From assembly GCA_041397625.1 (NCBI GenBank), contig JAWKWH010000005.1, positions 86,271-150,270 of the forward strand: 64,000 nt of DNA. The letters run 5' to 3'. The notes below the pieces were generated by a model. It was not told the origin of the DNA. It made no database searches and saw only the letters and a list, made by a program, of their open reading frames with translations. Of the stretch, positions 1 through 64,000 are shown in pieces. Both the position numbers and the translations under genes were made by a program. This DNA comes from Rhizobiaceae bacterium (GTDB lineage Bacteria > Pseudomonadota > Alphaproteobacteria > Rhizobiales > Rhizobiaceae). How positions within the stretch are numbered: position 1 is the stretch's first letter; every line of letters starts with the position of its first letter.

Positions 1-57
1 ATCAAATCTTGCGGAAGGCAGATGGGCCCTGCCGACAGTCACTTGGGAGAAGCAATC

Positions 58-1143
58 ATGAAGGCAATCGGGGTACTGGTCGCGGCTGCGTCGGCCATGT
101 TGGCGACCGCTGCGTCAGCGGGCGAGGTACGCGTCTACAACTGGTCGGACTATATCGACGAAGAACTGTTGGGCAAGTTCGAGCAGGAGACCGGCAACAC
201 GCTGATCTACGACGTGTTTGATTCCAACGAGGTACTGGAGACCAAAATGCTCGCCGGCAGTTCGGGCTACGACGTGGTCGTTCCGACCGCCGACTTCCTG
301 CAACGCCAGATCGCCGCCGGCGCTTTCCAGAAGCTGGACTATTCGAAACTGCCCAATGCGAAGAACCTTTGGGATGTAATCAAGGAACGCACCGACCAGT
401 ATGACCCGGGCAATGCCCACGCGATCAACTACATGTGGGGGACCACCGGCATCGGCATCAACGTCGGCAAGGTCAAGGAAGCGCTGGGCGACGATGCGCC
501 GGTCAACTCGCTGGCGCTGATCTTCGATCCCGCCAATATGGAGAAGCTGGCCGGCTGCGGCGTTCAGTTCCTCGACGCGCCGACGGAGATAATTCCCGCG
601 GCGCTGAAATATCTGGGCGAAGATCCGAACAGTCACGATCCGGACGTCATCGCCAAGGCCGAGAGCGTGCTGATGCCCGTGCGACCGTATGTGCAGAAAT
701 TCCATAGCTCGGAGTACATCAACGCCCTTGCCAATGGCGATATCTGCGTGGCGTTCGGCTGGTCCGGCGACATATTGCAGGCGCGCGACCGCGCCGCCGA
801 GGCCGAAAACGGCGTGGAGATCGCCTACAACGCGCCCAAGGAAGGCGCGCTCATGTGGTTCGACATGATGGCCATTCCCGCCGACGCGCCCAATCCGGAC
901 GGTGCCCACCAGTTCCTGAACTTCATCATGGACGCACACAACATGGCGGCGGCGTCGAACTACGTTTACTACGCCAACGGCAACAAGGCTTCGCAGGAGT
1001 TCCTCGCCGAAGACGTGATCGGCGACCCGGCGATCTATCCCGACGAAGAAACGGTGGCCAATCTCTACACCCATCAGGCCTATCCGCCGAAGGTCCAGCG
1101 CGTGGTGACGAGGCTCTGGACCAAGATCAAGTCCGGCACCTGA
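58..1143 (+). CDS. potF: Periplasmic putrescine-binding protein of ABC importer (PotF-like)
   Basis: ORF 22..1143 trimmed to ATG 58 (GGGAGA 8 nt upstream), giving signal peptide MKAIGVLVAAASAMLATAASA. Near end-to-end resemblance to E. coli PotF (VYNWSDYI, DVFDSNEVLE, YMWGTTGIG, FHSSEYINALANGDICVA). Confidence 0.92.
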   Translation: MKAIGVLVAAASAMLATAASAGEVRVYNWSDYIDEELLGKFEQETGNTLIYDVFDSNEVLETKMLAGSSGYDVVVPTADFLQRQIAAGAFQKLDYSKLPNAKNLWDVIKERTDQYDPGNAHAINYMWGTTGIGINVGKVKEALGDDAPVNSLALIFDPANMEKLAGCGVQFLDAPTEIIPAALKYLGEDPNSHDPDVIAKAESVLMPVRPYVQKFHSSEYINALANGDICVAFGWSGDILQARDRAAEAENGVEIAYNAPKEGALMWFDMMAIPADAPNPDGAHQFLNFIMDAHNMAAASNYVYYANGNKASQEFLAEDVIGDPAIYPDEETVANLYTHQAYPPKVQRVVTRLWTKIKSGT

Positions 1144-1215
1144 AATCTTGCGCAAACCCCCGCGTCACGGAATTGTGGCGCGGGAACCTGTCCGACGCGA
1201 GGCGCTGAACCGAAG

Positions 1216-2355
1216 ATGCCGCATCCATCCAAATCAAACGTCTTCGCCCCATGGGACGATCCGGACGCCACGCCGCTGATCCGCTTTGCCGGCGTCACCA
1301 AACGGTTCGGCGAATTCACCGCCATCGACAATCTTGACCTCGATATCTACGAGCGCGAGTTCTTTGCACTGCTCGGACCGTCCGGTTGCGGCAAGACCAC
1401 GCTGATGCGCATGCTGGCCGGTTTCGAGGATCCGACCGAAGGCGCGATCACGCTCGACGGCGCCGACATCGTGCCGGTGCCGCCCAACAAGCGCGCCGTC
1501 AACATGATGTTCCAGTCCTACGCCCTTTTCCCGCATCTGACGGTGGCCGACAACATCGCCTTCGGGCTCAAGCGATCGCAAATGGGCAAGGACGAAATCC
1601 GGTCGCGGCTGGACGAGATGCTGCGCCTGACCCGGCTTGAGCCGTTCGCCAAGCGCAAGCCACATCAAATTTCCGGCGGCCAGCGCCAGCGCGTTGCCTT
1701 GGCCCGATCGCTCGCCAAGGCGCCGAAACTGCTGCTGCTCGACGAGCCGCTCGGCGCGCTGGACAAGAAGCTGCGCCAGGATACCCAGTTCGAGCTGATG
1801 GACATTCAGGAGAAGACCGGCACGACATTCGTCATCGTCACCCACGACCAGGAGGAGGCAATGACGGTTGCCAGCCGTGTGGCCGTAATGGACCATGGCC
1901 GGCTCATCCAGGTCGCCACCCCGGCGCAGATCTACGAGCAGCCCAACAGCACCTATGTCGCCGACTTCATCGGCGACGTGAACCTGATCGAAGGCAACGC
2001 CACCGCCGCCGGTGACGGCAAGGTCAGCGTCGCTTGGGCAGAGGGGAACTCGCCGATCCTGGCGACGGCCACCAATGCCGTCGATGACGGCGCCCGCGTC
2101 TCGGTGGCGATCCGCCCGGAAAAGATCGCCATCTCGTCCAAGCGCCCCAAGGATACCAGCAACGCCATCAAGGGTATCGTCGACGACATCGCCTATCTGG
2201 GCAATATCTCAACCTATCACGTCAGGCTGGAAAGCGGGCACGTCATCAAGGCGCAGACCGCAAATGTGCGCCGGGTCGGACGGCAGAGTTTCACCTGGGA
2301 GGACACGGTCTGGCTATCGTTTACCGACACCGCCGGCATCGTGCTCACGAGCTAG
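1216..2355 (+). CDS. potG: Putrescine/spermidine ABC transporter ATPase
   Basis: Walker A GPSGCGKTT, signature [14 protein letters not shown], Walker B LLLLDEP, PotA/PotG-type C-terminal domain. Follows potF. Confidence 0.9.
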   Translation: MPHPSKSNVFAPWDDPDATPLIRFAGVTKRFGEFTAIDNLDLDIYEREFFALLGPSGCGKTTLMRMLAGFEDPTEGAITLDGADIVPVPPNKRAVNMMFQSYALFPHLTVADNIAFGLKRSQMGKDEIRSRLDEMLRLTRLEPFAKRKPHQISGGQRQRVALARSLAKAPKLLLLDEPLGALDKKLRQDTQFELMDIQEKTGTTFVIVTHDQEEAMTVASRVAVMDHGRLIQVATPAQIYEQPNSTYVADFIGDVNLIEGNATAAGDGKVSVAWAEGNSPILATATNAVDDGARVSVAIRPEKIAISSKRPKDTSNAIKGIVDDIAYLGNISTYHVRLESGHVIKAQTANVRRVGRQSFTWEDTVWLSFTDTAGIVLTS

Positions 2356-2372
2356 GGTCTGTTGGGTATCTC

Positions 2373-3518
2373 ATGAATTTCCGCCGCCTTTTTCTTATCG
2401 TTGTTCCCTATTTCTGGCTCCTCGCCCTCTTTCTGATTCCCTTTCTGATCGTCGTGAAGATTTCGCTTTCCGACGTAACCATCGCCATTCCGCCATATAC
2501 GCCGACACTTGATTTCTCGGCCGGGTGGCTGGGCTTCAGGGAATTTCTCGCCGAGCTCGATTTCGAGAACTACGAATTCATAGGCGCCGGCGCCCTCATC
2601 GCGACCTTTGCGCAGATATTCCTGTATATCGCCATCTACGTCTGGGCGTTCAAACGGATCTTTCCGCGCCTCGGCATGCATTTCGAAAATTCCGTGGCAG
2701 CACCGACATTGCTCTCCGCCTTCCTTACGGCTCTGGCGGCGGGCGTACTCTGCATGGTGGCGACCGCGCTTATTTGGCTCGCATATACGGCCATCGTCAG
2801 CGTGTTCCCGTCGATCGGCGTCTTCTTCGAGATAACCGACGATCTCTACTGGAAAGCCTACCTTTCCAGCCTCTGGATCGCCGCCACATCGACCGTCATC
2901 ACCCTCATCGTCGGCTTCCCGATCGCCTATGGCATGGCGCAGGCGCCCGACGAGTGGCGCCCGACACTGATGATGATGGTCATCCTGCCGTTCTGGACCA
3001 GCTTCCTGATCCGCGTCTATTCGTGGATGGGAATCCTGAGCCAGGAGGGCTTTCTCAACCAGTTCCTGCTCTGGACCGGTGTCATCAGCGAACCGCTGAC
3101 CATTCTCAATACCAACATCGCCGTCTATATCGGCATCGTCTATACCTATCTGCCGTTCATGATCCTGCCGATCTACGCGACGCTGGAGAAGCTCGACGGT
3201 TCCCTGCTCGAGGCGGCCGAAGATCTCGGCTGCTCGCGTACGCAGGCGTTCTGGCTGGTGACCGTGCCCCTGTCGCGCTCCGGCGTCATTGCCGGCTGTT
3301 TCTTGGTGTTCATCCCGGCGCTTGGCGAATTCGTCATCCCGTCGATCCTCGGCGGTTCGGGCACGCTGATGATCGGCAAGGTGCTTTGGGAGGAGTTCTT
3401 CTCCAACCGCGACTGGCCGGTCGCCTCCGCCGTTGCGGTGGTGTTGCTGATCATTCTCATCATCCCGATCGTGCTGTTCCAGCGCAATGAACAAAAGCAG
3501 CGCGAGGCCGGCCAATGA
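2373..3518 (+). CDS. potH: Putrescine ABC transporter permease (PotH-like, extended N-terminal membrane region)
   Basis: Multi-TM protein with EAA loop LEAAEDLGCSRTQAFW. 381 aa, longer than E. coli PotH at the N-terminus. Confidence 0.85.
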   Translation: MNFRRLFLIVVPYFWLLALFLIPFLIVVKISLSDVTIAIPPYTPTLDFSAGWLGFREFLAELDFENYEFIGAGALIATFAQIFLYIAIYVWAFKRIFPRLGMHFENSVAAPTLLSAFLTALAAGVLCMVATALIWLAYTAIVSVFPSIGVFFEITDDLYWKAYLSSLWIAATSTVITLIVGFPIAYGMAQAPDEWRPTLMMMVILPFWTSFLIRVYSWMGILSQEGFLNQFLLWTGVISEPLTILNTNIAVYIGIVYTYLPFMILPIYATLEKLDGSLLEAAEDLGCSRTQAFWLVTVPLSRSGVIAGCFLVFIPALGEFVIPSILGGSGTLMIGKVLWEEFFSNRDWPVASAVAVVLLIILIIPIVLFQRNEQKQREAGQ

Positions 3519-4330
3519 GACGGTTCTCCTGGTTCAACGCCACCTCGCTGACGCTGGGTTTTGCCTTTCTCTACATCCCGATGATCATCCTCGTGATCTA
3601 CAGTTTCAATGCTTCGAAACTGGTGACCGTCTGGGCCGGGTTTTCGACCAGATGGTATGGCGAACTGCTGCACAACGATGCCTTTCTGGGTGCAGCCTGG
3701 GTAACCCTGAAGGTCGCGGTGTTCTCGTCCACCCTGGCGACGATCTTCGGTACGATGGCCGCATACGTCGTCGTGCGGGCCGGCCGCTTCTACGGCCGTA
3801 CCCTGTTTTCCGGCATGATCTACGCCCCGCTGGTCATGCCGGAGGTTATCACCGGCCTGTCGCTGCTGCTGTTGTTCATCGCCATCGATCTCGATCGTGG
3901 CGTCACCACCATCGTCCTTGCGCACACGACGTTCTCGATGTGCTACGTTTCCGTCGTTGTCTCCTCGCGCCTGGTCTCCTTCGATAAATCGCTGGAAGAA
4001 GCCGCACTCGACCTCGGCTGCACCCCGTTCGATGCCTTCAAAAGCGTCACGCTGCCGATCATCGCGCCGGCAGTGATTTCCGGCTGGCTGCTTGCCTTTA
4101 CCCTGTCGCTCGACGATCTGGTGATCGCATCGTTCACCTCCGGGCCATCCTCGACCACGCTGCCGATCAAGATCTTCAGCGCCGTGCGTCTTGGGGTTTC
4201 GCCGGAGATCAACGCGCTTTCAACTATCATGATCGCCATCGTGACCGTCGGCGTGCTGACCGCCTCCTTCGTGACCAAACGCAACATCGCGCTGCGTCAG
4301 CGCGACGAGCAAAAGGCGCTTGCCGCATGA
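3515..4330 (+). CDS. potI: Putrescine ABC transporter permease (PotI-like)
   Basis: ATGA overlap with potH stop. EAA loop LEEAALDLGCTPFDAF. Six-TM-type permease. Confidence 0.88.
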   Translation: MRRFSWFNATSLTLGFAFLYIPMIILVIYSFNASKLVTVWAGFSTRWYGELLHNDAFLGAAWVTLKVAVFSSTLATIFGTMAAYVVVRAGRFYGRTLFSGMIYAPLVMPEVITGLSLLLLFIAIDLDRGVTTIVLAHTTFSMCYVSVVVSSRLVSFDKSLEEAALDLGCTPFDAFKSVTLPIIAPAVISGWLLAFTLSLDDLVIASFTSGPSSTTLPIKIFSAVRLGVSPEINALSTIMIAIVTVGVLTASFVTKRNIALRQRDEQKALAA

Positions 4331-5667
4331 GCGACTTCGCCGCCGAGTACGAGGCTTACTGTGCTGAGTACGGCACGCCCGACCGCATCGAGATGATGCT
4401 GTGCGACCTCAATGCCGTGCTGCGCGGTAAGTGGCTTCCGGGCGACGAGATCGGCAAGCTGCTCGACTATGGCGTTCGGCTGCCGATGTCGACCTATGCC
4501 CCCAACATCATGGGGCTCGAGGTCGAGGCGACCGGTCTCGGCATTTCCAAGGGCGATCCCGACGGATACATCGTGCCCGTTGCCGGAACGTTGAAGCCGG
4601 TCCCCTGGGCCAACGGCAATGTAGCCCAGGTACTGGTCGAGATGGTCGACGAGGACGATCAGATCAGCCGACTGTCGACCCGCCTGCACCTCGCCAACAT
4701 CGTCGAGCGCTTCGCGAAGGAAGGCCTGCATCCGGTCGTCGCCACCGAGCTGGAATTCTACATCGTCAAGCACCGCGAGGATGCCGAGGACGCGCCGGAA
4801 CCGCCGGACGGCCTGCCTGACGCCCAGAACTACGATCTGGAAGTGTTGAGCCAGTCGGAAGCACTGCTGACGGAAATTCTGGATGCGGCCAAGATACAGG
4901 GCCTGCCGACCGATACGCTGATCGCCGAATACGGTGCCGGCCAGTTCGAGATCAATTTCCACCATACCGACGACGTGCTCGCTGCCGCGGATACAGCGCT
5001 GCTGTTTCGCCGACTTGTCATCGGGGTTGTCGACCGGCACGGCCTGGAAGCAACCTTCATGGCCAAGCCTTACGCGGACCAGCCCGGAAACGGGATGCAT
5101 GTCCATGTCTCGGTACTGGATGATGACGGCAACAACATTTTCGCCGCCGAGGATGGCGTATCGCCGACATTGCGCGCGGCTGTCGGCGGCGTCCTCGCCA
5201 CCATGCGCGAGATGCAGGCGATCTTCGCTCCGCACATGAATTCCTACCGGCGTTTCCAGCCGGGCAGTTTCGCGCCGTCGGCGCCGAACTGGGGGCTGGA
5301 CCATCGCGGCGCTGCCGTCAGGCTCCCCGAGACCGAAGGCAACGGCGCCCGCCTCGAACACCGTATCAGCGGAGCCGACGTGAACGCCTATCTGGCAGTC
5401 GCCGCCATTCTCGGCGGCGTTTTCCATGGCCTGCACAAAGATTGCCCGCTGCCGCCGGCGCTCGACGAGGACGACCAGCCCGACATCGAGCCGCTCACCC
5501 ATGACTGGATGACCGCGGTCGCCATTTTCGAGCAATCCGATTTCGCCGCCGACCTGTTCGGCGAAGACTATCGCCACATCTATTCCATGGTCCGCCACGA
5601 CGAGATCAAGGAACTGACGTCGATCATCACGGCAGTGGAATATCGCTACTATCTGAGCCGGCTTTAG
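4327..5667 (+). CDS. Glutamine synthetase family protein, probable gamma-glutamyl-polyamine (putrescine) synthetase
   Basis: ATGA overlap with potI stop. GS catalytic-domain motifs (FMAKPY..QPGNGMHVHVS, NSYRRF, RLEHRISGAD). Position after potFGHI fits PuuA-type enzymes. Confidence 0.8.
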   Translation: MSDFAAEYEAYCAEYGTPDRIEMMLCDLNAVLRGKWLPGDEIGKLLDYGVRLPMSTYAPNIMGLEVEATGLGISKGDPDGYIVPVAGTLKPVPWANGNVAQVLVEMVDEDDQISRLSTRLHLANIVERFAKEGLHPVVATELEFYIVKHREDAEDAPEPPDGLPDAQNYDLEVLSQSEALLTEILDAAKIQGLPTDTLIAEYGAGQFEINFHHTDDVLAAADTALLFRRLVIGVVDRHGLEATFMAKPYADQPGNGMHVHVSVLDDDGNNIFAAEDGVSPTLRAAVGGVLATMREMQAIFAPHMNSYRRFQPGSFAPSAPNWGLDHRGAAVRLPETEGNGARLEHRISGADVNAYLAVAAILGGVFHGLHKDCPLPPALDEDDQPDIEPLTHDWMTAVAIFEQSDFAADLFGEDYRHIYSMVRHDEIKELTSIITAVEYRYYLSRL

Positions 5668-5899
5668 GGTCTGTACTCATTAAATTGGCAGTAATGGTCG
5701 GAGCGGATTTGTGCGGATGCGAGAAGCAAGTCCGCGGGAAGGCTGAAGCCTTTCAAGGGCTTGCGACAAGGTAGCCCGTGCGAAGCCGTCCGATCCGAAG
5801 GACGGTCGAGCTGACGTCGACCTGCCGCGTCAAAGCCCTCGACCGGGGGGATTGGCCCCGCTCGTCGGGCCTTTCCGTCAATTTAATGAGTACGGACCC
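5667..5899. repeat. 233-bp element with 21-bp terminal inverted repeats (MITE/REP-like)
   Basis: GGGTCTGTACTCATTAAATTG at 5667-5687 and its reverse complement (1 mismatch) at 5879-5899. Hairpin-rich, non-coding core. Fills the convergent gap. Confidence 0.7.
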
Positions 5900-5913
5900 T
5901 GGAGCGCTTCAGG

Positions 5914-6750
5914 TCAGCCGGCACATTCCTCGGCCAGTTCGAGGTTTGCCACGGTACCCAGCGCCTCGATGATTTCGGCGGCAACGAGGCTGGCGATCAC
6001 GGCGGGACGCTTGTCGTGCAACCTGCTCTTGCCGATCGGGCAGACAAGCCGGCCAAGCGCCGCCCTGTCGCCGCCCTGCTTAACGTACCAGCTGGCGAAC
6101 GTGGCGCGCTTGGTCTTCGAGCCGATCATGCCGACATAGGCCGCGTCACCGCGCGCCAGCGCTTCCTGGGCGATCAGGAAGTCGAGCGAATGGTCATGGG
6201 TAAGGATGACGAAGGCGCTGCCGGCGGGCGCCTCGCGAACCACCGATTCCGGCACGGCCGTCAGGCAGGTTTCGACCGATTTCGGCGCACGCTCGAGTTC
6301 GTTTGCCCGGGTGTCGACCAGCACGGGTCGCACCGGCAACAGCGCCAACGCACTGGCGAGCGCATTACCCACATGTCCCGCGCCGAACAGATAAATATGT
6401 GGTTCGGCGGCCATCTGCTTTTCAAGTTCTGTAACCGCGGCTTCGGCAAGCGCGTGGTCCAGCCGTTTCAGGCTGATGGCCACGCGGCCACCGCAGCACT
6501 GGCCGATCTCGGGTCCGAGCGGAATGGAAATTTCCGCGGCTGTCTCGCCGGCGGCAAGCATCGCCCGCGCGCGGTCGATCGCCATGTATTCGAGCTGGCC
6601 GCCTCCGATCGTCAGGAACAGCGCCGAGGGCGACACCAGCATCCAGGCCCCGCGTTCGCGCGGGGTGGAACCCCTCGCCTCGGCAACCTCCACCTTCACC
6701 GTTTCCGGATTGGCGCGGAGGAAATCCCTGATGTCGTCCGCAGCGGCCAT
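5914..6750 (-). CDS. xdhC: Xanthine dehydrogenase accessory/maturation protein XdhC
   Basis: ORF 5914..6843 trimmed to ATG 6750 (5 nt after the xdhB stop). XdhC/CoxI family with Rossmann-like YLFGAGHVGNALA. Last gene of the xdh operon. Confidence 0.85.
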   Translation of the reverse strand: MAAADDIRDFLRANPETVKVEVAEARGSTPRERGAWMLVSPSALFLTIGGGQLEYMAIDRARAMLAAGETAAEISIPLGPEIGQCCGGRVAISLKRLDHALAEAAVTELEKQMAAEPHIYLFGAGHVGNALASALALLPVRPVLVDTRANELERAPKSVETCLTAVPESVVREAPAGSAFVILTHDHSLDFLIAQEALARGDAAYVGMIGSKTKRATFASWYVKQGGDRAALGRLVCPIGKSRLHDKRPAVIASLVAAEIIEALGTVANLELAEECAG

Positions 6751-6755
6751 GACCG

Positions 6756-9104
6756 CTAACCTCGCTCGGCCGCCCCGGCGCGCATCCGCTCGGCGGCAAA
6801 CAGGACACATTCGGGCGTCGCCGGCGTATCGAGCCGCGGACATGTGCGATACCCGTCCAGGCTCGCCACCGCCATCGACAGCGCCTCGACCACCGAGTTC
6901 GCCAGCATGAACGGCGGCTCGCCTACCGCCTTGGAACGTCTGATCGTGTTCTCGCGGTTCGCCGACCAGTCGGCGAGCTCGACATTGAACACCGGGGGAA
7001 CGTCGGAAGCGAGCGGTATCTTGTAGGTCGAGGGCGCATGCGTCCTCAGGCGCCCGTCCTTATCCCACCAAAGCTCCTCGGTTGTCAGCCAGCCCATCCC
7101 CTGGATGAAACCGCCCTCGATCTGGCCGAGATCGAGCGCCGGATTGAGCGACTTGCCGACATCGTGGAGGATGTCGACGCGATCGACCTGGTATTCGCCG
7201 GTCAGCGTATCGACGCTGACCTCGGACACTGACGCGCCATAGGCGAAATAGTAGAACGGCCTGCCCTTGCCCGTGGCACGGTCCCAGTGAATCTTGGGCG
7301 TCTTGTAGAAGCCGGCGGCTGAAAGCTGAACCCGGCCCATATAGGCCTGCTTGATGAACTCGTCGAACACGATCGACTGGTTGCCGACCCGCACCGCGTT
7401 CGGCTCGAAGACCACCTGTTCGGCCGGAACACCGTAATGTTCGGCGGCAAAGGCGACCAGCCGGCTTTTGATCTGACCGGCAGCGTTGGCGGCCGCCATG
7501 CCGTTGAGGTCCGAGCCCGACGAGGCCGCCGTAGCCGATGTGTTGGGTACCTTGCCCGTCGACGTGGCGGTGATCTTGACGCGGTCGAGATCGACCTGGA
7601 ACTCGTCGGCCAGCACCTGCGCCACCTTGGTGTTCAGCCCCTGGCCCATCTCGGTGCCGCCATGGTTCAGGTGGATCGAGCCGTCGTTGTAGATGTGCAC
7701 GAGCGCACCGGCCTGATTGTACCACGTGGCGGTGAACGAGATGCCGAACTTCACCGGCGTCAGCGCGATGCCCTTGCGCACGATGCCGCCCTTGCGGTTG
7801 AACGCAAGCACAGCCTCGCGCCGCTCCGCGTAATCGGAGCGTTCCTCCAGTTCGGCGATGATCCGGCCGGCAATATTGTCCTCCACCTGCTGGTGATAGG
7901 GCGTCACGTCGCGGCCGTTGTCGCCATAAAGGTTGGCCTTGCGCACGTCCAGCGGATCCTTGCCGAGCGCATAGGCGATCTCTTCGATCATGCGCTCGCC
8001 GGCGATCATGCCCTGCGGTCCGCCGAAGCCGCGATAAGCCGTGTTGGAGACCGTGTTCGTCTTCAACGGCTTGGAAACCAGGTGCACGTCCGGGAAATAG
8101 TAGCAGTTGTCGGCGTGAAACAGCGCCCGGTCGGTGACCGGCCCGGACAGATCGGCCGAAAAGCCGCAACGCGCCGCAAAGCTTGCGTCAACGGCCTCGA
8201 TCCGCCCGTCGTCGTCGAAGCCGATGTCATAGGAGATAAGGAAGTCGTGGCGCTTGCCCGTCGCGGTCATGTCATCGTCGCGATCGGGCCTGATCTTCAC
8301 CGCGCGGCCATGCTTCTTGGCGGCGAGCGCGGCCACCGCGGCAAACAGGTTTGCCTGCGTTTCCTTGCCGCCGAAACCGCCACCCATGCGCCGCACATTC
8401 ACCGTAACCGCATTCGACGGCACACCGAGCACATGGCCGACCATGTGCTGGACCTCGCTTGGATGCTGCGTCGAGGAAAACACGATCACTTCGTCGTCCT
8501 CGCCGGGCATCGCATAGGCGATCTGGCCTTCGAGATAGAAATGATCCTGTCCGCCGACACGCATGCTGGCGCTGATGCGGTTGACTGATTTCGCCAGCGC
8601 CGCCTTGGCGTCGCCGCGCTTGAGCGTCAGCGGCTCGGTCACCAGCGGATTGCCTGCTGCTTCCGCCTCGGCGACATCGACGATGAATGGCAGATCGCGA
8701 TACTCGATCTTGGCCTGCGCTGCCGCCCGTCTTGCCTGGTCGCGGGTTTCGGCGATGACGGCGAAGACCGGCTGGCCCAGGAACTCGACCTTGTCCTCGG
8801 CGAAGACCGGCTCGTCGTTCAAGCCGGTCGAACTGACATCGTTGTGGCCGGTTACGTCGGTGGCTGTCAGCACGTCGACCACGCCTGGCGACTGCCTGAC
8901 CGCTCGCAGGTCGACCGACACGATTTCGGCATTGGCCCTCTCGGACAGGCCGAGATAAGCGTGCAGCGTTCCGGCCGCCTCGACGATATCGTCAATGTAT
9001 TCGGCCTGGCCGGTTACATGTTTGTGACCGGAATCATGGCGCTGCGGCTTGTGCACGCCACCCTTGATCTCGGCCGGCATCTCGGTACGGATCTCGCTCA
9101 CCAC
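6756..9104 (-). CDS. xdhB: Xanthine dehydrogenase molybdopterin-binding subunit
   Basis: ORF 6756..9173 trimmed to GTG 9104 (a second GTG lies at 9101; GGGAGG 4-7 nt upstream; start uncertain by a few codons). GGGFGGKETQ and KAVGEPPF motifs. Confidence 0.9.
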   Translation of the reverse strand: MVSEIRTEMPAEIKGGVHKPQRHDSGHKHVTGQAEYIDDIVEAAGTLHAYLGLSERANAEIVSVDLRAVRQSPGVVDVLTATDVTGHNDVSSTGLNDEPVFAEDKVEFLGQPVFAVIAETRDQARRAAAQAKIEYRDLPFIVDVAEAEAAGNPLVTEPLTLKRGDAKAALAKSVNRISASMRVGGQDHFYLEGQIAYAMPGEDDEVIVFSSTQHPSEVQHMVGHVLGVPSNAVTVNVRRMGGGFGGKETQANLFAAVAALAAKKHGRAVKIRPDRDDDMTATGKRHDFLISYDIGFDDDGRIEAVDASFAARCGFSADLSGPVTDRALFHADNCYYFPDVHLVSKPLKTNTVSNTAYRGFGGPQGMIAGERMIEEIAYALGKDPLDVRKANLYGDNGRDVTPYHQQVEDNIAGRIIAELEERSDYAERREAVLAFNRKGGIVRKGIALTPVKFGISFTATWYNQAGALVHIYNDGSIHLNHGGTEMGQGLNTKVAQVLADEFQVDLDRVKITATSTGKVPNTSATAASSGSDLNGMAAANAAGQIKSRLVAFAAEHYGVPAEQVVFEPNAVRVGNQSIVFDEFIKQAYMGRVQLSAAGFYKTPKIHWDRATGKGRPFYYFAYGASVSEVSVDTLTGEYQVDRVDILHDVGKSLNPALDLGQIEGGFIQGMGWLTTEELWWDKDGRLRTHAPSTYKIPLASDVPPVFNVELADWSANRENTIRRSKAVGEPPFMLANSVVEALSMAVASLDGYRTCPRLDTPATPECVLFAAERMRAGAAERG

Positions 9105-9114
9105 AATACCTCCC

Positions 9115-10587
9115 TCAGGCCGCCGCGCCGCGCCGGATTGTCGCCCCGGCTGCGCCATTCTGTTCCATGACAAAGCGGCGCAGCAGGTTCTTCGCCGTCA
9201 GCATGCGATATTCCGCGCTGGCGCGCATGTCGCTGATCGGCTGGAAGTCCGATTCCAGGGCCGTCACTGCATCGGCGATCGATTGATCGTCGAGCGCCTT
9301 GCCGACAAGGGCCTTTTCGGCGTTCCCAGCCCGTTTGGGCGTCGCCGCCATGCCGCCAAAACAGATTGCCGCCTCGGAAACCGTGCCATCGTCGCTGAGC
9401 CGAACGCGGATGGCTACGCAGACCGACGAGATATCCTCGTCGCGGCGCTTGGAGATCTTGTAGGCGGCAAACCGGTCGCCGGCGCCAGGTAGCGGCACGT
9501 CGATGCGCTCGACGAAATCGCCGGTCTCGCGGTCCTGCTTGCCATAGGCGATGAAGAACTTCTCCAAGGGCAGCGTCCGGCGTTTTCCGCCACGGCGCAA
9601 TGTCACCGTGGCGCCGAGCGCGATCAGCGGCGGCGGCGTGTCGCCGATCGGCGAACCGTTGGCGACATTGCCGCCGATCGTGCCCATGTTGCGCACCTGC
9701 TCGCCGCCGATCCGCTCCCAGAAACCCGACAATTGTGGAATATGCTTGCTGATCGTGTCGAAGGCCTGCGTGTAGGTGACGCCGGCACCAATGGCGATCG
9801 TACCGTCGCCGACACTGATCTCCTGCAACTCGGCGAGGTGGCCGATGAACACAGCCGGCGAAATTTCACGCATGAATTTCGTCACCCAAAGCCCGACATC
9901 GGTCGAACCGGCAACGATCGTCGCCTGAGGATGCTCTTCCAGAACCGCCGCCAGGTCGTCGGCGCTGGCCGGCACGATGATACGGTTTTCGTCCGGCCCG
10001 CATTCCACCCGGTTCCCGTCGGCAAGTTCCTTGAGTTTCGCGGTAACCGCCTCGCGCTCCCGGACCAGCGGGTCGTCCCCCGGCAGGCCGATCTTGCCGG
10101 CCGCCCTGGCCGCGCGCACGATCGGCGCATAGCCGGTGCAGCGGCACAGATTGCCCTGCAATGCCTTCTCCACCGCATGGTCATCGGGCGAGGGATTTCC
10201 CATCCAGAGCCCGTAGAGCGACATGACGAAGCCCGGGGTGCAGAAGCCGCATTGCGAGCCATGGTGGTCGACCATCGCCTGTTGCACCGGGTGCAGCGCG
10301 CCGTCCGTGCCGCGCAGATGCTCGACCGTCACCACATGACAGCCGTCAAGCGACCCGACGAAGCGGATGCAGGCATTCACGGTCTCGTAAACCAGTTCGC
10401 CGCCGAGCAGCCGGCCGACCAGCACCGTGCAGGCACCGCAATCGCCCTCCGCGCAACCTTCCTTGGTGCCGCGCAGGCGCCGTTCGAGCCTCAGATAGTC
10501 CAGCAATGTGTCGGACGCGCCCGCCGACCGGACCGACACCGGTTCGTCGTTGAGCAGGAAGCGGATTTCGTTACGGGGTTTGGCCAT
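9115..10587 (-). CDS. xdhA: Xanthine dehydrogenase Fe-S/FAD-binding subunit
   Basis: Two 2Fe-2S motifs (CAEGDCGACTV, CRCTGYAPI) followed by an FAD-binding CO-dehydrogenase-flavoprotein-type domain. Confidence 0.9.
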   Translation of the reverse strand: MAKPRNEIRFLLNDEPVSVRSAGASDTLLDYLRLERRLRGTKEGCAEGDCGACTVLVGRLLGGELVYETVNACIRFVGSLDGCHVVTVEHLRGTDGALHPVQQAMVDHHGSQCGFCTPGFVMSLYGLWMGNPSPDDHAVEKALQGNLCRCTGYAPIVRAARAAGKIGLPGDDPLVREREAVTAKLKELADGNRVECGPDENRIIVPASADDLAAVLEEHPQATIVAGSTDVGLWVTKFMREISPAVFIGHLAELQEISVGDGTIAIGAGVTYTQAFDTISKHIPQLSGFWERIGGEQVRNMGTIGGNVANGSPIGDTPPPLIALGATVTLRRGGKRRTLPLEKFFIAYGKQDRETGDFVERIDVPLPGAGDRFAAYKISKRRDEDISSVCVAIRVRLSDDGTVSEAAICFGGMAATPKRAGNAEKALVGKALDDQSIADAVTALESDFQPISDMRASAEYRMLTAKNLLRRFVMEQNGAAGATIRRGAAA

Positions 10588-10593
10588 GCCGGT

Positions 10594-10950
10594 TCAGCTC
10601 CCGCGATAAGTCGAATAGCCGTAGGGAGAGACGAGCAGCGGCACATGGTAATGCGCCGAAGCATCGCCGACTCCGAAACGGACAGGAACGACATTGAGGA
10701 AGGCGACGCCGCCGCCGCCGATATAGTCTCCGGCGTGAAACCGAAGCTCGTATTCGCCGATCCGGAAATCGGCACCCGCCAGCATGGGACCGTCTGTGCG
10801 CCCATCGTCATTGGTGCGCACCGACTTGACAAGTTCAGCCTCGTCGCCGTCGACGCGGTAGAGGTCGATCCGCATATCCGCGGCCGGGCACCCCTTGGCG
10901 GTGTCCAACACGTGGGTGGTCAGGCGGCCGTCCGCCGATCCGTCGCTCAT
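10594..10950 (-). CDS. hiuH: 5-hydroxyisourate hydrolase (transthyretin-like)
   Basis: ORF trimmed to ATG 10950. TTHVLD N-terminus and C-terminal YRGS signature. Stop is 6 nt before the xdhA start. Confidence 0.88.
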
Positions 10951-11149
10951 CTGGTCGTTCCTCCACTGGCCTGCAAACAACGTACTATGACGCGCCGCCC
11001 GGTCGGTGAAAATTGCCGGAGCATTGTAGCACTTTCAAAATTTCCAAGAGGATCAATCGCCGATTTCCCGAAACACGCGGCAAAACGGGACGATATCGCC
11101 GCTATCCGGGCGGGCCAGCGGCTTGTTCCCGCACATTGTTACAGGCCGC

Positions 11150-11815
11150 TCAGCCGGTCGCCGCGGCCGGCAGCAGCCGCGCGCCGGTCGCTTCCGCCAC
11201 CTCGTCGAAGCTGACGCCAGGCGCCAGCTTCGCCAGGCGGAACCCGTCGGGCGTGACATCGACGACGGCGAGATCGGAATAGATACGACTGACGACCCCG
11301 CTGCCGGTCAGCGGATAGGTACACTTCTCGACCAGCTTCGCCGCACCGTCCTTGGTCACATGTTGCGTGATGACGAAAATCGTCCTGACGCCGGCCACCA
11401 GGTCCATCGCACCACCAACGGCGGGGATTGCGTCCGCCGCCCCGGTCGACCAGTTGGCGAGGTCGCCTTTCTCGGAGACCTGCATCGCGCCCAGTACGCA
11501 TACATCGATATGCCCGCCGCGTATCATCGCGAAACTGTCGGCATGATGGAAATAACTGGCGCCCGGCACCACGGTCACCGCCTTCTTGCCGGCATTGATC
11601 AGTTCGGGATCCTCCTCGCCCGGCGCCGGCGACGGACCCATGCCGAGCAGGCCGTTCTCGGTGTGGTAGGTGAACTCGCGCCCCTCGGGCACATATCTGG
11701 CCACCAGTTCCGGAATGCCGATCCCGAGATTGACGTAGGAACCGTCCGGTATATCGGCGGCGGCCAGTTCCGCCATCTGCTCGCGGCTCCAGCCGCGGTT
11801 CTGCCGCTCGCTCAT
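11150..11815 (-). CDS. scoB: 3-oxoacid CoA-transferase subunit B
   Basis: Family I CoA-transferase beta subunit with the catalytic-Glu motif TENGLLGMGP. ATGA overlap with scoA. Confidence 0.88.
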   Translation of the reverse strand: MSERQNRGWSREQMAELAAADIPDGSYVNLGIGIPELVARYVPEGREFTYHTENGLLGMGPSPAPGEEDPELINAGKKAVTVVPGASYFHHADSFAMIRGGHIDVCVLGAMQVSEKGDLANWSTGAADAIPAVGGAMDLVAGVRTIFVITQHVTKDGAAKLVEKCTYPLTGSGVVSRIYSDLAVVDVTPDGFRLAKLAPGVSFDEVAEATGARLLPAAATG

Positions 11816-12522
11816 GGATAATGCGCCCCTTGCGCGATCAGTTCCGACTCGACCAGCGGGCTGGAGACTTCGACGATACGGTCGACGAAGATGCCGGGCG
11901 TGATCACGTGTTCGGGATCGATCTGCCCGGCAGCAACCAGCTTTCTTGCCTGGACAACGGTGGTGCGCGCCGCCATCGCCATGATCGGATTGAAGTTGCG
12001 CGCCGTCTTGTTGAAGACGAGATTGCCCTTCCCGTCGGCGATCTCGCTCTTGATTAGCGCGAAATCAGCCTTCAGTCCGTATTCCAGCACGTAAGCGCGC
12101 CCGTCGATGGTTCGCACCTCCTTGCCCTCGGCCAGCGGCGTGCCCACCGTGGTCGCCGTATAGAAGGCGGGAATGCCCGCACCGCCGGCGCGGATACGCT
12201 CGGCCAGCGTGCCCTGCGGCACAAGCTCGAGCTCGATCCTGCCGGCCCGGTAGAGTTCGGGAAACACCTTCGAGTGGCTCGACCGCGGATAGGAGCAGAT
12301 CATCTTCGCAACCTGGCCGTTGCCGATGAGCGCCGCCAGCCCCACCGCGCCGTTGCCGGTATTGTTGTTGATCACCGTCAGCGCGCGCGCGCCATGGTCG
12401 ATCAGCGCGTGGATCAGCTCGACCGGGCTTCCGGCCTCGCCGAAACCGCCGACCATCACAACCGCGCCGTCACCGATGTCGGCGATCGCATCGGCGGGAT
12501 TGTCGCGGATTTTCTGCTTCAT
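11812..12522 (-). CDS. scoA: 3-oxoacid CoA-transferase subunit A
   Basis: Family I CoA-transferase alpha subunit (GGFGEAGSPVELI, CSYPRSS). Confidence 0.88.
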   Translation of the reverse strand: MKQKIRDNPADAIADIGDGAVVMVGGFGEAGSPVELIHALIDHGARALTVINNNTGNGAVGLAALIGNGQVAKMICSYPRSSHSKVFPELYRAGRIELELVPQGTLAERIRAGGAGIPAFYTATTVGTPLAEGKEVRTIDGRAYVLEYGLKADFALIKSEIADGKGNLVFNKTARNFNPIMAMAARTTVVQARKLVAAGQIDPEHVITPGIFVDRIVEVSSPLVESELIAQGAHYP

Positions 12523-12633
12523 GCGTCACACCTCGTCCCCGGCGATATCGCCTGGTCGATATCCGTCATCGTGCTTGCCTCCATGCCGGGCCCCTTGTGG
12601 TCAACCGGTATTGGGCGGCAAGTCAAGGTGTTT

Positions 12634-12652
12634 TAGAGCAGTTCATCTTTAG
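12634..12652. repeat. Solo copy of the MITE terminal repeat (TA + GAGCaGTTCATCTTTAG)
   Basis: 16/17 match to the inverted repeats of the MITE at 24593-24898, also preceded by TA. No partner repeat nearby. Confidence 0.5.
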
Positions 12653-12662
12653 CTGGTGTCGT

Positions 12663-13829
12663 TCAGTTTAACGCAACGCCGCCCTGCCAGATCTGTCCGA
12701 CCCTGAACCGGTCGTCGAGATGGACGAAGTCCGCCCGCGCTCCGGGCCGCAAATGGCCGTGATGGTCCGCGCCGATGCACTCGGCCGGATAGGCCGTCGC
12801 CATCTTCAGAGCTTCTTCGATACCGACACCGACCTTGTCGACCATGAACGCAACGGCGCCTACCATGTCGAGATCGGCACCGGCAAGCGTACCGTCGGCG
12901 AGCGTCAGCCGGCCGTCCTTGCGATATATGGTGCGTCCGCCGAGCTTGAACGAGGTAAGCTCCGAACCGGTCACCGCCATTGCATCGCTGACCAGGAATA
13001 TTTTTCCCGGGCCGGTCTTGGCGGCAAGTGCGATCCGTATCGCGGCGACATCGACGTGATATCCGTCGGCGATCAGACCGGCATAAAGTTCGCCGGTCGT
13101 AAGCGCCGCGCCCACCATGCCCGGCTCGCGATGTGTGAGCGGGCTCATGGCATTGAAGAGATGGGTGACGCAGCGCGCTCCGGCTCGCGCCGCTTCCCGC
13201 GCCGCGCCAAGCCCGGCATCCGTATGGCCGAGGCTGATCACCACACCGGCCCTTGTCAGTACGGCAATCTGCGCCGGGGTTACGGATTCCGGCGCCACCG
13301 TCACCTTCAGATGCGGCAACAGTCCGGCCGCCGCCAACAGAAGCTCCAGGTCGTCATCCGTCATGGCACGTATCAGCGCCGGGTCGTGTGCGCCTTTGCG
13401 CGCCACCGAAAGATGCGGTCCCTCCAGATGCAGGCCGAGAAAGCCGGCAACGCGCTCATCGTTGGCGACGACGGCTGCTTCGACCGCCGCACGCACCTTT
13501 TCGGGCGTGTCGGTGATCAGCGTCGGCAGGATCGCCGTGGTTCCGAGTGCGGCGTGCGCCCGGCAAATCGCTTTGATGGTCTCGACCGAGGGATCGTCGT
13601 TGAGCATGCGGCCGCCGCCGCCATTGACCTGCAGATCGACAAAGCCCGGAACCAGCATGCCCGTATCGAGCCGGACGACCTCGCCGCCGGCCAGATCGGC
13701 GCGGCGCTCGATTTCTGCCGGTCCGACGATCTCCGCGACCATCCCGTCCTCGACCACTACGGCGGCGTCCTTGCAAAACGCCTCCCCGTCGAAGATCCTG
13801 CCCGCCTTGACTATGGTCCGGCCGTTCAT
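12663..13829 (-). CDS. nagA: N-acetylglucosamine-6-phosphate deacetylase
   Basis: Amidohydrolase motifs GFVDLQVNGGGG, HLEGPHL, THLFNAM. Confidence 0.9.
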   Translation of the reverse strand: MNGRTIVKAGRIFDGEAFCKDAAVVVEDGMVAEIVGPAEIERRADLAGGEVVRLDTGMLVPGFVDLQVNGGGGRMLNDDPSVETIKAICRAHAALGTTAILPTLITDTPEKVRAAVEAAVVANDERVAGFLGLHLEGPHLSVARKGAHDPALIRAMTDDDLELLLAAAGLLPHLKVTVAPESVTPAQIAVLTRAGVVISLGHTDAGLGAAREAARAGARCVTHLFNAMSPLTHREPGMVGAALTTGELYAGLIADGYHVDVAAIRIALAAKTGPGKIFLVSDAMAVTGSELTSFKLGGRTIYRKDGRLTLADGTLAGADLDMVGAVAFMVDKVGVGIEEALKMATAYPAECIGADHHGHLRPGARADFVHLDDRFRVGQIWQGGVALN

Positions 13830-14869
13830 ACCGTCTTGGTCACCTTGGCCAGATGCGGCGGCTGATCCGGGTTCATTCCCCGCCGGCGCGCCAGTTCCTC
13901 GATGAAGGCGTAAAAGCTGACAATGGTCGACAGCGGATCGGTCAACGGGTGGCCGGTCGCCACCGTCGCAAGTTCATGGGTGCCTGAGAGCTTCTCGGCT
14001 GTCGTGTGGACGTCGGCGCCGCTGCTGACAAGCCGTTCGATCGCGCCGGCGGTCGCCTCGCGCGTTGCGTCGCGGCCGGCAAGCACCAGCACCGGAAAAC
14101 CCTGGCCGACGATCGACACGGGCCCATGCATGACCTCGGCCGCGCTGTAGGATTCAGCGTGAATCTGGCAGGTCTCCTTGAACTTCAGCGCCACCTCGTT
14201 GGCGATCGAGTAGGTCGGGCCGCGGCCAAGCACGTAAAGCGAGTCCTCGTCTGCCATGCGCTCCAGCAGCCCATCCCAGCGGATCGACGTTGCCTCGGCG
14301 CACTGGCCCGGCAGCGCATGCATCGCATCGAGCAGCTCGCCGTCCTCGAGCCAGTGCGCCAAAAGCAGCAGGCCCGCCGCCAGAGAATTGACGAAGGTCT
14401 TGGTCGCAGCGACGCTTTTTTCCGGTCCCGCAGCAATGTCGAACGTGTAGTCGCAGACATTCGCCAGCGCCGAGCCGGTGTCGTTGGTGATCGCGATCGT
14501 CAGCGCGCCACCCAGCCGGCCCTGGCGTGCCGATTCGACGATATCGGGACTGCCGCCCGATTGCGAGATCGCGAGGCCGAGCGAATTGGCGAGCCGCAAC
14601 TTGGCGCCATAGATCGACGCGACCGATGGTCCGAGCGATGCGACGGCAAGACCGGCATGAATCTCGATTGCATATTTCAGGTAGCTCGCGCAGTGGTCCG
14701 ACGAACCGCGGGCAATGGTGGTGACGAAACTCGGTTCGAGCTGGCGCAGGCGCTCGGCAGCGCGCTCGATCTCGACCGAGCTTTCCTCGATCAACCGCTC
14801 CAGCGCCGCGGGGATTTGCCGGATTTCCCGCCACATCTGCGTCGGAGCGTCACGTGTTGGATCGTTCAT
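13826..14869 (-). CDS. SIS-domain protein, probable glucosamine-6-phosphate deaminase (NagB-II / GlmS isomerase-like)
   Basis: Two SIS domains, no glutaminase domain. ATGA overlaps with nagA and with the GntR regulator gene. Confidence 0.8.
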   Translation of the reverse strand: MNDPTRDAPTQMWREIRQIPAALERLIEESSVEIERAAERLRQLEPSFVTTIARGSSDHCASYLKYAIEIHAGLAVASLGPSVASIYGAKLRLANSLGLAISQSGGSPDIVESARQGRLGGALTIAITNDTGSALANVCDYTFDIAAGPEKSVAATKTFVNSLAAGLLLLAHWLEDGELLDAMHALPGQCAEATSIRWDGLLERMADEDSLYVLGRGPTYSIANEVALKFKETCQIHAESYSAAEVMHGPVSIVGQGFPVLVLAGRDATREATAGAIERLVSSGADVHTTAEKLSGTHELATVATGHPLTDPLSTIVSFYAFIEELARRRGMNPDQPPHLAKVTKTV

Positions 14870-15636
14870 TTGGTAGCTCCGGGAATATCGAGCTCGGCGA
14901 CGAACTCGTAGGCATCGCCGCGATAGCGCGACAGGGTGAACTCCACTACCTGACCCGATGCCAGATAGGAGATGCGCTCAATGCTCAGGCCGGCGGCGTT
15001 TTCGCTGACTTGCAACAGTTCGGCATCCGCCGTGTTCAGGGTAACGGCGGTGATGCGCTGGATCGCACGGACCGGTTTGAAGCCACGCGCATCGAGATAT
15101 TCGTAAAGCGATCCCCCAACCTGCTCCGGTTCGGGTACATAGTCCGGCGACAGAGAGGCGCGCTCGATCGCCAGCGGCGTGTCATCGGCAAAGCGCAGCC
15201 GCGAAATCCGCGCCACCTTGTCGTGAGGTTTGAGTCCGAGCGTTATCGTCTCGTCCAGCGACGGCGCCACAAGACCCCGCTCCAGCCATTGCGAACGTAC
15301 TTTTTTTCCTCGCAGCGCCATGTCTTCGCTGAAGGAGGTGAGCCTTGTCAGCGACTGCTCGACCCGGTCGACCGCCGGCGATACCGAGGTGCCGGAACCC
15401 TGGCGCTGGACGAGGAGCCCGTTGCGCGCCAGATCCTGAACGGCCTTGCGTACGGTTATGCGTGACATGCCGCTGATTTCGGCCAGATCGCGTTCCGAGG
15501 GTAACGCCTCTCCGGGTTTGACGCTGCCGTTGCGGATCGCCTCCTCGATGTGTTCGCGCAACTGCACGTAGATCGGTCCCTTGCCCTTACGCACCCAGCT
15601 TGCCGCGCGCAGAGTGTCTGCAAGGGTGCCGCTCAC
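14866..15636 (-). CDS. GntR/HutC-family transcriptional regulator of the GlcNAc locus (NagQ/NagR-like)
   Basis: ORF 14866..15744 trimmed to GTG 15636, which overlaps the nagK stop (GTGA). wHTH (LPSERDLAEISGMSRITVRKAV) plus a UTRA effector domain. Confidence 0.82.
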   Translation of the reverse strand: MSGTLADTLRAASWVRKGKGPIYVQLREHIEEAIRNGSVKPGEALPSERDLAEISGMSRITVRKAVQDLARNGLLVQRQGSGTSVSPAVDRVEQSLTRLTSFSEDMALRGKKVRSQWLERGLVAPSLDETITLGLKPHDKVARISRLRFADDTPLAIERASLSPDYVPEPEQVGGSLYEYLDARGFKPVRAIQRITAVTLNTADAELLQVSENAAGLSIERISYLASGQVVEFTLSRYRGDAYEFVAELDIPGATK

Positions 15637-16523
15637 CGCGCATCTCCCGCCGGCGCAAATCGCTTCAAGGCCAGTGTCACTGCGCCGTCGACTGCTTCGC
15701 CCAGCGGTTCGACGAGGTTCTGCCGGTACGCTTCGCCGACCCAATCACGGTATTTCCGGCCGAGCCCGCCGAGAAAACAGAGCGGCAGATCGCGACCTGC
15801 CAGGATCGCATCCAGCATTTCCTCCACATCGCTCACGGCCTGCATGAGAATGCTGCGCGCCGCCGTGTCGTTCTGGCTGGAATATTCAAACACCATCGGC
15901 GCAAAAGTTCCGAACGCCGCCGGCCTGGCCGCATGAACGAATTCGACAATGGCCTGGGGGTCGTTGTCGAAATGTTTGAGCACGGCTTCCATAAGGGGCG
16001 TTTGCGCATGGACGCCGTCATGCACCAGCAATGCTTCCTGCAGGAGGCTGCGGCCGAGCCGCGCGCCGCTACCCAGATCGCCGACGATGAAGCCCCAGCC
16101 GCCGATCGAGCGAATGTGCCCCGCCGAGCGCGATATGAAAACCGAGCCGGTACCGATGATCGCCACTGCGCCGTCGGAGTCGCCAAGCGCGCCCTGCAGA
16201 GCGATCGCCGCGTCCGTTCCGATCGCGCAACTGCGAAACGGCAGCACAGCCGCGATGCGCTCGCCAAAGTCGCCCACATTGGCTCCGGCGACGCCCAGAA
16301 AGGCATCTGAAGCGACCAGCGCGCACTCGTCCAGCCCGGCATCGTCGAGTGCCCGTCTGCATGCTTCGACGATGTTGTCACGCGCGCCTTCGAGGTTTGT
16401 CATGATGTTCGACGGGCCGGCCTTGCCCTGGCCCAGCCTGTTGCCGTCGGCGTCGCACACAACGGCACGGCAACCCGTTCCGCCGCCGTCAATGCCGAAA
16501 ATTGGATGCGCAAGCTGGATCAT
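15633..16523 (-). CDS. nagK: N-acetylglucosamine kinase (BadF/BadG/BcrA/BcrD ATPase family)
   Basis: ORF trimmed to ATG 16523. GIDGGGTGCR phosphate-1 motif. Genomic context. Confidence 0.8.
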   Translation of the reverse strand: MIQLAHPIFGIDGGGTGCRAVVCDADGNRLGQGKAGPSNIMTNLEGARDNIVEACRRALDDAGLDECALVASDAFLGVAGANVGDFGERIAAVLPFRSCAIGTDAAIALQGALGDSDGAVAIIGTGSVFISRSAGHIRSIGGWGFIVGDLGSGARLGRSLLQEALLVHDGVHAQTPLMEAVLKHFDNDPQAIVEFVHAARPAAFGTFAPMVFEYSSQNDTAARSILMQAVSDVEEMLDAILAGRDLPLCFLGGLGRKYRDWVGEAYRQNLVEPLGEAVDGAVTLALKRFAPAGDAR

Positions 16524-16531
16524 TCCTTCAT

Positions 16532-16549
16532 AATACCATTTTGATACCA
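16532..16549 (-). promoter_or_regulatory. Candidate NagQ-type operator TGGTATCAAAATGGTATT
   Basis: 7-4-7 direct repeat read on the minus strand, 8 nt upstream of the nagK ATG. Confidence 0.65.
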
Positions 16550-16664
16550 ATAACCAAGCGGTTTTTTCGAAAACTTCGCAATTCCACTAAATAACGGATA
16601 TTACAGTATTTTATTTTCCAGACATGGTAAATAACTGCTTAACGGGTAATTACCTCTGGACAAA

Positions 16665-16682
16665 TGGTATTAAAATGGTATT
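16665..16682 (+). promoter_or_regulatory. Candidate NagQ-type operator TGGTATTAAAATGGTATT
   Basis: Perfect 7-4-7 direct repeat, 22 nt upstream of the murQ ATG. Confidence 0.65.
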
Positions 16683-16704
16683 CTATGCGTCGTGGAGGAT
16701 CACA

Positions 16705-17592
16705 ATGCCGGTATCGACAACCGAATCCGTCAACAGCAGGTCTGTGGGTCTCGATACCCTTGCGCCGCGCAATATTCTGTCGATCCTGCTCGACGGTCAT
16801 ATCGCCGCTATCGGTACGGTTGAGAAGGCGCTCGCCGAGGTCGAGGCGGCAGCCGAAGCAATGGCGCGGACAGTTGAGGCCGACGGAACCATCGCCTACG
16901 CCGCCGCCGGCAGCTCCGCCCTGATGGCGATGGCCGACAGCCTGGAACTGCCCGGTACGTTCGGCATTCCCAGCGATCGCGTGCGCATCATGATCGCGGG
17001 CGGCGTATCCAGCCTGTCGGACCTGGTCGGCGGCACTGAAGACGATGCAGCGCAGGCCGCGCGCGATGTCGCCGGCATCGGCCCCGGCGACTGCATTATC
17101 TGCGTATCGGCAAGCGGCCGCACGCCCTACACCCTGGCCGCCCTGCGGGCGGCATCGAAGGCCGGCGCCATGACCCTCGCCATCGCCAACAATCCCGGCG
17201 CACCCCTTCTCGACGAAGCGGAAATCGCCATTCTGTTGTCGACGCCGCCGGAAATCGTCGCCGGTTCGACCAGGCTTGGCGCTGCAACGGCACAAAAGGC
17301 GGCGCTGAACATGATGTCGACGCTGATGGCGGTGCGGCTGGGCCATATCCATGATGGCCACATGATCAACCTGCGCGCCGATAACGACAAACTGCGCCGA
17401 CGGGCGCGAAGGATCGTAAGCGAGCTGGGCGGCTGCGACGAGGATACTTCCGGCCGGATGCTTGAACAGTCCGGCGGTTCGGTCAAGCATGCAATCCTGC
17501 TCGCCATCGGCGTGCCCGACATGGACAGGGCGGGCGAACTGCTTGCGCACAACCAGGGAAATTTGCGCCGGGCGCTTGCATCGCTTGCATAA
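16705..17592 (+). CDS. murQ: N-acetylmuramic acid 6-phosphate etherase
   Basis: ORF 16624..17592 trimmed to ATG 16705. SIS-domain MurQ family (LDTL...ILS, AAGSSALMA, SASGRTPY, GSTRLGAATAQK). Confidence 0.88.
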   Translation: MPVSTTESVNSRSVGLDTLAPRNILSILLDGHIAAIGTVEKALAEVEAAAEAMARTVEADGTIAYAAAGSSALMAMADSLELPGTFGIPSDRVRIMIAGGVSSLSDLVGGTEDDAAQAARDVAGIGPGDCIICVSASGRTPYTLAALRAASKAGAMTLAIANNPGAPLLDEAEIAILLSTPPEIVAGSTRLGAATAQKAALNMMSTLMAVRLGHIHDGHMINLRADNDKLRRRARRIVSELGGCDEDTSGRMLEQSGGSVKHAILLAIGVPDMDRAGELLAHNQGNLRRALASLA

Positions 17593-17641
17593 CGGCATTT
17601 GACTTCAATCACGCCCGAGGGGCGTAAACAGGGAGAAGACC

Positions 17642-18898
17642 ATGAAGAATTCCGCAATCATGCTGACACTGCTCGGCTCGACCATTCTCGCGGCCGGCAG
17701 CGCATCCGCCCAGGATGTTACGCTTACCATCGAGAGCTGGCGCAACGACGATCTAGCCATCTGGCAGGAGAAGATCATTCCGGCCTTCGAGGCCAACCAT
17801 CCCGGCATCAAGGTGCAGTTCACCCCATCCGCGCCGGCCGAATACAATGCGGCGCTGAACTCCAAGCTCGAGGCCGGTTCGGCCGGTGATCTCATCTCCT
17901 GCCGGCCTTTCGACGCCTCGCTTGCGCTCTACAAAGCCGGCCATCTGTCCGATCTTTCCGGTCTGGGCGCGATGGCCAACTTTTCCGACGTTGCGAAATC
18001 GGCCTGGCAGACCGACGACGGTTCGGCCACCTTCTGCGTACCGGTGGCATCCGTGATCCACGGTTTCATCTACAATAAGGATGCCTTTGCCGAACTCGGC
18101 CTCGAAGTGCCGGCCACGGTCGACGAGTTCTTCGCTGCGCTCGACAAGATCAAGGAAGACGGTACCTATGTTCCCATGGCGATGGGCACCAACGACCAGT
18201 GGGAAGCCGCGACCATGGGCTACCAGAATATCGGACCCAACTACTGGAAAGGTGAGGAAGGCCGCCTGGCGCTGATCAAGGGCGAGCAGAAACTCACCGA
18301 CGATGACTGGGTCGAGCCCTATCGTGTTCTTGCCCGGTGGAAGGATTATCTGGGCGACGGCTTCGAGGCCCAGACCTATCCCGACAGCCAGAACATGTTC
18401 ACGCTCGGTCGCGCGGCAATCTACCCCGCCGGATCGTGGGAGATCAGCGGATTCAACACCCAGGCCGATTTCGAGATGGGCGCATTCCCGCCGCCGGTCG
18501 CCAACGCCGGCGACGATTGCTACATTTCCGATCATACCGATATCGCCATCGGCATGAATGCCAAGACCGCCAATCCCGATGCAGCCAGGACGTTCCTGGA
18601 ATGGGTCGGCTCGACGGAATTTGCCTCGCTCTACGCCAACGCGCTGCCGGGCTTCTTCTCGTTGAACTCCACGGCGGTGGAGATGGCCGATCCGCTGGCC
18701 CAGGAATTCGTCGGCTGGCGCGGCAAGTGCAAGTCGACCATCCGCTCGACTTACCAGATCCTGTCGCGCGGCACGCCGAACCTGGAAAACGAGACCTGGA
18801 ACGCCTCGGCCAACGTGATCAAGGGTACCGAGACGCCGGAAGACGCCGGCAAGCGCCTGCAGGACGGGCTTGCCTCCTGGTACGACCCGCAGAAGTAG
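17642..18898 (+). CDS. Sugar ABC transporter substrate-binding protein (family 1), probable amino-sugar importer
   Basis: Signal peptide MKNSAIMLTLLGSTILAAGSASA. Extracellular solute-binding family 1 fold. Context with murQ/nag genes. Confidence 0.85.
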   Translation: MKNSAIMLTLLGSTILAAGSASAQDVTLTIESWRNDDLAIWQEKIIPAFEANHPGIKVQFTPSAPAEYNAALNSKLEAGSAGDLISCRPFDASLALYKAGHLSDLSGLGAMANFSDVAKSAWQTDDGSATFCVPVASVIHGFIYNKDAFAELGLEVPATVDEFFAALDKIKEDGTYVPMAMGTNDQWEAATMGYQNIGPNYWKGEEGRLALIKGEQKLTDDDWVEPYRVLARWKDYLGDGFEAQTYPDSQNMFTLGRAAIYPAGSWEISGFNTQADFEMGAFPPPVANAGDDCYISDHTDIAIGMNAKTANPDAARTFLEWVGSTEFASLYANALPGFFSLNSTAVEMADPLAQEFVGWRGKCKSTIRSTYQILSRGTPNLENETWNASANVIKGTETPEDAGKRLQDGLASWYDPQK

Positions 18899-18975
18899 TC
18901 AGAAGCCATCATTGCGGGCCGGATGAGCTCCGGCCCGCAACAGACGCCCAAGCGCGTTGGGAGGGAGAGAAGGTT

Positions 18976-19902
18976 ATGGATCAAGTCGGCTACAAGCGAC
19001 CGCCAAGATGGCACATCGGGGTGTTTCTGGCACCCGCGGTGGTCATCTACACCGCAATCATGATCCTGCCGTTGTTCGGCACGCTGCAACTTGCCCTCTT
19101 CAAGACGATCGAAAACCAGCAGGTCTTCGCCGGGCTTGAGAATTTCCGAACGCTGTTCGGCGACCCGCGCTGGGCCGAAAGCTTCTGGAACGCGCTCAGG
19201 AACAACACCTGGTTCTTCATCGTGCACATGCTGGTGCAGAACCCGATCGGCATCGTGCTGGCGGCATTGCTTTCGAGCCCCCGCCTGCGCATGGCCGTCT
19301 TTTATCGCACCGCGATCTTCATCCCGACAATCCTGTCCTTCGTCATCGTCGGCTTTGCCTGGAAACTGATCCTGAGCCCGCTCTGGGGTATTGCGCCCGG
19401 CCTGCTCGACGCCGTCGGCCTCAAGAGCCTCTATGCGCCCTGGCTCGGCAAGGAAGAATATGCGTTGACGACGCTCAGTCTGATTTCCGTTTGGCAGTTC
19501 GTCGGCATTCCGATGATGCTGATATACGCGGCGCTGCTGTCCATACCCGACGAGATACTGGAGGCAGCCGAATGCGACGGCGTTACCGGCATGGCGCAGT
19601 TCTGGAAAATCAAGCTACCGTTGATCCTGCCCTCGATCGGTATCATCTCGGTGTTGACGTTCGTCGGCAATTTCAACGCCTTCGACCTGATCTACGCTTC
19701 GCAAGGCGCGTTGGCGGGACCCGACTTCGCCACCGACGTGCTTGGTACATTCCTTTACCGCACCTTCTTCGGCTTCCAGCTCCAACTGGGCGATCCCAAC
19801 ATGGGCTCGGCGATTGCCACGGCCATGTTCCTGATCATCCTGGCAGGCGTGTGCGTCTATCTGTTCGGCATTCAGACGCGGCTTCGCCGCTACCAGTTCT
19901 AG
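18976..19902 (+). CDS. Sugar ABC transporter permease
   Basis: Real start ATG 18976 (GGAGGGAGAGAAGG upstream) inside the artefactually long ORF 18337..19902. MalF/UgpA-type permease with EAA loop (LEAAECDGVTGMAQFW). Confidence 0.88.
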   Translation: MDQVGYKRPPRWHIGVFLAPAVVIYTAIMILPLFGTLQLALFKTIENQQVFAGLENFRTLFGDPRWAESFWNALRNNTWFFIVHMLVQNPIGIVLAALLSSPRLRMAVFYRTAIFIPTILSFVIVGFAWKLILSPLWGIAPGLLDAVGLKSLYAPWLGKEEYALTTLSLISVWQFVGIPMMLIYAALLSIPDEILEAAECDGVTGMAQFWKIKLPLILPSIGIISVLTFVGNFNAFDLIYASQGALAGPDFATDVLGTFLYRTFFGFQLQLGDPNMGSAIATAMFLIILAGVCVYLFGIQTRLRRYQF

Positions 19903-19912
19903 GAGCGGAGCG

Positions 19913-20755
19913 ATGATGAATTCAGCACGCCACTCTGTCGGACGATCCATTGCCGCCCATGCGGTACTGGCGACCTACACGATTATCGCCCTGTTTCCGG
20001 TCTTCGTGATCATCATCAACTCGTTCAAGGCACGAAAGGCGATCTTCCGCTCGCCCCTTCAACTGCCCGACGCCGAGAGCTTCAGCCTGATCGGCTACCA
20101 GACCGTTCTGAAGCAGGGGGATTTCTTCCTCTATTTCCAGAACAGTCTGATCGTCACCGTCGTCTCGCTGGCGCTGGTGCTGCTGTTCGGTGCCATGGCA
20201 GCATTCGCCCTGTCGGAGTACCGCTTCCGCGGCAATTCGCTGATGGGCCTCTATCTCGCGCTCGGCATCATGATCCCGATCCGCCTCGGCACGGTCGCCA
20301 TTCTGCAGCTGATGGTGGCAAGCGGTCTGGTCAATACGCTGACGGCGCTGATCCTCGTCTACACCGCGCAGGGCCTGCCGCTTGCCATCTTCATCCTGTC
20401 GGAGTTCATGCGCGGCATTTCGGATGACCTGAAGAACGCCGGCCGGATCGACGGGCTCAGCGAATACCGTATTTTCTTCCGCCTTGTCCTGCCACTGGTA
20501 CGGCCGGCCATGGCGACGGTCGCCGTGTTCACCATGATCCCGATATGGAACGATCTGTGGTTCCCGCTGATCCTGGCGCCAGCCGAGCATACCAAGACCA
20601 TCACGCTCGGCGCCCAGGTCTTCATCGGCCAGTTCGTCACCAACTGGAACGCCGTACTCTCGGCGCTGTCGTTGGCGATCCTGCCCGTGCTTGTCCTCTA
20701 TCTGATCTTCTCGCGTCAATTGATCCGCGGCATCACCGCCGGAGCGGTCAAGTGA
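19913..20755 (+). CDS. Sugar ABC transporter permease
   Basis: MalG/UgpE-type permease with an EAA-like loop (LKNAGRIDGLSEYRIFF). Confidence 0.88.
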   Translation: MMNSARHSVGRSIAAHAVLATYTIIALFPVFVIIINSFKARKAIFRSPLQLPDAESFSLIGYQTVLKQGDFFLYFQNSLIVTVVSLALVLLFGAMAAFALSEYRFRGNSLMGLYLALGIMIPIRLGTVAILQLMVASGLVNTLTALILVYTAQGLPLAIFILSEFMRGISDDLKNAGRIDGLSEYRIFFRLVLPLVRPAMATVAVFTMIPIWNDLWFPLILAPAEHTKTITLGAQVFIGQFVTNWNAVLSALSLAILPVLVLYLIFSRQLIRGITAGAVK

Positions 20756-20856
20756 GCGAACGGAAAGCACAAGCACACCGTTGCGAATAGATACTCATGC
20801 GGCGCGCCGCCGGCGCCCGCCCTGCCAACACACTCTAACTCAGGGGGAATCGACCG

Positions 20857-21861
<1,005 letters not shown>

Positions 21862-21975
21862 CGGCACGCGGCCGCCGGCCAGGGCTGATATCGAAATAGT
21901 TACCCGCCTCCATTGGCACTTTGCGCTATTGTGACCCACATTAGCCGCAGCAAGACGGAGCGCGAGGAAACGACC

Positions 21976-22419
21976 ATGCGATACAGGAAGACGGACGAGG
22001 CGGTTGCCCGTCTGACGCCCGAACAATTCCGGGTCACGCAGAACAGCGGCACCGAACGCCCTTACACCGGCGAGTACGACAAGCATTTCGAGCCGGGTAT
22101 CTATGTTGACGTCGTCTCGGGCGAGCCGCTGTTCGCTTCTTCTGCCAAGTTCAACTCGGGCTGCGGATGGCCGGCTTTTTCCAAGCCGATCAACCAGGCA
22201 AATATCAACGAACTGCGTGATACGTCGCACGGCATGATCCGCATAGAGGTGCGATCGACCCATGGCGACAGCCATTTGGGTCACGTGTTCAATGACGGTC
22301 CGCGGGAACAGGGCGGCCTTCGCTATTGCATCAATTCCGCCGCGCTGCGTTTCATTGCGAAGGATGAGATGGAAGCCGAAGGTTATGGCGCCTATATCGA
22401 CCAGGTGGAGGACGGATAA
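21976..22419 (+). CDS. msrB: Peptide-methionine (R)-S-oxide reductase
   Basis: ORF trimmed to ATG 21976. SelR domain with catalytic RYCINSAAL. Confidence 0.9.
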
Positions 22420-22928
22420 TGACCGAACAACGTGCTGTTTTGGCAGGCGGCTGCTTCTGGGGCATGCAGGACCTGATCCGCAAACTGCCGGGGGTCTCCC
22501 GAACCAGGGTTGGTTACACCGGTGGCGATGTGCCCAACGCAACCTATCGAAACCACGGCACCCACGCCGAGGGTATCGAGATATGGTTCGACGGCGAAAA
22601 GACGAGCTACCGCGAACTGCTCGAGTTCTTCTTCCAGATTCATGATCCGACCACCAGGAACCGGCAGGGCAACGATCTCGGGATGAGCTACCGGTCGGCA
22701 ATCTATTATGTCGACGAGGAGCAGAAGCGCACGGCCGAGGACACGATCGCCGACGTGGATGCTTCAGGCTTGTGGCCGGGCAAGGTCGTCACCGAGCTGG
22801 AGCCCGTCGGGGAGTTCTGGGAGGCCGAACCGGAGCACCAAGACTATCTTGAGCGCTACCCCAACGGGTATACCTGCCATTTCCCGAGGTCCGACTGGGT
22901 TCTGCCCAGACGGCAGGCTGCCGAATAG
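22419..22928 (+). CDS. msrA: Peptide-methionine (S)-S-oxide reductase
   Basis: TAATG overlap with msrB. GGCFWG active-site motif. Confidence 0.92.
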
Positions 22929-22969
22929 GGGTATCTCCAACTCAGCATCGCGCCGACCGACAGGTTCAC

Positions 22970-24445
22970 ATGCACCCACCTTCCTTCAATTTCGACAACA
23001 GCTACGCCCGCGAACTGGAAGGTTTCTATGTACCTTGGGAAGGGGCCCGAGTGCCGGCGCCGCGCATGTTGCGCCTCAACCGGGCGCTGGCCAGGGAACT
23101 GGGGCTCGACCCCGATGCGCTCGATACCGAGGCCGGCGCTGCAATGCTCGCCGGCATGAGCCGTCCAGAAGGCGCCGAGCCGCTGGCAATGGCCTATGCC
23201 GGGCACCAGTTCGGCGGCTTCTCGCCACAACTCGGCGACGGACGGGCGCTGCTCGTCGGCGAGGTGATCGACAGGGACGGCAGGCGCCGCGACATCCATC
23301 TGAAAGGCTCCGGCCGAACGCCGTTTTCGCGCGGCGGCGACGGCAAGGCGGTTCTGGGTCCGGTGTTGCGCGAATACGTGATCGGTGAGGCGATGCATGC
23401 GCTCGGCATCCCGACCACGCGGGCGCTTGCCGCCGTCACCACCGGCGAGGAGGTTATCCGCGACGGCTACAAGCCGGGCGCGGTCCTGGCTCGCGTGGCC
23501 AGTTCGCACCTGCGTGTCGGCACATTCCAGTTCTTCGCCGCCCGCGGGGAAACCGAGCGGGTCCGTCGCCTGGCAGACTACGCCATCGGCCGCCACTTTC
23601 CCGACCTGGCGGATAGGGATACGCGTTATCTGGGCCTGCTCGCCCGCGTACGCGATACCCAGGCGGCATTGGTGGCGCGCTGGGTGCTGGTCGGTTTCGT
23701 CCACGGCGTCATGAATACCGACAACATGGCGATTTCCGGCGAAACGATCGACTACGGACCCTGCGCCTTCATCGACAGCTACGATCCGAAGGCCGTGTTT
23801 TCTTCCATTGACCAGTTCGGACGCTATGCCTACGGCAACCAGCCGACGGTGGCGCAGTGGAACCTTGCCCGTTTCGCCGAGACGCTGCTTGATCTCATCA
23901 ATCCGGACGACGGCGAAGATGCGGTTCGCCAGGCCACCGACGAGATCAACCGGTTCCCCGAAACCTATCAGGCCGAGTGGTTGAAGGGCATGCGCGCCAA
24001 GCTTGGCCTGTTGACGGAACAGCCGGACGATAACGACCTCGCCAACGCACTTTTCGCCGCGATGGAGGGAAAGGGCGTCGACTTCACCCTTTTCTTCCGC
24101 AGGCTTTCCGACCTGGTTCGCGGCAACCCGGCACCGGAGCGATCACTGTTTGCCGATCCGGCGGCGCTCGACGGCTGGCTTGAGCGCTACGAGCGCCGCC
24201 TGGCGGACGAAGACGTGCCCGCCGACGCGCGGGCCGGTGCGATGGACAGGATCAATCCGCTCCATATACCGCGCAATCACAAGGTGGAGGAAGCGCTGGA
24301 GGCGGCACTTGCCGGCGACATGGCGCCCTTCGACCGCCTTCTTCAGGCCGTGACCGCACCTTTCGAGGAGCGCGCCGGCCTTGAATCCTATGCCGAGCCC
24401 GCTCCGAAGGATTTCGGACCGTATACGACCTTCTGCGGGACATAG
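22970..24445 (+). CDS. selO: Protein adenylyltransferase SelO (YdiU family)
   Basis: Full-length SelO/YdiU pseudokinase fold (QLGDGRA, LKGSGRTPFSR, HGVMNTDNM). Confidence 0.9.
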   Translation: MHPPSFNFDNSYARELEGFYVPWEGARVPAPRMLRLNRALARELGLDPDALDTEAGAAMLAGMSRPEGAEPLAMAYAGHQFGGFSPQLGDGRALLVGEVIDRDGRRRDIHLKGSGRTPFSRGGDGKAVLGPVLREYVIGEAMHALGIPTTRALAAVTTGEEVIRDGYKPGAVLARVASSHLRVGTFQFFAARGETERVRRLADYAIGRHFPDLADRDTRYLGLLARVRDTQAALVARWVLVGFVHGVMNTDNMAISGETIDYGPCAFIDSYDPKAVFSSIDQFGRYAYGNQPTVAQWNLARFAETLLDLINPDDGEDAVRQATDEINRFPETYQAEWLKGMRAKLGLLTEQPDDNDLANALFAAMEGKGVDFTLFFRRLSDLVRGNPAPERSLFADPAALDGWLERYERRLADEDVPADARAGAMDRINPLHIPRNHKVEEALEAALAGDMAPFDRLLQAVTAPFEERAGLESYAEPAPKDFGPYTTFCGT

Positions 24446-24524
24446 CCGATCATCACCGCCAAGGTTGCCGCCATCATGACCATCATCAACTTCCGCAATT
24501 TCGCCGGCCGAACGGATGGGCGGC

Positions 24525-25096
24525 TCAGCGGCGGGGTACATAGTTGGTGACGAAGTCGACGACCTTTTCCTCCGATAGCTCGCTTGGTCTTAGAGCGGTT
24601 CATCTTTAGATGGCAGCGGTTTGATGGCAGGGATTTTTCGTACCGGCAAGGAGAATACCGCAGCATGATGTGATCATCATGCGAGGATTTCGACACAGCC
24701 GGCGCGGAAAAGGCCGCCAAGTCAGGAGAAGTCAAGGCGTTGAATTCACATTGCAAACCGCAATCGTTTCAACTTGGTCTTGTCGCGCCCCGGCGGTATC
24801 GTGGACGGCTCACGGTATTCATACCGCATCGCCTTTCGTGCCTCACCGGGACACGAAATACCGGCGTTCAAACGATTCCGGCTAAAGATGAACCGCTCTA
24901 GGATGGCCTTACCACCGTTCGGCAGATAGAGGTTGAAACTGACATGGTCGTTGCTGCCCAGTTCCTCGGCGTAAAGGGTCATGCGCCTGCCGTCCTCCGA
25001 GACGGTGAGCGTGGTGCCGTATCTGCGGCCGTCATAAGGCCCCGTGCTGTAACCGGCCGGAAGGAGGCACGGTTTCGGCAGGATCGTTTCCAACAT
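24525..25096 (-). pseudogene. Small conserved hypothetical gene (87 aa when restored) interrupted by a MITE
   Basis: 5' part 24901-25096 (…VSFNLYLPNGGKAI) and 3' part 24525-24590 (RPSELSEEKVVDFVTNYVPRR*) join in frame if the element and one TA copy are removed. Confidence 0.75.
24593..24898. mobile_element. 306-bp non-autonomous MITE (IS630/Tc1-mariner-like, TA target duplication)
   Basis: Perfect 17-bp inverted repeats GAGCGGTTCATCTTTAG (24593-24609) and CTAAAGATGAACCGCTC (24882-24898), flanked by TA at 24591-24592 and 24899-24900. No transposase ORF. Confidence 0.8.
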
Positions 25097-25167
25097 GTCC
25101 TCCGTCGGTTGGGCGACATTGTCCGGCGAGGATCGCGCGGCGGAACGACATTCGCAAGCGCCCCGAC

Positions 25168-26382
25168 ATGCTGACCTCTTCCCTGATCCTTATCGTCCTG
25201 ATGGCCTTCTTCGCCTACTCGCTATTCAGCGCCGGCATTGCCCGCACTGTCCTGACGTTGCCGATCCTGTTCGTGGCTTTCGGCTATATGATGTCCGAAC
25301 CGCTCGGCAACGCCGCCGATCCCGCATTGCTGCACGAGGGCAAGCGCCTGCTCGCCGAGGTCACCTTGATCCTCGTGCTGTTTTCTGACGCCAGCCACGT
25401 GCGGTTCATGCGCATACGCAGGACCTGGCAGATACCCGCCCGCATGCTGGTTATCGGCATGCCGCTCACGATCGCCCTCGGCACGGCGGCCGCCTATTGG
25501 CTCAACCCTGAATCCGGCCTTGCCATGGCGCTTCTGACCGCCTCCGTACTGACGCCGACCGACGCGGCACTCGGCCAGCCGGTGGTTTCAAACCCGGAAG
25601 TGCCCTCGCGACTCAGCCAGTCGATCAACGTGGAAAGCGGGCTCAACGACGGCCTCGCCCTGCCCTTCGTTCTGCTCGGCGCCATCCTGGCGTCGGCCGG
25701 CGCGGGCCGGGCGGAAACCGACGGTCTGGCGGTCTCCGCAATCATGCAGATCGTTCTCGGGCCCCTCGCCGGTATCGTCGTCGGTTGGGGAGCGGCGCGC
25801 ACCATGGACTGGGCGCAGAACCGAAATCTGACGGCGGAGGCCGCCGGCGGCATCGTTTTCCTCAGCACCGCGTTCGCCGCCTACATCCTGTCGACCGCCA
25901 TCGGCGGCAACGGGTTCATAGCCGCTTTCGTGGCGGGCATGGTTTTCGGCAACACCTACCGTCATGACATCCATTTCGTCTCGGAGTTCATGGAAGGCGT
26001 CGGCCAGCTGCTTACCATGGCATCCTTCCTGGTCTTCGGCGCCTTCCTGCTTCCCGACGGGATCGCCCATGTCACGCCCCGCACCGTGATCCTCGCGCTC
26101 CTGTTCCTGACCGTTGTGCGCATGGCGCCGATCTTCCTGTCGCTCGCAGGCTCCGGCCTGCCACCCATCGAGAAGCTGTTTCTCGGCTGGTTCGGTCCAC
26201 GCGGCCTCGCCTCGGTGCTGTTCACCCTGATCATGATGGATGAGTTCGAACTCCCTAACGAGCAGGAACTGCTCTCTTGCGTGTCGATGACCGTCGCCCT
26301 GTCCGTCCTTGTGCATGGCTTGTCGGCTACGCCGCTCGCCCGCCGCATCGGCCGTTCGACAGGTCGGGATCGGGCAGGATAG
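25168..26382 (+). CDS. Cation:proton (Na+/H+) antiporter, CPA1 family
   Basis: About 12 TM segments. Sodium/hydrogen exchanger family motifs (LTPTDAALG, WFGPRGLASV). Confidence 0.85.
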   Translation: MLTSSLILIVLMAFFAYSLFSAGIARTVLTLPILFVAFGYMMSEPLGNAADPALLHEGKRLLAEVTLILVLFSDASHVRFMRIRRTWQIPARMLVIGMPLTIALGTAAAYWLNPESGLAMALLTASVLTPTDAALGQPVVSNPEVPSRLSQSINVESGLNDGLALPFVLLGAILASAGAGRAETDGLAVSAIMQIVLGPLAGIVVGWGAARTMDWAQNRNLTAEAAGGIVFLSTAFAAYILSTAIGGNGFIAAFVAGMVFGNTYRHDIHFVSEFMEGVGQLLTMASFLVFGAFLLPDGIAHVTPRTVILALLFLTVVRMAPIFLSLAGSGLPPIEKLFLGWFGPRGLASVLFTLIMMDEFELPNEQELLSCVSMTVALSVLVHGLSATPLARRIGRSTGRDRAG

Positions 26383-26552
26383 CGCCGGATCGACTTATTC
26401 GCGGTAGCGATCGTAACTGGATCCGCCTTGGATCGGGGTCCGGCGCGGCTTTCCGCACGCACGGCACGTGACCCACAACCGGCATGTGGGATAGCGCCGA
26501 CAACCGTCGCCGGCATCGGTAATTAACTCATTGCTTACATATGCTTAGCAAG

Positions 26553-26564
26553 ATTGTTGACAAT
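26553..26564 (+). promoter_or_regulatory. Operator O1 ATTGTTGACAAT (candidate site of the GntR/FCD regulator at 38767-39558)
   Basis: Perfect copy of a 12-bp palindrome also found at 33900, 39570 and 39606. Intergenic, 233 nt upstream of the ABC substrate-binding-protein gene. Confidence 0.7.
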
Positions 26565-26602
26565 CCGCTTGCCATTTGGGGCGGATTGGTGTAGGTTCCA
26601 AA

Positions 26603-26615
26603 TTGAGTAGAAGCG
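26603..26615 (+). promoter_or_regulatory. Conserved leader block TTGAGTAGAAGCG
   Basis: Identical 13-mer occurs on the minus strand at 33862-33874, in both cases downstream of the operator. Function unknown (promoter element or leader RNA). Confidence 0.35.
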
Positions 26616-26797
26616 AACTTAGCGCTGACGGCGCTCTGGTAATTGCTCTCCGTTGTCCTGAGAACCGGGAGAGAGGGGACAATGCTTCGCTCACCAAACC
26701 CAAAACATATGTCATTCGTCGGCATGGGCTCGATCGCGAGCAGGTATGTGCGCCGCACTTATCCTGCGCTTTCGGCTGTGCCGGGAAATGGAGGAGA

Positions 26798-27784
26798 ATG
26801 ATGAAACGCTTGCTGACCGCGGCCGTCGCCGCGTTGACGATCACCGCGCCGGCTGCCGCTGCCGACCAGGTGAAATTCCAGCTCGACTGGCTGCCGGGTG
26901 GCGAGAAGGCGCCCATCTTCGTTTGCATGGAACGCGGTTTCTGCGCCGACGCCGGCCTTGAAGTGACGATTGAATCGGGCCGTGGTTCATCGGAAGCGCT
27001 GACCAAGCTGGCGACCGGCATTTCCGATATCGGCATTTCGGGCATCGGCGCGCTGATGGCCGCCCGCGCCACCGAAAACATCGCGGTAACCGCTGTGATG
27101 TCCGTCTTCAACAAGGGCCCGCACGCCTTCTTCACCATCGAGGGCAACGGAATTTCCAAGTTCGCGGACGTGGGCGGCCGCAGCATCGCCACTTCGCCGT
27201 TCACCTCGTCCAACATCTACCTGCCGCTGGTGCTGGCCGACAACGGCTTGTCGGAAGACAGCATCAAGGTCACCAAGGCCGATCCCGGCGCTCTCGGGCC
27301 GATGCTGGTAACCGGGCAGGTCGACGCGATCATCGCGTGGGTTACCGACGTGTCGCGCTACACCGGCCAGGCCACCGAGGCCGGCAAGGAACTGATCGTG
27401 CTGCCGTGGTCGGAAGCCGGTCTCGACATGTATTCGACGTCCGTCGTTGCCTCCGACAAGTTCCTGACCGAGCGCCCCGACGTGGCTCGCCGCTTCGTGG
27501 CCGCGTTCATGAAATCGATCGAATACTGCCGCGAGAACCCCGATGACGCCGCTCAGGCGGTGGTCGACGCGGTGCCGGAAATCGACGCCAAGAGTGCGCG
27601 CGGATCGCTTGCCGACGCGTTGGTGTTGATGTTCAACGAAGTGACGGAGCAATATCCGCTAGGTAGCTTCGATCCGGAGCGGCTGGCCGCCACCTGGAAG
27701 CGCGTCGCCGCCGCCCAGGAGCTCGACGAGAGCGCCGTCAACCCGGAAGACGTCGTCGATCGCAGCTTCATGCCGGGATCCTGA
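26798..27784 (+). CDS. ABC transporter substrate-binding protein, NMT1/THI5-like (nitrate/sulfonate/pyrimidine-type fold)
   Basis: ORF 26576..27784 trimmed to ATG 26798 (GGAGGAG upstream). Signal peptide [25 protein letters not shown]1/THI5-like fold ([14 protein letters not shown]). Confidence 0.85.
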
Positions 27785-27786
27785 AC

Positions 27787-28578
27787 ATGACTGCCGCAAC
27801 CCGAAACCAGACCGCGATCAGATTTGCCGGCGCCGGCATCACTTTCGACACGGCGTCCGGTCCCCTGGTTGCGCTGAAGGACGTTGATCTTTCCATCGAC
27901 GATCATGAGTTCGTTGCGATCCTCGGACCATCGGGTTGTGGCAAGTCCACGCTGATGCGGCTCGTCGCCGGGCTCCTGAGACCCACCGAGGGCACCGTGG
28001 AGGTGAACGGCCAGAAAGTCGTCCAGCCGCGCGACAATATCGGCATCGTGTTCCAGAAGCCGACCTTGCTGCCGTGGGCAACGCTGGAAGACAACGTCGT
28101 TTTCCCGATGAAGCACAAATACGGCAAGGTAACCGCCAGGCAGCGCCAGCGCGCCCACGAACTGCTCGACATGGTCGGGCTGGCAAAGCTGGAGAAAAGG
28201 CGCCCCGGCCGTCTTTCAGGGGGCATGCAACAGCGCGTGGGCATTGCGCGCGCGCTGTTGCACGATCCGGACATCCTGCTCATGGACGAACCGTTTTCGG
28301 CGCTGGACGCGCTGACGCGCGAGGAAATGGGTTTCGAACTGCTGAACATATGGCAGGAGACGCGCAAGACCGTGATGTTCATCACCCACTCGATCGCCGA
28401 GGCAGTACTGCTGTCCGACCGGGTGATCGTCATGAGCCGCGGGCCGGGAGCGAAAGTTGCCGAGGATCTCAAGGTGCCGGCCGGTCGGCCGCGACACGGC
28501 GAATCCATGCGCTCTTCCGACATGCAGGACCTTACCGCCCATCTGCGTGACATCCTCATGAAAAAGGAGGCGGCTTGA
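27787..28578 (+). CDS. ABC transporter ATPase (NitT/TauT family)
   Basis: Walker [10 protein letters not shown], signature [14 protein letters not shown], Walker B ILLMDEP. Confidence 0.9.
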
Positions 28579-29363
28579 CCATGGCCAGCGCTATCGATCG
28601 CATGAACCGGATCCCCGGCGGATTGCCGGCACTGACCTTCCTCATCATCCTCGTCATCTGGGAGGTCTCAACCAGGGTCCTCCAGATACCGTCCTTCCTG
28701 CTGCCCGCACCTTCGCGTATCGTCGAGGGTTTCGACGGTATAACCGTGGCGCGCTGGGCCGGCCATGTGTGGTCAACCTTCCGCGTGGCCATGACGGGCT
28801 ATCTGACGGCCATCGCGGTCTCGCTGCCGCTGGCGATCATGCTTACGCGTTACAAGACCGTGTCGAGCAGCATCTATCCGCTGCTGGTCGTCATCCAGTC
28901 GACACCGATCGTCGCGGTGGCGCCGATCATCGTCGTCACGCTCGGTTCGGGTGATCTGTCGCGGGTGCTGATCACCTTCCTGATTTCCTTCTTCCCGCTG
29001 GTCGTGTCGATGACCACCGGCCTGAAGGCAACGCCTGAAGAACTAATCGAGCTGTCGCACAGCCTCAGGGCGCCGCTGATCCGCGAGTTCACGCAGATCC
29101 GCATCCCCTTCGCCATTCCCTACATCTTCTCGGGCCTGAAAATCTCGGTGACGCTGTCGGTGATCGGCGCGGTGGTGGCGGAGTTCGTCGCCGCGGAAAA
29201 AGGCATCGGCTACTTCATCCAGTTCTCGACATCCCTGTTCAAGATCCCGCAGGCATGGGCAGGCCTCGCGATATTGGTGTTGATGTCGCTGACATTGTTC
29301 CAGCTCATTTCCTTCATCCAGCGCCGCTTCTTCCCCTGGTCGTTGCCGCGCGAAACGAAGTGA
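28575..29363 (+). CDS. ABC transporter permease (NitT/TauT family)
   Basis: Overlaps the ATPase stop (TTGA; start is TTG). Six-TM permease of the SsuC/TauC type. Confidence 0.88.
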
Positions 29364-29392
29364 ACGGCTTTGTTATAGCCGATGCATAGGAA

Positions 29393-29419
29393 ATCCTCAC
29401 CGCTAAAGCCGGTGAGGAT
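29393..29419 (+). terminator. 10-bp perfect stem-loop after the ABC operon (weak terminator candidate)
   Basis: ATCCTCACCG-ctaaagc-CGGTGAGGAT, 30 nt after the permease stop. No proper T-tract follows. Confidence 0.3.
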
Positions 29420-29688
29420 ATTCGCGTCAAAGATGGGGCGATCGCCGGGACCGGCTCCATCGAGCGCGCCGGGCGGGAAGGTGGTCGATACTTCCGGTGT
29501 GATGGTTACCCCGGTTTGGCCAATACCACCACCATCTTTCCGATGTTTCTCAAGGCGATGCCGGCGGGCATGGACAGGCCGCCTACACCACCACCGGATG
29601 CGGCCGGTTCCAATCTCCTGCTGACACGGGCTCGGCGTCGATATTCAGATAGTATCAATTCCGGGATTTGGTCGCCCGGCGGCGAAAC

Positions 29689-30276
29689 CTATTCGCTGCG
29701 CACGCCCTGCCAGCGATGCGCCAGCCCGACATCGAGGTCGAAGAGATCGAGCACGCGGCCGATCGTGTGGTCGACCATGTCGTCGAGGCTTTGCGGTTTT
29801 GCGTAGAAGGCGGGAACCGGCGGGTAGATGATGGCGCCGGCCTCGGTGACGGCGGTCATGTTGCGCAGATGGCCGAGATGTAATGGAGTTTCGCGCAACA
29901 AAAGCACCAGGCGCCGGCGTTCCTTCAGCGTCACATCGGCGGCGCGCGACAACAGGTTCGACGTGGTGCCGGTGGCGATCTCGGCCAGCGATTTGACCGA
30001 ACATGGCGCGACGATCATGCCGAGCGTCTTGTAGCTGCCCGAGGCGCAGGCCGCGCCGATATCCTTGTTGGAGTGGCTGACGGTGGCAAGCGCCTCCAGA
30101 TCCCTCAGCCCGAAATCGGTCTCCGCCGCCATCGTCACCCGTGCCGCATTGGAAACGACCAGATGCGTTTCGACGCCGATCTCGCGCAGCACTTCCAGCG
30201 TCCGCTTGCCATAGACGACACCGGACGCGCCGGAAATACCGACGATGATCCTTGGTTTCGCCTTGCTGTTGCTCAC
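29689..30276 (-). CDS. ubiX: Flavin prenyltransferase UbiX (prFMN synthase)
   Basis: Full-length UbiX/Pad1 family (IIVGISGASG, MIVAPCSVKSLAEIA). Confidence 0.92.
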   Translation of the reverse strand: MSNSKAKPRIIVGISGASGVVYGKRTLEVLREIGVETHLVVSNAARVTMAAETDFGLRDLEALATVSHSNKDIGAACASGSYKTLGMIVAPCSVKSLAEIATGTTSNLLSRAADVTLKERRRLVLLLRETPLHLGHLRNMTAVTEAGAIIYPPVPAFYAKPQSLDDMVDHTIGRVLDLFDLDVGLAHRWQGVRSE

Positions 30277-30282
30277 AATCGT

Positions 30283-31671
30283 CTAGCCTTGGCCTAGGCT
30301 CTTCAAGATCGCGGCCGCGCGTTCGCGGGCCGCGGCGCCGATCTCGGCGCGCACACCATGGAAATTCGGTCCGCGCGTAGCGTCAAGCCCCATGCGCGAG
30401 GTGGTTCCGATACCGCTTGCCGACGGGTCGAGCGCATTGCCGGGCAACCCCTCGATGATCACCACGTCGCGATGCGGCTGGAAGTGGGTGGACAGCGCCC
30501 ACAGCACTTCGGAATCATTGGTGATGTCGACATCCGAGTCGACGACAACCACGTTCTTCAGATATTGGTCCCAGCCGAGCAGGCCGAGCATGACCTGGCG
30601 GCCCTCGCCCTCGCGCGACTGGTCAATGGCGATGTAGGCGTGGAAATGCGTGCCCGACGATGGGTAGTGTACGGCGGTAACCGACGGAAAACGCGCCTTC
30701 AATTTCTCCACCACCTCGGCCTCGCGCGGAATGCGGCCGAGGTTGAGATGTTCGGCCGAGTTGCCGCCGGCGACGCTGACCAGGATGGCCTTGTCGCGGC
30801 GCATGACCGTCTCGACAGTGAACAGGTTATTGGTCGAACGGTCCGACGAATAGCCGGTGAACTCGCCGAACGGACCTTCTTCGACATGGGCCTCGTGGTC
30901 GATGACGCCTTCGAGCACGATCTCCGCATGGGCAGGGACGCGAATCCCGTATTTGGGCGTGCGCACGACCTCCAGCGCTCCGCCCATCAGCCCGCCGGCG
31001 ACCACGCGTTCGTCCTCGCCGAAGGCGAGCCGGGCCGAGGCGGCAATCATGAATTTCGGATGCCCGCCGATCACCATGGCGACCGGCATCGGTCTGCCCT
31101 TCTCCTTCGACATGTTGAGCAGCCGCCACAGATGGCCGCGCGAATGCAGGGAGGTGGCAAGCGTACTGGGCGAATTGATCATCGCCCGATGGTAGGAAAG
31201 GTTGCCGGCGCCGGTCTCCGGATGTTCGCCGATGATGATGCCGCTGGTGATGTATTTGGCGCGGTCGGTCTCGAAATGTTTGACCATCGGCAGGCGCGCC
31301 AGATCGATATCGGAGCCGCCCATAACCTGCTCGGTGATGGGTGCGGCGGAGACCTCTTTCGGCTCGACGCCGCGGCGGGCATGCTGCTGATAGGCCTCGT
31401 GCAGACGCGCCTCGTCGACGCCGAACATCGATGCGATGCGACGACGCGAACCGAAGATGTTGCAGATGACTTCCGTGTCCAGGCCGGCGACATTGCGCAG
31501 ATGCAGAATCGGGTGACGGCCCTTGGCGGCCAGGTTCCAGATCAGCGCGGTGGCATCCTGGTCGTCGGAGACCTCGGCCTCGATATCGAGGACATCGTCG
31601 GGATTGGCGGCGCGATAGTCGGCAAGAAAGCGCCTCACATCCTGGGTGTGGAACTGCTGGCTGTCCGACAT
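30283..31671 (-). CDS. UbiD-family prFMN-dependent (de)carboxylase, substrate unknown
   Basis: ORF 30283..31776 trimmed to ATG 31671 (GGGAGG 9 nt upstream). UbiD motifs (GNLSYHR, EGPFGEFTGY). Stop is 6 nt before ubiX. Confidence 0.88.
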   Translation of the reverse strand: MSDSQQFHTQDVRRFLADYRAANPDDVLDIEAEVSDDQDATALIWNLAAKGRHPILHLRNVAGLDTEVICNIFGSRRRIASMFGVDEARLHEAYQQHARRGVEPKEVSAAPITEQVMGGSDIDLARLPMVKHFETDRAKYITSGIIIGEHPETGAGNLSYHRAMINSPSTLATSLHSRGHLWRLLNMSKEKGRPMPVAMVIGGHPKFMIAASARLAFGEDERVVAGGLMGGALEVVRTPKYGIRVPAHAEIVLEGVIDHEAHVEEGPFGEFTGYSSDRSTNNLFTVETVMRRDKAILVSVAGGNSAEHLNLGRIPREAEVVEKLKARFPSVTAVHYPSSGTHFHAYIAIDQSREGEGRQVMLGLLGWDQYLKNVVVVDSDVDITNDSEVLWALSTHFQPHRDVVIIEGLPGNALDPSASGIGTTSRMGLDATRGPNFHGVRAEIGAAARERAAAILKSLGQG

Positions 31672-31729
31672 CGCGTCAATCCTCCCGAAAAAGGCGGCGG
31701 TCGCATATGCGGCCGCCGCGCGTGGTCTG

Positions 31730-32674
31730 TCAGGCGTCCACCTTGTGCTTGCCGGTAGCGCGGTCGACGCCGGCATAGCTGTCCTTCAGGCGCGCTTCGG
31801 CGTCGCGCTTGTCGCGCGGCGGCGGCGTCGGGTCGATGCCGACCAGCCTGGCGATGTTGTTGCCGAGATAGCCTTCCAGATCGTCCTCCGACAGGTTCAT
31901 GCCCTGCGGCGGCTCATGGCAGAGCACCTCCAGTTCGCGCAGCCACATGCCCGGATCGTTCGGCGGGCTGTCGGTGCCGAAGACAATTCTGTCCTTCGGC
32001 AATTGCTGGGCGAACTCGACGATGCGCGACTGGAAGCACCAGCCGCTCTCGCAATAGACATTGGGCGTGTCCATTGCCATCCAGAAGGCCTCGAACGAGT
32101 AATTGCCGCCGGTCTGGATGCCGAAATGGCCGATGATGAAGTTGACCATCGGGAACTCGCGGATGATCGGGTAGAACATCGTCGGGATGGTGTAGGGCCC
32201 GTCGCCGGTGTGGATCAGCACCACGACGCCGAGCTCGGCGCATTTCTTCATCGCCGGCCGCAGCCACTCCAGCGCCCGGTCCGGCCGGTAGCCGTGCATG
32301 TTGGCGTGCAGCTTGAGCATCTTGAAGCCATATTCCTTGACGTGGAATTCGAGCTCCGCGGCACCGTTCTCAGGCCCCCAACGCGGATTGTAGTTGAAGT
32401 TGCCGATGAACCGGTCGGGATATTTCTGGCACAGCTCGGCGCAGTAGGACATGTAGTCGCGGATACCCTCGCGGCCCATGCGGTTGCCGTCGCGATAGCC
32501 GGTATTGCCGGGCGGCGGCTGGATGAAGCCCATGTCGATGCGGCGCGGCTTGCCGTTGATCATGTAAGGGCCGTCCATCAGTTTCAGCATGCGCTCGCCG
32601 GTGAACGGCTCGCCGGTATGGCGCCACGCCTCGTCGACCAGGTTGGTCGGATGCAGGTGGGTATCGATGATCAT
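31730..32674 (-). CDS. Amidohydrolase_2 (ACMSD/LigW/IDCase-type) metal-dependent enzyme, paralog A
   Basis: N-terminal DTHLH (HxH), HTGDGP, GHFG and FGTDSPP motifs consistent with a metal-binding TIM-barrel hydrolase/decarboxylase. Confidence 0.8.
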   Translation of the reverse strand: MIIDTHLHPTNLVDEAWRHTGEPFTGERMLKLMDGPYMINGKPRRIDMGFIQPPPGNTGYRDGNRMGREGIRDYMSYCAELCQKYPDRFIGNFNYNPRWGPENGAAELEFHVKEYGFKMLKLHANMHGYRPDRALEWLRPAMKKCAELGVVVLIHTGDGPYTIPTMFYPIIREFPMVNFIIGHFGIQTGGNYSFEAFWMAMDTPNVYCESGWCFQSRIVEFAQQLPKDRIVFGTDSPPNDPGMWLRELEVLCHEPPQGMNLSEDDLEGYLGNNIARLVGIDPTPPPRDKRDAEARLKDSYAGVDRATGKHKVDA

Positions 32675-32714
32675 TGTCGTCTCCGTTGGAAAGTGTTTCG
32701 GTCAGGGGTGCCGA

Positions 32715-33641
32715 TCAAGCGGTTTCCAGCTCGATACCGTGCTGGCGCAGGCGGTCTTCGGCTTCCTTGACGGTGGCGGGCGGAGGGGTCGTGTCCAAGC
32801 CGATCATGCGGGCAACATTGTTGCCGAGGTAATCCTCGAGCGTATCCTCGTCGAGGTTCAGACCCTGCGGCGGCTCGTGGCAGAGCACCTCCAGCAAGTT
32901 GATCCACATACCCGGCTCGTTGGGTGGTGTGTCGGTACCGAACAGGATCTTGTGCGGCGGCAGTTCCTTGGCGAACTCGACGATGCGCGACTGCAGGCAC
33001 CAACCGCTCTCGGCGTAGACATTCGGCTCGTCCATCGCCATCTGGAACGGCTCGAACGTGTAGACGCCGCCGGTCTGGACGCCAAAATGCGCGAGGATGA
33101 AATTGACCTCCGGGAATTCGCGGATGATCGGCACGAATTCGGTGGGGATCGAATAGGGACCGTCGCCCGTATGAACCTTCACCATCACGCCGAGATCGGC
33201 GCATACGCGCATGGCCGGGCGCAGCCAGTCGAGCGCGCGGTCGGGACGGTAGGCATGCATGTTGGCCTGCAACTGCACCATCTTGAAATCGAACTCCTTG
33301 ACATAGCGTTCGATTTCCTCGGCTCCGTTCCCGGTGCCGTAACGCGGGTTGTAGACGAAGCAGCCGATGAAGCGGTCCGGATGCTCGGTGACCATCTTCT
33401 CGGTATAGGCCATGTATTCGCGGATGGCCGCCTTGCCTTCCTTCTCGTGGATGCCGTCGGTGTAGATGGTGTTGCCCTGCGGCGGCTGGATGAAAGCCAT
33501 GTCCACGCGGCGCGGCTTGCCGTTCACGTAGAAGGGGCCGTCCATCATCTTCAGCAGGCGCTCGCCGGTGAACGGCTCGCCATCATGGCGCCAGGCGAGG
33601 TCGACCAGATCGGTCGGATAGCAGCTAATATCAATGATCAT
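32715..33641 (-). CDS. Amidohydrolase_2 paralog B lacking the HxH metal motif
   Basis: ORF 32715..33797 trimmed to ATG 33641 (GGAGAA upstream). Roughly two-thirds identical to paralog A by eye, but the N-terminus is DISCY instead of DTHLH. HTGDGP, AHFG and FGTDTPP are retained. Confidence 0.78.
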   Translation of the reverse strand: MIIDISCYPTDLVDLAWRHDGEPFTGERLLKMMDGPFYVNGKPRRVDMAFIQPPQGNTIYTDGIHEKEGKAAIREYMAYTEKMVTEHPDRFIGCFVYNPRYGTGNGAEEIERYVKEFDFKMVQLQANMHAYRPDRALDWLRPAMRVCADLGVMVKVHTGDGPYSIPTEFVPIIREFPEVNFILAHFGVQTGGVYTFEPFQMAMDEPNVYAESGWCLQSRIVEFAKELPPHKILFGTDTPPNEPGMWINLLEVLCHEPPQGLNLDEDTLEDYLGNNVARMIGLDTTPPPATVKEAEDRLRQHGIELETA

Positions 33642-33861
33642 GGTGTTTCTCCTTGGATGCGTAGCAGGGGCTTGCCGGGGTTCGCGGAGGCGCGCTGACG
33701 AAGCCGGCCGGTTGCCGGCCCGTCGCGAACGGAATGGCCCGTTCTGCCAGCAGCATCCGCAAACGCCTTCGGCCGTCACCGACCGGGCGATGGTCAATTT
33801 CTCTTAGGGAAAAGTTGGTCACCGCAGCCCTCGAGATCAGAGTTCATCGAGCAATTGGCTG

Positions 33862-33874
33862 CGCTTCTACTCAA
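33862..33874 (-). promoter_or_regulatory. Conserved leader block TTGAGTAGAAGCG (minus strand)
   Basis: Identical to 26603-26615. Lies 25 nt downstream of operator O2 in the direction of transcription. Confidence 0.35.
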
Positions 33875-33899
33875 GCTGATTAAAGCGCAATCCTCCCGG

Positions 33900-33911
33900 A
33901 TTGTCAACAAT
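33900..33911 (-). promoter_or_regulatory. Operator O2 ATTGTTGACAAT (read on minus strand)
   Basis: Perfect 12-bp palindrome within GGATTGTCAACAATCC. 258 nt upstream of the paralog B start, just downstream of the cobW-like gene terminator. Confidence 0.7.
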
Positions 33912-33959
33912 CCTGTCCGGCCGTTTGCCAAGAAAACGATGGCATCGCGGTCGCGCGAC

Positions 33960-33996
33960 AAAAAAAGAAAGCCCGTACCGTCTGTCCGGTACGGGC
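33960..33996 (-). terminator. Rho-independent terminator after the COG0523 gene
   Basis: Minus strand reads GCCCGTACCG-gacaga-CGGTACGGGC followed by TTTCTTTTTTT. Lies 42 nt after the stop at 34038. Confidence 0.85.
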
Positions 33997-34037
33997 TGCG
34001 AGGTGGCGACCTCATCCGGTCGCGGCGGGAGATGGCG

Positions 34038-35084
34038 TTATTGCTCGACAAGGCATTCGCGCAGCCGGGCCTCGATTCCCCTGCGGTCGAGGCGACGGCC
34101 GATGAACACGATCTTCGACCTGCGTTCCTCGTCCTGCCAGGGGTGGTCCGGGCGCAGGTCGACCAGCTTGTGCACGGCCTGCAAAACGTAAAACCGGTCG
34201 TCGCCTGCAACCGACAGGATGCCCTTGGTGCGGAAGATGTCCTCGCCCTTCTCGTCGAGATAGTCGTGCAGGAAAGCCTGCAGCCTGCCGAGATCGAACG
34301 GCGCCTGCATGGTGAAGCTGTGCGAGGTCACCGTCTCGTCGTGCACATGGCCGGCGTGATGCGCGTGGTCGTGATGGTCCTGGCCGTCATCGTCCATGTC
34401 GATCTGCAGGATCTCGGCGCGCTCGCGAACATAGGAGGGCTGGAAACCGTTGACGTTGAGGATGCGGCTAAGATCGACGACACCGTAGCTGGAGCGCATG
34501 ATCTCGGCAGTCTGGTTCAGGCCGCGCAGTTCCTTTTCAAGAACGTCAAGATCGCCCTCGCTGGCAAGATCGACCTTGTTGACGATAATCCGGTCGGCGG
34601 CGACGATCTGGTCCACCGCCTGGTTGTCCTTGCCGTCGAGCACCGGATCGTAGAGGTGCTGGTCGACATGCTTGGCGTCGACCAGGGTAACGATCGCGTC
34701 GAGATTGACCTCGCCTGCCACTTCCTGATCGACGAAGAAGGCGGTCGCCACCGGCGTCGGATCCGCCAGTCCGGAGGTTTCGACAATAATGTGGTCGAAC
34801 TTGTCCTTCTGCGCGATCAGCTTCCTCATCACGTCGATCAGGTCGTTGCGCACGTCGACGAAGCAGCAGATGCAGCCATTCTGCATCTGGAAGATCTCCT
34901 CGTCGGAGGCGAGCACCAGATCGCTGTCGACGTCGATCTCGCCGACCTCGTTCTCGATCACCGCGATGCGGTAACCATGGCGTTCGGTAAGGATGTGGTT
35001 GAGTAGCGTCGTCTTGCCCGAACCGAGGAACCCGGTCAGGATCGTGATCGGAATCTTGCCGTCCTTGATCTCATGTATCTGCAT
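34038..35084 (-). CDS. COG0523 (CobW/ZigA-like) metallochaperone GTPase
   Basis: Walker A GFLGSGKTTLL, CxCC motif GCICCF, His-rich stretch DHHDHAHHAGHVHDE. Start ATG overlaps the stop of the Mo-subunit gene (TGATG). Confidence 0.88.
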   Translation of the reverse strand: MQIHEIKDGKIPITILTGFLGSGKTTLLNHILTERHGYRIAVIENEVGEIDVDSDLVLASDEEIFQMQNGCICCFVDVRNDLIDVMRKLIAQKDKFDHIIVETSGLADPTPVATAFFVDQEVAGEVNLDAIVTLVDAKHVDQHLYDPVLDGKDNQAVDQIVAADRIIVNKVDLASEGDLDVLEKELRGLNQTAEIMRSSYGVVDLSRILNVNGFQPSYVRERAEILQIDMDDDGQDHHDHAHHAGHVHDETVTSHSFTMQAPFDLGRLQAFLHDYLDEKGEDIFRTKGILSVAGDDRFYVLQAVHKLVDLRPDHPWQDEERRSKIVFIGRRLDRRGIEARLRECLVEQ

Positions 35085-37387
35085 CAGACCGCCTCCTTCT
35101 GCCTCAGCCCCTCGAGGATGTCCTCGGGCGTTATCGGATAATGGTGGAACCGGACGCCGATGGCGTCGTGGATGGCGTTGGCGATGGCCGGCCCGATGGC
35201 GATGATCGGATCCTCGCCGACGCCCTTGGCGCCCCAGGGACCGCCGGGATCGGGCGCCGCCTCGATAATGACCGTCCTTATGTCGGGCATGTCCATCGAC
35301 AGCGGCATCTTGTAGTCCACCAGGCCGGCATTGAGGGGGCGGCCGGTCTTCATGTCGACGATGTAGTCCTCGGTCAGCGTGTGGCCGATGCCCTGCTGGA
35401 TGCCACCCTCGATCTGTCCCTCGGCGGCAATCGGATGGATCACCCGGCCGACATCGTGCACGGGAACGACCCTGACGACTTCGACGATGCCCGTACCCGT
35501 ATCGACGGCGACCTCGACGAAATGGGCGGCAAACGAATAGGACTTGGTCGGCTCATAAGTGCCGTTGCCGATGATGTTGGCGGCCGGAACGCCACGCGAC
35601 GGCCCCATCGCCTCTGCGACCGTCATCGACCGGCCCGCGTCGCCCACGACGAAGATAACCCCCTCGTCGATGTCCAGCCTCTCGGCAGCGGCCTGCATCT
35701 TCTCGGCGGCGCGGTCGAGCACTTGCGCCCGCGCCTTTTCCGCCGCGAGCTTTGTCGCGCTTCCGACCAGATAAGTGGTGTGGCTGGCAAATGCGCCGAT
35801 GTCCCACGGCACGACATCGGTATCGCCATGGATGACACCGACGGTCTCGAAGGGAACACCCAGCGCCTCGGCGGCGATCTGGGCCAGCGCGGTGTGCGCC
35901 CCGGTGCCGAGGCCGGCAGCGCCGGTGAGCAGGGTGACCGATCCGTCCTCATTGACCTTGATCGTGGCATTGCCCTGCTCTTTGATACCGGGATAGGCCG
36001 ACGATCCGTGCATCTCGCAGCCTATGCCATAGCCCCGCAGCACCGCCGGCTTGCCCGGAACGCTGCGATCCGAGCCACGCAGCCTCGTCCATTCGAACTC
36101 GTCGAGGCCGCGCTTGATACAGGCTTCCAGGCCATGGCCGACGACCGGATGACCGGATGGGGCGACATCGCCCTCGCGCACGGCGTTCTTCAGTTTCAGT
36201 TCGGCGGGGTCCATGCCGAGCCGCTCGGCCGCCTCGTCGAGTTGGATGTCGATCGGGAAGTAGGTCTGCACCACTCCGTAACCACGGAAGGCGCCGGAGA
36301 TCGGCGTATTGGTATAGACCGCGCGGCCGTCGATACGGACGTTCTCGCAGCGATAGAGCGAGACCGCCGAATTAGTGCCGACGATCGTGACGCCGGGGCT
36401 GTGCGATCCGTAGGCGCCCGAATCGTAGACGATGCGCATGTCACGCGCGGTAATCGTGCCGTCTTTCCTGAAGCCCTGCTTGAGCGAGAGCTTGAAGGGA
36501 TGGCGTGAGCGCCCGGCAACGAAGGTTTCATGTCGGGTGAATTCCATGCGCACCGGCCGCCTCGTCTCCTTCGCCAGAAGCGCGCACAGGAATTCGTGCT
36601 GGAAGCAGTCCTGCTTGGCGCCAAAGCCGCCGCCCATGTGATCGACGAGCACGCGCACCTTGGTAAGCGGCAGCCCGAGCACCTCGGCAAGGATGCCGCG
36701 CACCATGAAACTGGTCTGGGTCGAGGTCCAGAAGGTCAGCTTGTTGGAGCCGTCCCAATCGGCCATGCAGACATTGGGCTCCATGTAGGCCGGGATCGGA
36801 CGGCCGCCTGAAAACTCTCCTTCCAGGATCAGGTCCGCCTCGGCAAATCCGCGCGCTAGATCGCCGCGCTCGACAATAACGGGATCGAGCACGAGATTGC
36901 CGCCCGGGCCGACATTATGGATCAGCGGCGCGCCCGGCTTCTGCGCTTCCTCAGGATCGAAGACGGCGGGCAGCGCCTCGTATTCGACCTCGATCAGGTC
37001 GAGCGCCTCGTCGGCGATTTCCTCGCTGATCGCGGCAATGGCGGCCACGCCCTCGCCCCAGAAGCGCACCCGGTCGTCGAGGATGTACTGGTCTTTGGTG
37101 CACGACGCCGAGCGTGGATGCGGCGAACCGTAGTGCAGCACGCGCGGCACGTCCTTGTGGGTCAGCACCGCCTTGACGCCCGGATGGGCGAGCGCCCTGG
37201 AAACGTCGATACGCTTGATTTTCGCGTGCGCGATCTCGGCGCGCTTGATCTTGCCGAACAACAGTCCGGGAAGCGTAATGTCGCTTGTGTAAAGCCCTTC
37301 GCCGGTGACCTTTTCCAGCACGTCGTCGCGCTTGACGCTCTTGCCGACGGTACGGAATTGGCGGTCGAATTTCACATGTTCGGTCAT
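35084..37387 (-). CDS. Molybdenum hydroxylase large (molybdopterin-binding) subunit, xanthine dehydrogenase/aldehyde oxidase family, substrate unknown
   Basis: ORF trimmed to ATG 37387 (ATGA overlap with the small subunit). HMGGGFGAKQD, ISGAFRGYG and AKGVGEDPII (active-site Glu) motifs. Confidence 0.88.
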   Translation of the reverse strand: MTEHVKFDRQFRTVGKSVKRDDVLEKVTGEGLYTSDITLPGLLFGKIKRAEIAHAKIKRIDVSRALAHPGVKAVLTHKDVPRVLHYGSPHPRSASCTKDQYILDDRVRFWGEGVAAIAAISEEIADEALDLIEVEYEALPAVFDPEEAQKPGAPLIHNVGPGGNLVLDPVIVERGDLARGFAEADLILEGEFSGGRPIPAYMEPNVCMADWDGSNKLTFWTSTQTSFMVRGILAEVLGLPLTKVRVLVDHMGGGFGAKQDCFQHEFLCALLAKETRRPVRMEFTRHETFVAGRSRHPFKLSLKQGFRKDGTITARDMRIVYDSGAYGSHSPGVTIVGTNSAVSLYRCENVRIDGRAVYTNTPISGAFRGYGVVQTYFPIDIQLDEAAERLGMDPAELKLKNAVREGDVAPSGHPVVGHGLEACIKRGLDEFEWTRLRGSDRSVPGKPAVLRGYGIGCEMHGSSAYPGIKEQGNATIKVNEDGSVTLLTGAAGLGTGAHTALAQIAAEALGVPFETVGVIHGDTDVVPWDIGAFASHTTYLVGSATKLAAEKARAQVLDRAAEKMQAAAERLDIDEGVIFVVGDAGRSMTVAEAMGPSRGVPAANIIGNGTYEPTKSYSFAAHFVEVAVDTGTGIVEVVRVVPVHDVGRVIHPIAAEGQIEGGIQQGIGHTLTEDYIVDMKTGRPLNAGLVDYKMPLSMDMPDIRTVIIEAAPDPGGPWGAKGVGEDPIIAIGPAIANAIHDAIGVRFHHYPITPEDILEGLRQKEAV

Positions 37388-37866
37388 GACCTTGTCGCCT
37401 CGATGTCGCTGGCAGCGCCTTTGACGGCGTCGAAAATCTTGGTGTAGCCGGTGCACCGGCAGATATTGCCCGACAGGCCGAAGCGGATTTCCGCGTCCGA
37501 CGGGTTCGGATTCTCGCGCAGCAACTGGTTGGCCATCATCAGTATCCCGGGCGTGCAAAAGCCGCACTGGGACGCACCGTGCTTCATGAAATTGTCCTGC
37601 AGCGGATGCAGGTCGTCGACCGACGCCTGAAGGCCCTCGACGGTTTCGACGCTCGCACCATCGGCTTCCACCGCCAGCATCAGGCAGGCATTGATCGGCC
37701 TGCCGTCGACGATGACGGTGCAGGCGCCGCAGTCGCCGACGTCGCAGCCCTTCTTGGTGCCGGTCAGGCCGACTTCCTCGCGCAGCGTGTCGAGCAGGGA
37801 ACGGTAGTCCTCGACGACGACTTCGCGCTCTTCACTGTTGATCGTCATATTGATGATGCGTTTCAT
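37384..37866 (-). CDS. Molybdenum hydroxylase small subunit (two 2Fe-2S clusters)
   Basis: ORF trimmed to ATG 37866 (ATGA overlap with the FAD subunit; alternative ATG at 37848). CDVGDCGACTV, CGFCTPG and CRCTGY motifs. Confidence 0.9.
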   Translation of the reverse strand: MKRIINMTINSEEREVVVEDYRSLLDTLREEVGLTGTKKGCDVGDCGACTVIVDGRPINACLMLAVEADGASVETVEGLQASVDDLHPLQDNFMKHGASQCGFCTPGILMMANQLLRENPNPSDAEIRFGLSGNICRCTGYTKIFDAVKGAASDIEATRS

Positions 37867-38726
37867 GCTGTCTGCTCCAGGGCTTGCAGGATGGCGCGTT
37901 CGGTGAGGACGCCAACCATGCGGCGCCGGTAGTCGGCGGAACTGCGTACATTGCTGATCGGCGTGCATTCCTGCATCGCCTTTGCCGCGGCGGCACCGAT
38001 CGCGTCGGGGCTCAGGTCGGACCCCTTGAGTAGTGCCTCGGCTTCCGAGGCGCGCAGCACGGTCGGGCCGACAGCGCCAAGCGCGACACGGATGTCGCTG
38101 CAACGGCCGCCGTCACGGTCAAGACTGACCGCTACGCCGACCGTTGCCAGCTCCATCGCCTTGCGCCTTCCGTGCTTTATATAGGCGCGGGCGCTGTCGG
38201 GCCTCGGAGCGGGCACCGACAGGCCGACCGCGATCTCTCCCGGCGACAGCACCGTGCGGCCGGGTCCTGTGAAAAATTCGGCCAGCGGCACCGTGCGGTT
38301 GCCGTCCGGATTGTAAATCTCGATTGCCGCTTCATCGGCGATCAGCGGTGGAATGGTGTCGGCCGACGGCGAAGCACGGCAGATATTGCCGATCACCGTG
38401 GCGCGGTTGCGCACCTGGATCGAGCCGAGTTCGCTCAGCGCCGCGGCGAAGTTCGGATAATGCCGGCGCACCTCCGCGGAAGTCTCCAACTCGCGCGCAG
38501 TGGTTAGCGCGCCGAATCTCAGCCCATCACTGTCATCGTAGGAGAAACCGTCGAGATTAGGGATCTTCTTGATATTGATGACGTGGCGGACGGTACGCAG
38601 CCGTTCGCGAATCTCGACCAGCAGATCGGTACCGCCGGCAAAGAAAAACGCCTCGTCGCCCAGTTCCTTCTTGAGGGCCGACGCCGCGGCCAGCGTCGTC
38701 GGTTCATGATATGCAAAGCGCCTCAT
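37863..38726 (-). CDS. Molybdenum hydroxylase medium (FAD-binding, CoxM-like) subunit
   Basis: FAD_binding_5 / CO-dehydrogenase flavoprotein domains (FFAGGTDLL, RNRATVIGNI). Confidence 0.88.
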   Translation of the reverse strand: MRRFAYHEPTTLAAASALKKELGDEAFFFAGGTDLLVEIRERLRTVRHVINIKKIPNLDGFSYDDSDGLRFGALTTARELETSAEVRRHYPNFAAALSELGSIQVRNRATVIGNICRASPSADTIPPLIADEAAIEIYNPDGNRTVPLAEFFTGPGRTVLSPGEIAVGLSVPAPRPDSARAYIKHGRRKAMELATVGVAVSLDRDGGRCSDIRVALGAVGPTVLRASEAEALLKGSDLSPDAIGAAAAKAMQECTPISNVRSSADYRRRMVGVLTERAILQALEQTA

Positions 38727-38766
38727 GCAAAGCCTTCCTTTCTTCCGCCCGCAAGCGGGCTCCCGC

Positions 38767-39558
38767 CTAGTCGGGGGATTGAAGACCGCGCCTTGCCTTT
38801 TGAGCGCTGCTACCGGTTCTCCGATTTCTTGACGATTTCTCTTTTCCCGCAGGACGCGCGACTTCCTCCGCCTTGCGCGCGCTTTCCTGCATCATGGTCG
38901 TTTCGAGTTCGCACAGCAGACCGGAATTCAGCCGTGCCGCCCTTTCGCCGTCGCCACGTTCCAGCGCCTCGATCGTTGCGAAATGGGTCGGCGTGCCGTG
39001 GAACTTCGACGTGCCGCCGACCCGCTCGGGCGAGAGCAACGGCTGGCAGTTCATCAGGTCTTCAAGGAAGCGGGTCAGCGGTGCGTTGCCGGCAAGCCGC
39101 GACATCGCCAGGTGGAAACTGCGCGACAGGCGATAGGCATCTTCGACGCGCCCCTTTTCATAGGCGCGATCCTCGGCTTCGACGATATCGCGCAGTTCTC
39201 CAAGCCCGGCCTCGTCGATCGTGGCGGCGAGCTTGCGCAACGCCATCTCCTCGACCGCCCGGCGCGCCTCGAACATTTGGCCGGCCTCGTCGGCATCAGG
39301 CTGGATAATCAGCGCGCCGCGGTTCTGGCTGAGTTCCACAAGCCCCATGCCGGCGAGCCGCACAAGCGCGTTGCGGATAGCCATGCGGCCGGCGCCGGTC
39401 GCTTCCGACAACTCGCGTTCGATAAGCCTGTCGCCGGCCTTCAGGCGAAACGCGTTGACCGCATCGACCACGCTATTGATCACACGCCCCTCGGCCTCAC
39501 GTCCGCTGCGACGTGTCCCGTTGGGCAGATCAAGAGCTGGAAACACGGAAGGCTTCAT
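38767..39558 (-). CDS. GntR-family regulator with FCD (FadR/VanR-type) effector domain
   Basis: wHTH (ERELSEATGAGRMAIRNALVRL) plus an all-helical FCD domain. ATG 39558 (GTG 39561 possible). 40 nt upstream of the FAD-subunit gene. Confidence 0.85.
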   Translation of the reverse strand: MKPSVFPALDLPNGTRRSGREAEGRVINSVVDAVNAFRLKAGDRLIERELSEATGAGRMAIRNALVRLAGMGLVELSQNRGALIIQPDADEAGQMFEARRAVEEMALRKLAATIDEAGLGELRDIVEAEDRAYEKGRVEDAYRLSRSFHLAMSRLAGNAPLTRFLEDLMNCQPLLSPERVGGTSKFHGTPTHFATIEALERGDGERAARLNSGLLCELETTMMQESARKAEEVARPAGKEKSSRNRRTGSSAQKARRGLQSPD

Positions 39559-39569
39559 CACGGCCTCGG

Positions 39570-39581
39570 ATTGTTGACAAT
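39570..39581. promoter_or_regulatory. Operator O3 ATTGTTGACAAT
   Basis: Perfect palindrome 8-11 nt upstream of the GntR/FCD start codon, next to the GAGG ribosome-binding site. Confidence 0.7.
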
Positions 39582-39605
39582 TCGGAGTGTACCAGCATCC
39601 GCGAG

Positions 39606-39617
39606 ATTGTCAACAAT
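39606..39617. promoter_or_regulatory. Operator O4 ATTGTCAACAAT
   Basis: Perfect palindrome 24 bp from O3 in the opposite centre orientation. Lies in the pyrF-gntR intergenic gap. Confidence 0.7.
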
Positions 39618-39808
39618 TTGCTTTCGCATACCGCGACTTTGCCTGCGATGCGGGACCGTATTCCACCGGCAATAACCATGGAGGCTGTCGAAGAACGGCG
39701 GCCAAAGCTGGTTTCGACCGGATTTCAGCGGTTGTCCTGACTGCCGAACGCCGCCTGCCTGACCGGTACGGGAGTCATGCCGCTCCAAGCCCCTTGCGAA
39801 TACAGCCC

Positions 39809-40726
39809 CTAGTTCGCAGCGAGGTTCGGCGCGTCCCTTCCCTTCGTGGCGCCGGGCCACGCAAGCAGCTCTTTGTAGTGGGCCATTCTGTCCAGCAGAA
39901 TGGCGCGATACTCTTCCAGGTCGATGGTGCGGTCGCTGATGCGCGTCATGCCGCGCGATACCGGCACCAGAAGATCGCCGGCATGCGTGCCCTTCAATGC
40001 ATGAATGGTCGCGACTTCACCGCCCTGGGCGCCCATCCCCGGCGCCAGAATGATCGTGTTCGGCAATTGTCGACGGAGCCTCCGCGCTTCGCCCGCCGCA
40101 GTCGCGCCGACGACGGCGCCTATGGCACTGAGTCCACCTCCGCCATTGGCCGATTGTGCGATCATGTAGATCAGCTCGGCCAACCGGTCAGATACAGAGT
40201 GATTGCCCGCCATCTGGTCTTGTAGCCACGCCGCACCCGGATTGGACGTGCGGCAAAGAACCAGAATCCCCTTGCCGAACTGCCGGGCGGCATCGACGAA
40301 TGGCTCCAGCGTGTCGGGTCCCATCAGGGGGTTGACCGTCATGCAATCGACTTCGAAATCGCCACTACCGCCGGCCGACGCCGGTACCAGATAGGCGCGC
40401 GCATAGGCAGCCGACGTCGCGTCGATGTCACCGCGCTTGGCGTCGAGAATTACACCGATGCCGGCAGAGCGTGCCTGTCTTATCCCCTGGGAAAGGGCAG
40501 TCAGACCGGCCAGTCCGCAGGCTTCGAAATAGGCCGCCTGAAACTTCACGAACCCCACACGACCTTCGATCAGCGGAAGCAGAAAGTCGACAAACCGCGC
40601 GATCCACTGAGGATCGTCGCCAAATGCATGCGGCAGGTCAGGGCGATTGGGATCGATGCCGATGGTCAGCGGGCCGAATTCGCTGGCGTTTTGAGCGACC
40701 AGGTCCTGCCAGGGCATTCGGTTCAT
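39809..40726 (-). CDS. pyrF: Orotidine 5'-phosphate decarboxylase, long type 2 form
   Basis: 305 aa. DAKRGDI active-site motif and type-2 architecture. Confidence 0.85.
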   Translation of the reverse strand: MNRMPWQDLVAQNASEFGPLTIGIDPNRPDLPHAFGDDPQWIARFVDFLLPLIEGRVGFVKFQAAYFEACGLAGLTALSQGIRQARSAGIGVILDAKRGDIDATSAAYARAYLVPASAGGSGDFEVDCMTVNPLMGPDTLEPFVDAARQFGKGILVLCRTSNPGAAWLQDQMAGNHSVSDRLAELIYMIAQSANGGGGLSAIGAVVGATAAGEARRLRRQLPNTIILAPGMGAQGGEVATIHALKGTHAGDLLVPVSRGMTRISDRTIDLEEYRAILLDRMAHYKELLAWPGATKGRDAPNLAAN

Positions 40727-40746
40727 CGGCTTGTTCTCCGCTGTGC

Positions 40747-41082
40747 TCAGTTCGATCCGTCGGTTCTGTGCGTATCCGCCAGCCGGCGCGCAGCCTCGTT
40801 CATGGCGTCCAGCTTCGCCTCCGCCGAGCCGCCGGCAAAGGCATTGCCCAGAAGCGTGACCATGCCGGTTATGTGATTGAACTCTTCGGCCGCTTCCTCG
40901 ACCGTCAGCGGTTGGTCGTCATAGGATTCGACGAAACGCTGGGCCGCATAGGAAATGAGAAGCAGGGCCGCCGAATTGTCGGGTTCCTTGGCAATTCGCG
41001 CACGCGCGGCGCGCGCGCAGGCATCATAGGCGCGGACGCCGCCTCCCGCGTCACTAATGGCCTTTACCAGCGAATCAAACAT
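40747..41082 (-). CDS. Hypothetical acidic helical protein (111 aa) between pyrE and pyrF
   Basis: ORF 40747..41091, ATG at 41082. Gaps of 18-20 nt to both neighbours. No recognisable motif. Confidence 0.55.
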   Translation of the reverse strand: MFDSLVKAISDAGGGVRAYDACARAARARIAKEPDNSAALLLISYAAQRFVESYDDQPLTVEEAAEEFNHITGMVTLLGNAFAGGSAEAKLDAMNEAARRLADTHRTDGSN

Positions 41083-41100
41083 AACGCGCACTCCTTGGAA

Positions 41101-41796
41101 TCATCGTGCCAACTCGGATATTCCGCCGTGATTTGCGGACCATGCGACCGGGCCGTTCAGAAACAGCTCCACCTCGGCGATCGTGGCGGTCGGAAAACGG
41201 TTCTCGTCCTTGCAAACCTTCAAAATGTCCCACCAGGTCGCGAGGTAATGCAGCCGCATGCCGGCCGCGGCGAGCTTCTCCGGCGTGTCCGGAAAGATGT
41301 CGTAATAGAAGACGGCGAACGTGTCGGTCACGCGCGCGCCGGTGCGCGCGATCGCCTCGGCAAATTTGAGTTTGCTGCCGCCGTCGGTCGTCAGATCCTC
41401 GACCAGCAGGACGCGCGCGCCTTCCGCCAGGGCGCCCTCGATCTGCGCATCGCGGCCGAACCCCTTCGGCTTCTTGCGAACGTATTGCATGGGCAACCCG
41501 AGCCGGTCCGCCAGCCATGCGGCAAACGGAATACCCGCGGTCTCGCCGCCGGCGACGGCATCGAACTGCTCGAAACCGACATTGCGGAAGATGATCGAGG
41601 CGCCGAAGTCCATCAACGCGGAGCGGATGCGCGGATAGGAAATGAGTTTGCGGCAATCGATATAGACAGGACTTGCGAGACCGGAGGTGAATGTGAACGG
41701 CTGATCGGCCCGGAAATGGACGGCGTTTATCTCCAACAGCATTTTCGCCACCGTCTCGGAAATCACTGCGCGATCTGGAAAAGTGTTTGAAAACAT
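41101..41796 (-). CDS. pyrE: Orotate phosphoribosyltransferase
   Basis: ORF trimmed to ATG 41796 (AGGAAG upstream). Alphaproteobacterial-type PyrE ([18 protein letters not shown] motif [13 protein letters not shown]). Confidence 0.9.
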
Positions 41797-41858
41797 GGCT
41801 GCTTCCTGCTGGTTGACCGTCACCCTCTCGCTAACAACATTGCCGCGGACTAGCCAGA

Positions 41859-42899
41859 CTACTCCCCGATATTCCAGTGGATAGGAAACCCCGGGTCGAA
41901 CACCGTGACCGGCCCCTCCGCCGTCTCGATCTTCTCGGGGAACGAAATCGGCGCATCGAGCCGGGTGAGCGTGACGCGGGCTTCATTCGCCGGCAGGCGG
42001 TAGAAGGCCGGTCCGTTCAGCGAGGCGAAGGCTTCCAGTCGGTCGAGCGCGCCTTCCTCCTCAAAAACGTGGGCCAGCAACGGCATGGTGTTGATCGCCG
42101 TGAAAATGCCCGCACATCCGCAGGCACATTCCTTCAGAGGGTCAAGATGCGGAGCCGAGTCGGTGCCGAGGAAGAAGCGCGTGTCGTCCGAAGTCGCTGC
42201 CTCGCGCAGGGCGAGGCGATGGTGCTCGCGCTTGGCAACCGGCAGGCAGTAATAGTGCGGCCGGATACCGCCGACCAGGATGGCATTGCGGTTGATGATG
42301 AGATGATGCGTGGTGATGGTGGCCGCCTGGTTGTGGTCCAGCGAGCGGACATAATCGACGCCATTCTTCGTGGTCACATGTTCCATGACAACGCGCATTT
42401 CGGGCAGCCGGCGCCGCAGCGGATCGAGTACGCGTTCGATGAACACGGCCTCGCGGTCGAATATGTCGATGTCCGGATCGGTCACTTCGCCGTGCACGCA
42501 GAGCGGCATGCCGATTTCCGCCATCTTCTCCAGCACCGGCATGGCCTTCTCGATGTCGCGCACGCCGCTCTGGGAGTTTGTGGTGGCGCCGGCCGGATAG
42601 TGCTTGACGGCGGTGACCAAACCGTCGCGGAAGCCGGCCTCGACGTCGGCCGGCTCCGTGGCCTCGGTGAGATAGAGGGTCATCAGCGGCGTGAAGTCAT
42701 GGCCTGCCGGCAGCGCCTCGAGGATGCGTTTCCGGTAGGCCGCCGCATCGCTCGTCGTTGCCACAGGCGGCACCAGGTTGGGCATGACGATGGCGCGGGC
42801 GAAATCGGCCGAACTGTATGGCAGCACCGCCTTCAACATCGCTCCGTCGCGCAGATGCAGGTGCCAGTCGTCCGGTCGTCTGATCGTCAGTGTGGTCAT
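41859..42899 (-). CDS. pyrC: Dihydroorotase (E. coli-type class II)
   Basis: Near end-to-end resemblance to E. coli PyrC ([34 protein letters not shown]). Confidence 0.92.
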
Positions 42900-44179
42900 T
42901 ATCCAACCTTCAGGAATTGGTGGACGATATCCGTCGCGGCGATGAAATCGGAAAAGTCCATCGCCTCCAGGGGATTGTGCGAACCGTTCCGGTTGCGCAC
43001 GAACACCATCGCCGAGGGCACGCCCGCGGTAGCGAAGACCGCCGCGTCATGACCGCCGCCGCTGGGCATTACAAACGGTTCCTGCCCGACTTCTTTCATC
43101 GCGACTTCCAGTTGGCGGACCAGTGCGGCATCGCACAGCGCCGGCGCAGTATAGAGTTCTTCGTCAAATTTGAACTCGACCTTCCGGTCCCGCTCCACTT
43201 GCCGCATTTCGGCTTCCAGCAGCGCGCGCATTTCGTCAAGCGTTTCGGCGCTCTGGCTGCGGATATCGAGGCTGAACGAGATCTCGTCTGGAATGCGCGA
43301 CATGGCGTGCTTGTCGGGGTCTGTGCCGACGATGCCGCTGGTCAGGACCAGGTCGTCGCCCTTGTTCAGGATTGTCGACCAGCTCTCGTCCAGCCGCACG
43401 AGCAGATCGGCCATCGCCAGAACCGGGTCGCGCCGGAACGCCCGCGGCACGGCGCCCGAATGCCCTGCCTCGCCGATGCAATGAATGTCGCGATGCCGTA
43501 TGTTGCCGCGAATGCCGGAAACGATGGCCGCCGGAATGTTCTTTCCGATCAGCAGCGGCCCCTGCTCGATATGCAATTCCAGATAGGCCTCGATCTGCCC
43601 GAGGTCGATCAGCGGGCGTCCGTGGCGCACCTCGTCCATCGGGATGCCGACACCGGCCATATGCTCGCCGAGCGTGCGCCCGTCGCCCCTGTGCTTTGCC
43701 GCCAGTTCCTCGGGCGACAGGCTGCCGGTCAGCGCTTTGGAGCCCGTGTAGCAGGGTCCGAACCAGGCGCTCTCCTCGCCGCGCATTGCCAGCACATGGA
43801 AGGGCCGGACGGTCGCCGCGCCGTCTCGTTTGGCCCTGGCCAGGCAGACGAGGCCCGCCACCACACCGGCAAGTCCGTCGAAATTACCCCCGAAGGGAAC
43901 GCTGTCAACATGCGAACCGACGACTGTGAAGGTCTTCGAGTCCCGATGCTCGGGAAGTGAGAAGTTGGCGTTGCAACCGGCATCATGCCAGACATCGATG
44001 CCCTGAGAACGGGCAAATCCCTCGAGCAGCTTCAGCGTCGCCGTCTCGATCTCGGAGAACGCCGGACGACTGACGCCCTCGACATCCGCCGTCTGCGAGC
44101 CGATCCCGTCGAACAACAGCCGCGCGATGCCGAGATCGTCGATGTTGCCGTCGGCAACGATTTGCGTCAGCGCGCTCAC
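42899..44179 (-). CDS. M20-family N-carbamoyl-L-amino-acid amidohydrolase (AmaB/HyuC/AllC family); candidate N-carbamoyl-L-aspartate hydrolase
   Basis: [26 protein letters not shown] and GEAGHSG motifs. GTG start overlaps the pyrD stop (GTGA). Stop overlaps the pyrC start (TAATG). Confidence 0.85.
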
Positions 44180-45120
44180 GGTGCGGCTTCCATGAAAACG
44201 ACGCTCGGCCGCTGCTCACCGTCGACAACGGTCCCGATCAGATCGCGAACCGAGGCGATCCCCTCGCCTTCCAGATGGCGCCGGAGATCGGAGATGATGG
44301 TTACCATGGCTTTCGGGTCGACGAAGGTGGCGGTGCCTACCTGCACGGCCGACGCACCGGCGATGAGGAACTCCAGAACATCGTCGCTGCCGGAGATGCC
44401 GCCGCAGCCGATCACCGGGATGCGCGTTGCCTTCGCGCACTGGTAGGCCATACGAAGCGCTATCGGCTTGAGCGAAGGGCCGGAAAGCCCGCCCATCAGA
44501 TTGCCGAGCTTGGGACGCCTGGTCGTGATGTCGATCGCCATCGCAAGCAGGGTGTTGGCCACGACGAGGGCATCGGCGCCTCCCTCTTCCGCCGCCCTGG
44601 CCACCTCCGGCGTCTCCCCCGTATTGGGCGTAAGCTTCGCCCACAACGGCAGGTGAGTCGCATTCCTGAGCCGGCGCATCACCTCATAGGTCGAGGATGG
44701 CCGGATGGCGAACGCCTTGCCGTCCTCCTCGATGTTGGGGCACGACACATTGACCTCGATGGCCGCAACGCCGTCGACCGTAACCTCGGCGCAAAGCGCC
44801 GCGAACTCGTCGACCGTGTTGCCGGAAATACTGACCACGAGCGGCGTCCGATAGGAACGGTAGAGCGGCACCGTCTTGTCGAGAAAGCTCTTCACGCCCT
44901 TGCTCGGAATACCGATCGAGTTGAGCATGGAGCCGCCGACTTCGCACACGCGGGGCGTCGGATTGCCGCTGCGATAGTCCCGCGTGATCGTCTTGGTCAC
45001 GTGGGCACCCAGGCACTCGATGTCGAACACCTCGGCCAATTCTTCGGAAAACGTGCCGGAGGCCGGCATGATCGGATTCTCAAGGCGCAACCCGGCGATA
45101 TCGACGGACAGGTCTACCAC
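44176..45120 (-). CDS. pyrD: Dihydroorotate dehydrogenase class 1B catalytic subunit
   Basis: ORF 44176..45783 trimmed to GTG 45120 (overlaps the pyrK stop, GTGGTAG). Class-1 catalytic-Cys motif NVSCPN; IPVIGCGGI. Confidence 0.88.
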   Translation of the reverse strand: MVDLSVDIAGLRLENPIMPASGTFSEELAEVFDIECLGAHVTKTITRDYRSGNPTPRVCEVGGSMLNSIGIPSKGVKSFLDKTVPLYRSYRTPLVVSISGNTVDEFAALCAEVTVDGVAAIEVNVSCPNIEEDGKAFAIRPSSTYEVMRRLRNATHLPLWAKLTPNTGETPEVARAAEEGGADALVVANTLLAMAIDITTRRPKLGNLMGGLSGPSLKPIALRMAYQCAKATRIPVIGCGGISGSDDVLEFLIAGASAVQVGTATFVDPKAMVTIISDLRRHLEGEGIASVRDLIGTVVDGEQRPSVVFMEAAP

Positions 45121-45962
45121 GGCATCGCCTCCTGAACATCGAAGACGGGACCTTCGCGGCAGACCCGCAACTGAACGCGCTCGCCCGCCCGCATGAACGG
45201 CCGAACGCAGCAGTGACACATGCCGAGCCCGCATGCCATTTGCTGCTCGAGAGCGATCTGTCCCGGAATTCCGTGGCGCCTGCCGAGCGTCTGGAGCAAG
45301 GTGAGCATGCGGTTCGATCCGCAGGTATAGAAGGCGTCGACGCCCGGCGCGGCAACGAGGCCTTCGATCACCGTTTCCAGGTGCTGCATGCCGGAGGTGC
45401 GCTCCGAATCGGTGACGGTTACGACCTCGGCGCCCATCTCGCGGATATAGTCGATGGACATGAGCAGGTCCGGGGTCCGCGCGCTGCAGATCGCGGTGAG
45501 CCGTTTTCCGCTGTTGCGTGCTTCGAGCGCAAGAGGCGCCAAGGTAGCCAGACCCACGCCGCGCGCGACCAGAATCAGGTGCTGCCAGTCTTCCTCGATC
45601 CGAAACCCGATGCCGAGCGGACCGAGCACATTGAGCCGGTCGCCCGGAGCGAGCTGAAACAGCGCCCGCGTACCGGTCCCGGTCACCTTGTAGAGGAACT
45701 GAAGTTCGCCGCTTTCGGGAAGGAAAGAGTAGATGCTCATCGGCCGTCGCAGATACGGCTTGTCGGCACCATTGGAAGGACACAGCAAGTGGAAGAACTG
45801 CCCCGCGTGGCAGCGATCGAGGAGTTCCGCCGATGCCGCAAGCGTCAGTTGCACGTATTCGCTGTTGACCGGCTTGTTGGACAGGACGGCGAGGTCGCCC
45901 TCAAACACCGTGTGTTCGGATGCGTTCGGGCCGGCAAGCGGTGGGGATGTCATGACGCCCAT
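45114..45962 (-). CDS. pyrK: Dihydroorotate dehydrogenase class 1B electron-transfer subunit (FAD, 2Fe-2S)
   Basis: Ferredoxin-reductase-type fold with C-terminal MACGLGMCHCCV...VCREGPVF cluster motif. ATG 45962 overlaps the dctM stop (TGATG). Confidence 0.88.
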   Translation of the reverse strand: MGVMTSPPLAGPNASEHTVFEGDLAVLSNKPVNSEYVQLTLAASAELLDRCHAGQFFHLLCPSNGADKPYLRRPMSIYSFLPESGELQFLYKVTGTGTRALFQLAPGDRLNVLGPLGIGFRIEEDWQHLILVARGVGLATLAPLALEARNSGKRLTAICSARTPDLLMSIDYIREMGAEVVTVTDSERTSGMQHLETVIEGLVAAPGVDAFYTCGSNRMLTLLQTLGRRHGIPGQIALEQQMACGLGMCHCCVRPFMRAGERVQLRVCREGPVFDVQEAMPW

Positions 45963-47248
45963 CACCCAAACGCCAGGTTGGGAAGGAAGGTGGATATGGG
46001 CGGCACATAGGTAATGATTGCCAGCGCCACGAGGTTGGCCGCAACGAACGGCCAGATGCCCGAGATGATGGTCATGACCGGCTTGCCGAGGGTCGAGGCC
46101 GCCACGAAAAGGTCGAGCCCGAATGGCGGAGTGATCATTCCGACGGAGATATTGAGGGTCACGATCATGCCGAAATGAATGGGATCGATGCCCATTGCCG
46201 TCGCCACCGGATAGAGTGGCGGCACGAGGATGAGCAGGGCCGAATTCGGATCGATGAACATGCCGGCGATCAGGAAGGCGACGTTGACCACCAGCAGGAA
46301 CATCACCGGGCCGGCGTCGGCGGCCGAAAGAAATGCAAGTATGTGGTTGGGCACCTGCGCAAGCGTGATGAAGTAGGACAAGAGACCGCCGAGTGCGAGC
46401 AGCACGAAAATGATGGCCGTCGAGATGGCGGCCCGTTCAGTGATCCCGAACAACCCTCTCAAGGTAAGGGTCCTGAAAACCACGGCCTCGACGAAAATGG
46501 CATAGACCACGCTGGCGGCGGCGGCCTCGGTCGTCGTGAAGAAGCCGCTATAGATGCCCCCAAGGATGATCAGCGGCATACCCAGCGCCCAGGCCGCGTG
46601 GCGGATGGAGGCGAAACGCTCGCGCCAGCTTGTTTTCGCGCCGCCGCTGACGCCGCTGCGCCGCGCCTCCACCGCAACCAGAACGGCAAAGACGACGCCG
46701 AGAACCAGACCCACGGCAATGCCGGCCACGAACAGCCGCGCGACCGACGCGCCGGTCATCCAGCCATAGATGATCAGCGTTATCGACGGCGGAATGAGCA
46801 AAGCCGTCTCGGCGCTTGATGCGACGAGGCCGAGCGAAAACCTGTCGCGAAAGCCGGCCGAGGTCATTTCGGGGTAGACCATGCGGCCCATGGCGGCGAC
46901 GGTGGCCGGCGCCGAGCCCGAAACCGAGCCGAAAGCCATCGAGCCGCCGATGACCGTGTAGCCGATTCCGCCCCTGCGGTGGCCGACAAGGGACTGGACC
47001 AGGTCGGTCAGCCGCCGGGCAATCTGGCCGTCGCCCATCAGCTCCGCCGCAAGGATGAAGAAGGGAATCGCCAGAAGCGTGGAATGATTGATCCCGCCGA
47101 CGACTTTCTGGACGATGACCGGATCGGGCAGTGAACCGTAGAAGAACTGCTTGACCATGATGGCCGGAACGCCGAGCACGAGAAACATCTCGAACCCGCT
47201 GACCAGCAGCACTATGGCGATAGCTATGACAACCGCAAACAGGATCAT
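45962..47248 (-). CDS. dctM: TRAP transporter large permease
   Basis: ORF trimmed to ATG 47248 (ATGA overlap with dctQ). 428-aa DctM-family polytopic membrane protein. Confidence 0.9.
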   Translation of the reverse strand: MILFAVVIAIAIVLLVSGFEMFLVLGVPAIMVKQFFYGSLPDPVIVQKVVGGINHSTLLAIPFFILAAELMGDGQIARRLTDLVQSLVGHRRGGIGYTVIGGSMAFGSVSGSAPATVAAMGRMVYPEMTSAGFRDRFSLGLVASSAETALLIPPSITLIIYGWMTGASVARLFVAGIAVGLVLGVVFAVLVAVEARRSGVSGGAKTSWRERFASIRHAAWALGMPLIILGGIYSGFFTTTEAAAASVVYAIFVEAVVFRTLTLRGLFGITERAAISTAIIFVLLALGGLLSYFITLAQVPNHILAFLSAADAGPVMFLLVVNVAFLIAGMFIDPNSALLILVPPLYPVATAMGIDPIHFGMIVTLNISVGMITPPFGLDLFVAASTLGKPVMTIISGIWPFVAANLVALAIITYVPPISTFLPNLAFG

Positions 47249-47751
47249 GCCCCGCCCTCCCGGTTCTCCGAGAAACGATCGATGACGCCTGCGAAACTGA
47301 GTAGATAGCGCAGCGCAAGCAACGCAAAGCCGATGGTGGGAGCGACATAGATCCAGCCCATCGGAAAGCCGAGGGTCGGGCTGCGCTGGCCGGTGCCGAA
47401 AACGAAGACGGTCATCTCGCAGCCAATCCAAACCAGGTAGAGCGCCAGGACGAAGCCGACCGTGTCGATGATCTTGCGCAGCGGCAACCGCGTGGCCTCG
47501 GCGATGGCGTTGCGCCAGGTATCGACGGCGACATGGCGGCCGCGCTCGAGCGCCAGCCCCAGCGCCAGGAACACCAGATAGACGTTCATCAGGCGTACCG
47601 CTTCCTCGATCCATGCGAGGTCCGAGGCAAGGCTGCTACCGGAAGCGCGCACGACGACATTGATGAAGTACAGGCCGACCATGGTCAGGAAGATGAGAAC
47701 AAGCGAGAGGCGCTCGGCCGTGCGCAGTAATGAAAGCGCCTTCCGCATCAT
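47245..47751 (-). CDS. dctQ: TRAP transporter small permease
   Basis: Four-TM DctQ-family protein. Confidence 0.88.
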   Translation of the reverse strand: MMRKALSLLRTAERLSLVLIFLTMVGLYFINVVVRASGSSLASDLAWIEEAVRLMNVYLVFLALGLALERGRHVAVDTWRNAIAEATRLPLRKIIDTVGFVLALYLVWIGCEMTVFVFGTGQRSPTLGFPMGWIYVAPTIGFALLALRYLLSFAGVIDRFSENREGGA

Positions 47752-47832
47752 CCGCTCCCGTATCGCGTCTCGACAAGATCAGGTTCCCGCGCGGACATCG
47801 GCCCGAAAGCCGCGCCCGCGCGAATGCATCAC

Positions 47833-48843
47833 CTATTCGGTGATCGCTGCGTATTCCTTCTCGTAGAGCTCGATCAACTTCGCACCCTCTTCGCCCGCCC
47901 GGTCGAGATAGGCTTGGCGGGTCGCCGGATACATGGTCTTGCGGAACGCCGCCTTTTCCTCGGCCGACAGTTCACGCACATCCAGGCCCGCCGCCTTTAT
48001 CTCCTCGAGCGAGGAGGCGACGGCGGCGCGCTTGTGAGCGATCAGCTCCGGAATGACCTCGGCAAATGCGTCGGTGATGACCGTCTGGTATTCCGGCGGC
48101 AGACTATCCCAGAATGCGGGATTGAACAGGATCACGTCTTCCATCGCGCCATGGCTGGAGACGACGAGGTATTTCTGAACTTCGTAGAACTTCATCGCCC
48201 TGATGGTGTCGAGCGGGTTCTCCTGGGCATCGACGACGCCGGTCTGCAGGGACGTGTAGAGTTCGCCGAACGGCAGCGCAATGGCCGAGGCGCCGAGCGA
48301 ATTGTACTGCTCGATCAGGATGTTGGAATCCATTACCCGGAACTTCTGGCCGGCAAAGGATTCGATATCGGTAAGTGGCTTGTTGGAAGTGAAACTCTTC
48401 TTTCCGTTCGGCCACAGCATCAGGCATTTCACGCCACGCGTGGCGAAGGAATCGCACAGAGCCTTGCCGAAGGCGCCGGTGCGCAGTTCCTGCGCTTCCG
48501 CGTCGTCGTCGGGAAGCAGGAACGGGATGTCGAGAATGGAGATCGCCGGATTGAAACCGCCCAGGAAGGCTGCGGGAGCCACGGTGGCTTCCAGCGTGCC
48601 GAGCTGAACGCCCTCTGTCATCTCGCGCTGCTGGCCCAACTGGCCCTGCGGGAATATCTGAAATTCGACGGCGCCGTTGGTCCGCTCGGCAACCAGCTTG
48701 GCCACTTTTTCCAGATGCACGTGGCGCGACTGCTGGGTCGATTCGAGATGGCCAATCTTGGCGACGAAATCCGCGGCCAATGCGCCCGATGCGCCGAATG
48801 CGAGAATGGCCGACAGGGTCAGGCTGCGAAGCAATTGTCTCAC
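47833..48843 (-). CDS. dctP: TRAP transporter periplasmic solute receptor (DctP family)
   Basis: ORF to 48852. GTG 48843 preferred because AAGGGAG sits directly on the first GTG. Signal peptide ending ALA-ADF. Carboxylate-binding Arg context GQKFRVMDS. Confidence 0.88.
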   Translation of the reverse strand: MRQLLRSLTLSAILAFGASGALAADFVAKIGHLESTQQSRHVHLEKVAKLVAERTNGAVEFQIFPQGQLGQQREMTEGVQLGTLEATVAPAAFLGGFNPAISILDIPFLLPDDDAEAQELRTGAFGKALCDSFATRGVKCLMLWPNGKKSFTSNKPLTDIESFAGQKFRVMDSNILIEQYNSLGASAIALPFGELYTSLQTGVVDAQENPLDTIRAMKFYEVQKYLVVSSHGAMEDVILFNPAFWDSLPPEYQTVITDAFAEVIPELIAHKRAAVASSLEEIKAAGLDVRELSAEEKAAFRKTMYPATRQAYLDRAGEEGAKLIELYEKEYAAITE

Positions 48844-48905
48844 GGGTTCCACCTCCCTTATGTTTCAGACTGCTGCGAAGCCAAGCCTATGGAACGGCAT
48901 ACCGG

Positions 48906-48917
48906 CTGTCAACAAAT
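48906..48917. promoter_or_regulatory. Degenerate operator-like site CTGTCAACAAAT
   Basis: 9-bp core TGTCAACAA shared with O1-O4. Lies in the dctP/XRE divergent promoter. A TTGACAAT half-site also occurs at 48989-48996. Confidence 0.3.
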
Positions 48918-48919
48918 AT

Positions 48920-48933
48920 TCTCAAAATTGAGA
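48920..48933. promoter_or_regulatory. 6-2-6 inverted repeat TCTCAA-AA-TTGAGA in an AT-rich divergent promoter
   Basis: Perfect arms. Located between dctP and the XRE regulator gene. Candidate operator. Confidence 0.35.
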
Positions 48934-49046
48934 CGTTTATATTTTTCGTCTATTTATTGATCTGTATGTGGATTGGTGATCCGGCCATTTGACAATCGGT
49001 GAAGACGGACCCGATAACATGGCTTCCTGACACCAAGGATAGGTCG

Positions 49047-49955
49047 ATGAGCGTATCGCAGGGGGACTCCATTCGGTTCGGGGATATCGGAGCCCGTTTG
49101 CGGGCCCATCGCCTCGGCAAGGAGTTCACACCCGACGAACTGGCAAGGAAGCTGGGAATTTCCCGCGCCGCGCTCTACAGGGCCGAAAAGGGCGAGATCC
49201 GCAAGATCGAAATGCTCACCAGCATCGCCGACGAGCTCGGGGTATCCCTTGCCAATCTCATGGGCGTCGGGGTCGAGTATGTCAGCACCGCGATCGGCTT
49301 CTTTGAAAGGATGCGGCAGCTCGAGGAGCAATGCCAGCAGATCATCGGCCTGTTCAGCCCGGTATCCTATCTCCTCACATCGGACAGCTACGACGCTGTC
49401 CTAAGGGAGGTGCTGCGCGAGTCGATTCCCGACGGCGTCGAACCGGACGGTACGTCGGTCAAAGCCGTCGACGCGCTGCTGGAGATTCTGCGCGCCCGCA
49501 AGAGAACGTTCGATCTGAAGCGGCCGCTGATCGTCAGCCTTATCGCGTCAGCCGATCTCGAACGGTTCCTGCTGCACGGGCTGATCGGTCGCCACGACCT
49601 GCCCGCCGGGATCATCGACGACCGGCGGATAAAGGCGCGCAGCGAGGCCGAATACATACTCTCCATGCTGCGCAGCCAGCCGATCGGCATCCAGATCGGC
49701 ATCGTTCGCGAACCGGTGCCGGCGACCAGCTTTCAGATCTTTCGGCAGGCGGACCGGTCAGTCCTGGCGATCAGCCCGTTCCGCCTGGGCGAACAGCCCA
49801 ATATCCGGTTGGGCGTGGCGCTGATAACATCGGCGCCAGAAGCGATGGATCTGCACGAGAGCATCGCTGAACGGCTATGGGGCGAGGCGCTGAAAGGCCC
49901 CGAAGCCGCCGCCTATCTGGAGGCCATGATCGACAAATATGCAATCAGCGCCTGA
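49047..49955 (+). CDS. XRE-family HTH regulator with a ~230-aa uncharacterised C-terminal domain
   Basis: ORF 48999..49955, ATG 49047 with AAGGATAGG upstream. HTH_3 motif (FTPDELARKLGISRAALYRAEKGE). Confidence 0.8.
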   Translation: MSVSQGDSIRFGDIGARLRAHRLGKEFTPDELARKLGISRAALYRAEKGEIRKIEMLTSIADELGVSLANLMGVGVEYVSTAIGFFERMRQLEEQCQQIIGLFSPVSYLLTSDSYDAVLREVLRESIPDGVEPDGTSVKAVDALLEILRARKRTFDLKRPLIVSLIASADLERFLLHGLIGRHDLPAGIIDDRRIKARSEAEYILSMLRSQPIGIQIGIVREPVPATSFQIFRQADRSVLAISPFRLGEQPNIRLGVALITSAPEAMDLHESIAERLWGEALKGPEAAAYLEAMIDKYAISA

Positions 49956-50005
49956 TCGGGGGCAAACCGCCTGCAAGCGGACTCATACCGATCTTGCGGC
50001 ACGGC

Positions 50006-50803
50006 TCAGGCGTCCGCGCCGGCGATCGTGGTGTAGGCATGCCAGGTACCGTGCCCGAGGATCGGAAAGATGACGATCAACCCCGCGAACCCTGTCAGCA
50101 GCGACAGCGCCAGACCGGCCGCCACGAGCATGCCCCAGGCGAGCATGGGCCGCAGGTTCTGGACGGTCATGGCGAAGCTTAGCCCCATCGCGGTCAGCGC
50201 ATCCGTTCTGCGCGACACCAGCATGGGAACGGAGAAGACGCTGATCGCAAAGGCAAAGGCCGCGAACAGCCCGCCCACCAGCGTACCTGTCGCGATAAGC
50301 GCCCAGCCCCGGGGCGTCGTGAACGCATTGATCAGGGCATCCGCCGCACCGGGAAACGGCGTCAGGCCAAAGAACAGCGCGTAGAGCAGATCCGCGGCCC
50401 TAAGCCAGAACAGGATGAGAAGGCCGAGCAAAAGCCCGGCATAGGCCAGTTGCGCCCCGGAAGCCGGCCGGAACGCCAGCATGTCGGCAAGCGCGACATG
50501 CTTGCCCGCCGATTGGCGGCGGCTTTTTTCATAGAGACCGATGGCCAGGAACGGCCCGACGATAAGGAAGCCCGAGACCGCCGGAAGCGCCAGATAGAGG
50601 AGTTGGCTCGCCTCAAGCGCCCACAGCACGGCGTAGGAGGCAAGGGTCAGGAACAGCCCGTAGGCGAGGCTGGACCAGGGCGCCGCCCACAGGTCGCGCC
50701 AACCGCCACGCAGCCAGCCGAACGCGGCCGATGCCGGCAGGTTGCGGGCGTGAGGCGATGCAGGGCGCTCGGGATTTCGAAGAGCGGGAAGCGGTTCCAG
50801 CAT
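50006..50803 (-). CDS. DUF2189-family integral membrane protein
   Basis: Five to six TM segments. N-terminal FGWLRGGWRDL motif typical of DUF2189. GAGGAAG RBS. Confidence 0.75.
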   Translation of the reverse strand: MLEPLPALRNPERPASPHARNLPASAAFGWLRGGWRDLWAAPWSSLAYGLFLTLASYAVLWALEASQLLYLALPAVSGFLIVGPFLAIGLYEKSRRQSAGKHVALADMLAFRPASGAQLAYAGLLLGLLILFWLRAADLLYALFFGLTPFPGAADALINAFTTPRGWALIATGTLVGGLFAAFAFAISVFSVPMLVSRRTDALTAMGLSFAMTVQNLRPMLAWGMLVAAGLALSLLTGFAGLIVIFPILGHGTWHAYTTIAGADA

Positions 50804-50815
50804 GGTATCTTCCTC

Positions 50816-50974
50816 TCAGCAGGCCCGCCTGGCAGGCGCGGCGTGCGCAAGCGCCACACATTCGGGTTGCGAACGAAGCGCCGCCGTCAGCAAATGCGCA
50901 TTGGCAGCCATTAACAAGATGGCGGCCAAGACGGCGCCGGCGACAGCCAGTCGTCCCTGCGCGCGCGGCGTCAT
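50816..50974 (-). CDS. 52-aa single-TM protein translationally coupled to ccoP
   Basis: ATG 50974 overlaps the ccoP stop (ATGA). One hydrophobic helix (LAVAGAVLAAILLMAANAHLL) and two C-terminal Cys. Stop is 12 nt before the DUF2189 start. Confidence 0.5.
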   Translation of the reverse strand: MTPRAQGRLAVAGAVLAAILLMAANAHLLTAALRSQPECVALAHAAPARRAC

Positions 50975-51846
50975 TGCGCCGACTGCCCGCCGCTTCGGCC
51001 GAGCCCGGCGACATAGAGCGCCAAGAGGTTGATTTCGGCGTCCGACAGACGGCCGATCCATGCCGGCATCACGCCATGGCGCCCGTGGCGAAGCGTTTTC
51101 AGCACCGTGCCGGGGTCCTGGCCGTAGATCACGGAAGCGTCTGCCAGCGACGGCGCGCCAACCTCAAGTCCACCCTGTCCCTTGTCGCCATGGCAGGCAG
51201 CGCAGTTGTCTGCGAAGAGGGCCGCCGCCGGGCTACCGTCATCGGCGGTCCCTGCCGGCAGGGCTGCGACATAGCCCGCCAGCGCGGCGCGGTCGGACCG
51301 CTCCATCCAGTCGAAGGCCGGCATCTCGGCGACACGCGCATCCGGGTCTTCGGTGTTGATCCCGTGGCGGATCGTCACGGCGATTTCCTCCGGCTCGCCG
51401 CTCCACAGCCACGTGTCGTCGGCGAGCACCGGAAAGCCCGGCCCACCCTGCCCTGACAGGCCGTGGCAGGCGGCACAATTGTCCTCGAACAGGCGGCGTC
51501 CGGCCGGAAGCGCCGTGGTCAGCAAAGCCGCGTCCGCTTGCAGCGCCGCGAAATCCCCGGCTGCGAAACGACCCAGCCATCCCTGCCGCCCCGATGCCAG
51601 ATCGCGATAGCCGTCGACCGCGAGATCTCCCTGGTCCAAACCCAGCAACCCGCGCGTATAGTCGCGCCCCACCGGCCATGCGGGCAGCAGAACCCATGCG
51701 ACGACGGAATAGAGGAAGGTCAGCACCAGCGCCCAGATCACCAGTTTCGGGAAGGGCGTGTTCAACTCTTTGATGCCGTTCCAGTCATGGCCGGTGGTGT
51801 CGTGGCCGGTGACCGGATCGATCTCGCGAACGTGGGGATCGGTCAT
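50971..51846 (-). CDS. ccoP: cbb3-type cytochrome c oxidase subunit P (dihaem c)
   Basis: ORF trimmed to ATG 51846 (ATGA overlap with ccoQ). N-terminal TM plus two CAACH haem-binding motifs. Confidence 0.9.
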   Translation of the reverse strand: MTDPHVREIDPVTGHDTTGHDWNGIKELNTPFPKLVIWALVLTFLYSVVAWVLLPAWPVGRDYTRGLLGLDQGDLAVDGYRDLASGRQGWLGRFAAGDFAALQADAALLTTALPAGRRLFEDNCAACHGLSGQGGPGFPVLADDTWLWSGEPEEIAVTIRHGINTEDPDARVAEMPAFDWMERSDRAALAGYVAALPAGTADDGSPAAALFADNCAACHGDKGQGGLEVGAPSLADASVIYGQDPGTVLKTLRHGRHGVMPAWIGRLSDAEINLLALYVAGLGRSGGQSAQ

Positions 51847-52004
51847 TCCACCTCCTCCGCATCTCGAAGGATCGAGCGGGCGGCGCTCTCGTGCGCCTCC
51901 CGGCGCGAGGGGCTGTAAGCGCGGATGACGACAATGACGAAGAACCCGACAAGCCAGATCAGCCCGACTGTCTTGGAAAGATAGACCAGTATTTCGTGCG
52001 TCAT
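51843..52004 (-). CDS. ccoQ: cbb3-type cytochrome c oxidase subunit Q
   Basis: 53-aa ORF not in the track (MTHEILVYLSKTVGLIWLVGFFVIVVIRAYSPSRR...). ATGA overlaps with both ccoO and ccoP. Confidence 0.8.
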   Translation of the reverse strand: MTHEILVYLSKTVGLIWLVGFFVIVVIRAYSPSRREAHESAARSILRDAEEVE

Positions 52005-52729
52005 TGGCCACCCTCCGCCAGAGCGTCGTATGGCGCCCTGGTCAGCGTGCCAAGCGACTGAAGATAGGCCACCAGCGCATCGAATTCGGTCAACCGCGAC
52101 GGATCGCCATCGAACGCACGCATCGCCGGCCGCTCGCCATAGCGTTCGCGGAACGCGTCGGCGCCGTCGTCGTCGGGACGGCTCTGGGCCAGCGCATCGG
52201 CTTGCGCCGACGCAATCATGGCATCGTCGTAGGGCACGCCCAGCCGGGCGAGGGCAGCAAGGGAATCCGGCAACAAATCGGTACCGAGCGAGCGCGTCAT
52301 CCAGGGATAGGACGGCATGATCGAGGCCGGCACCACGCTGCGCGGATCGGTCAGGTGCCGCACATGCCAGTCGTCGGAATACTTGCCGCCGAGCCGAGCC
52401 AGATCCGGGCCGGTTCGCTTCGAGCCCCAGAGCATCGGATGGTCGTAGGCCGACTCCCCGGCAAGCGAATAAGGCCCGTAGCGGTCGATCTCATCGGCAA
52501 GGCTGCGCACCATCTGACTATGGCAGGCATAGCAGCCCTCTCGGATATAGATCTCGCGCCCGGCCAGCTCCAGCGGTGTGTGCGGGCGCAAGTCGGCGGG
52601 TATCTCGACGGTTTCGTCGATGGTGAAAAGCGGCGCGATTTCGACCACGCCTCCGATGGAGGCCGCGACGATGATGGCCGCAACCAGCCCCATCGAGAGC
52701 TTTTCCAGATTGTAGTGCAGCCTCAGCAT
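52001..52729 (-). CDS. ccoO: cbb3-type cytochrome c oxidase subunit O (monohaem c)
   Basis: ORF trimmed to ATG 52729 (4 nt after the ccoN stop). CYACHS haem motif. Confidence 0.9.
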   Translation of the reverse strand: MLRLHYNLEKLSMGLVAAIIVAASIGGVVEIAPLFTIDETVEIPADLRPHTPLELAGREIYIREGCYACHSQMVRSLADEIDRYGPYSLAGESAYDHPMLWGSKRTGPDLARLGGKYSDDWHVRHLTDPRSVVPASIMPSYPWMTRSLGTDLLPDSLAALARLGVPYDDAMIASAQADALAQSRPDDDGADAFRERYGERPAMRAFDGDPSRLTEFDALVAYLQSLGTLTRAPYDALAEGGQ

Positions 52730-52733
52730 CGCA

Positions 52734-54359
52734 TCACTCCGCCGGCTGCGCGGCAAGCGGTCGGTCCGTGGCCTCGCCTCGGGCCGAACGCATCGTCGCG
52801 CGGCAATTCCAGGCGCAGATCACCGCCCCGGTGAGAAACAGCGCCCCGCCGATGGTGCGCAGCAGGTAATAGGGCGCCATCGCTTCCACCGACTGAAGGA
52901 AGCTGTAGGAGAGTGCGCCGTTCTCGTCGTATGTGCGCCACATCAGGCCCTGTGTGATGCCGGCGTTCCACATCGCCACGACGTAGATCAGCGTGCCGGA
53001 GACGGCGAGCCAGAAGTGCCATTCGACCGCACCGGGAGACACCATCGCCTCGCGCCTCGAAAGCTGCGGCACCAGCGTATAGATCGCACCGAAGACAATC
53101 ATCGCCACCCAGCCCAACGTGCCTGAATGCACATGCCCCACCGTCCAGTCGGTGTAGTGGCTGAGCGAGTTGACCGGGCGAATGGCGAGGAACGAACCCT
53201 CGAAAGTCGACAATCCGTAGAACACTGCCGCCACGAACATGAAACGCAATGTCGCGTCGTCGCGCACCTTGTGCCAGGCACCGTTGAGCGTCGCGATGGC
53301 GTTGCCGGCCGAAGCCCAGGACGGCACCAGCAACATCACCGAAAACGTCATGCCGAGCGTTTGCGCCCAGTAGGGCAGCGCGGTGTAGTGAAGGTGGTGC
53401 GACCCGACCCAGATGTAGAAGAAGGTGATGCCCCAGAAACTGACGATGGACAGCCGATAGGACCAGATCGGCCGTCCCGAGCGCACCGGCAGGAAGTAGT
53501 AGAGCATCCCCAGAAACCCGGCGGTCAGGAAGAAGGCGACGGCGTTGTGGCCGTACCACCATTGCACCATCGCATCCTGAACGCCCGACCAGACCGGAAA
53601 GCTTTCGGCCGAGGCCCATCGCACCGGCAGCGCCAGGTTGTTGACGATGTGCAGCATCGCCACGACCAGGATGAAGGCCAGATAGTACCAGTTGGCGACA
53701 TAGATATGCGGCTCGATCCGACGCGCCAGGGTACGGAGATAAAGGACGAGATAGGTTATCCAGACCACCACGAGCCACAGGTCGGCATACCACTCGGCCT
53801 CCGCATACTCCTTGGACTGGGTCGAGCCCATCAGATAGCCACTGACGGCCCAGATGCAGAACAGGTTGTAGCCCAGAAGCACGAACCACGGACTGACGGA
53901 ATCAGCCAACCGCGCCCGTGAGGTGCGTTGCAGGACATAGAACGAGGTGGCGATCAGGGCGTTGCCGCCGAAGCCGAAGATGATACCGGTCGTATGCACG
54001 GGACGCAGCCGACCGAAGCTGGTCGCCGGCCAAAGCGGCGTCGCCTCGGGCCAGTAGAGAAGTGCGGCCACCCAGACCCCGACGCCCATGCCGATCATCG
54101 CCCAGACCAGCGTTGCCGCAATGCCGAACCGGGTCGGCGCATCATAGTAGCGGCGCCGGTGGCCGGCTGGAGGCTCGGAATCGTAGATCGATCCGCCCAG
54201 GTGAAAGGCCAGGCCGACCCCGAGCGCGAGCGCCATGAAGCCGTGAACGGCCATAACGCCATGGCGCGCGCCTGCGGCCATGGTAAGCCCCATCATGGCC
54301 ACCAGGACCGACAGCAGCAGGCCGGTCCGGCGCTCGGCAACGGTAAGCGTGGCGGTCAT
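52734..54359 (-). CDS. ccoN: cbb3-type cytochrome c oxidase subunit N (catalytic)
   Basis: 541-aa haem-copper oxidase C-family subunit (WWYGHNAV, GSHHLHYT, WTVGHVHSG). Confidence 0.92.
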   Translation of the reverse strand: MTATLTVAERRTGLLLSVLVAMMGLTMAAGARHGVMAVHGFMALALGVGLAFHLGGSIYDSEPPAGHRRRYYDAPTRFGIAATLVWAMIGMGVGVWVAALLYWPEATPLWPATSFGRLRPVHTTGIIFGFGGNALIATSFYVLQRTSRARLADSVSPWFVLLGYNLFCIWAVSGYLMGSTQSKEYAEAEWYADLWLVVVWITYLVLYLRTLARRIEPHIYVANWYYLAFILVVAMLHIVNNLALPVRWASAESFPVWSGVQDAMVQWWYGHNAVAFFLTAGFLGMLYYFLPVRSGRPIWSYRLSIVSFWGITFFYIWVGSHHLHYTALPYWAQTLGMTFSVMLLVPSWASAGNAIATLNGAWHKVRDDATLRFMFVAAVFYGLSTFEGSFLAIRPVNSLSHYTDWTVGHVHSGTLGWVAMIVFGAIYTLVPQLSRREAMVSPGAVEWHFWLAVSGTLIYVVAMWNAGITQGLMWRTYDENGALSYSFLQSVEAMAPYYLLRTIGGALFLTGAVICAWNCRATMRSARGEATDRPLAAQPAE

Positions 54360-54378
54360 CTTCCCCTGCCCCTGTGCA

Positions 54379-54795
54379 TCATGCGGCCTCCTGCACCGGC
54401 AGGGCGATGTCGGCGAGCGTTGACTGGTTCAGGTCGTTGAGGAATTGCGCTTCGGCATGGCGCAGCCGCGCCTTGAGGCGGCAGCAACCCTCGATCGTGC
54501 AGTCGCTGCCACCGGACCTGAAACATTCGACCAGTGCTTGGCCCTGTTCGAGCAGGCGAACGACGTCGCCCAGCCGGATATCGGCGGGGTCCCTGCGCAA
54601 TACGGCCCCGCCGCTGCCGCCTCTCCGGGTCTCGACGATCCCGCCCCGGGCAAGCTGTTGCATGATCTTTGTCAGGTGATTGCGCGACAATTTGAACTCC
54701 TCGGCCAGATCGGCGGTCGAGAAGGCCTGTCGAGGCGCGCTGGCCATCCGCATCAGCATGCGAAGGCCATAATCGGTGAAGGACGTGAGACGCAT
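54379..54795 (-). CDS. nsrR: Rrf2-family NO-responsive regulator (NsrR-like)
   Basis: Rrf2 wHTH (MRLTSFTDYGLRMLM) and three-Cys cluster region VECF..GSDCTIEGCC. Stop is 19 nt before the ccoN start. Confidence 0.82.
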   Translation of the reverse strand: MRLTSFTDYGLRMLMRMASAPRQAFSTADLAEEFKLSRNHLTKIMQQLARGGIVETRRGGSGGAVLRRDPADIRLGDVVRLLEQGQALVECFRSGGSDCTIEGCCRLKARLRHAEAQFLNDLNQSTLADIALPVQEAA

Positions 54796-54814
54796 GTCGC
54801 TCCGCTGGCTTTAA

Positions 54815-54835
54815 ATCGGTATTTACAATACCTAT
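54815..54835. promoter_or_regulatory. 9-3-9 inverted repeat ATCGGTATT-TAC-AATACCTAT (candidate NsrR operator)
   Basis: 8/9 arm complementarity. AT-rich. Central in the 85-bp nsrR / truncated-haemoglobin divergent promoter. Confidence 0.45.
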
Positions 54836-54880
54836 TAACAGCTATAAGCCTTAATTCAAGTCCGAATATCGGAGACAGGC

Positions 54881-55324
54881 ATGCCGTCCATCGATTCTGT
54901 GATCGTTTCCGCGCGCCCGCAGATCACCGCGGAGATTATGGCGTCGACCGGGCTTGACGAGATGATTCTGACCGAACTCGTGCATCGCTTCTACGTCAAG
55001 GTGCGCCAGGATGCGGTTCTCGGCCCGATCTTCGCGCCCCGGATTTCGGACTGGGATGCGCATCTCGACCGTATGGTGGCTTTCTGGTCGTCCGTCGCGC
55101 TGATGACAGGCCGCTATCACGGTGCGCCGGTGCCTGCCCATACCGGCCTTCCGATACGGTGGGATCATTTCGAGCGCTGGCTTGAGCTGTTTGGCGAGAC
55201 CGCGTCCGAGACCTGCTCGCCGGAAGGCGCTGTGCATGTCGTCGAACGCGCCGAGCGGATCGCGCGCTCGCTGCATATGGCGGTCGAAGGCGCCAAGCAC
55301 TTGACCGCCGCGTCGCTGCCCTGA
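54881..55324 (+). CDS. Group III truncated haemoglobin
   Basis: 147 aa. trHb-III pattern (LVHRFYVKVRQDAVLGPIF, MVAFWSSVALMTGRYHGAP..H). Confidence 0.78.
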   Translation: MPSIDSVIVSARPQITAEIMASTGLDEMILTELVHRFYVKVRQDAVLGPIFAPRISDWDAHLDRMVAFWSSVALMTGRYHGAPVPAHTGLPIRWDHFERWLELFGETASETCSPEGAVHVVERAERIARSLHMAVEGAKHLTAASLP

Positions 55325-55339
55325 CTGGAGGATACCGAC

Positions 55340-55825
55340 ATGACGAGACCACCGCCCCCGCGGGACCCCGGCGACCTCACCCGATTTATCGAGACGCAGT
55401 ATCACGCGAAACACCGCGCTCAATTGCCTGCGCTGGCGGCACTGTCGGAAAAGGTCGAAACCGTCCATGCCGGACAGGCGGATGTCCCGGCGGGACTGGC
55501 CGAACTGCTGCGCACGATGATCGGCACATTGGAGGTCCACATGAAGAAAGAGGAACTGATCCTGTTCCCGGCCATTCGCAGGGCAGTGGTGGGGCTGGAC
55601 GCGCCGATCGCGGCAATGCGCGCCGACCACGACGATCACGAGGCGGAGGTCCGGCGCATCATGCAACTGACCGACGATCTGACATTGCCCGAAGGCGCCT
55701 GCCGAAGCTGGACGCGTCTCTATGCGGAAGTCGGGGAATTCCTTGACGATCTCAAGGAACATATCCGGCTCGAGAACGATATCCTGTTTCCACAGTTCGA
55801 GGCGCGGGGAGCGCAGAATGTCTGA
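55340..55825 (+). CDS. Hemerythrin-domain di-iron protein (DnrN/NorA/YtfE-like)
   Basis: Hemerythrin HHE-type repeats (YHAKHR...H.KKEE..LFP, DHDDHE, H..LEN..LFP). Confidence 0.8.
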   Translation: MTRPPPPRDPGDLTRFIETQYHAKHRAQLPALAALSEKVETVHAGQADVPAGLAELLRTMIGTLEVHMKKEELILFPAIRRAVVGLDAPIAAMRADHDDHEAEVRRIMQLTDDLTLPEGACRSWTRLYAEVGEFLDDLKEHIRLENDILFPQFEARGAQNV

Positions 55826-56162
55826 CCCGCACTTCCCGCGGCCGACCATGGATCTCGTCGACCGGCGTCATGCCCTGGCGCCGGGTGCCGAAGACGCTTT
55901 CCGCGCCTTCTCGACGGCGGTCTTTGCCGAAGGTGCCCTCGACGCGCGCACCAAGCAGCTTGTCGCCGTGGCGGTCGCCCATGTCACACAGTGTCCGTGG
56001 TGCATCGAAGGCCATGTCAAGGCGGCGCGGCGCGAGGGCGCTTCGGGAGAACAGATCATGGAGGCGATCTGGGTCGCATCCGAGATGCGCGCCGGCGCGG
56101 CCTGGGCGCACGCGCTGAAGGCCGTGGACCTGATCGGCGACGTGGAGAAGCAGGATACCTGA
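55818..56162 (+). CDS. AhpD-like / carboxymuconolactone decarboxylase family protein
   Basis: ORF 55722..56162 trimmed to ATG 55818 (8-nt overlap with the upstream stop). CxxC motif VTQCPWCIEGH. Confidence 0.78.
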   Translation: MSDPHFPRPTMDLVDRRHALAPGAEDAFRAFSTAVFAEGALDARTKQLVAVAVAHVTQCPWCIEGHVKAARREGASGEQIMEAIWVASEMRAGAAWAHALKAVDLIGDVEKQDT

Positions 56163-56602
56163 TGCCCCCGAGACCGCCCGTACCCGACGATCCCGGAGAG
56201 CGCATCCGTATCAAGCGGGTCTACAGGGCAGCGCGCGTATCCGACGGCAAGCGTATCCTTGTCGATCGCCTTTGGCCGCGCGGCGTGACGAAGGATCGCG
56301 CCCGGCTTTTTGCATGGTTGAAGGCAATCGCGCCAAGCGACGATCTTAGGCTGTGGTACCACGCCAATTCCGAACGATGGGGTGAGTTCGGCGTCCGCTA
56401 CAGGGCGGAACTTGCCGCCAGGGACGATCTGGTCCGTAAACTCGCGGAATATGCACGCGACGGCGTCGTCACGCTGCTCTACGCATCGAAGGACGAGGAA
56501 CACAACAACGCCGTCGTGTTGCAGGATCATTTGCGCCGCTGGCTCCAACGGGACGAGACCGGACATGACCGGCCGGCAGCGCGAGGTTTCACCGCCCTGT
56601 AA
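56162..56602 (+). CDS. DUF488-family protein
   Basis: ATG 56162 overlaps the AhpD-like stop (TGATG). DRLWPRGV and LLYASKDEEHNNA motifs typical of DUF488. Confidence 0.75.
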   Translation: MPPRPPVPDDPGERIRIKRVYRAARVSDGKRILVDRLWPRGVTKDRARLFAWLKAIAPSDDLRLWYHANSERWGEFGVRYRAELAARDDLVRKLAEYARDGVVTLLYASKDEEHNNAVVLQDHLRRWLQRDETGHDRPAARGFTAL

Positions 56603-56643
56603 TGTCGCGGAGACCGCATCGGCGCGTTGCGCTTTGCCAGAAC

Positions 56644-56868
56644 CTGCATCGAAACGGAAATGCCGACCTGCAGGCGGCCAAGTCCATTCTTTCGCCGCTT
56701 CTGGCCCCGGGAACCACGGCAGCCAGTGTCAGCTAGCTGCGGCGCCTCAACCGGGAGTTCTTCTTCTGTTCGCTGCGGGAGGCCCAGATCCTCATCGAGC
56801 AATGGCGGGCCTTCTACAACACCAGGCGACCGCACAGCTCACTGCGATATCGGCCACCAGCGCCTGAA
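56644..56868 (+). pseudogene. Decayed C-terminal fragment of an rve-domain (IS3/IS481-like) transposase
   Basis: Frame read by hand: ...SLREAQILIEQWRAFYNTRRPHSSLRYRPPAPE (56737-56868), preceded by an in-frame TAG (56734-56736) and degenerate upstream sequence. No start codon. Confidence 0.7.
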
Positions 56869-57074
56869 AGCCATCTTGCCACCACCAATCCTGACAGCCT
56901 ACGCTGCCGGTCGGGCCATCCAATCACAGGTCCAAGTCCATGCCAGATCCTAACTCCGGTGCTGCACCACCAAAGGGATCCCGGTCACCATCTTGGTATC
57001 TCGATGCTATCTTGGGGTAGCCACATCATCAAACTCAACAACAGCCAAAATCCAAACTGGCCGATCGGTGCCAG

Positions 57075-57893
57075 CTAGTCGGGTCTGGTGAGAACCTGGT
57101 CACAAAAGATTCTGAAAAGCTGACCCAGGCTGTTGATGTTCAGCTTTTCATAAACGTTTTTCCTGTGGACCTTGAGGGTACCCTCTGTGATTCCAAGTAC
57201 CTGGGCAGCCGATGCGGTCGAATGTCCGCGAAGCAATAGGCGCACGACGCTTTGCTCCCGTTCGGACAACGTTTCCTTCTGAAAATTGCGGAATGCATCC
57301 TCAAGGACAATGCCGCGTCTGCTCGTTTGGGCGGTTGGGCGGCGTGACGGGGAAAGGAGCGAGCGCCAATGGCGCGCGGCCAATTCATTCAGTAGCGGTG
57401 TAAATGTCCCGAGGTCCGATACCTCTTCCTGTGAAAAAACGTCCCTGCCGAGTGCGCGCATCATCGAAATGACCACGTGGATTCCATCCGTAATGCGTAG
57501 AATGAAAACGATCTCTTCCGCCAGCGATCCAGATTTCGGGGAAACACAAGGATGGTAGTGCGCCGTTCCGGCGAAATCCGCGCCATAATATTCATCAGGT
57601 GCCAAATCGACCAATCGATACAGGCCCGGTTCGACTGACGCGCTACAGGCGACATAGACGGCGTCCAGAAGATAGCCGCCCTCAAGAAAGTTTTTCACCA
57701 CGGTTTCCGAAGCGACTTCGCGCAGATTGTCGTGGATCAGGATCGGTCGGTCTTCGCCAATGTATCCGACCACCGCAAAATAATCGAAATCGGAGAGCTC
57801 CCGAAGCATGTCTACCAGCGCTGCGCCGAAAGTCTCATTTCTTTCCGCCGACAACAGCCGCGTCGCAAATTTGATGGCTACTTCAGAATCCAT
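57075..57893 (-). CDS. LuxR/GerE-family transcriptional regulator with an uncharacterised N-terminal domain
   Basis: C-terminal HTH (LSEREQSVVRLLLRGHSTASAAQVLGITEGTLKVHRKNVYEKL). Gene is visibly more AT-rich than its surroundings. Confidence 0.82.
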   Translation of the reverse strand: MDSEVAIKFATRLLSAERNETFGAALVDMLRELSDFDYFAVVGYIGEDRPILIHDNLREVASETVVKNFLEGGYLLDAVYVACSASVEPGLYRLVDLAPDEYYGADFAGTAHYHPCVSPKSGSLAEEIVFILRITDGIHVVISMMRALGRDVFSQEEVSDLGTFTPLLNELAARHWRSLLSPSRRPTAQTSRRGIVLEDAFRNFQKETLSEREQSVVRLLLRGHSTASAAQVLGITEGTLKVHRKNVYEKLNINSLGQLFRIFCDQVLTRPD

Positions 57894-58087
57894 CCCCGGT
57901 CGGTTGCCTCATATCCACTAGGCTTATTCGACCTAGCTTGACTGTGAACTCAGCGCGCGGGCGCTGTTCCGCATGTGAGGCATGGTATTTAATACCGTTG
58001 GCTTCGACCACCCCTGCGTCGGGCGAAACGCGTGGAAGGTTCGTATGTTGCGCGGCCGCCGAAAACCGGCAAAGGCTGATCGCCTTC

Positions 58088-59719
58088 CTAGTGGCTGGGA
58101 CGATGCTCGGGCTCCAATGTACGGCCACGGATACAATCCGCCAGTTTTTCGGCGACCATCAGCGTTGGGCATTGCAAATTGCCGCTTGTGACATGGCGCA
58201 TCACCGAGGCGTCCACGACCCGAAGGCCGGTGACGCCATGAACCCGGCCCTCTGCATCGACTGCGCTGTCCTCGCCGATCCCCATCCGGCAACTGCAAGA
58301 CGGGTGATATTGCGTGCCCGCTACGGATTTCAACCAGGTCAGAACCTCATCGTCACTCAGACGGCGCAAGGACGGGCATTGCGGCGTGCCCCTGAACTCG
58401 TCCCAGGCCCGTTGATGCGCGATCTCGTCGGTACGCTTGACGCCGGCGACCAGAATCCGCCGGTCTTCGGGATGGTTCAGATAGTTGTGCACGATTTCTG
58501 GATGCTGACGCGGGTCAGCCGAGCGCAACCGCACATGGCCTTGGCTTTTCGGGCGCATCAGGCAGGTCGAGAACTGGAAGCCGTCGGTCACGCGCAGGTC
58601 GCCGCTTATGAAATCCCCCAGCATGGGCAGGAACTCGTGCTGCATATCCGGATGTTCCGCGTCATCGCTGCTACGGAAGAACGCACCGGTTTCCCACAGA
58701 TTGCTGGCCCCAAGCCCGCGCCGCGCGAAGAGCCATTGCGCTCCGATCAATCCCATCTTCACCAAGTTCATATTGACCGCCGGCGACACGCCGGTGCGCG
58801 ACGCCGCATAGGCGATCGGAACGGCGGGGTGATCCTCCAGATGTCGTCCCACCGCCGGCACATGCGCCACAGTGTCAATCCCGTGTTCGCGCAAGTGGTC
58901 GCCATCGCCAACCCCAGACAGCATCAAAATATGCGGCGAGCAATAGGCTCCGCCACTGACAACGACTTCTTTGTGTGCCTCGACAAATTGACTGGTGCCC
59001 GCCGATTCGTACTCAACGCCGACCGCACGTCCTGAACCGTCGAACCGAATGCGGGTAGCCATGGCATTCAACCGCAGCTCGACCCCGCGCTGCCGCATCG
59101 CCGGACGCAGATAGGCCCGCGCCGAACTGGCGCGGACACCATGGTCGATATTGGCCTGATAGCGGTGTATGCCCTCTTGGCGGCGGCCATTATAGTCCTT
59201 GTTATAGGAAAGTCCGTACTGCTGGCCCGCTTCGAGATATGCGTGGTATAGTGCGTGCTCAGCCCTGAGCGACGTAATCCGAACCGGGCCATCACCGCCG
59301 CGATATGCATCTGCGCCGCCGTCGAAGCTTTCGAGCTTCTTGAAATACGGCAGGCAATGGGCATAAGACCACCCGGTCAGACCTTCCGAAGCCCATTCAT
59401 CGAAATCCCGTGCGTTGCCTCGGACATAAACCATCCCGTTGATCGAGGATGAACCGCCAAGAATCCTGCCTCGCACATGATGGATTTCCCGGTCGTCCAT
59501 GTTTGGCTCCGGCCCGGTATCGAACCCCCAGGTCCATTTCTTGTTCATGAGCGGATAGCCGAGCGCACCGGGCATCCTGATATAGATCGACAAGTCGGTG
59601 GGACCGGCTTCGAGCACCAGAACCGAGGTACCTTTGTCCTCGCTCAGACGCGCGGCGACCACGGACCCCGCAGCGCCTGAACCTATGACAACGTAATCGT
59701 AGCTCTTTGTTTGTCTCAC
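58088..59719 (-). CDS. GMC-family FAD oxidoreductase (choline dehydrogenase-like)
   Basis: GTG start overlapping the upstream stop (GTGA). N-terminal YDYVVIGSGAAGS and GMC signature regions. Confidence 0.88.
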   Translation of the reverse strand: MRQTKSYDYVVIGSGAAGSVVAARLSEDKGTSVLVLEAGPTDLSIYIRMPGALGYPLMNKKWTWGFDTGPEPNMDDREIHHVRGRILGGSSSINGMVYVRGNARDFDEWASEGLTGWSYAHCLPYFKKLESFDGGADAYRGGDGPVRITSLRAEHALYHAYLEAGQQYGLSYNKDYNGRRQEGIHRYQANIDHGVRASSARAYLRPAMRQRGVELRLNAMATRIRFDGSGRAVGVEYESAGTSQFVEAHKEVVVSGGAYCSPHILMLSGVGDGDHLREHGIDTVAHVPAVGRHLEDHPAVPIAYAASRTGVSPAVNMNLVKMGLIGAQWLFARRGLGASNLWETGAFFRSSDDAEHPDMQHEFLPMLGDFISGDLRVTDGFQFSTCLMRPKSQGHVRLRSADPRQHPEIVHNYLNHPEDRRILVAGVKRTDEIAHQRAWDEFRGTPQCPSLRRLSDDEVLTWLKSVAGTQYHPSCSCRMGIGEDSAVDAEGRVHGVTGLRVVDASVMRHVTSGNLQCPTLMVAEKLADCIRGRTLEPEHRPSH

Positions 59720-60786
59720 CGCTTCAGAACCACAAGATCTTCGGGGTTCCAGGTAAGCCCAACACGTTCCCCCGCCCTGGGCAGCCGAGAGGTACCGAGC
59801 AGTTGAACGCGAAAACTCAGTCCGCCCAGGTCAACCTCGACAAAGGCGCGGCTGCCCATATAGGCCTCGGACACGACGACAGCTCGTGCCTTGCAGGCTG
59901 CTGTGTCGTCGGCGGCAACAAAGCGCACTGCTTCGGGGCGGATCGATAGCGTCACCTTCTCATCTGTCTGGAAATCGTCATCAGCGGCGGATTCGATCTT
60001 CAGCCCATTTCTGGTAGCGACGGTAACTCGGCTCTCGCCGACCGCCTCGATCCGACCCTCGACGAGGTTGGTCTCGCCAAGAAACTTGGCAGCAAAGAGC
60101 GTGCGTGGCCGGCGATACATCTGATGAGGCTCGTCGATCTGAACGATCCGACCTTTTTCCACCAGTGCAATCCGGTCTGACAGGATCAACGCCTCGTCCT
60201 GGTCATGAGTCACATAAAGGAAGGCGGCGCCCGTCGCCTCATGGATGCGCTTCAGTTCGACCAGCATATGTTGGCGGATCTTGAGGTCCAGGGCCGCCAG
60301 CGGCTCGTCGAGCAACAGTACTTGGGGTTCATTGACCAGCGCGCGTGCGAGCGCGACGCGTTGGCACTGACCGCCCGACAACTCGTCGATAAAGCGGTCG
60401 CGGAGTGCTTCGAGCTGAACAATCTGGATCATGCGGTTGACCCGGTCTGCGATATCCGCCTTGCCCAGCCCCTTGACGCGAAGCCCAAATGCCACGTTCT
60501 CGAATACGTTGAGATGCGGAAACAGGGCATACCGTTGGAAAACCATGTTCACCGGGCGTTTTTCGGGCGGGGTGCCGTTGGCGACCTTGCCCGCGATCTT
60601 AACTTCGCCCTCGGTCGGATCTTCGAACCCGGCGACCAACCGCATGAGCGTACTCTTGCCGCAGCCCGACGGCCCCAGAAGCGTGACGATCTCACCTTCG
60701 CCAATTGTCAGATCGACGTTGGTCAGGGCGGCAAATGACCCGAAAAATTTGCTGACACCTTCAATTTCAACGATGTTTCTGGTCAT
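59716..60786 (-). CDS. ABC transporter ATPase (PotA-like)
   Basis: Walker [10 protein letters not shown], signature LSGGQCQRVALARA, Walker B VLLLDEP, TOBE-type C-terminus. Confidence 0.9.
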   Translation of the reverse strand: MTRNIVEIEGVSKFFGSFAALTNVDLTIGEGEIVTLLGPSGCGKSTLMRLVAGFEDPTEGEVKIAGKVANGTPPEKRPVNMVFQRYALFPHLNVFENVAFGLRVKGLGKADIADRVNRMIQIVQLEALRDRFIDELSGGQCQRVALARALVNEPQVLLLDEPLAALDLKIRQHMLVELKRIHEATGAAFLYVTHDQDEALILSDRIALVEKGRIVQIDEPHQMYRRPRTLFAAKFLGETNLVEGRIEAVGESRVTVATRNGLKIESAADDDFQTDEKVTLSIRPEAVRFVAADDTAACKARAVVVSEAYMGSRAFVEVDLGGLSFRVQLLGTSRLPRAGERVGLTWNPEDLVVLKR

Positions 60787-61580
60787 CAGTCTAGATCCGT
60801 GTTTGCAAGAGCGTTGGCGGTGCTCCGGCGGCGAACGGCGATCAGCCAGGCGACCACAAGAAGACCGACGGTGATGGCCAGGGCCAGCCCCGAAACCGCA
60901 TTGATTACCGGTGTGACCGTGCGCCTCATCATCGACCAGATGAACATTGGCAGCGTAGTTTCAGTGCCCGAGACGAAGGAGGTCACAATGAATTCGTCAA
61001 AGGACAGCGCGAAGGCTAGGATACCGGTGGCCACCAGCGTCGGCGCCATCAACGGAATTGTGACCCGCCGGAATGTACCGATGGTGCTGGCCCCGAGGTC
61101 ACGGGCGGCTTCCTCCAGCGCGGGATCAAACAACGCGAGCCGTGCCCGCATGGCCACCATGACCATCGGTACGGTCAACAATGTATGGGCAATCACAATG
61201 GTCCAGATCGACAGCTGGATCCTGGCCTGAGAGAACCCCACCAGAAGCGATACCCCCAAGAACAACGCTGGCAGGGCGATGGGAATGATACAGGCCAGTT
61301 CGAGAATCGTCCGCCCGCGACGCTCGAGCCTGAGCCATGCGAGCGATGCCGCGGTGCCAATCACCATGGTGATGATCGAGGTCAGCAGAGCCACTTTGAA
61401 GCTGAACCAGATGGCGCCGAGAAGCTGGTCGTTGGACAGAAGTTCCGAATACCAGCGCAGACTGAATCCGGTAAACGGAAAGGACAGCGACTGCGATTCG
61501 TGGAAGCTGAACAGGACGATGATCACCACCGGGCCGATCAGGAAAAGCAGGATCAGAAAGACGACCAGTCTTAGCAGCAT
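60786..61580 (-). CDS. ABC transporter permease (PotC-like)
   Basis: Six-TM permease with EAA loop LEEAARDLGASTIGTF. Confidence 0.88.
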   Translation of the reverse strand: MLLRLVVFLILLFLIGPVVIIVLFSFHESQSLSFPFTGFSLRWYSELLSNDQLLGAIWFSFKVALLTSIITMVIGTAASLAWLRLERRGRTILELACIIPIALPALFLGVSLLVGFSQARIQLSIWTIVIAHTLLTVPMVMVAMRARLALFDPALEEAARDLGASTIGTFRRVTIPLMAPTLVATGILAFALSFDEFIVTSFVSGTETTLPMFIWSMMRRTVTPVINAVSGLALAITVGLLVVAWLIAVRRRSTANALANTDLD

Positions 61581-61592
61581 GATCTCAACTCC

Positions 61593-62486
61593 TCAGGATG
61601 CGCGATTGCGGAGCTTTTTTGGCGCCAGACCCGTTGCGCGCAGCGTCGTAACCAGAACCACATAGACACCGGCCGACATGGCGAACATGATAAACGCCTG
61701 CGCCGCACCCAGAGGCCAGTTGCCGCTTTTTCGGAAGTAGTCGGCAATCAGAAGCCCGGTGGTCTGACCGGTCGTTCCGCCCAGCATCTGTGGCGTCACA
61801 TAATCTCCCGCCACCAGCAGGAAGGTGAGCATGAAGGCACCGATCAGGCCATTCACCGCATTGGGTGCGATCACCTTGAAGAACGCGCCGGACGCACTGG
61901 TTCCAAGGTCGCGCGAAGCTGCAATGAGATCGGGTTTGATCTCGCTGAACGAGGACATCACGAGAAGAATGCAAAACGGAAGATAGATTTGTGTAAGCGC
62001 AATGATCACCGCAAAGCGGCTGAACAAGAGCGCATCTATTGGCGCATCGACAATGCCTGCTTGTATGAGCAGCGTATTGAGCAATCCGTTGGTGCCCAGT
62101 AGCGTCCGCCAAGCGTAAATCCGGACGAGATAGCTTGAGAACCAGGTCAGCAGGATCGCATAGAAGATCATTTTCGATTTGGCGACGTAGACAAGGTAAT
62201 AGCAGACCGGCACCGCCAGGACGACGCAGATGGTGGCGGTCACCACCCCGATCAGCAGCGCGTTCCAGGTGACACTTAGAAACAGCGGAGATGTGACCGA
62301 CGAAATGTAATTGTCCAGCGACAGGTCCGGCTGGATACGAAATCCGCTAACGGTCCAGAAACTGTAGACCAGCAGAAACCCCGCCGGCACGAAGAAAAAG
62401 GCCAGCATGTAGCCGACCGCGGGCGAAGCGAGAATGGTCACGAGGAGTGGGCGTTGCTGCACGGCAAGTTCTCCTTCTGGTGCCAC
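61593..62486 (-). CDS. ABC transporter permease (PotB-like)
   Basis: Six-TM permease with EAA-like loop (LIAASRDLGTSASGAFF). Confidence 0.88.
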   Translation of the reverse strand: MAPEGELAVQQRPLLVTILASPAVGYMLAFFFVPAGFLLVYSFWTVSGFRIQPDLSLDNYISSVTSPLFLSVTWNALLIGVVTATICVVLAVPVCYYLVYVAKSKMIFYAILLTWFSSYLVRIYAWRTLLGTNGLLNTLLIQAGIVDAPIDALLFSRFAVIIALTQIYLPFCILLVMSSFSEIKPDLIAASRDLGTSASGAFFKVIAPNAVNGLIGAFMLTFLLVAGDYVTPQMLGGTTGQTTGLLIADYFRKSGNWPLGAAQAFIMFAMSAGVYVVLVTTLRATGLAPKKLRNRAS

Positions 62487-62534
62487 CGCCGCCGGGAGAA
62501 GCGGCGGTGGCGTTTTGCAGGCCGAGGCGAGCGG

Positions 62535-63671
62535 CTATTGGCCTGCTTTGTAGGCTTGCCAAGCCTCCAGCCAATCACCGTAGCCAGCGACGGTATCGGA
62601 ACCTTCTGCAGGCGGGATGCCCGGGAGGCCAGCCGAAAATATCTGGCCGATCGAATCGTAGTCGATCCGCTCCAGCGCAGCGGCATCCATGAACTCCAGT
62701 GCCTTTTTCGACACCGGTGCCTGTTGCACCGCCATCGCAATCTGGGCTTGGACCTGTGGGTCGAGGCTCTGGTTGATAAAGGCGGTGGCCGTTTCCACAT
62801 TGTCGGACGAGATCGGGATGAACCAGGCATCGACCCAGACAATCGGCCCTTCCTCCGGGATTGCCATTTGCAGATCCACGCCGAGTTCCCGTGCCTGCGG
62901 TATTATGGCCGGATCGGCACATAGCACTGCGGCAATCTCGCCCGAAGCGAAGAAGTTCAGCATCTCGCCCATGTTGAGTGCGATGAGCCGCGCCTGATCG
63001 CGATATTTGGTCATTTCGGCGAAAGAGGCCTTCATTTCCTCCTTGCTGAGGTTCGGGAACTTTTCACCGAAGCCACCCAGCCGTGAAGTGATCGGCCAGA
63101 AGGAAGTGGTTTCATCCCAGATCGCGATCTTGCCCTTGAGCGACGGGTCAAGCAGGTCGGTATAGGAGGTCGGCTTGTCCATCAGCGCCGGGTTGTAGAG
63201 GATCGAGTTGATGCCCCAGACGTAAGGCGCGCCCCAGAGTTTGCCTTCGGACGCCCAGGCCGGCTGTTCGTAGAACACGTCAAACATGTTCTCGGCGTTG
63301 TAGTTCGGGATTGCTGCCGGATCGAGCGGCCTGATGATCCCCAACTCCTTGGCATAGAGATCGGCATAGGCCTGGTTGTATTCCGCCAGGTCGATAGGCG
63401 GCGGGTTGCCCGCCAGGAACTTGGTATGGACGTCCTCCTGGGTGGTCATGGTCGTGGTCTGAACGCTCACGCCGGTTGCTTCGCGCCAGGCGGCCAGTTC
63501 CTTGTTCAGATCGTAACCCTCCCAAGCCATGATCTGCAATTCCCCCCCCGGCGCGGCAAAGGCCGGGCCTGCGAACATACGTGCGCTGAACGCCCCGGCG
63601 ACACCGTAGGCGGATGTCTTCAGAAAAGTGCGCCGGCTGGCGTTAATTGCGTTTTTGTTTTCCTTTTTCAT
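62535..63671 (-). CDS. ABC transporter substrate-binding protein (PotD/PotF-like) with twin-arginine signal
   Basis: N-terminal SRRTFLKTSAYGVAGAF...AFA Tat-type signal. Family 1 solute-binding fold. Confidence 0.85.
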   Translation of the reverse strand: MKKENKNAINASRRTFLKTSAYGVAGAFSARMFAGPAFAAPGGELQIMAWEGYDLNKELAAWREATGVSVQTTTMTTQEDVHTKFLAGNPPPIDLAEYNQAYADLYAKELGIIRPLDPAAIPNYNAENMFDVFYEQPAWASEGKLWGAPYVWGINSILYNPALMDKPTSYTDLLDPSLKGKIAIWDETTSFWPITSRLGGFGEKFPNLSKEEMKASFAEMTKYRDQARLIALNMGEMLNFFASGEIAAVLCADPAIIPQARELGVDLQMAIPEEGPIVWVDAWFIPISSDNVETATAFINQSLDPQVQAQIAMAVQQAPVSKKALEFMDAAALERIDYDSIGQIFSAGLPGIPPAEGSDTVAGYGDWLEAWQAYKAGQ

Positions 63672-63737
63672 CTTTGGTCTCCTGTTGGTTTCATTGTCTC
63701 GATCGTTTGCCGATCAAAGAGGGCAATGCGCATTGGG

Positions 63738-64000
63738 CTACTGATGGAGCTTCACAAACACTGACTTGCTTTCCATGAATTCCAGCAGGCCTTCGAGGCC
63801 GTTTTCCCGGCCAATGCCGCTGGCCTTCATTCCGCCGAAGGGAAGCTGCGGAACGGTTTCCAGATAGGTGTTGATGTAGACGGACCCGCTCTTCAGGCGG
63901 CGCGAAACGGAATGGGCGCGCCTGAGGTCATTTGTCCAAACGCCGTTGGCCAGTCCGTAATCTGTGTCATTTGCGATGCGAACAGCGTCGTCTTCGTCCT
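63738..64000 (-). CDS. Aldehyde dehydrogenase, C-terminal part (gene continues beyond the window)
   Basis: Hand translation of the minus strand: ...DTDYGLANGVWTNDLRRAHSVSRRLKSGSVYINTY...PFGGMKASGIGRENGLEGLLEFMESKSVFVKLHQ*. Stop at 63738-63740. Confidence 0.85.
   Translation of the reverse strand, partial: DEDDAVRIANDTDYGLANGVWTNDLRRAHSVSRRLKSGSVYINTYLETVPQLPFGGMKASGIGRENGLEGLLEFMESKSVFVKLHQ

Follow-up and report, generated by a model that had tools for sequence, protein, structure and literature searches.

Why does a set of pyrimidine genes carry a TRAP-type importer at its head? In the 64,000-nucleotide stretch of Rhizobiaceae DNA analyzed here (the window), genes for a TRAP uptake system run into pyrK, pyrD, an M20 amidohydrolase gene and pyrC. 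The initial annotation had read this as an importer coupled to a reductive route from orotate to aspartate, a reading supported by the orthology of the binding protein to PDB 4NN3, by synteny in 65 of 70 genomes and by plasmid-borne modules. We consider it likely that the cluster takes up orotate and breaks it down reductively to L-aspartate, and that PyrE and PyrF form a salvage branch. The whole reading rests on homology and gene context, from which we infer what DctP binds, which way the flux runs, what M20 acts on, what PyrE, PyrF and the small protein do, and which compound induces the unit.

Extent and layout of the operon

The features of the cluster are as follows.

48999..49955, plus strand: XRE-family HTH regulator, 318 aa, divergent from the operon (HTH_31 and HTH_3 matches)
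48920..48933, no strand: palindrome TCTCAATTTTGAGA, putative operator for the XRE-family regulator, with a single occurrence in the 64-kb window
48884..48912, minus strand: promoter-like site read from the sequence (TTGACA 48912-48907, 17-nt spacer, TAGGCT 48889-48884)
47833..48852, minus strand: dctP, TRAP solute-binding protein, predicted orotate binder (PF03480; 64% identity to 4NN3)
47245..47751, minus strand: dctQ, TRAP small membrane subunit (PF04290)
45962..47248, minus strand: dctM, TRAP large membrane subunit (PF06808; TIGR00786, 378 bits, cut-off 268)
45114..45965, minus strand: pyrK-like FAD/2Fe-2S electron-transfer subunit, divergent clade (PF10418; aligns with 1EP3_B)
44176..45120, minus strand: pyrD, class 1B catalytic subunit, proposed NADH:orotate reductase (NF005574, 354 bits, cut-off 269)
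42899..44179, minus strand: M20 N-carbamoyl-L-amino-acid amidohydrolase-type enzyme, proposed ureidosuccinase (TIGR01879, 257 bits, cut-off 204)
41859..42899, minus strand: pyrC, type II (E. coli-type) dihydroorotase (TIGR00856, 436 bits, cut-off 293)
41101..41823, minus strand: pyrE, orotate phosphoribosyltransferase (NF001729, 389 bits, cut-off 245)
40747..41082, minus strand: 111-aa conserved protein, probable M20 amidase partner (in 55 of 70 clusters)
39809..40726, minus strand: pyrF, type-2 OMP decarboxylase (TIGR02127, 208 bits, cut-off 111)

As the initial annotation had described, the seven reading frames from dctP to pyrC are open on the minus strand, and its five start/stop overlaps were recovered letter for letter and in place: ATGA at 47245-47248 (dctQ/dctM, 4 nt), TGATG at 45960-45964 (dctM/pyrK), GTGGTAG at 45114-45120 (pyrK/pyrD, 7 nt), GTGA at 44176-44179 (pyrD/M20) and TAATG at 42897-42901 (M20/pyrC, 1 nt). 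It had claimed no overlap between dctP and dctQ, which are spaced by 81 bp. The operon from dctP to pyrC thus stands, but its proposed end at pyrC does not, as the tightly packed unit runs on through pyrE, the 111-aa ORF and the type-2 pyrF to 39809. The gap between pyrC and pyrE is 35 bp, or 62 bp with the start at 41796 implied by the 231-aa database copy of PyrE (P0121, a 100%-identical protein). The next two gaps are 9 bp (pyrE to the 111-aa ORF) and 20 bp (111-aa ORF to pyrF), and no terminator was detected in the gaps downstream of pyrC. An operon for a cbb3 oxidase adjoins the cluster.

Conservation across genomes and plasmids

We sampled 70 species-representative genomes that carry this DctP and at least 9 kb of downstream sequence. 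Because pyrK, pyrD and M20 lie directly downstream of the TRAP genes in 65 of them, the arrangement is far beyond chance. Membership of the other genes is looser, with pyrE in 50 clusters, pyrC in only 34 and pyrF in only 5, and the genes flanking the cluster differ even in the closest relative. A Desulfocapsaceae MAG, from an anaerobe lineage, has an equal set of functions in another order (HTH-dctPQM-M20-pyrC-pyrE-pyrK-pyrD) with a canonical class 1B pair. The pyrE and 111-aa genes accompany the cluster in Rhizobiales, Rhodobacterales and Desulfobulbales with differing flanks, and also on Nitratireductor plasmids, while Mesorhizobium koreense has both a stand-alone and an in-cluster pyrE on one chromosome.

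Homologues of PyrK were found on 78 plasmids. In Klebsiella, Pseudomonas putida and Agrobacterium, plasmids carry the pyrK-pyrD-M20 core with the regulator and usually also with pyrC and the small gene, and an MFS transporter takes the place of the TRAP system. The genes of a Klebsiella IncFIB plasmid run MFS / pyrK-pyrD-M20-pyrC-HTH-small, adjoining lacYZ; on a Pseudomonas putida conjugative plasmid HTH and MFS genes are followed by pyrK-pyrD-M20-dihydroorotase-small and then by malic-enzyme-like and chemoreceptor genes; and an A. tumefaciens pAt plasmid carries MFS, HTH, pyrF and pyrK-pyrD-M20::small. Both pyrE and pyrF are absent from the Klebsiella and P. putida plasmid clusters. Klebsiella, P. 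putida and Agrobacterium are pyrimidine prototrophs with chromosomal housekeeping pyr genes, and the pyrK-pyrD-M20 core is therefore accessory.

The binding protein and its ligand

DctP shares 64% identity with PDB 4NN3 over the whole mature protein (E 4.8e-135), the second-best PDB match reaching only E 1e-49, and the alignment shows no variation at the conserved carboxylate-binding Arg (R172) and Asn (N212). 4NN3 is a TRAP binding protein crystallized with orotic acid (PMC11668362), and orotate is listed among the new TRAP ligands found by the EFI screen (PMC5812351). DctP is thus predicted to bind orotate, as the orthologue of the sole TRAP binding protein crystallized with this compound. 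Orotate was found as the 4NN3 ligand by screening a finite library, and in the cell DctP could instead bind a close analogue.

Enzymes of the cluster

Alignments to PDB homologues show intact catalytic motifs in PyrD, PyrK, M20 and PyrC. PyrD matches the L. lactis DHOD B chains 5UE9 and 1EP1 (E about 1e-71), and the class-1 catalytic Cys motif NVSCPN noted earlier is present and aligns with NISCPN of that enzyme. The four-cysteine 2Fe-2S motif ascribed to PyrK likewise holds up, its cysteines aligning with those of L. lactis PyrK (1EP3_B), as does an RRPMSI FAD motif. We place PyrK in a divergent clade because it scores only 125 bits against NCBIfam equivalog cut-offs of 219-314. PyrC matches 4LFY and 1J79 (E about 1e-126) and is 77% identical to an Aquibium copy found in a plain pyrC-pyrE pair without an adjacent TRAP cluster; PyrE is 80-84% identical to relatives' PyrE whose genes adjoin no TRAP cluster. 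Both proteins are thus of the native housekeeping lineage and therefore may be this genome's only copies. If so, they would serve biosynthesis too, and their loss would give auxotrophy.

The best PDB match of M20 is the L-N-carbamoylase 3N5F (E 3.6e-51), with the conserved motifs SH.DSV, FDG, EE, ELHIEQG, HDx and LD[IL]R aligned; it also matches the N-carbamoyl-beta-alanine amidohydrolase 8C46. It scores above the cut-off of TIGR01879 (hydantoinase/carbamoylase amidase) and below that of every NCBIfam equivalog model, so that the sequence does not tell which compound it hydrolyzes. To our knowledge, ureidosuccinase (EC 3.5.1.7) still has no gene assigned to it, and the M20 clade is a candidate for this sequence-orphan enzyme.

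The 111-aa protein matched no Pfam family and no PDB fold; its AF2 model (pLDDT 89.7) has five helices. The Klebsiella and P. putida clusters encode it too, and in A. tumefaciens and in proteins P0348 and P0412 it forms the C-terminal part of a fusion with M20. P0441 agrees with the latter two in length and domain position and may be another such fusion. Fusions with M20 thus occur in several lineages, and the 111-aa protein is probably a partner of the M20 amidase.

Regulator, operator and promoter

The HTH match of the regulator is limited to residues 30-85; no known domain was matched in the C-terminal ~220 aa, and PDB sequence matches span the HTH only. Its gene adjoins the cluster in 64 of the 70 genomes, and homologues with 41-57% identity occur in the MFS-type plasmid clusters. 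The palindrome TCTCAATTTTGAGA was found once in the window against a chance expectation of 0.01 matches. Upstream of dctP in 71 of 80 loci, TCTCA-N4-TGAGA is followed 6-9 nt on by TTGAC, a box whose distance from the palindrome is conserved across loci, and the palindrome is missing from all TRAP-only loci. The A. tumefaciens plasmid has the same palindrome upstream of both pyrK and the MFS gene. The site at 48884..48912, which a consensus scanner did not list, may work as the promoter, and the XRE-type regulator would control the unit via the palindrome beside the -35 box.

Proposed function and alternatives

We propose that the DctPQM system imports orotate, which the class-1B-type flavoprotein PyrK/PyrD would reduce with NADH to L-dihydroorotate. 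A dihydroorotase, either PyrC of the cluster or a housekeeping copy where the cluster is without pyrC, would open the ring to N-carbamoyl-L-aspartate, and M20, probably with the 111-aa helical protein, would irreversibly convert this to L-aspartate, NH3 and CO2. Reduction by NADH is favorable because, at about -0.26 V, the orotate/dihydroorotate couple has a higher potential than NAD+/NADH (-0.32 V), and as far as we know the quinone-linked housekeeping class-2 DHOD cannot run toward orotate reduction. As pyrE and pyrF are in the operon, imported orotate is probably both salvaged and catabolized: part of it would pass via PyrE and PyrF to UMP, which would sustain pyrimidine supply while M20 drains de novo intermediates.

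The enzymes could act as proposed on a relative of orotate (L-dihydroorotate, N-carbamoyl-L-aspartate, 5-carboxymethylhydantoin or a substituted orotate), orotate being merely the nearest library compound. The library origin of the 4NN3 ligand, the lack of fit of M20 to any equivalog model and the divergent, below-cut-off PyrK clade all agree with this. We nevertheless think it improbable: a reductase is needed only if the import is oxidized at C5-C6, as orotate is; the PyrD motifs MLNxIG, NxSCPN and NTL, through which L. lactis DHOD B is taken to contact its substrate, are conserved; and the orotate phosphoribosyltransferase encoded in 50 of the 70 clusters acts on orotate itself.

A comparably small chance attaches to an orotate system that comprises HTH-dctPQM-pyrKD-M20 only, with pyrC, pyrE, the small ORF and pyrF as mere housekeeping neighbors. 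Such a boundary would suit the native lineage of PyrC and PyrE, the Aquibium pair and the lack of pyrC from half of the clusters and of pyrF from most, but it fits poorly with the overlap of the M20 stop and pyrC start, the gaps of 9-35 bp in which no terminator was found, the travel of pyrE and the small gene with the cluster across orders and on Nitratireductor plasmids, the second pyrE that M. koreense keeps outside its cluster, and the fusions of the small protein to M20. Least probable, and in our view very unlikely, is an anabolic locus providing a second, quinone- and oxygen-independent UMP route from an imported precursor, with M20 unrelated or editing. The gene set from dihydroorotate to UMP is complete (DHOD, PyrC, PyrE, PyrF), and the adjoining oxidase operon suggests a micro-oxic lifestyle; yet the conserved core is the transporter, PyrKD and M20 rather than PyrE/PyrF, which the Klebsiella and P. 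putida versions lack, a decarbamoylase would destroy an intermediate of its own pathway, and DctP matches an orotate binder, and orotate needs no DHOD to become UMP.

Comparison with known systems

Uptake and catabolism of orotate remain our preferred reading, and parts of it resemble characterized systems. The 4NN3 protein, from Maridesulfovibrio salexigens DSM 2638 (Enzyme Function Initiative), is an orotate-binding TRAP protein to which DctP is 64% identical; the available account characterizes it as a binder only. PyrK/PyrD share the catalytic Cys, FAD motif and 2Fe-2S cysteines of class 1B PyrDB/PyrK of Lactococcus lactis (1EP1-1EP3), and the overlapping genes imply the same heteromeric architecture. 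They differ in that PyrK here is divergent, below curated cut-offs, and in that the pair is proposed to run in the cell against the biosynthetic direction. M20 belongs with the L-N-carbamoylases and ErtE (N-carbamyl-L-glutamate amidohydrolase of ergothioneine catabolism) to subfamily TIGR01879, but scores 241 bits against the ErtE model (cut-off 520), falls under all allantoate amidohydrolase cut-offs, and is accompanied by or fused to a five-helix protein that we did not see with L-N-carbamoylases or ErtE.

The predicted route also shares the logic of reductive pyrimidine catabolism (PydA or PreAT, dihydropyrimidinase, beta-ureidopropionase), namely C5-C6 reduction, hydrolytic ring opening and M20/nitrilase-type decarbamoylation. 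Orotate, unlike the substrate of that pathway, carries a 6-carboxylate; the reductase here is DHOD-type, not PreA-type (NF006183, 140 bits, cut-off 335), the ring-opener is a dihydroorotase rather than a dihydropyrimidinase, and the predicted product is aspartate instead of beta-alanine.

Orotate degradation by Clostridium oroticum was reportedly described biochemically by Lieberman and Kornberg in the 1950s; we found no gene-level description of an orotate-degradation pathway, nor any mention of ureidosuccinase, in the literature searched. The C. oroticum route comprises an NADH-linked orotate reductase (EC 1.3.1.14), dihydroorotase (EC 3.5.2.3) and ureidosuccinase (EC 3.5.1.7). The same three chemical steps are predicted here from enzymes of matching families, including an NAD-linked flavoprotein reductase with an iron-sulfur subunit. 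C. oroticum is a fermenting Firmicute, whereas the host here, an alphaproteobacterium, respires and has a cbb3 oxidase, and beyond the C. oroticum route its locus has a TRAP importer, a dedicated regulator with a putative operator, a predicted pyrE/pyrF salvage branch and the new small protein.

Organization of the operon

A TRAP importer (dctP, dctQ, dctM) chained to class-1B pyrK and pyrD, an M20 amidase gene and pyrC had been read in the initial annotation as a candidate reductive orotate-to-aspartate operon. All seven reading frames are indeed open on the minus strand, and the junction strings are exact: ATGA for dctQ/dctM, TGATG for dctM/pyrK, GTGGTAG for pyrK/pyrD (genes that overlap by 7 nt), GTGA for pyrD/M20 and TAATG for M20/pyrC. 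This chain stands but its proposed end at pyrC does not: on the same strand it runs straight on into three further genes, and the first wide gap (247 bp) is found only beyond pyrF. The orotate-to-aspartate interpretation is supported with these wider boundaries.

Genes of the operon and its regulator
48999-49955, divergent from the operon: XRE-type HTH regulator, upstream of dctP
48852 down to 39809, minus strand: dctP-dctQ-dctM-pyrK-pyrD-M20-pyrC-pyrE-small gene-pyrF
42899-44179, minus strand: M20 carbamoylase-type amidase
35 bp after pyrC, minus strand: pyrE
40747-41082, 9 bp after pyrE, minus strand: small conserved ORF
20 bp after the small ORF, minus strand: type-2 pyrF

An Rfam search of the whole window returned no RNA families. 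A promoter/terminator scan placed no terminator inside the operon and was uninformative, because it returned no more sites than shuffled sequence would be expected to give.

An importer predicted to bind orotate

DctP, DctQ and DctM match PF03480, PF04290 and PF06808 and are encoded side by side, which identifies a TRAP transporter of the DctPQM type; TIGR00786 and TIGR00787 scores also exceed their cut-offs for TRAP subunits. When DctP was compared with PDB sequences, the top match was 4NN3 (E 4.8e-135, with the runner-up at 1e-49), a Maridesulfovibrio salexigens TRAP binding protein whose structure was solved with orotic acid bound (PMC11668362). Orotate was also reported as a new TRAP ligand in the Enzyme Function Initiative screen (PMC5812351). 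DctP and 4NN3 are 64% identical across the whole mature protein, in keeping with full-length orthology. Given this identity and the distance to the next PDB match, DctP is, as judged by sequence, orthologous to the only orotate binder defined by a structure and is predicted to bind orotate itself. R172 (in FRVMDS) and N212 (in ENPLD, the ENPL motif) are invariant between the two proteins in our alignment (A1); their presumed equivalence to the carboxylate salt-bridging Arg and the ENPL-motif Asn rests on PMC11668362 and the alignment.

Enzymes encoded by the operon

PyrD scores 354 bits against NF005574 (equivalog cut-off 269), which places it in class 1, and it matches the Lactococcus lactis DHOD B chains with E about 1e-71. 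Its proposed class-1 catalytic Cys was borne out, NVSCPN aligning with NISCPN of 5UE9. PyrK contains PF10418, and the four cysteines of its 2Fe-2S motif (C-x4-C-x2-C...C), likewise recognized initially, align with those of L. lactis PyrK (1EP3_B), as does the FAD-binding RxxS motif (RRPMSI). Since its best curated-model score is 125 bits against equivalog cut-offs of 219-314, we file it as PyrK-like, a probable member of a divergent clade; an exact-sequence database look-up with PyrK gave no match.

PyrC is an E. coli-type (type II) dihydroorotase (TIGR00856, 436 bits, cut-off 293). The full motif set sought for this type (HxH, carboxylated Lys, HGE, EHxTT, DSAPH) is present as HLHLRD, VKHYPAG, VHGE, EHVTT and GTDSAPH, all aligning with 4LFY. 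The M20 protein is a hydantoinase/carbamoylase-family amidase (TIGR01879, 257 bits, cut-off 204) whose conserved active-site motifs align with 3N5F. By context only, it is a candidate ureidosuccinase (EC 3.5.1.7), converting N-carbamoyl-L-aspartate to L-aspartate, CO2 and NH3; to our knowledge this EC number has no sequence-defined family. PyrE is an orotate phosphoribosyltransferase (NF001729, 389 bits, cut-off 245) and PyrF a type-2 OMP decarboxylase (TIGR02127, 208 bits, cut-off 111).

A small protein linked to the M20 amidase

The small gene (locus tag R3D45_15375) most likely starts at the ATG at 41082, giving a protein of 111 aa that has no Pfam match. Its AF2 model is confident (pLDDT 89.7) and consists of five helices, and a fold search with this model against the PDB returned nothing better than E 1.1. 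When 61 cluster copies were combined into a profile, it matched proteins of the Klebsiella and Pseudomonas putida clusters described below (E 2.5e-14 and 2e-13) and residues 445-547 of the Agrobacterium tumefaciens M20 protein (E 1e-25). Only 131 matches were found among 1.84 billion representative proteins, and in three of these (P0348, P0412 and P0441, 538-556 aa) the small domain forms the C-terminal end. Two of the long proteins, P0348 and P0412, were compared with the window M20 protein, to which their N-termini show 60% and 55% identity. This recurrent fusion to M20 argues that the small protein would work with the amidase.

Conservation of the cluster and its putative operator

A scan by DctP alignment, with one genome taken per species, gave 80 loci, with identities of 65-90%, in members of the Rhizobiales, Rhodobacterales, Granulosicoccus and Desulfobulbales. 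Gene content was counted at the 70 loci where 9 kb or more of sequence follows dctP.

Genes found at these 70 loci
pyrK, pyrD and M20: 65
regulator: 64
small protein: 55
pyrE: 50
pyrC: 34
pyrF: 5

Five loci, each from a different species and at 65-75% identity, hold the transporter alone (L048, L059, L073, L081 and L084). The regulator and palindrome are absent from them, tblastn detected no pyr-like genes within ~9 kb downstream, and Pfam scans of neighbouring ORFs at three of the five found none either; these TRAP systems may be salvage-only importers. The flanking genes differ from those of the window even in its closest relative, which makes the cluster a discrete cassette. In a Desulfocapsaceae MAG the order is HTH-dctPQM-M20-pyrC-pyrE-pyrK-pyrD and the class 1B pair is a canonical one; its locus thus matches that of the window in its set of functions but is assembled differently. 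Roseibium aggregatum and Nitratireductor indicus are culturable carriers of the cluster.

The 146-bp region between the regulator gene and dctP contains a 14-bp palindrome, TCTCAATTTTGAGA, at 48920-48933. It occurs nowhere else in the window and lies 7 nt upstream of TTGACA-17 nt-TAGGCT. This 5+5 palindrome was found by eye and by cross-locus comparison; an inverted-repeat search seeded with 6 nt missed it. Upstream of dctP, the palindrome followed by TTGAC occurs at 71 of the 80 loci. On the A. tumefaciens pAt plasmid the same palindrome precedes pyrK and a related one precedes an MFS gene. PDB sequence matches to the regulator span the HTH only, and its single-sequence AF2 model (pLDDT 38) was of no use.

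The window's closest relatives (L006, L007, L009, L010, L029 and L034) carry a second HTH regulator paralogue, 44-45% identical, ~1 kb upstream of the cluster regulator and on its other side; it is absent from the window.

Neighbouring genes

A separate, catabolic-looking cluster (26576-39561) adjoins the operon on one side, and cbb3-type cytochrome oxidase genes lie on the other.

Genes flanking the operon and its regulator
26576-29363, plus strand: SsuA/NMT1-type ABC transporter
29689-30276: UbiX
30283-31776: UbiD decarboxylase
31730-32674 and 32715-33797: two Amidohydro_2 proteins
34038-35084: CobW
35084-38726: xanthine-dehydrogenase-family molybdenum hydroxylase, three subunits
38767-39561: GntR/FCD regulator
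50006-50803: BPSS1780-like membrane protein
50971-54795, minus strand: cbb3-type cytochrome oxidase operon, just upstream of the regulator
50971-52011, minus strand: ccoP
52001-56, minus strand: ccoO
52734-54359, minus strand: ccoN

The 26576-39561 cluster looks like one for degradation of an N-heterocyclic or aromatic carboxylate. We rejected a role for this UbiD/xanthine dehydrogenase-type cluster in the orotate pathway, as its genes are missing from the surroundings of the orotate cluster at every other locus retrieved.

Relationship of pyrC and pyrE to housekeeping genes

The window PyrE is 80-84% identical to copies from three relatives, Mesorhizobium koreense, Aquibium oceanicum and Jiella marina, that are not encoded beside a TRAP cluster, and PyrC is 77% identical to an Aquibium copy in a plain pyrC-pyrE pair. 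Because of this identity to relatives' copies away from the TRAP cluster, PyrC and PyrE are of native lineage. The closed M. koreense chromosome (CP134228.1) has two pyrE genes 0.75 Mb apart whose proteins are 99% identical, one within a complete orotate cluster and one stand-alone (L086 at ~2.22 Mb and L094 at ~1.47 Mb), so a cluster pyrE can be additional to another pyrE. The duplication spans 806 bp at 98% DNA identity. As the final 55 bp of pyrC are part of this segment, the stand-alone gene looks like a recent copy of the cluster pyrC-pyrE junction, unless both have been homogenised.

In A. oceanicum (L087, locus 4197-10696) the pyrC-pyrE pair is encoded on the same strand as a Bmp-family ABC transporter, directly after it. 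Such systems import nucleosides, and this adjacency may be another link between uptake and pyrimidine genes.

Plasmid-borne clusters

PyrK homologues were found on 78 plasmids. On plasmids of Nitratireductor the cluster is of the TRAP type and includes pyrE and the small gene. The plasmid clusters described next have an MFS gene instead. A Klebsiella pneumoniae IncFIB plasmid from milk has an MFS gene followed by pyrK-pyrD-M20-pyrC-HTH-small, directly beside lacY and lacZ. The MFS-type cluster is present on K. pneumoniae pBckp091-1 (NZ_CP050823.1, L090) and 52 further Klebsiella plasmids are alike; all 53 are large, have the cluster directly beside lacY/lacZ, and encode PyrK proteins that are 99.6-100% identical. 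About ten come from milk or bovine mastitis and the remainder from human or wastewater sources. Since bovine milk is rich in orotic acid, the Klebsiella cluster may be a niche trait. A search of 5,426 complete E. coli genomes gave no match to it.

On a conjugative P. putida plasmid, HTH and MFS genes occur with pyrK-pyrD-M20, a long dihydroorotase gene and the small gene. The A. tumefaciens pAt plasmid combines MFS, HTH, pyrF, pyrK and pyrD with a fused M20::small gene; WP_137006314.1 is a natural fusion of this kind from A. tumefaciens. In Klebsiella, P. putida and A. tumefaciens, class-2 pyrD, pyrC, pyrE and pyrF are on the chromosome, and these bacteria are pyrimidine prototrophs. The conserved core thus supplements pyrimidine biosynthesis and does not replace it.

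On the P. putida plasmid p716811-VIM (L091, locus 13802-16842), genes for a malic-enzyme-like protein and a methyl-accepting chemotaxis protein directly follow the cluster, which is consistent with a flux of C4 carbon from aspartate and perhaps with a chemotactic response to the substrate.

Proposed pathway and comparison with known systems

We consider it probable that the operon as a whole serves orotate uptake and catabolism. Orotate would enter via the TRAP system and be reduced by PyrK/PyrD with NADH as donor, the ring would be opened by dihydroorotase, and the M20 amidase would irreversibly free L-aspartate, NH3 and CO2. Part of the orotate would be converted to UMP by PyrE and PyrF, PyrE presumably securing UMP from imported orotate at a time when carbamoyl-aspartate is being drained by the amidase. 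Because the orotate/dihydroorotate couple is slightly above NAD+/NADH, orotate can be reduced by an NAD-linked enzyme; the ubiquinone-linked class-2 enzyme is unable to do so. The reverse direction would explain why bacteria keep a second, NAD-linked DHOD beside the quinone-linked one, since only the former can run backwards.

A broader reading, on which our judgement is evenly balanced, is that the M20 clade and its five-helix partner, free or fused, together constitute the sequence-orphan ureidosuccinase, and that the cassette in its TRAP and MFS versions is an undescribed, horizontally mobile orotate-catabolic island of marine Alphaproteobacteria, Desulfobulbales, Burkholderiales and Pseudomonas, Agrobacterium and Klebsiella plasmids. 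A full-text literature search, with the original EFI study (Vetting et al. 2015) outside its scope, found neither a description of an orotate-catabolic gene cluster nor the word ureidosuccinase. If these proposals are true, a textbook pathway of the 1950s for which we found no gene-level description would gain genes, a transporter, a regulator and an operator, and the orphan EC 3.5.1.7 would gain a sequence. The small protein, which lacks a Pfam or PDB fold match and is tied to the M20 amidase by fusion, would represent a new family. The cassette would also identify orotate as a nutrient valuable enough for a mobile island of its own, both in marine bacteria and on Klebsiella plasmids from milk and mastitis. 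Current pipelines label these genes pyrimidine biosynthesis, which would mislead metabolic models.

The locus shares its predicted chemistry with the Clostridium oroticum pathway and its logic with reductive uracil catabolism. C. oroticum-type fermentation implies an anaerobic, fermentative host that uses orotate for energy, which is not what we find here. Unlike the clostridial system, the window host respires, with cbb3 oxidase genes beside the operon, and its relatives are aerobic marine Alphaproteobacteria; the locus therefore works like the C. oroticum pathway and is not that system. Compared with the clostridial system, it adds a TRAP importer, a regulator with its operator, a salvage branch and a new protein.

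Follow-up and report, generated by a model that had tools for sequence, protein, structure and literature searches.

A candidate ureidosuccinase gene in a putative orotate-catabolic pyr operon of a Rhizobiaceae bacterium

The window, the whole stretch of 64,000 nucleotides analyzed here from a Rhizobiaceae bacterium (contig JAWKWH010000005.1), contains an operon in the order TRAP DctPQM, PyrK, PyrD, an M20-family amidohydrolase, PyrC, PyrE, a small open reading frame (ORF), and PyrF, with a gene for an XRE-type regulator divergent from it. The features are as follows.

39809..40726, minus strand: PyrF, type 2 OMP decarboxylase, assigned to a putative salvage branch (TIGR02127 equivalog, 208 bits; cutoff, 111)
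40747..41091, minus strand: small conserved ORF of about 108-111 aa that travels with the module
41101..41823, minus strand: PyrE, orotate phosphoribosyltransferase, assigned to the same putative branch (NF001729 equivalog, 389 bits; cutoff, 245)
41859..42899, minus strand: PyrC, homodimeric-type dihydroorotase (TIGR00856 equivalog, 436 bits; cutoff, 293)
42899..44179, minus strand: M20 hydantoinase/carbamoylase-family amidohydrolase, 426 aa, GTG start, candidate N-carbamoyl-L-aspartate amidohydrolase (ureidosuccinase)
44176..45120, minus strand: PyrD, catalytic subunit of a class 1B (NAD-linked) dihydroorotate dehydrogenase (DHODH) (NF005574 equivalog, 354 bits; cutoff, 269)
45114..45965, minus strand: PyrK-like FAD/[2Fe-2S] electron-transfer subunit of the class 1B DHODH (1EP3_B, 1.8e-24)
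45962..47248, minus strand: TRAP large permease DctM (Pfam DctM, 363 bits), with an ATGA overlap with the DctQ stop
47245..47751, minus strand: TRAP small permease DctQ, recognized by its position and its homology to DctQ of related loci
47833..48852, minus strand: TRAP solute-binding protein DctP, predicted to bind orotate from its match to PDB entry 4NN3
48999..49955, plus strand: XRE-family helix-turn-helix regulator, divergent (Pfam HTH_31/HTH_3)

The junctions around the M20 gene were read directly. The end of pyrD (CCG TGA) and the GTG start of the M20 gene share 4 nt (GTGA), and the end of the M20 gene (GGA TAA) and the ATG of pyrC share 1 nt (TAATG). The M20 gene is translationally coupled to the dihydroorotase gene. 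A preliminary description of this DNA had placed an M20 gene between pyrD and pyrC, with its start overlapping the pyrD stop and its stop overlapping the pyrC start; the ORF, the family models and the junctions agree with it on each point. Further upstream, the start of PyrD overlaps the stop of PyrK, and the PyrK/DctM junction is a GTGA overlap with the DctM stop. A gap of 35 nt separates pyrC from the PyrE gene. A scan for promoters and terminators inside the operon gave nothing above chance.

The name pyrD given in the same description was correct in that the product is a dihydroorotate dehydrogenase, and it can be refined to the class 1B catalytic subunit, with PyrK and the TRAP genes immediately upstream. 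PyrD matched 1EP1_A at 1.5e-70 and class 1A structures at only about 1e-25, and its score on the PreA model was 140 bits (cutoff, 335). The best NCBIfam matches of PyrK were the models for DHODH electron-transfer subunits, below their cutoffs (125 versus 270). The equivalog score of PyrD together with the adjacent PyrK partner places the enzyme in class 1B. The XRE regulator is a conserved component of the module: it shows 40-48% identity over its full length to the regulators that flank the module in Maridesulfovibrio, Pandoraea, Klebsiella and Pseudomonas putida. PyrE is the most conserved protein at the locus (97% identity to its counterpart in the related locus L001) and is found in most related loci. 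The small ORF matched no NCBIfam or Pfam family; tblastn matches to it lie downstream of M20/PyrC/PyrE in 49 of 80 loci, with homologs in the modules of Nitratireductor, Klebsiella, P. putida and Variovorax. PyrF stands beside the module only in the lineage of the window, where it also follows the module in loci L001 and L018.

The M20 protein scored 257.3 bits on TIGR01879, the model for hydantoinase/carbamoylase amidases (cutoff, 204), 81 on Pfam Peptidase_M20 (cutoff, 24.6) and 26.4 on M20_dimer (cutoff, 21), as expected from its earlier assignment to the AmaB/HyuC/AllC family. The closest solved structure was that of the L-N-carbamoylase of Geobacillus stearothermophilus (BsLcar; 3N5F; E value, 3.6e-51), with which it shares the fold, the family and about 33% identity; BsLcar differs in having no linkage to pyr genes. 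The identical protein at NCBI, from a Rhizobiaceae metagenome-assembled genome (MAG), is named "Zn-dependent hydrolase," and the public names of the M20 protein and its orthologs are all generic.

The motifs that had been described as metal binding are present in the translation: G88-S-H90-V-D92-S-V, G97-G-N-F-D101-G, M132-R-G-E135-E136-S-A-W139 and G236-E-A-G-H240-S-G. The di-metal ligands H90, D101, E136, H203 (in ELHIEQG) and H377 (in SGGGHDA), as well as the catalytic E135, align with those of 3N5F and of E. coli AllC (1Z2L), and all six residues were invariant over the 81 aligned M20 sequences used to judge invariance. The last of the four motifs had been misread, as His240 in GEAGHSG is a histidine of the dimerization domain and, judging by homology to AllC and L-carbamoylase, probably reaches into the active site of the partner subunit and does not bind metal. 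H240 and R307 are also invariant and aligned with their counterparts in 3N5F and 1Z2L; following published structures, we take them to be the dimerization-domain His and the Arg contacting the carboxylate of the substrate, respectively. The catalytic machinery of BsLcar, from the metal ligands to the carboxylate-binding Arg, is therefore conserved.

The substrate pocket departs from both known enzymes. R133, R224, N226 and R228 of the M20 protein are invariant pocket positions, unlike in L-carbamoylase and AllC. Relative to 3N5F, A/L/W are replaced by R224/N226/R228, N by S/T294, V by R/K295 and T by R133. A substrate-contacting Asn that is conserved in the N-V-[IV]-P motif of the M20 carbamoylase family is absent: position 294 is Ser in 63, Thr in 15 and Ala in 3 of the 81 sequences. 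Arg or Lys comes next, at position 295, and the corresponding pair in both 3N5F and 1Z2L is Asn-Val. This loss is a departure at the level of the subfamily, with the fold kept. AllC (1Z2L/4PXD; TIGR03176) shares the family and the catalytic machinery, and Arg228 aligns with an arginine of AllC, whereas the Asn and Gln of the AllC pocket are replaced here. The pocket positions are retained at 43-50% identity across phyla. We considered R133/S137/W139/R224/N226/R228/S-T294 as a signature of the clade linked to PyrDK and rejected it, as it is present in many distant representatives of 50%-identity clusters, down to about 31-34% identity. With so wide a distribution beyond the PyrDK-linked clade, the signature alone cannot mark an enzyme as specific for carbamoyl-aspartate.

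A link to orotate came from the transporter. DctP matched PDB 4NN3 over its full length with 64.6% identity (E value, 4.8e-135). A Maridesulfovibrio protein that is 94% identical to 4NN3 heads the operon DctPQM-M20-PyrC-PyrE, and the PyrD and PyrK genes are close by. An orotate-binding TRAP protein was reportedly described by Vetting et al. in 2015. The 4NN3 binding protein was crystallized with bound orotic acid (PMC11668362; also PMC5812351). Between loci, the transporter is exchanged among TRAP, NMT1-type ABC and MFS systems while the enzyme core stays constant. In the window operon, the M20 gene is thus linked to a predicted orotate transporter, a class 1B DHODH and a dihydroorotase.

Synteny was examined in 80 alphaproteobacterial loci and in further sampled loci of other classes. 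PyrK, PyrD and M20 were contiguous in all 80 alphaproteobacterial loci and linked in most of the others, with two exceptions, L089 and L093. The trio occurs in a Burkholderiales MAG, Burkholderia, Pandoraea, Paraburkholderia xenovorans, Variovorax, Roseomonas, P. putida and 53 Klebsiella plasmids; in the Beta- and Gammaproteobacteria it stands alongside TRAP, ABC or MFS transporters. In the Desulfovibrionales, the M20 gene follows the orotate TRAP genes, and PyrK/PyrD are nearby. The trio is found without PyrE or PyrC in Agrobacterium, Burkholderia YI23 and Pandoraea. A dihydroorotase follows M20 in many lineages, and on a P. putida plasmid the pyrC slot is filled by a nonorthologous dihydroorotase (NF006688, 701 bits; cutoff, 535). 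In the P. xenovorans locus, a gene for aspartate ammonia-lyase (AspA; TIGR00839, 694; cutoff, 681), an enzyme that would consume the predicted product L-aspartate, lies between pyrC and pyrE; it is missing from the window and from most loci. A malic-enzyme-like gene was also seen among the neighbors of the module. Both exceptional loci carry a close M20 homolog with the full pocket signature. In L089, it lies beside a NadB/Frd-like flavoprotein, for which the models of the L-aspartate oxidase and fumarate reductase types were all below cutoff, and a peptide-type ABC transporter; in L093, it lies beside a hydantoinase-like enzyme and two genes of the Asp/Glu racemase family.

The Klebsiella plasmids carry the module at 99.8% identity or more, and 9 of the 53 came from milk or bovine mastitis. 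On the plasmid examined, the module adjoins a lac operon. PyrE is missing from the plasmid module, and biosynthetic pyrD and pyrC are already present on Klebsiella chromosomes. By megablast, the module was not found in complete E. coli genomes, and a literature search that combined Klebsiella, mastitis and orotate returned nothing relevant. The milk and mastitis origins together with the neighboring lac operon suggest a niche trait, and the module might serve growth in orotate-rich milk.

Taken together, the M20 gene quite probably encodes ureidosuccinase (EC 3.5.1.7), which would close a reductive pathway of orotate catabolism, encoded by this operon, with an irreversible step. The preliminary description had proposed N-carbamoyl-L-aspartate as the substrate, and every independent computed line of evidence points to this compound: the 4NN3-like DctP, the adjacency of PyrK, PyrD and M20, the dihydroorotase and the Klebsiella plasmids support it, as may AspA in P. 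xenovorans. We infer a pathway in which orotate would be taken up by the TRAP system and reduced with NADH to (S)-dihydroorotate by the class 1B PyrK/PyrD flavoprotein, with PyrD running as an orotate reductase. PyrC would then open the ring to give N-carbamoyl-L-aspartate (ureidosuccinate), and the di-metal M20 amidohydrolase would convert it to L-aspartate, CO2 and NH3. Thermodynamics favor both the NADH-dependent reduction of orotate and, at neutral pH, the opening of the ring, and the decarbamoylation would pull these two reversible biosynthetic reactions backwards. The aspartate produced may supply carbon and nitrogen. Some of the imported orotate would be channeled to UMP by PyrE, in this operon together with PyrF, a branch that could keep up the pyrimidine supply while carbamoyl-aspartate is destroyed. 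The XRE regulator presumably turns the operon on when orotate is present. However, an active ureidosuccinase would short-circuit the de novo synthesis of pyrimidines if it were not kept under tight control.

This route resembles the orotate fermentation of Clostridium (Zymobacterium) oroticum, in which a ureidosuccinase was reportedly described by Lieberman and Kornberg in the 1950s. To our knowledge, that enzyme is an activity only, with no sequence attached, and it could belong to a family other than M20. The two systems have in common an NADH-linked class 1B reduction of orotate (class 1B being the type of the orotate-reducing enzyme of C. oroticum), ring opening by dihydroorotase and decarbamoylation to aspartate, whereas the hosts here are mostly aerobic Proteobacteria and Desulfovibrionales. 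Another parallel is the M20 beta-ureidopropionase/beta-alanine synthase of the Pyd pathway (8C46, 1R3N), a member of the same protein family that catalyzes an irreversible third step after a flavin-dependent ring reductase and a cyclic amidohydrolase. It acts, however, on N-carbamoyl-beta-alanine derived from uracil, while the ring enzymes here are the dihydroorotate-specific PyrDK and PyrC. ErtE, the N-carbamyl-L-glutamate amidohydrolase of ergothioneine utilization, is likewise an M20 enzyme for an acidic N-carbamoyl-L-amino acid that acts after a cyclic amidohydrolase, although in a different pathway context. The M20 protein scored 241.3 bits on the ErtE equivalog NF058540 (cutoff, 520) and is therefore not an ErtE ortholog.

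The M20 protein might instead be a broad-specificity L-N-carbamoylase or beta-ureidopropionase that finishes the degradation of hydantoins or the reductive degradation of uracil and thymine, with its pyr neighbors uninformative about the substrate. The best solved relative, 3N5F, is an L-N-carbamoylase, the beta-ureidopropionases 8C46 and 1R3N were also matched, the L093 homolog lies near hydantoinase-like and racemase-family genes, and the source names include "beta-ureidopropionase / N-carbamoyl-L-amino-acid hydrolase." We consider this unlikely, as the ring-opening enzyme encoded alongside belongs to the dihydroorotase equivalog and is not a dihydropyrimidinase, and PyrD is above the DHODH equivalog cutoff and far below that of PreA. 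The close homology of DctP to an orotate-bound structure also argues against it, as may the linked AspA in P. xenovorans and as does the pocket, where the Leu used by L-carbamoylase for side-chain recognition aligns with an invariant Asn between two invariant Arg residues.

Marginally less probable still is an operon for salvage of orotate or dihydroorotate and for biosynthesis, in which the M20 protein would be a noncatabolic accessory that trims excess carbamoyl-aspartate or has some unrelated carbamoylated or acylated compound as its substrate. The presence of PyrE and PyrF could indeed point to salvage as the main purpose of the locus: along with PyrC, they score as genuine biosynthetic equivalogs, and PyrE is so strongly conserved. 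Orotate is also a known salvage substrate (PMC13328217). However, transport with PyrE and PyrF would suffice for salvage, and this leaves unexplained the constant core of PyrK, PyrD and M20, found even where PyrE or PyrC is lacking, as well as the Klebsiella plasmids that lack PyrE and the AspA and malic-enzyme-like neighbors.

An allantoate (AllC) or ureidoglycolate amidohydrolase of purine catabolism is very improbable: the top matches include several subfamily models that NCBIfam names "allantoate amidohydrolase" (NF006771, 354 bits), the P. xenovorans ortholog bears this name at NCBI and AllC structures match at 1e-37, but every allantoate model was below cutoff, the substrate-binding Asn of AllC is Ser/Thr here, the M20 gene has no purine-catabolic context, and genes for allantoinase or for ureidoglycine or ureidoglycolate enzymes were found in none of the loci examined. 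Orthology to AllC, which the preliminary description had set against its own proposal, was thus not seen (181.1 on the TIGR03176 equivalog versus a cutoff of 597.75).

The genetic identity of N-carbamoyl-L-aspartate amidohydrolase had been called poorly established, a view shared by the generic public names and by our searches. In the literature searched, the name ureidosuccinase did not occur, and we found no gene assigned to the activity and nothing relevant on orotate catabolism, degradation or utilization; NCBIfam has no ureidosuccinase model. A wider reading than that of the single ureidosuccinase gene is possible but falls somewhat short of probable, namely, that this M20 family is the missing ureidosuccinase gene and defines an orotate-catabolic regulon that has not been described before, moves horizontally and uses PyrDK and PyrC against their biosynthetic direction. 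Such a regulon would consist of a transporter, PyrK, PyrD, M20, optional PyrC/PyrE/AspA, the XRE regulator and the conserved small protein, and would range over the Alpha-, Beta- and Gammaproteobacteria and the Desulfovibrionales, being fixed on Klebsiella lac plasmids.

If true, an enzyme activity described as early as the 1950s would gain a sequence, and annotations that are vague or wrong ("Zn-dependent hydrolase," "allantoate amidohydrolase" and "pyrimidine biosynthetic" copies of PyrD/PyrC) could be corrected in their thousands. A second set of class 1B PyrDK and PyrC in Proteobacteria would then mark catabolism and not biosynthesis, which would matter for metabolic models and for the essentiality of pyr genes. 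Orotate would join the nucleobase-type nutrients that have a complete bacterial route of uptake and degradation at the gene level.

The preliminary description had placed an M20-family open reading frame between pyrD and pyrC and had read it as a candidate ureidosuccinase gene. Translation and the junction sequences confirmed the gene (42899 to 44179, minus strand, GTG start, 426 amino acids), the quoted motifs (GSH90VD92SV, GGNFD101G, MRGE135E136SAW and GEAGH240SG) and both overlaps. pyrD ended in ...CCG TGA, with its stop overlapped by the GTG of the M20 gene (GTGA), and the M20 gene ended in ...GGA TAA, with a one-base overlap with the pyrC ATG (TAATG). Its GC3 was 0.79, usual for the real genes of the window. 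The genes of the operon were arranged as follows.

Genes of the operon in the window
48999-49955, plus strand: XRE-family regulator, divergent from the other operon genes
47833-48852, minus strand: DctP
47245-47751, minus strand: DctQ
45962-47248, minus strand: DctM
45114-45965, minus strand: PyrK-like, matching the PyrK subunit of L. lactis class 1B dihydroorotate dehydrogenase (DHODB)
44176-45120, minus strand: PyrD, class 1B
42899-44179, minus strand: M20
41859-42899, minus strand: PyrC, homodimeric type
41101-41823, minus strand: PyrE
40747-41091, minus strand: 111-aa ORF, no Pfam/NCBIfam family
39809-40726, minus strand: PyrF, type 2

All junctions from DctQ through PyrC were overlaps, the gap to PyrE was 35 nt, and a sequence scan found no terminator-like sites above chance within the operon. 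PyrD matched class 1B catalytic subunits at about 1e-70 and class 1A only at about 1e-25. The AT-rich region between dctP and the regulator gene (48853-48998) carried a short inverted repeat, AGACG-N11-CGTCT in the minus-strand reading, a possible operator.

The M20 protein passed TIGR01879 (hydantoinase/carbamoylase amidase; 257 bits versus a cutoff of 204), and no narrower NCBIfam model reached its cutoff. The top-scoring NCBIfam models were unnamed "Zn-dependent hydrolase" subfamilies, and this was also the name of the identical NCBI protein, from a Rhizobiaceae MAG. The closest solved structure was the L-N-carbamoylase 3N5F (E value of 3.6e-51). E. coli AllC matched at about 1e-37, and other near structures were N-carbamoyl-beta-alanine amidohydrolase, ureidoglycolate hydrolase and yeast beta-alanine synthase. 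Assignments as allantoate amidohydrolase (AllC; 181 bits versus a cutoff of 597.75) and as the N-carbamyl-L-glutamate amidohydrolase ErtE (241 versus 520) were rejected.

When 81 M20 orthologs were aligned with 3N5F and 1Z2L (E. coli AllC), the metal ligands H90, D101, E136, H203 and H377 were invariant, as were the catalytic E135, H240 of the dimerisation domain and the carboxylate-binding R307. The motifs described earlier as metal binding were thus present, but by homology the His of GEAGHSG (H240) would not be a metal ligand. The substrate pocket differed from those of both reference enzymes.

Pocket residues (position: clade, 81 sequences; 3N5F; AllC)
133: R; T; A
134: G; D; E
137: S; G; G
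139: W; R; R
224: R; A; V
226: N; L; Q
228: R; W; R
294: S or T; N; N (the family Asn)
295: R or K; V; V

Tabulated positions 133 to 228 showed no variation in the clade. In the published structures, position 226 is the side-chain-recognition Leu in the L-carbamoylase and the pocket Gln in AllC. The pocket set was kept in orthologs of 43 to 50% identity from Maridesulfovibrio, Burkholderiales, Klebsiella, P. putida and Pandoraea. The added cationic side chains could accommodate a second carboxylate, which is only suggestive. The same signature extended down to about 31 to 34% identity among representatives of 50%-identity clusters; it was therefore rejected as a marker specific to the PyrDK-linked clade and marks a larger subfamily.

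The best PDB match of DctP was 4NN3 (E value of 4.8e-135, full length, 64.6% identity), and the second best was far weaker (1.4e-49). 4NN3 is a TRAP binding protein solved with orotic acid bound (PMC11668362), and orotic acid is listed with the new TRAP ligands that came out of the Enzyme Function Initiative screen (PMC5812351). The likely imported substrate indicated by the transporter is orotate.

We scanned one genome per species, which gave 80 alphaproteobacterial loci (59 to 81% identity) from Rhizobiaceae, Phyllobacteriaceae, Stappiaceae and Rhodobacterales. In these loci, tblastn with the window's proteins placed PyrK, PyrD and M20 next to one another in 80 of 80 cases. Most loci also had the XRE regulator and the same TRAP system; PyrE was found in most and PyrC in about half. 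The TRAP genes were missing from the Neorhizobium, Rhizobium and Agrobacterium loci; Agrobacterium radiobacter had a divergent NMT1-type ABC transporter in their place. Outside this class, the order varied as follows.

Gene order outside Alphaproteobacteria
Maridesulfovibrio: DctPQM-M20-PyrC-PyrE; PyrD, PyrK and XRE regulator just upstream
Burkholderiales MAG: PyrE-like, then DctPQM-PyrK-PyrD-M20
Burkholderia YI23 and Pandoraea: porin-MFS-PyrK-PyrD-M20
Variovorax: MFS-PyrK-PyrD-M20-PyrC-HTH-PRTase-small ORF
Roseomonas: LysR, then PyrK-PyrD-M20-PyrE
P. putida plasmid: HTH, then MFS-PyrK-PyrD-M20-dihydroorotase-small ORF-malic-enzyme-like
Paraburkholderia xenovorans: HTH, then porin-MFS-PyrK-PyrD-M20-PyrC-AspA-PyrE

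The first gene of the Maridesulfovibrio operon encodes a protein 94% identical to 4NN3, and the XRE regulator was orthologous across modules (40 to 48% identity, full length). The P. putida plasmid dihydroorotase was of a different, 453-aa type (NF006688, 701 bits versus a cutoff of 535), and AspA of P. xenovorans scored above the aspartate ammonia-lyase equivalog cutoff. A 6.8-kb Klebsiella module (MFS-PyrK-PyrD-M20-PyrC-HTH) shared at least 99.8% identity across 53 plasmids from K. pneumoniae, K. quasipneumoniae, K. oxytoca, K. michiganensis, K. grimontii and K. aerogenes; megablast did not find it in complete E. coli genomes. Nine of the 53 plasmids came from milk or bovine mastitis, and lacIZY adjoined the module in the single plasmid examined (NZ_CP069904.1, K. 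pneumoniae, locus L085). Bovine milk contains much orotic acid, so the plasmid module may be a milk-niche trait.

An invariant core with swapped TRAP, ABC or MFS transporters is the pattern of a putative catabolic module for one imported substrate. Two unrelated dihydroorotase types fill the ring-opening slot; therefore, the dihydroorotase function is under selection. Klebsiella chromosomes already have a biosynthetic pyrD (class 2) and pyrC, and a plasmid copy that brings along an additional amidohydrolase is therefore senseless for biosynthesis. The aspartase after pyrC in P. xenovorans would identify aspartate as the end product, and the only carbamoylase-fitting compound between dihydroorotase and aspartate is N-carbamoyl-L-aspartate. 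Comparative genomics, tied to a single ligand known from experiment, supported the interpretation given in the preliminary description and extended it. We consider it probable that the M20 enzyme acts as an N-carbamoyl-L-aspartate amidohydrolase and that it serves orotate catabolism.

The proposed pathway follows the same route as the orotate fermentation of Clostridium oroticum known from the 1950s, in which dihydroorotase and then ureidosuccinase act after an NADH-linked dihydroorotate dehydrogenase that has become the class 1B prototype. Reducing orotate with NADH and opening the ring at neutral pH are both favourable steps; decarbamoylation by the M20 enzyme would be irreversible and would supply the pull. 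PyrE, here with PyrF, would sustain the UMP supply from imported orotate during the drain of carbamoyl-aspartate, and the XRE regulator presumably keeps the pathway from cycling futilely against de novo synthesis.

Two close homologs (loci L089 and L093; 81% mutual identity, about 60% to the Maridesulfovibrio enzyme) had the full pocket signature without PyrDK. One (L089:7001-10089) had a NadB/fumarate-reductase-like flavoprotein and a peptide-type ABC transporter as neighbours. The neighbours of the other (L093:1-7245) were a TRAP system of unrelated type, two Asp/Glu-racemase-family genes and a hydantoinase-like amidohydrolase. These contexts could supply carbamoyl-aspartate from different precursors, for instance 5-carboxymethylhydantoin, which is also a C. 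oroticum metabolite, and may represent alternative ways of making or consuming carbamoyl-aspartate. They could equally reflect a drift of enzyme specificity.

An ORF of about 108 to 111 aa accompanied the module (window 40747-41091, minus strand; L086:11101-11427, L085:12448-12774, L088:10618-10947 and L097:10018-10344 in other loci) and matched no Pfam or NCBIfam family. By tblastn, it matched 3' of M20/PyrC/PyrE in 49 of the 80 alphaproteobacterial loci. Homologs were recognisable in the Nitratireductor, Klebsiella, P. putida and Variovorax modules, with a common motif around AALLLI..AAQ.FV..YDDQ. Directly downstream of the operon, a separate cluster (26576-39561) with its own promoter-like site (39613-39586) encoded a GntR regulator, a three-subunit xanthine-dehydrogenase-family molybdenum hydroxylase, a CobW-like GTPase, two Amidohydro_2 proteins, a UbiD-family decarboxylase with UbiX and an NMT1-type ABC transporter. 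Its gene content suggests catabolism of an aromatic or N-heterocyclic carboxylate. Loci L004, L005 and L080 also had Xdh-like subunits close to the orotate module. Amidohydro_2-family genes lay within a few kb of it in L081, L091 and L094 (Maridesulfovibrio and two metagenomic loci) and in the window (31730-33650), a recurrence that may be coincidence; the L094 protein had a weak L-fucono-1,5-lactonase-like score, far below the cutoff. After the regulator, ccoN/ccoO/ccoP-like genes (50971-54359, minus strand) were called as a cbb3-type cytochrome oxidase from translations only (heme-copper subunit I-like, CxxCH cytochrome c motifs); they are ordinary and unconnected with the orotate finding.

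The fold, catalytic mechanism and pathway chemistry are all known. The genetic identity of ureidosuccinase had been called poorly established, and this held within the sources searched: NCBIfam (June 2026) had no model for it, though it had one for the recently described ErtE, and the source-database names of the M20 orthologs were all generic or wrong. The searched open-access literature contained neither the name "ureidosuccinase" nor anything relevant on orotate catabolism, and a 2026 review treats orotate as a salvage substrate only (PMC13328217). The apparent novelty lies in assigning a gene and in recognising a conserved, mobile module for orotate catabolism, with the M20 enzyme as a putative functionally distinct subfamily within a known family. 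An orphan enzyme and its whole pathway thereby become directly testable by simple experiments.
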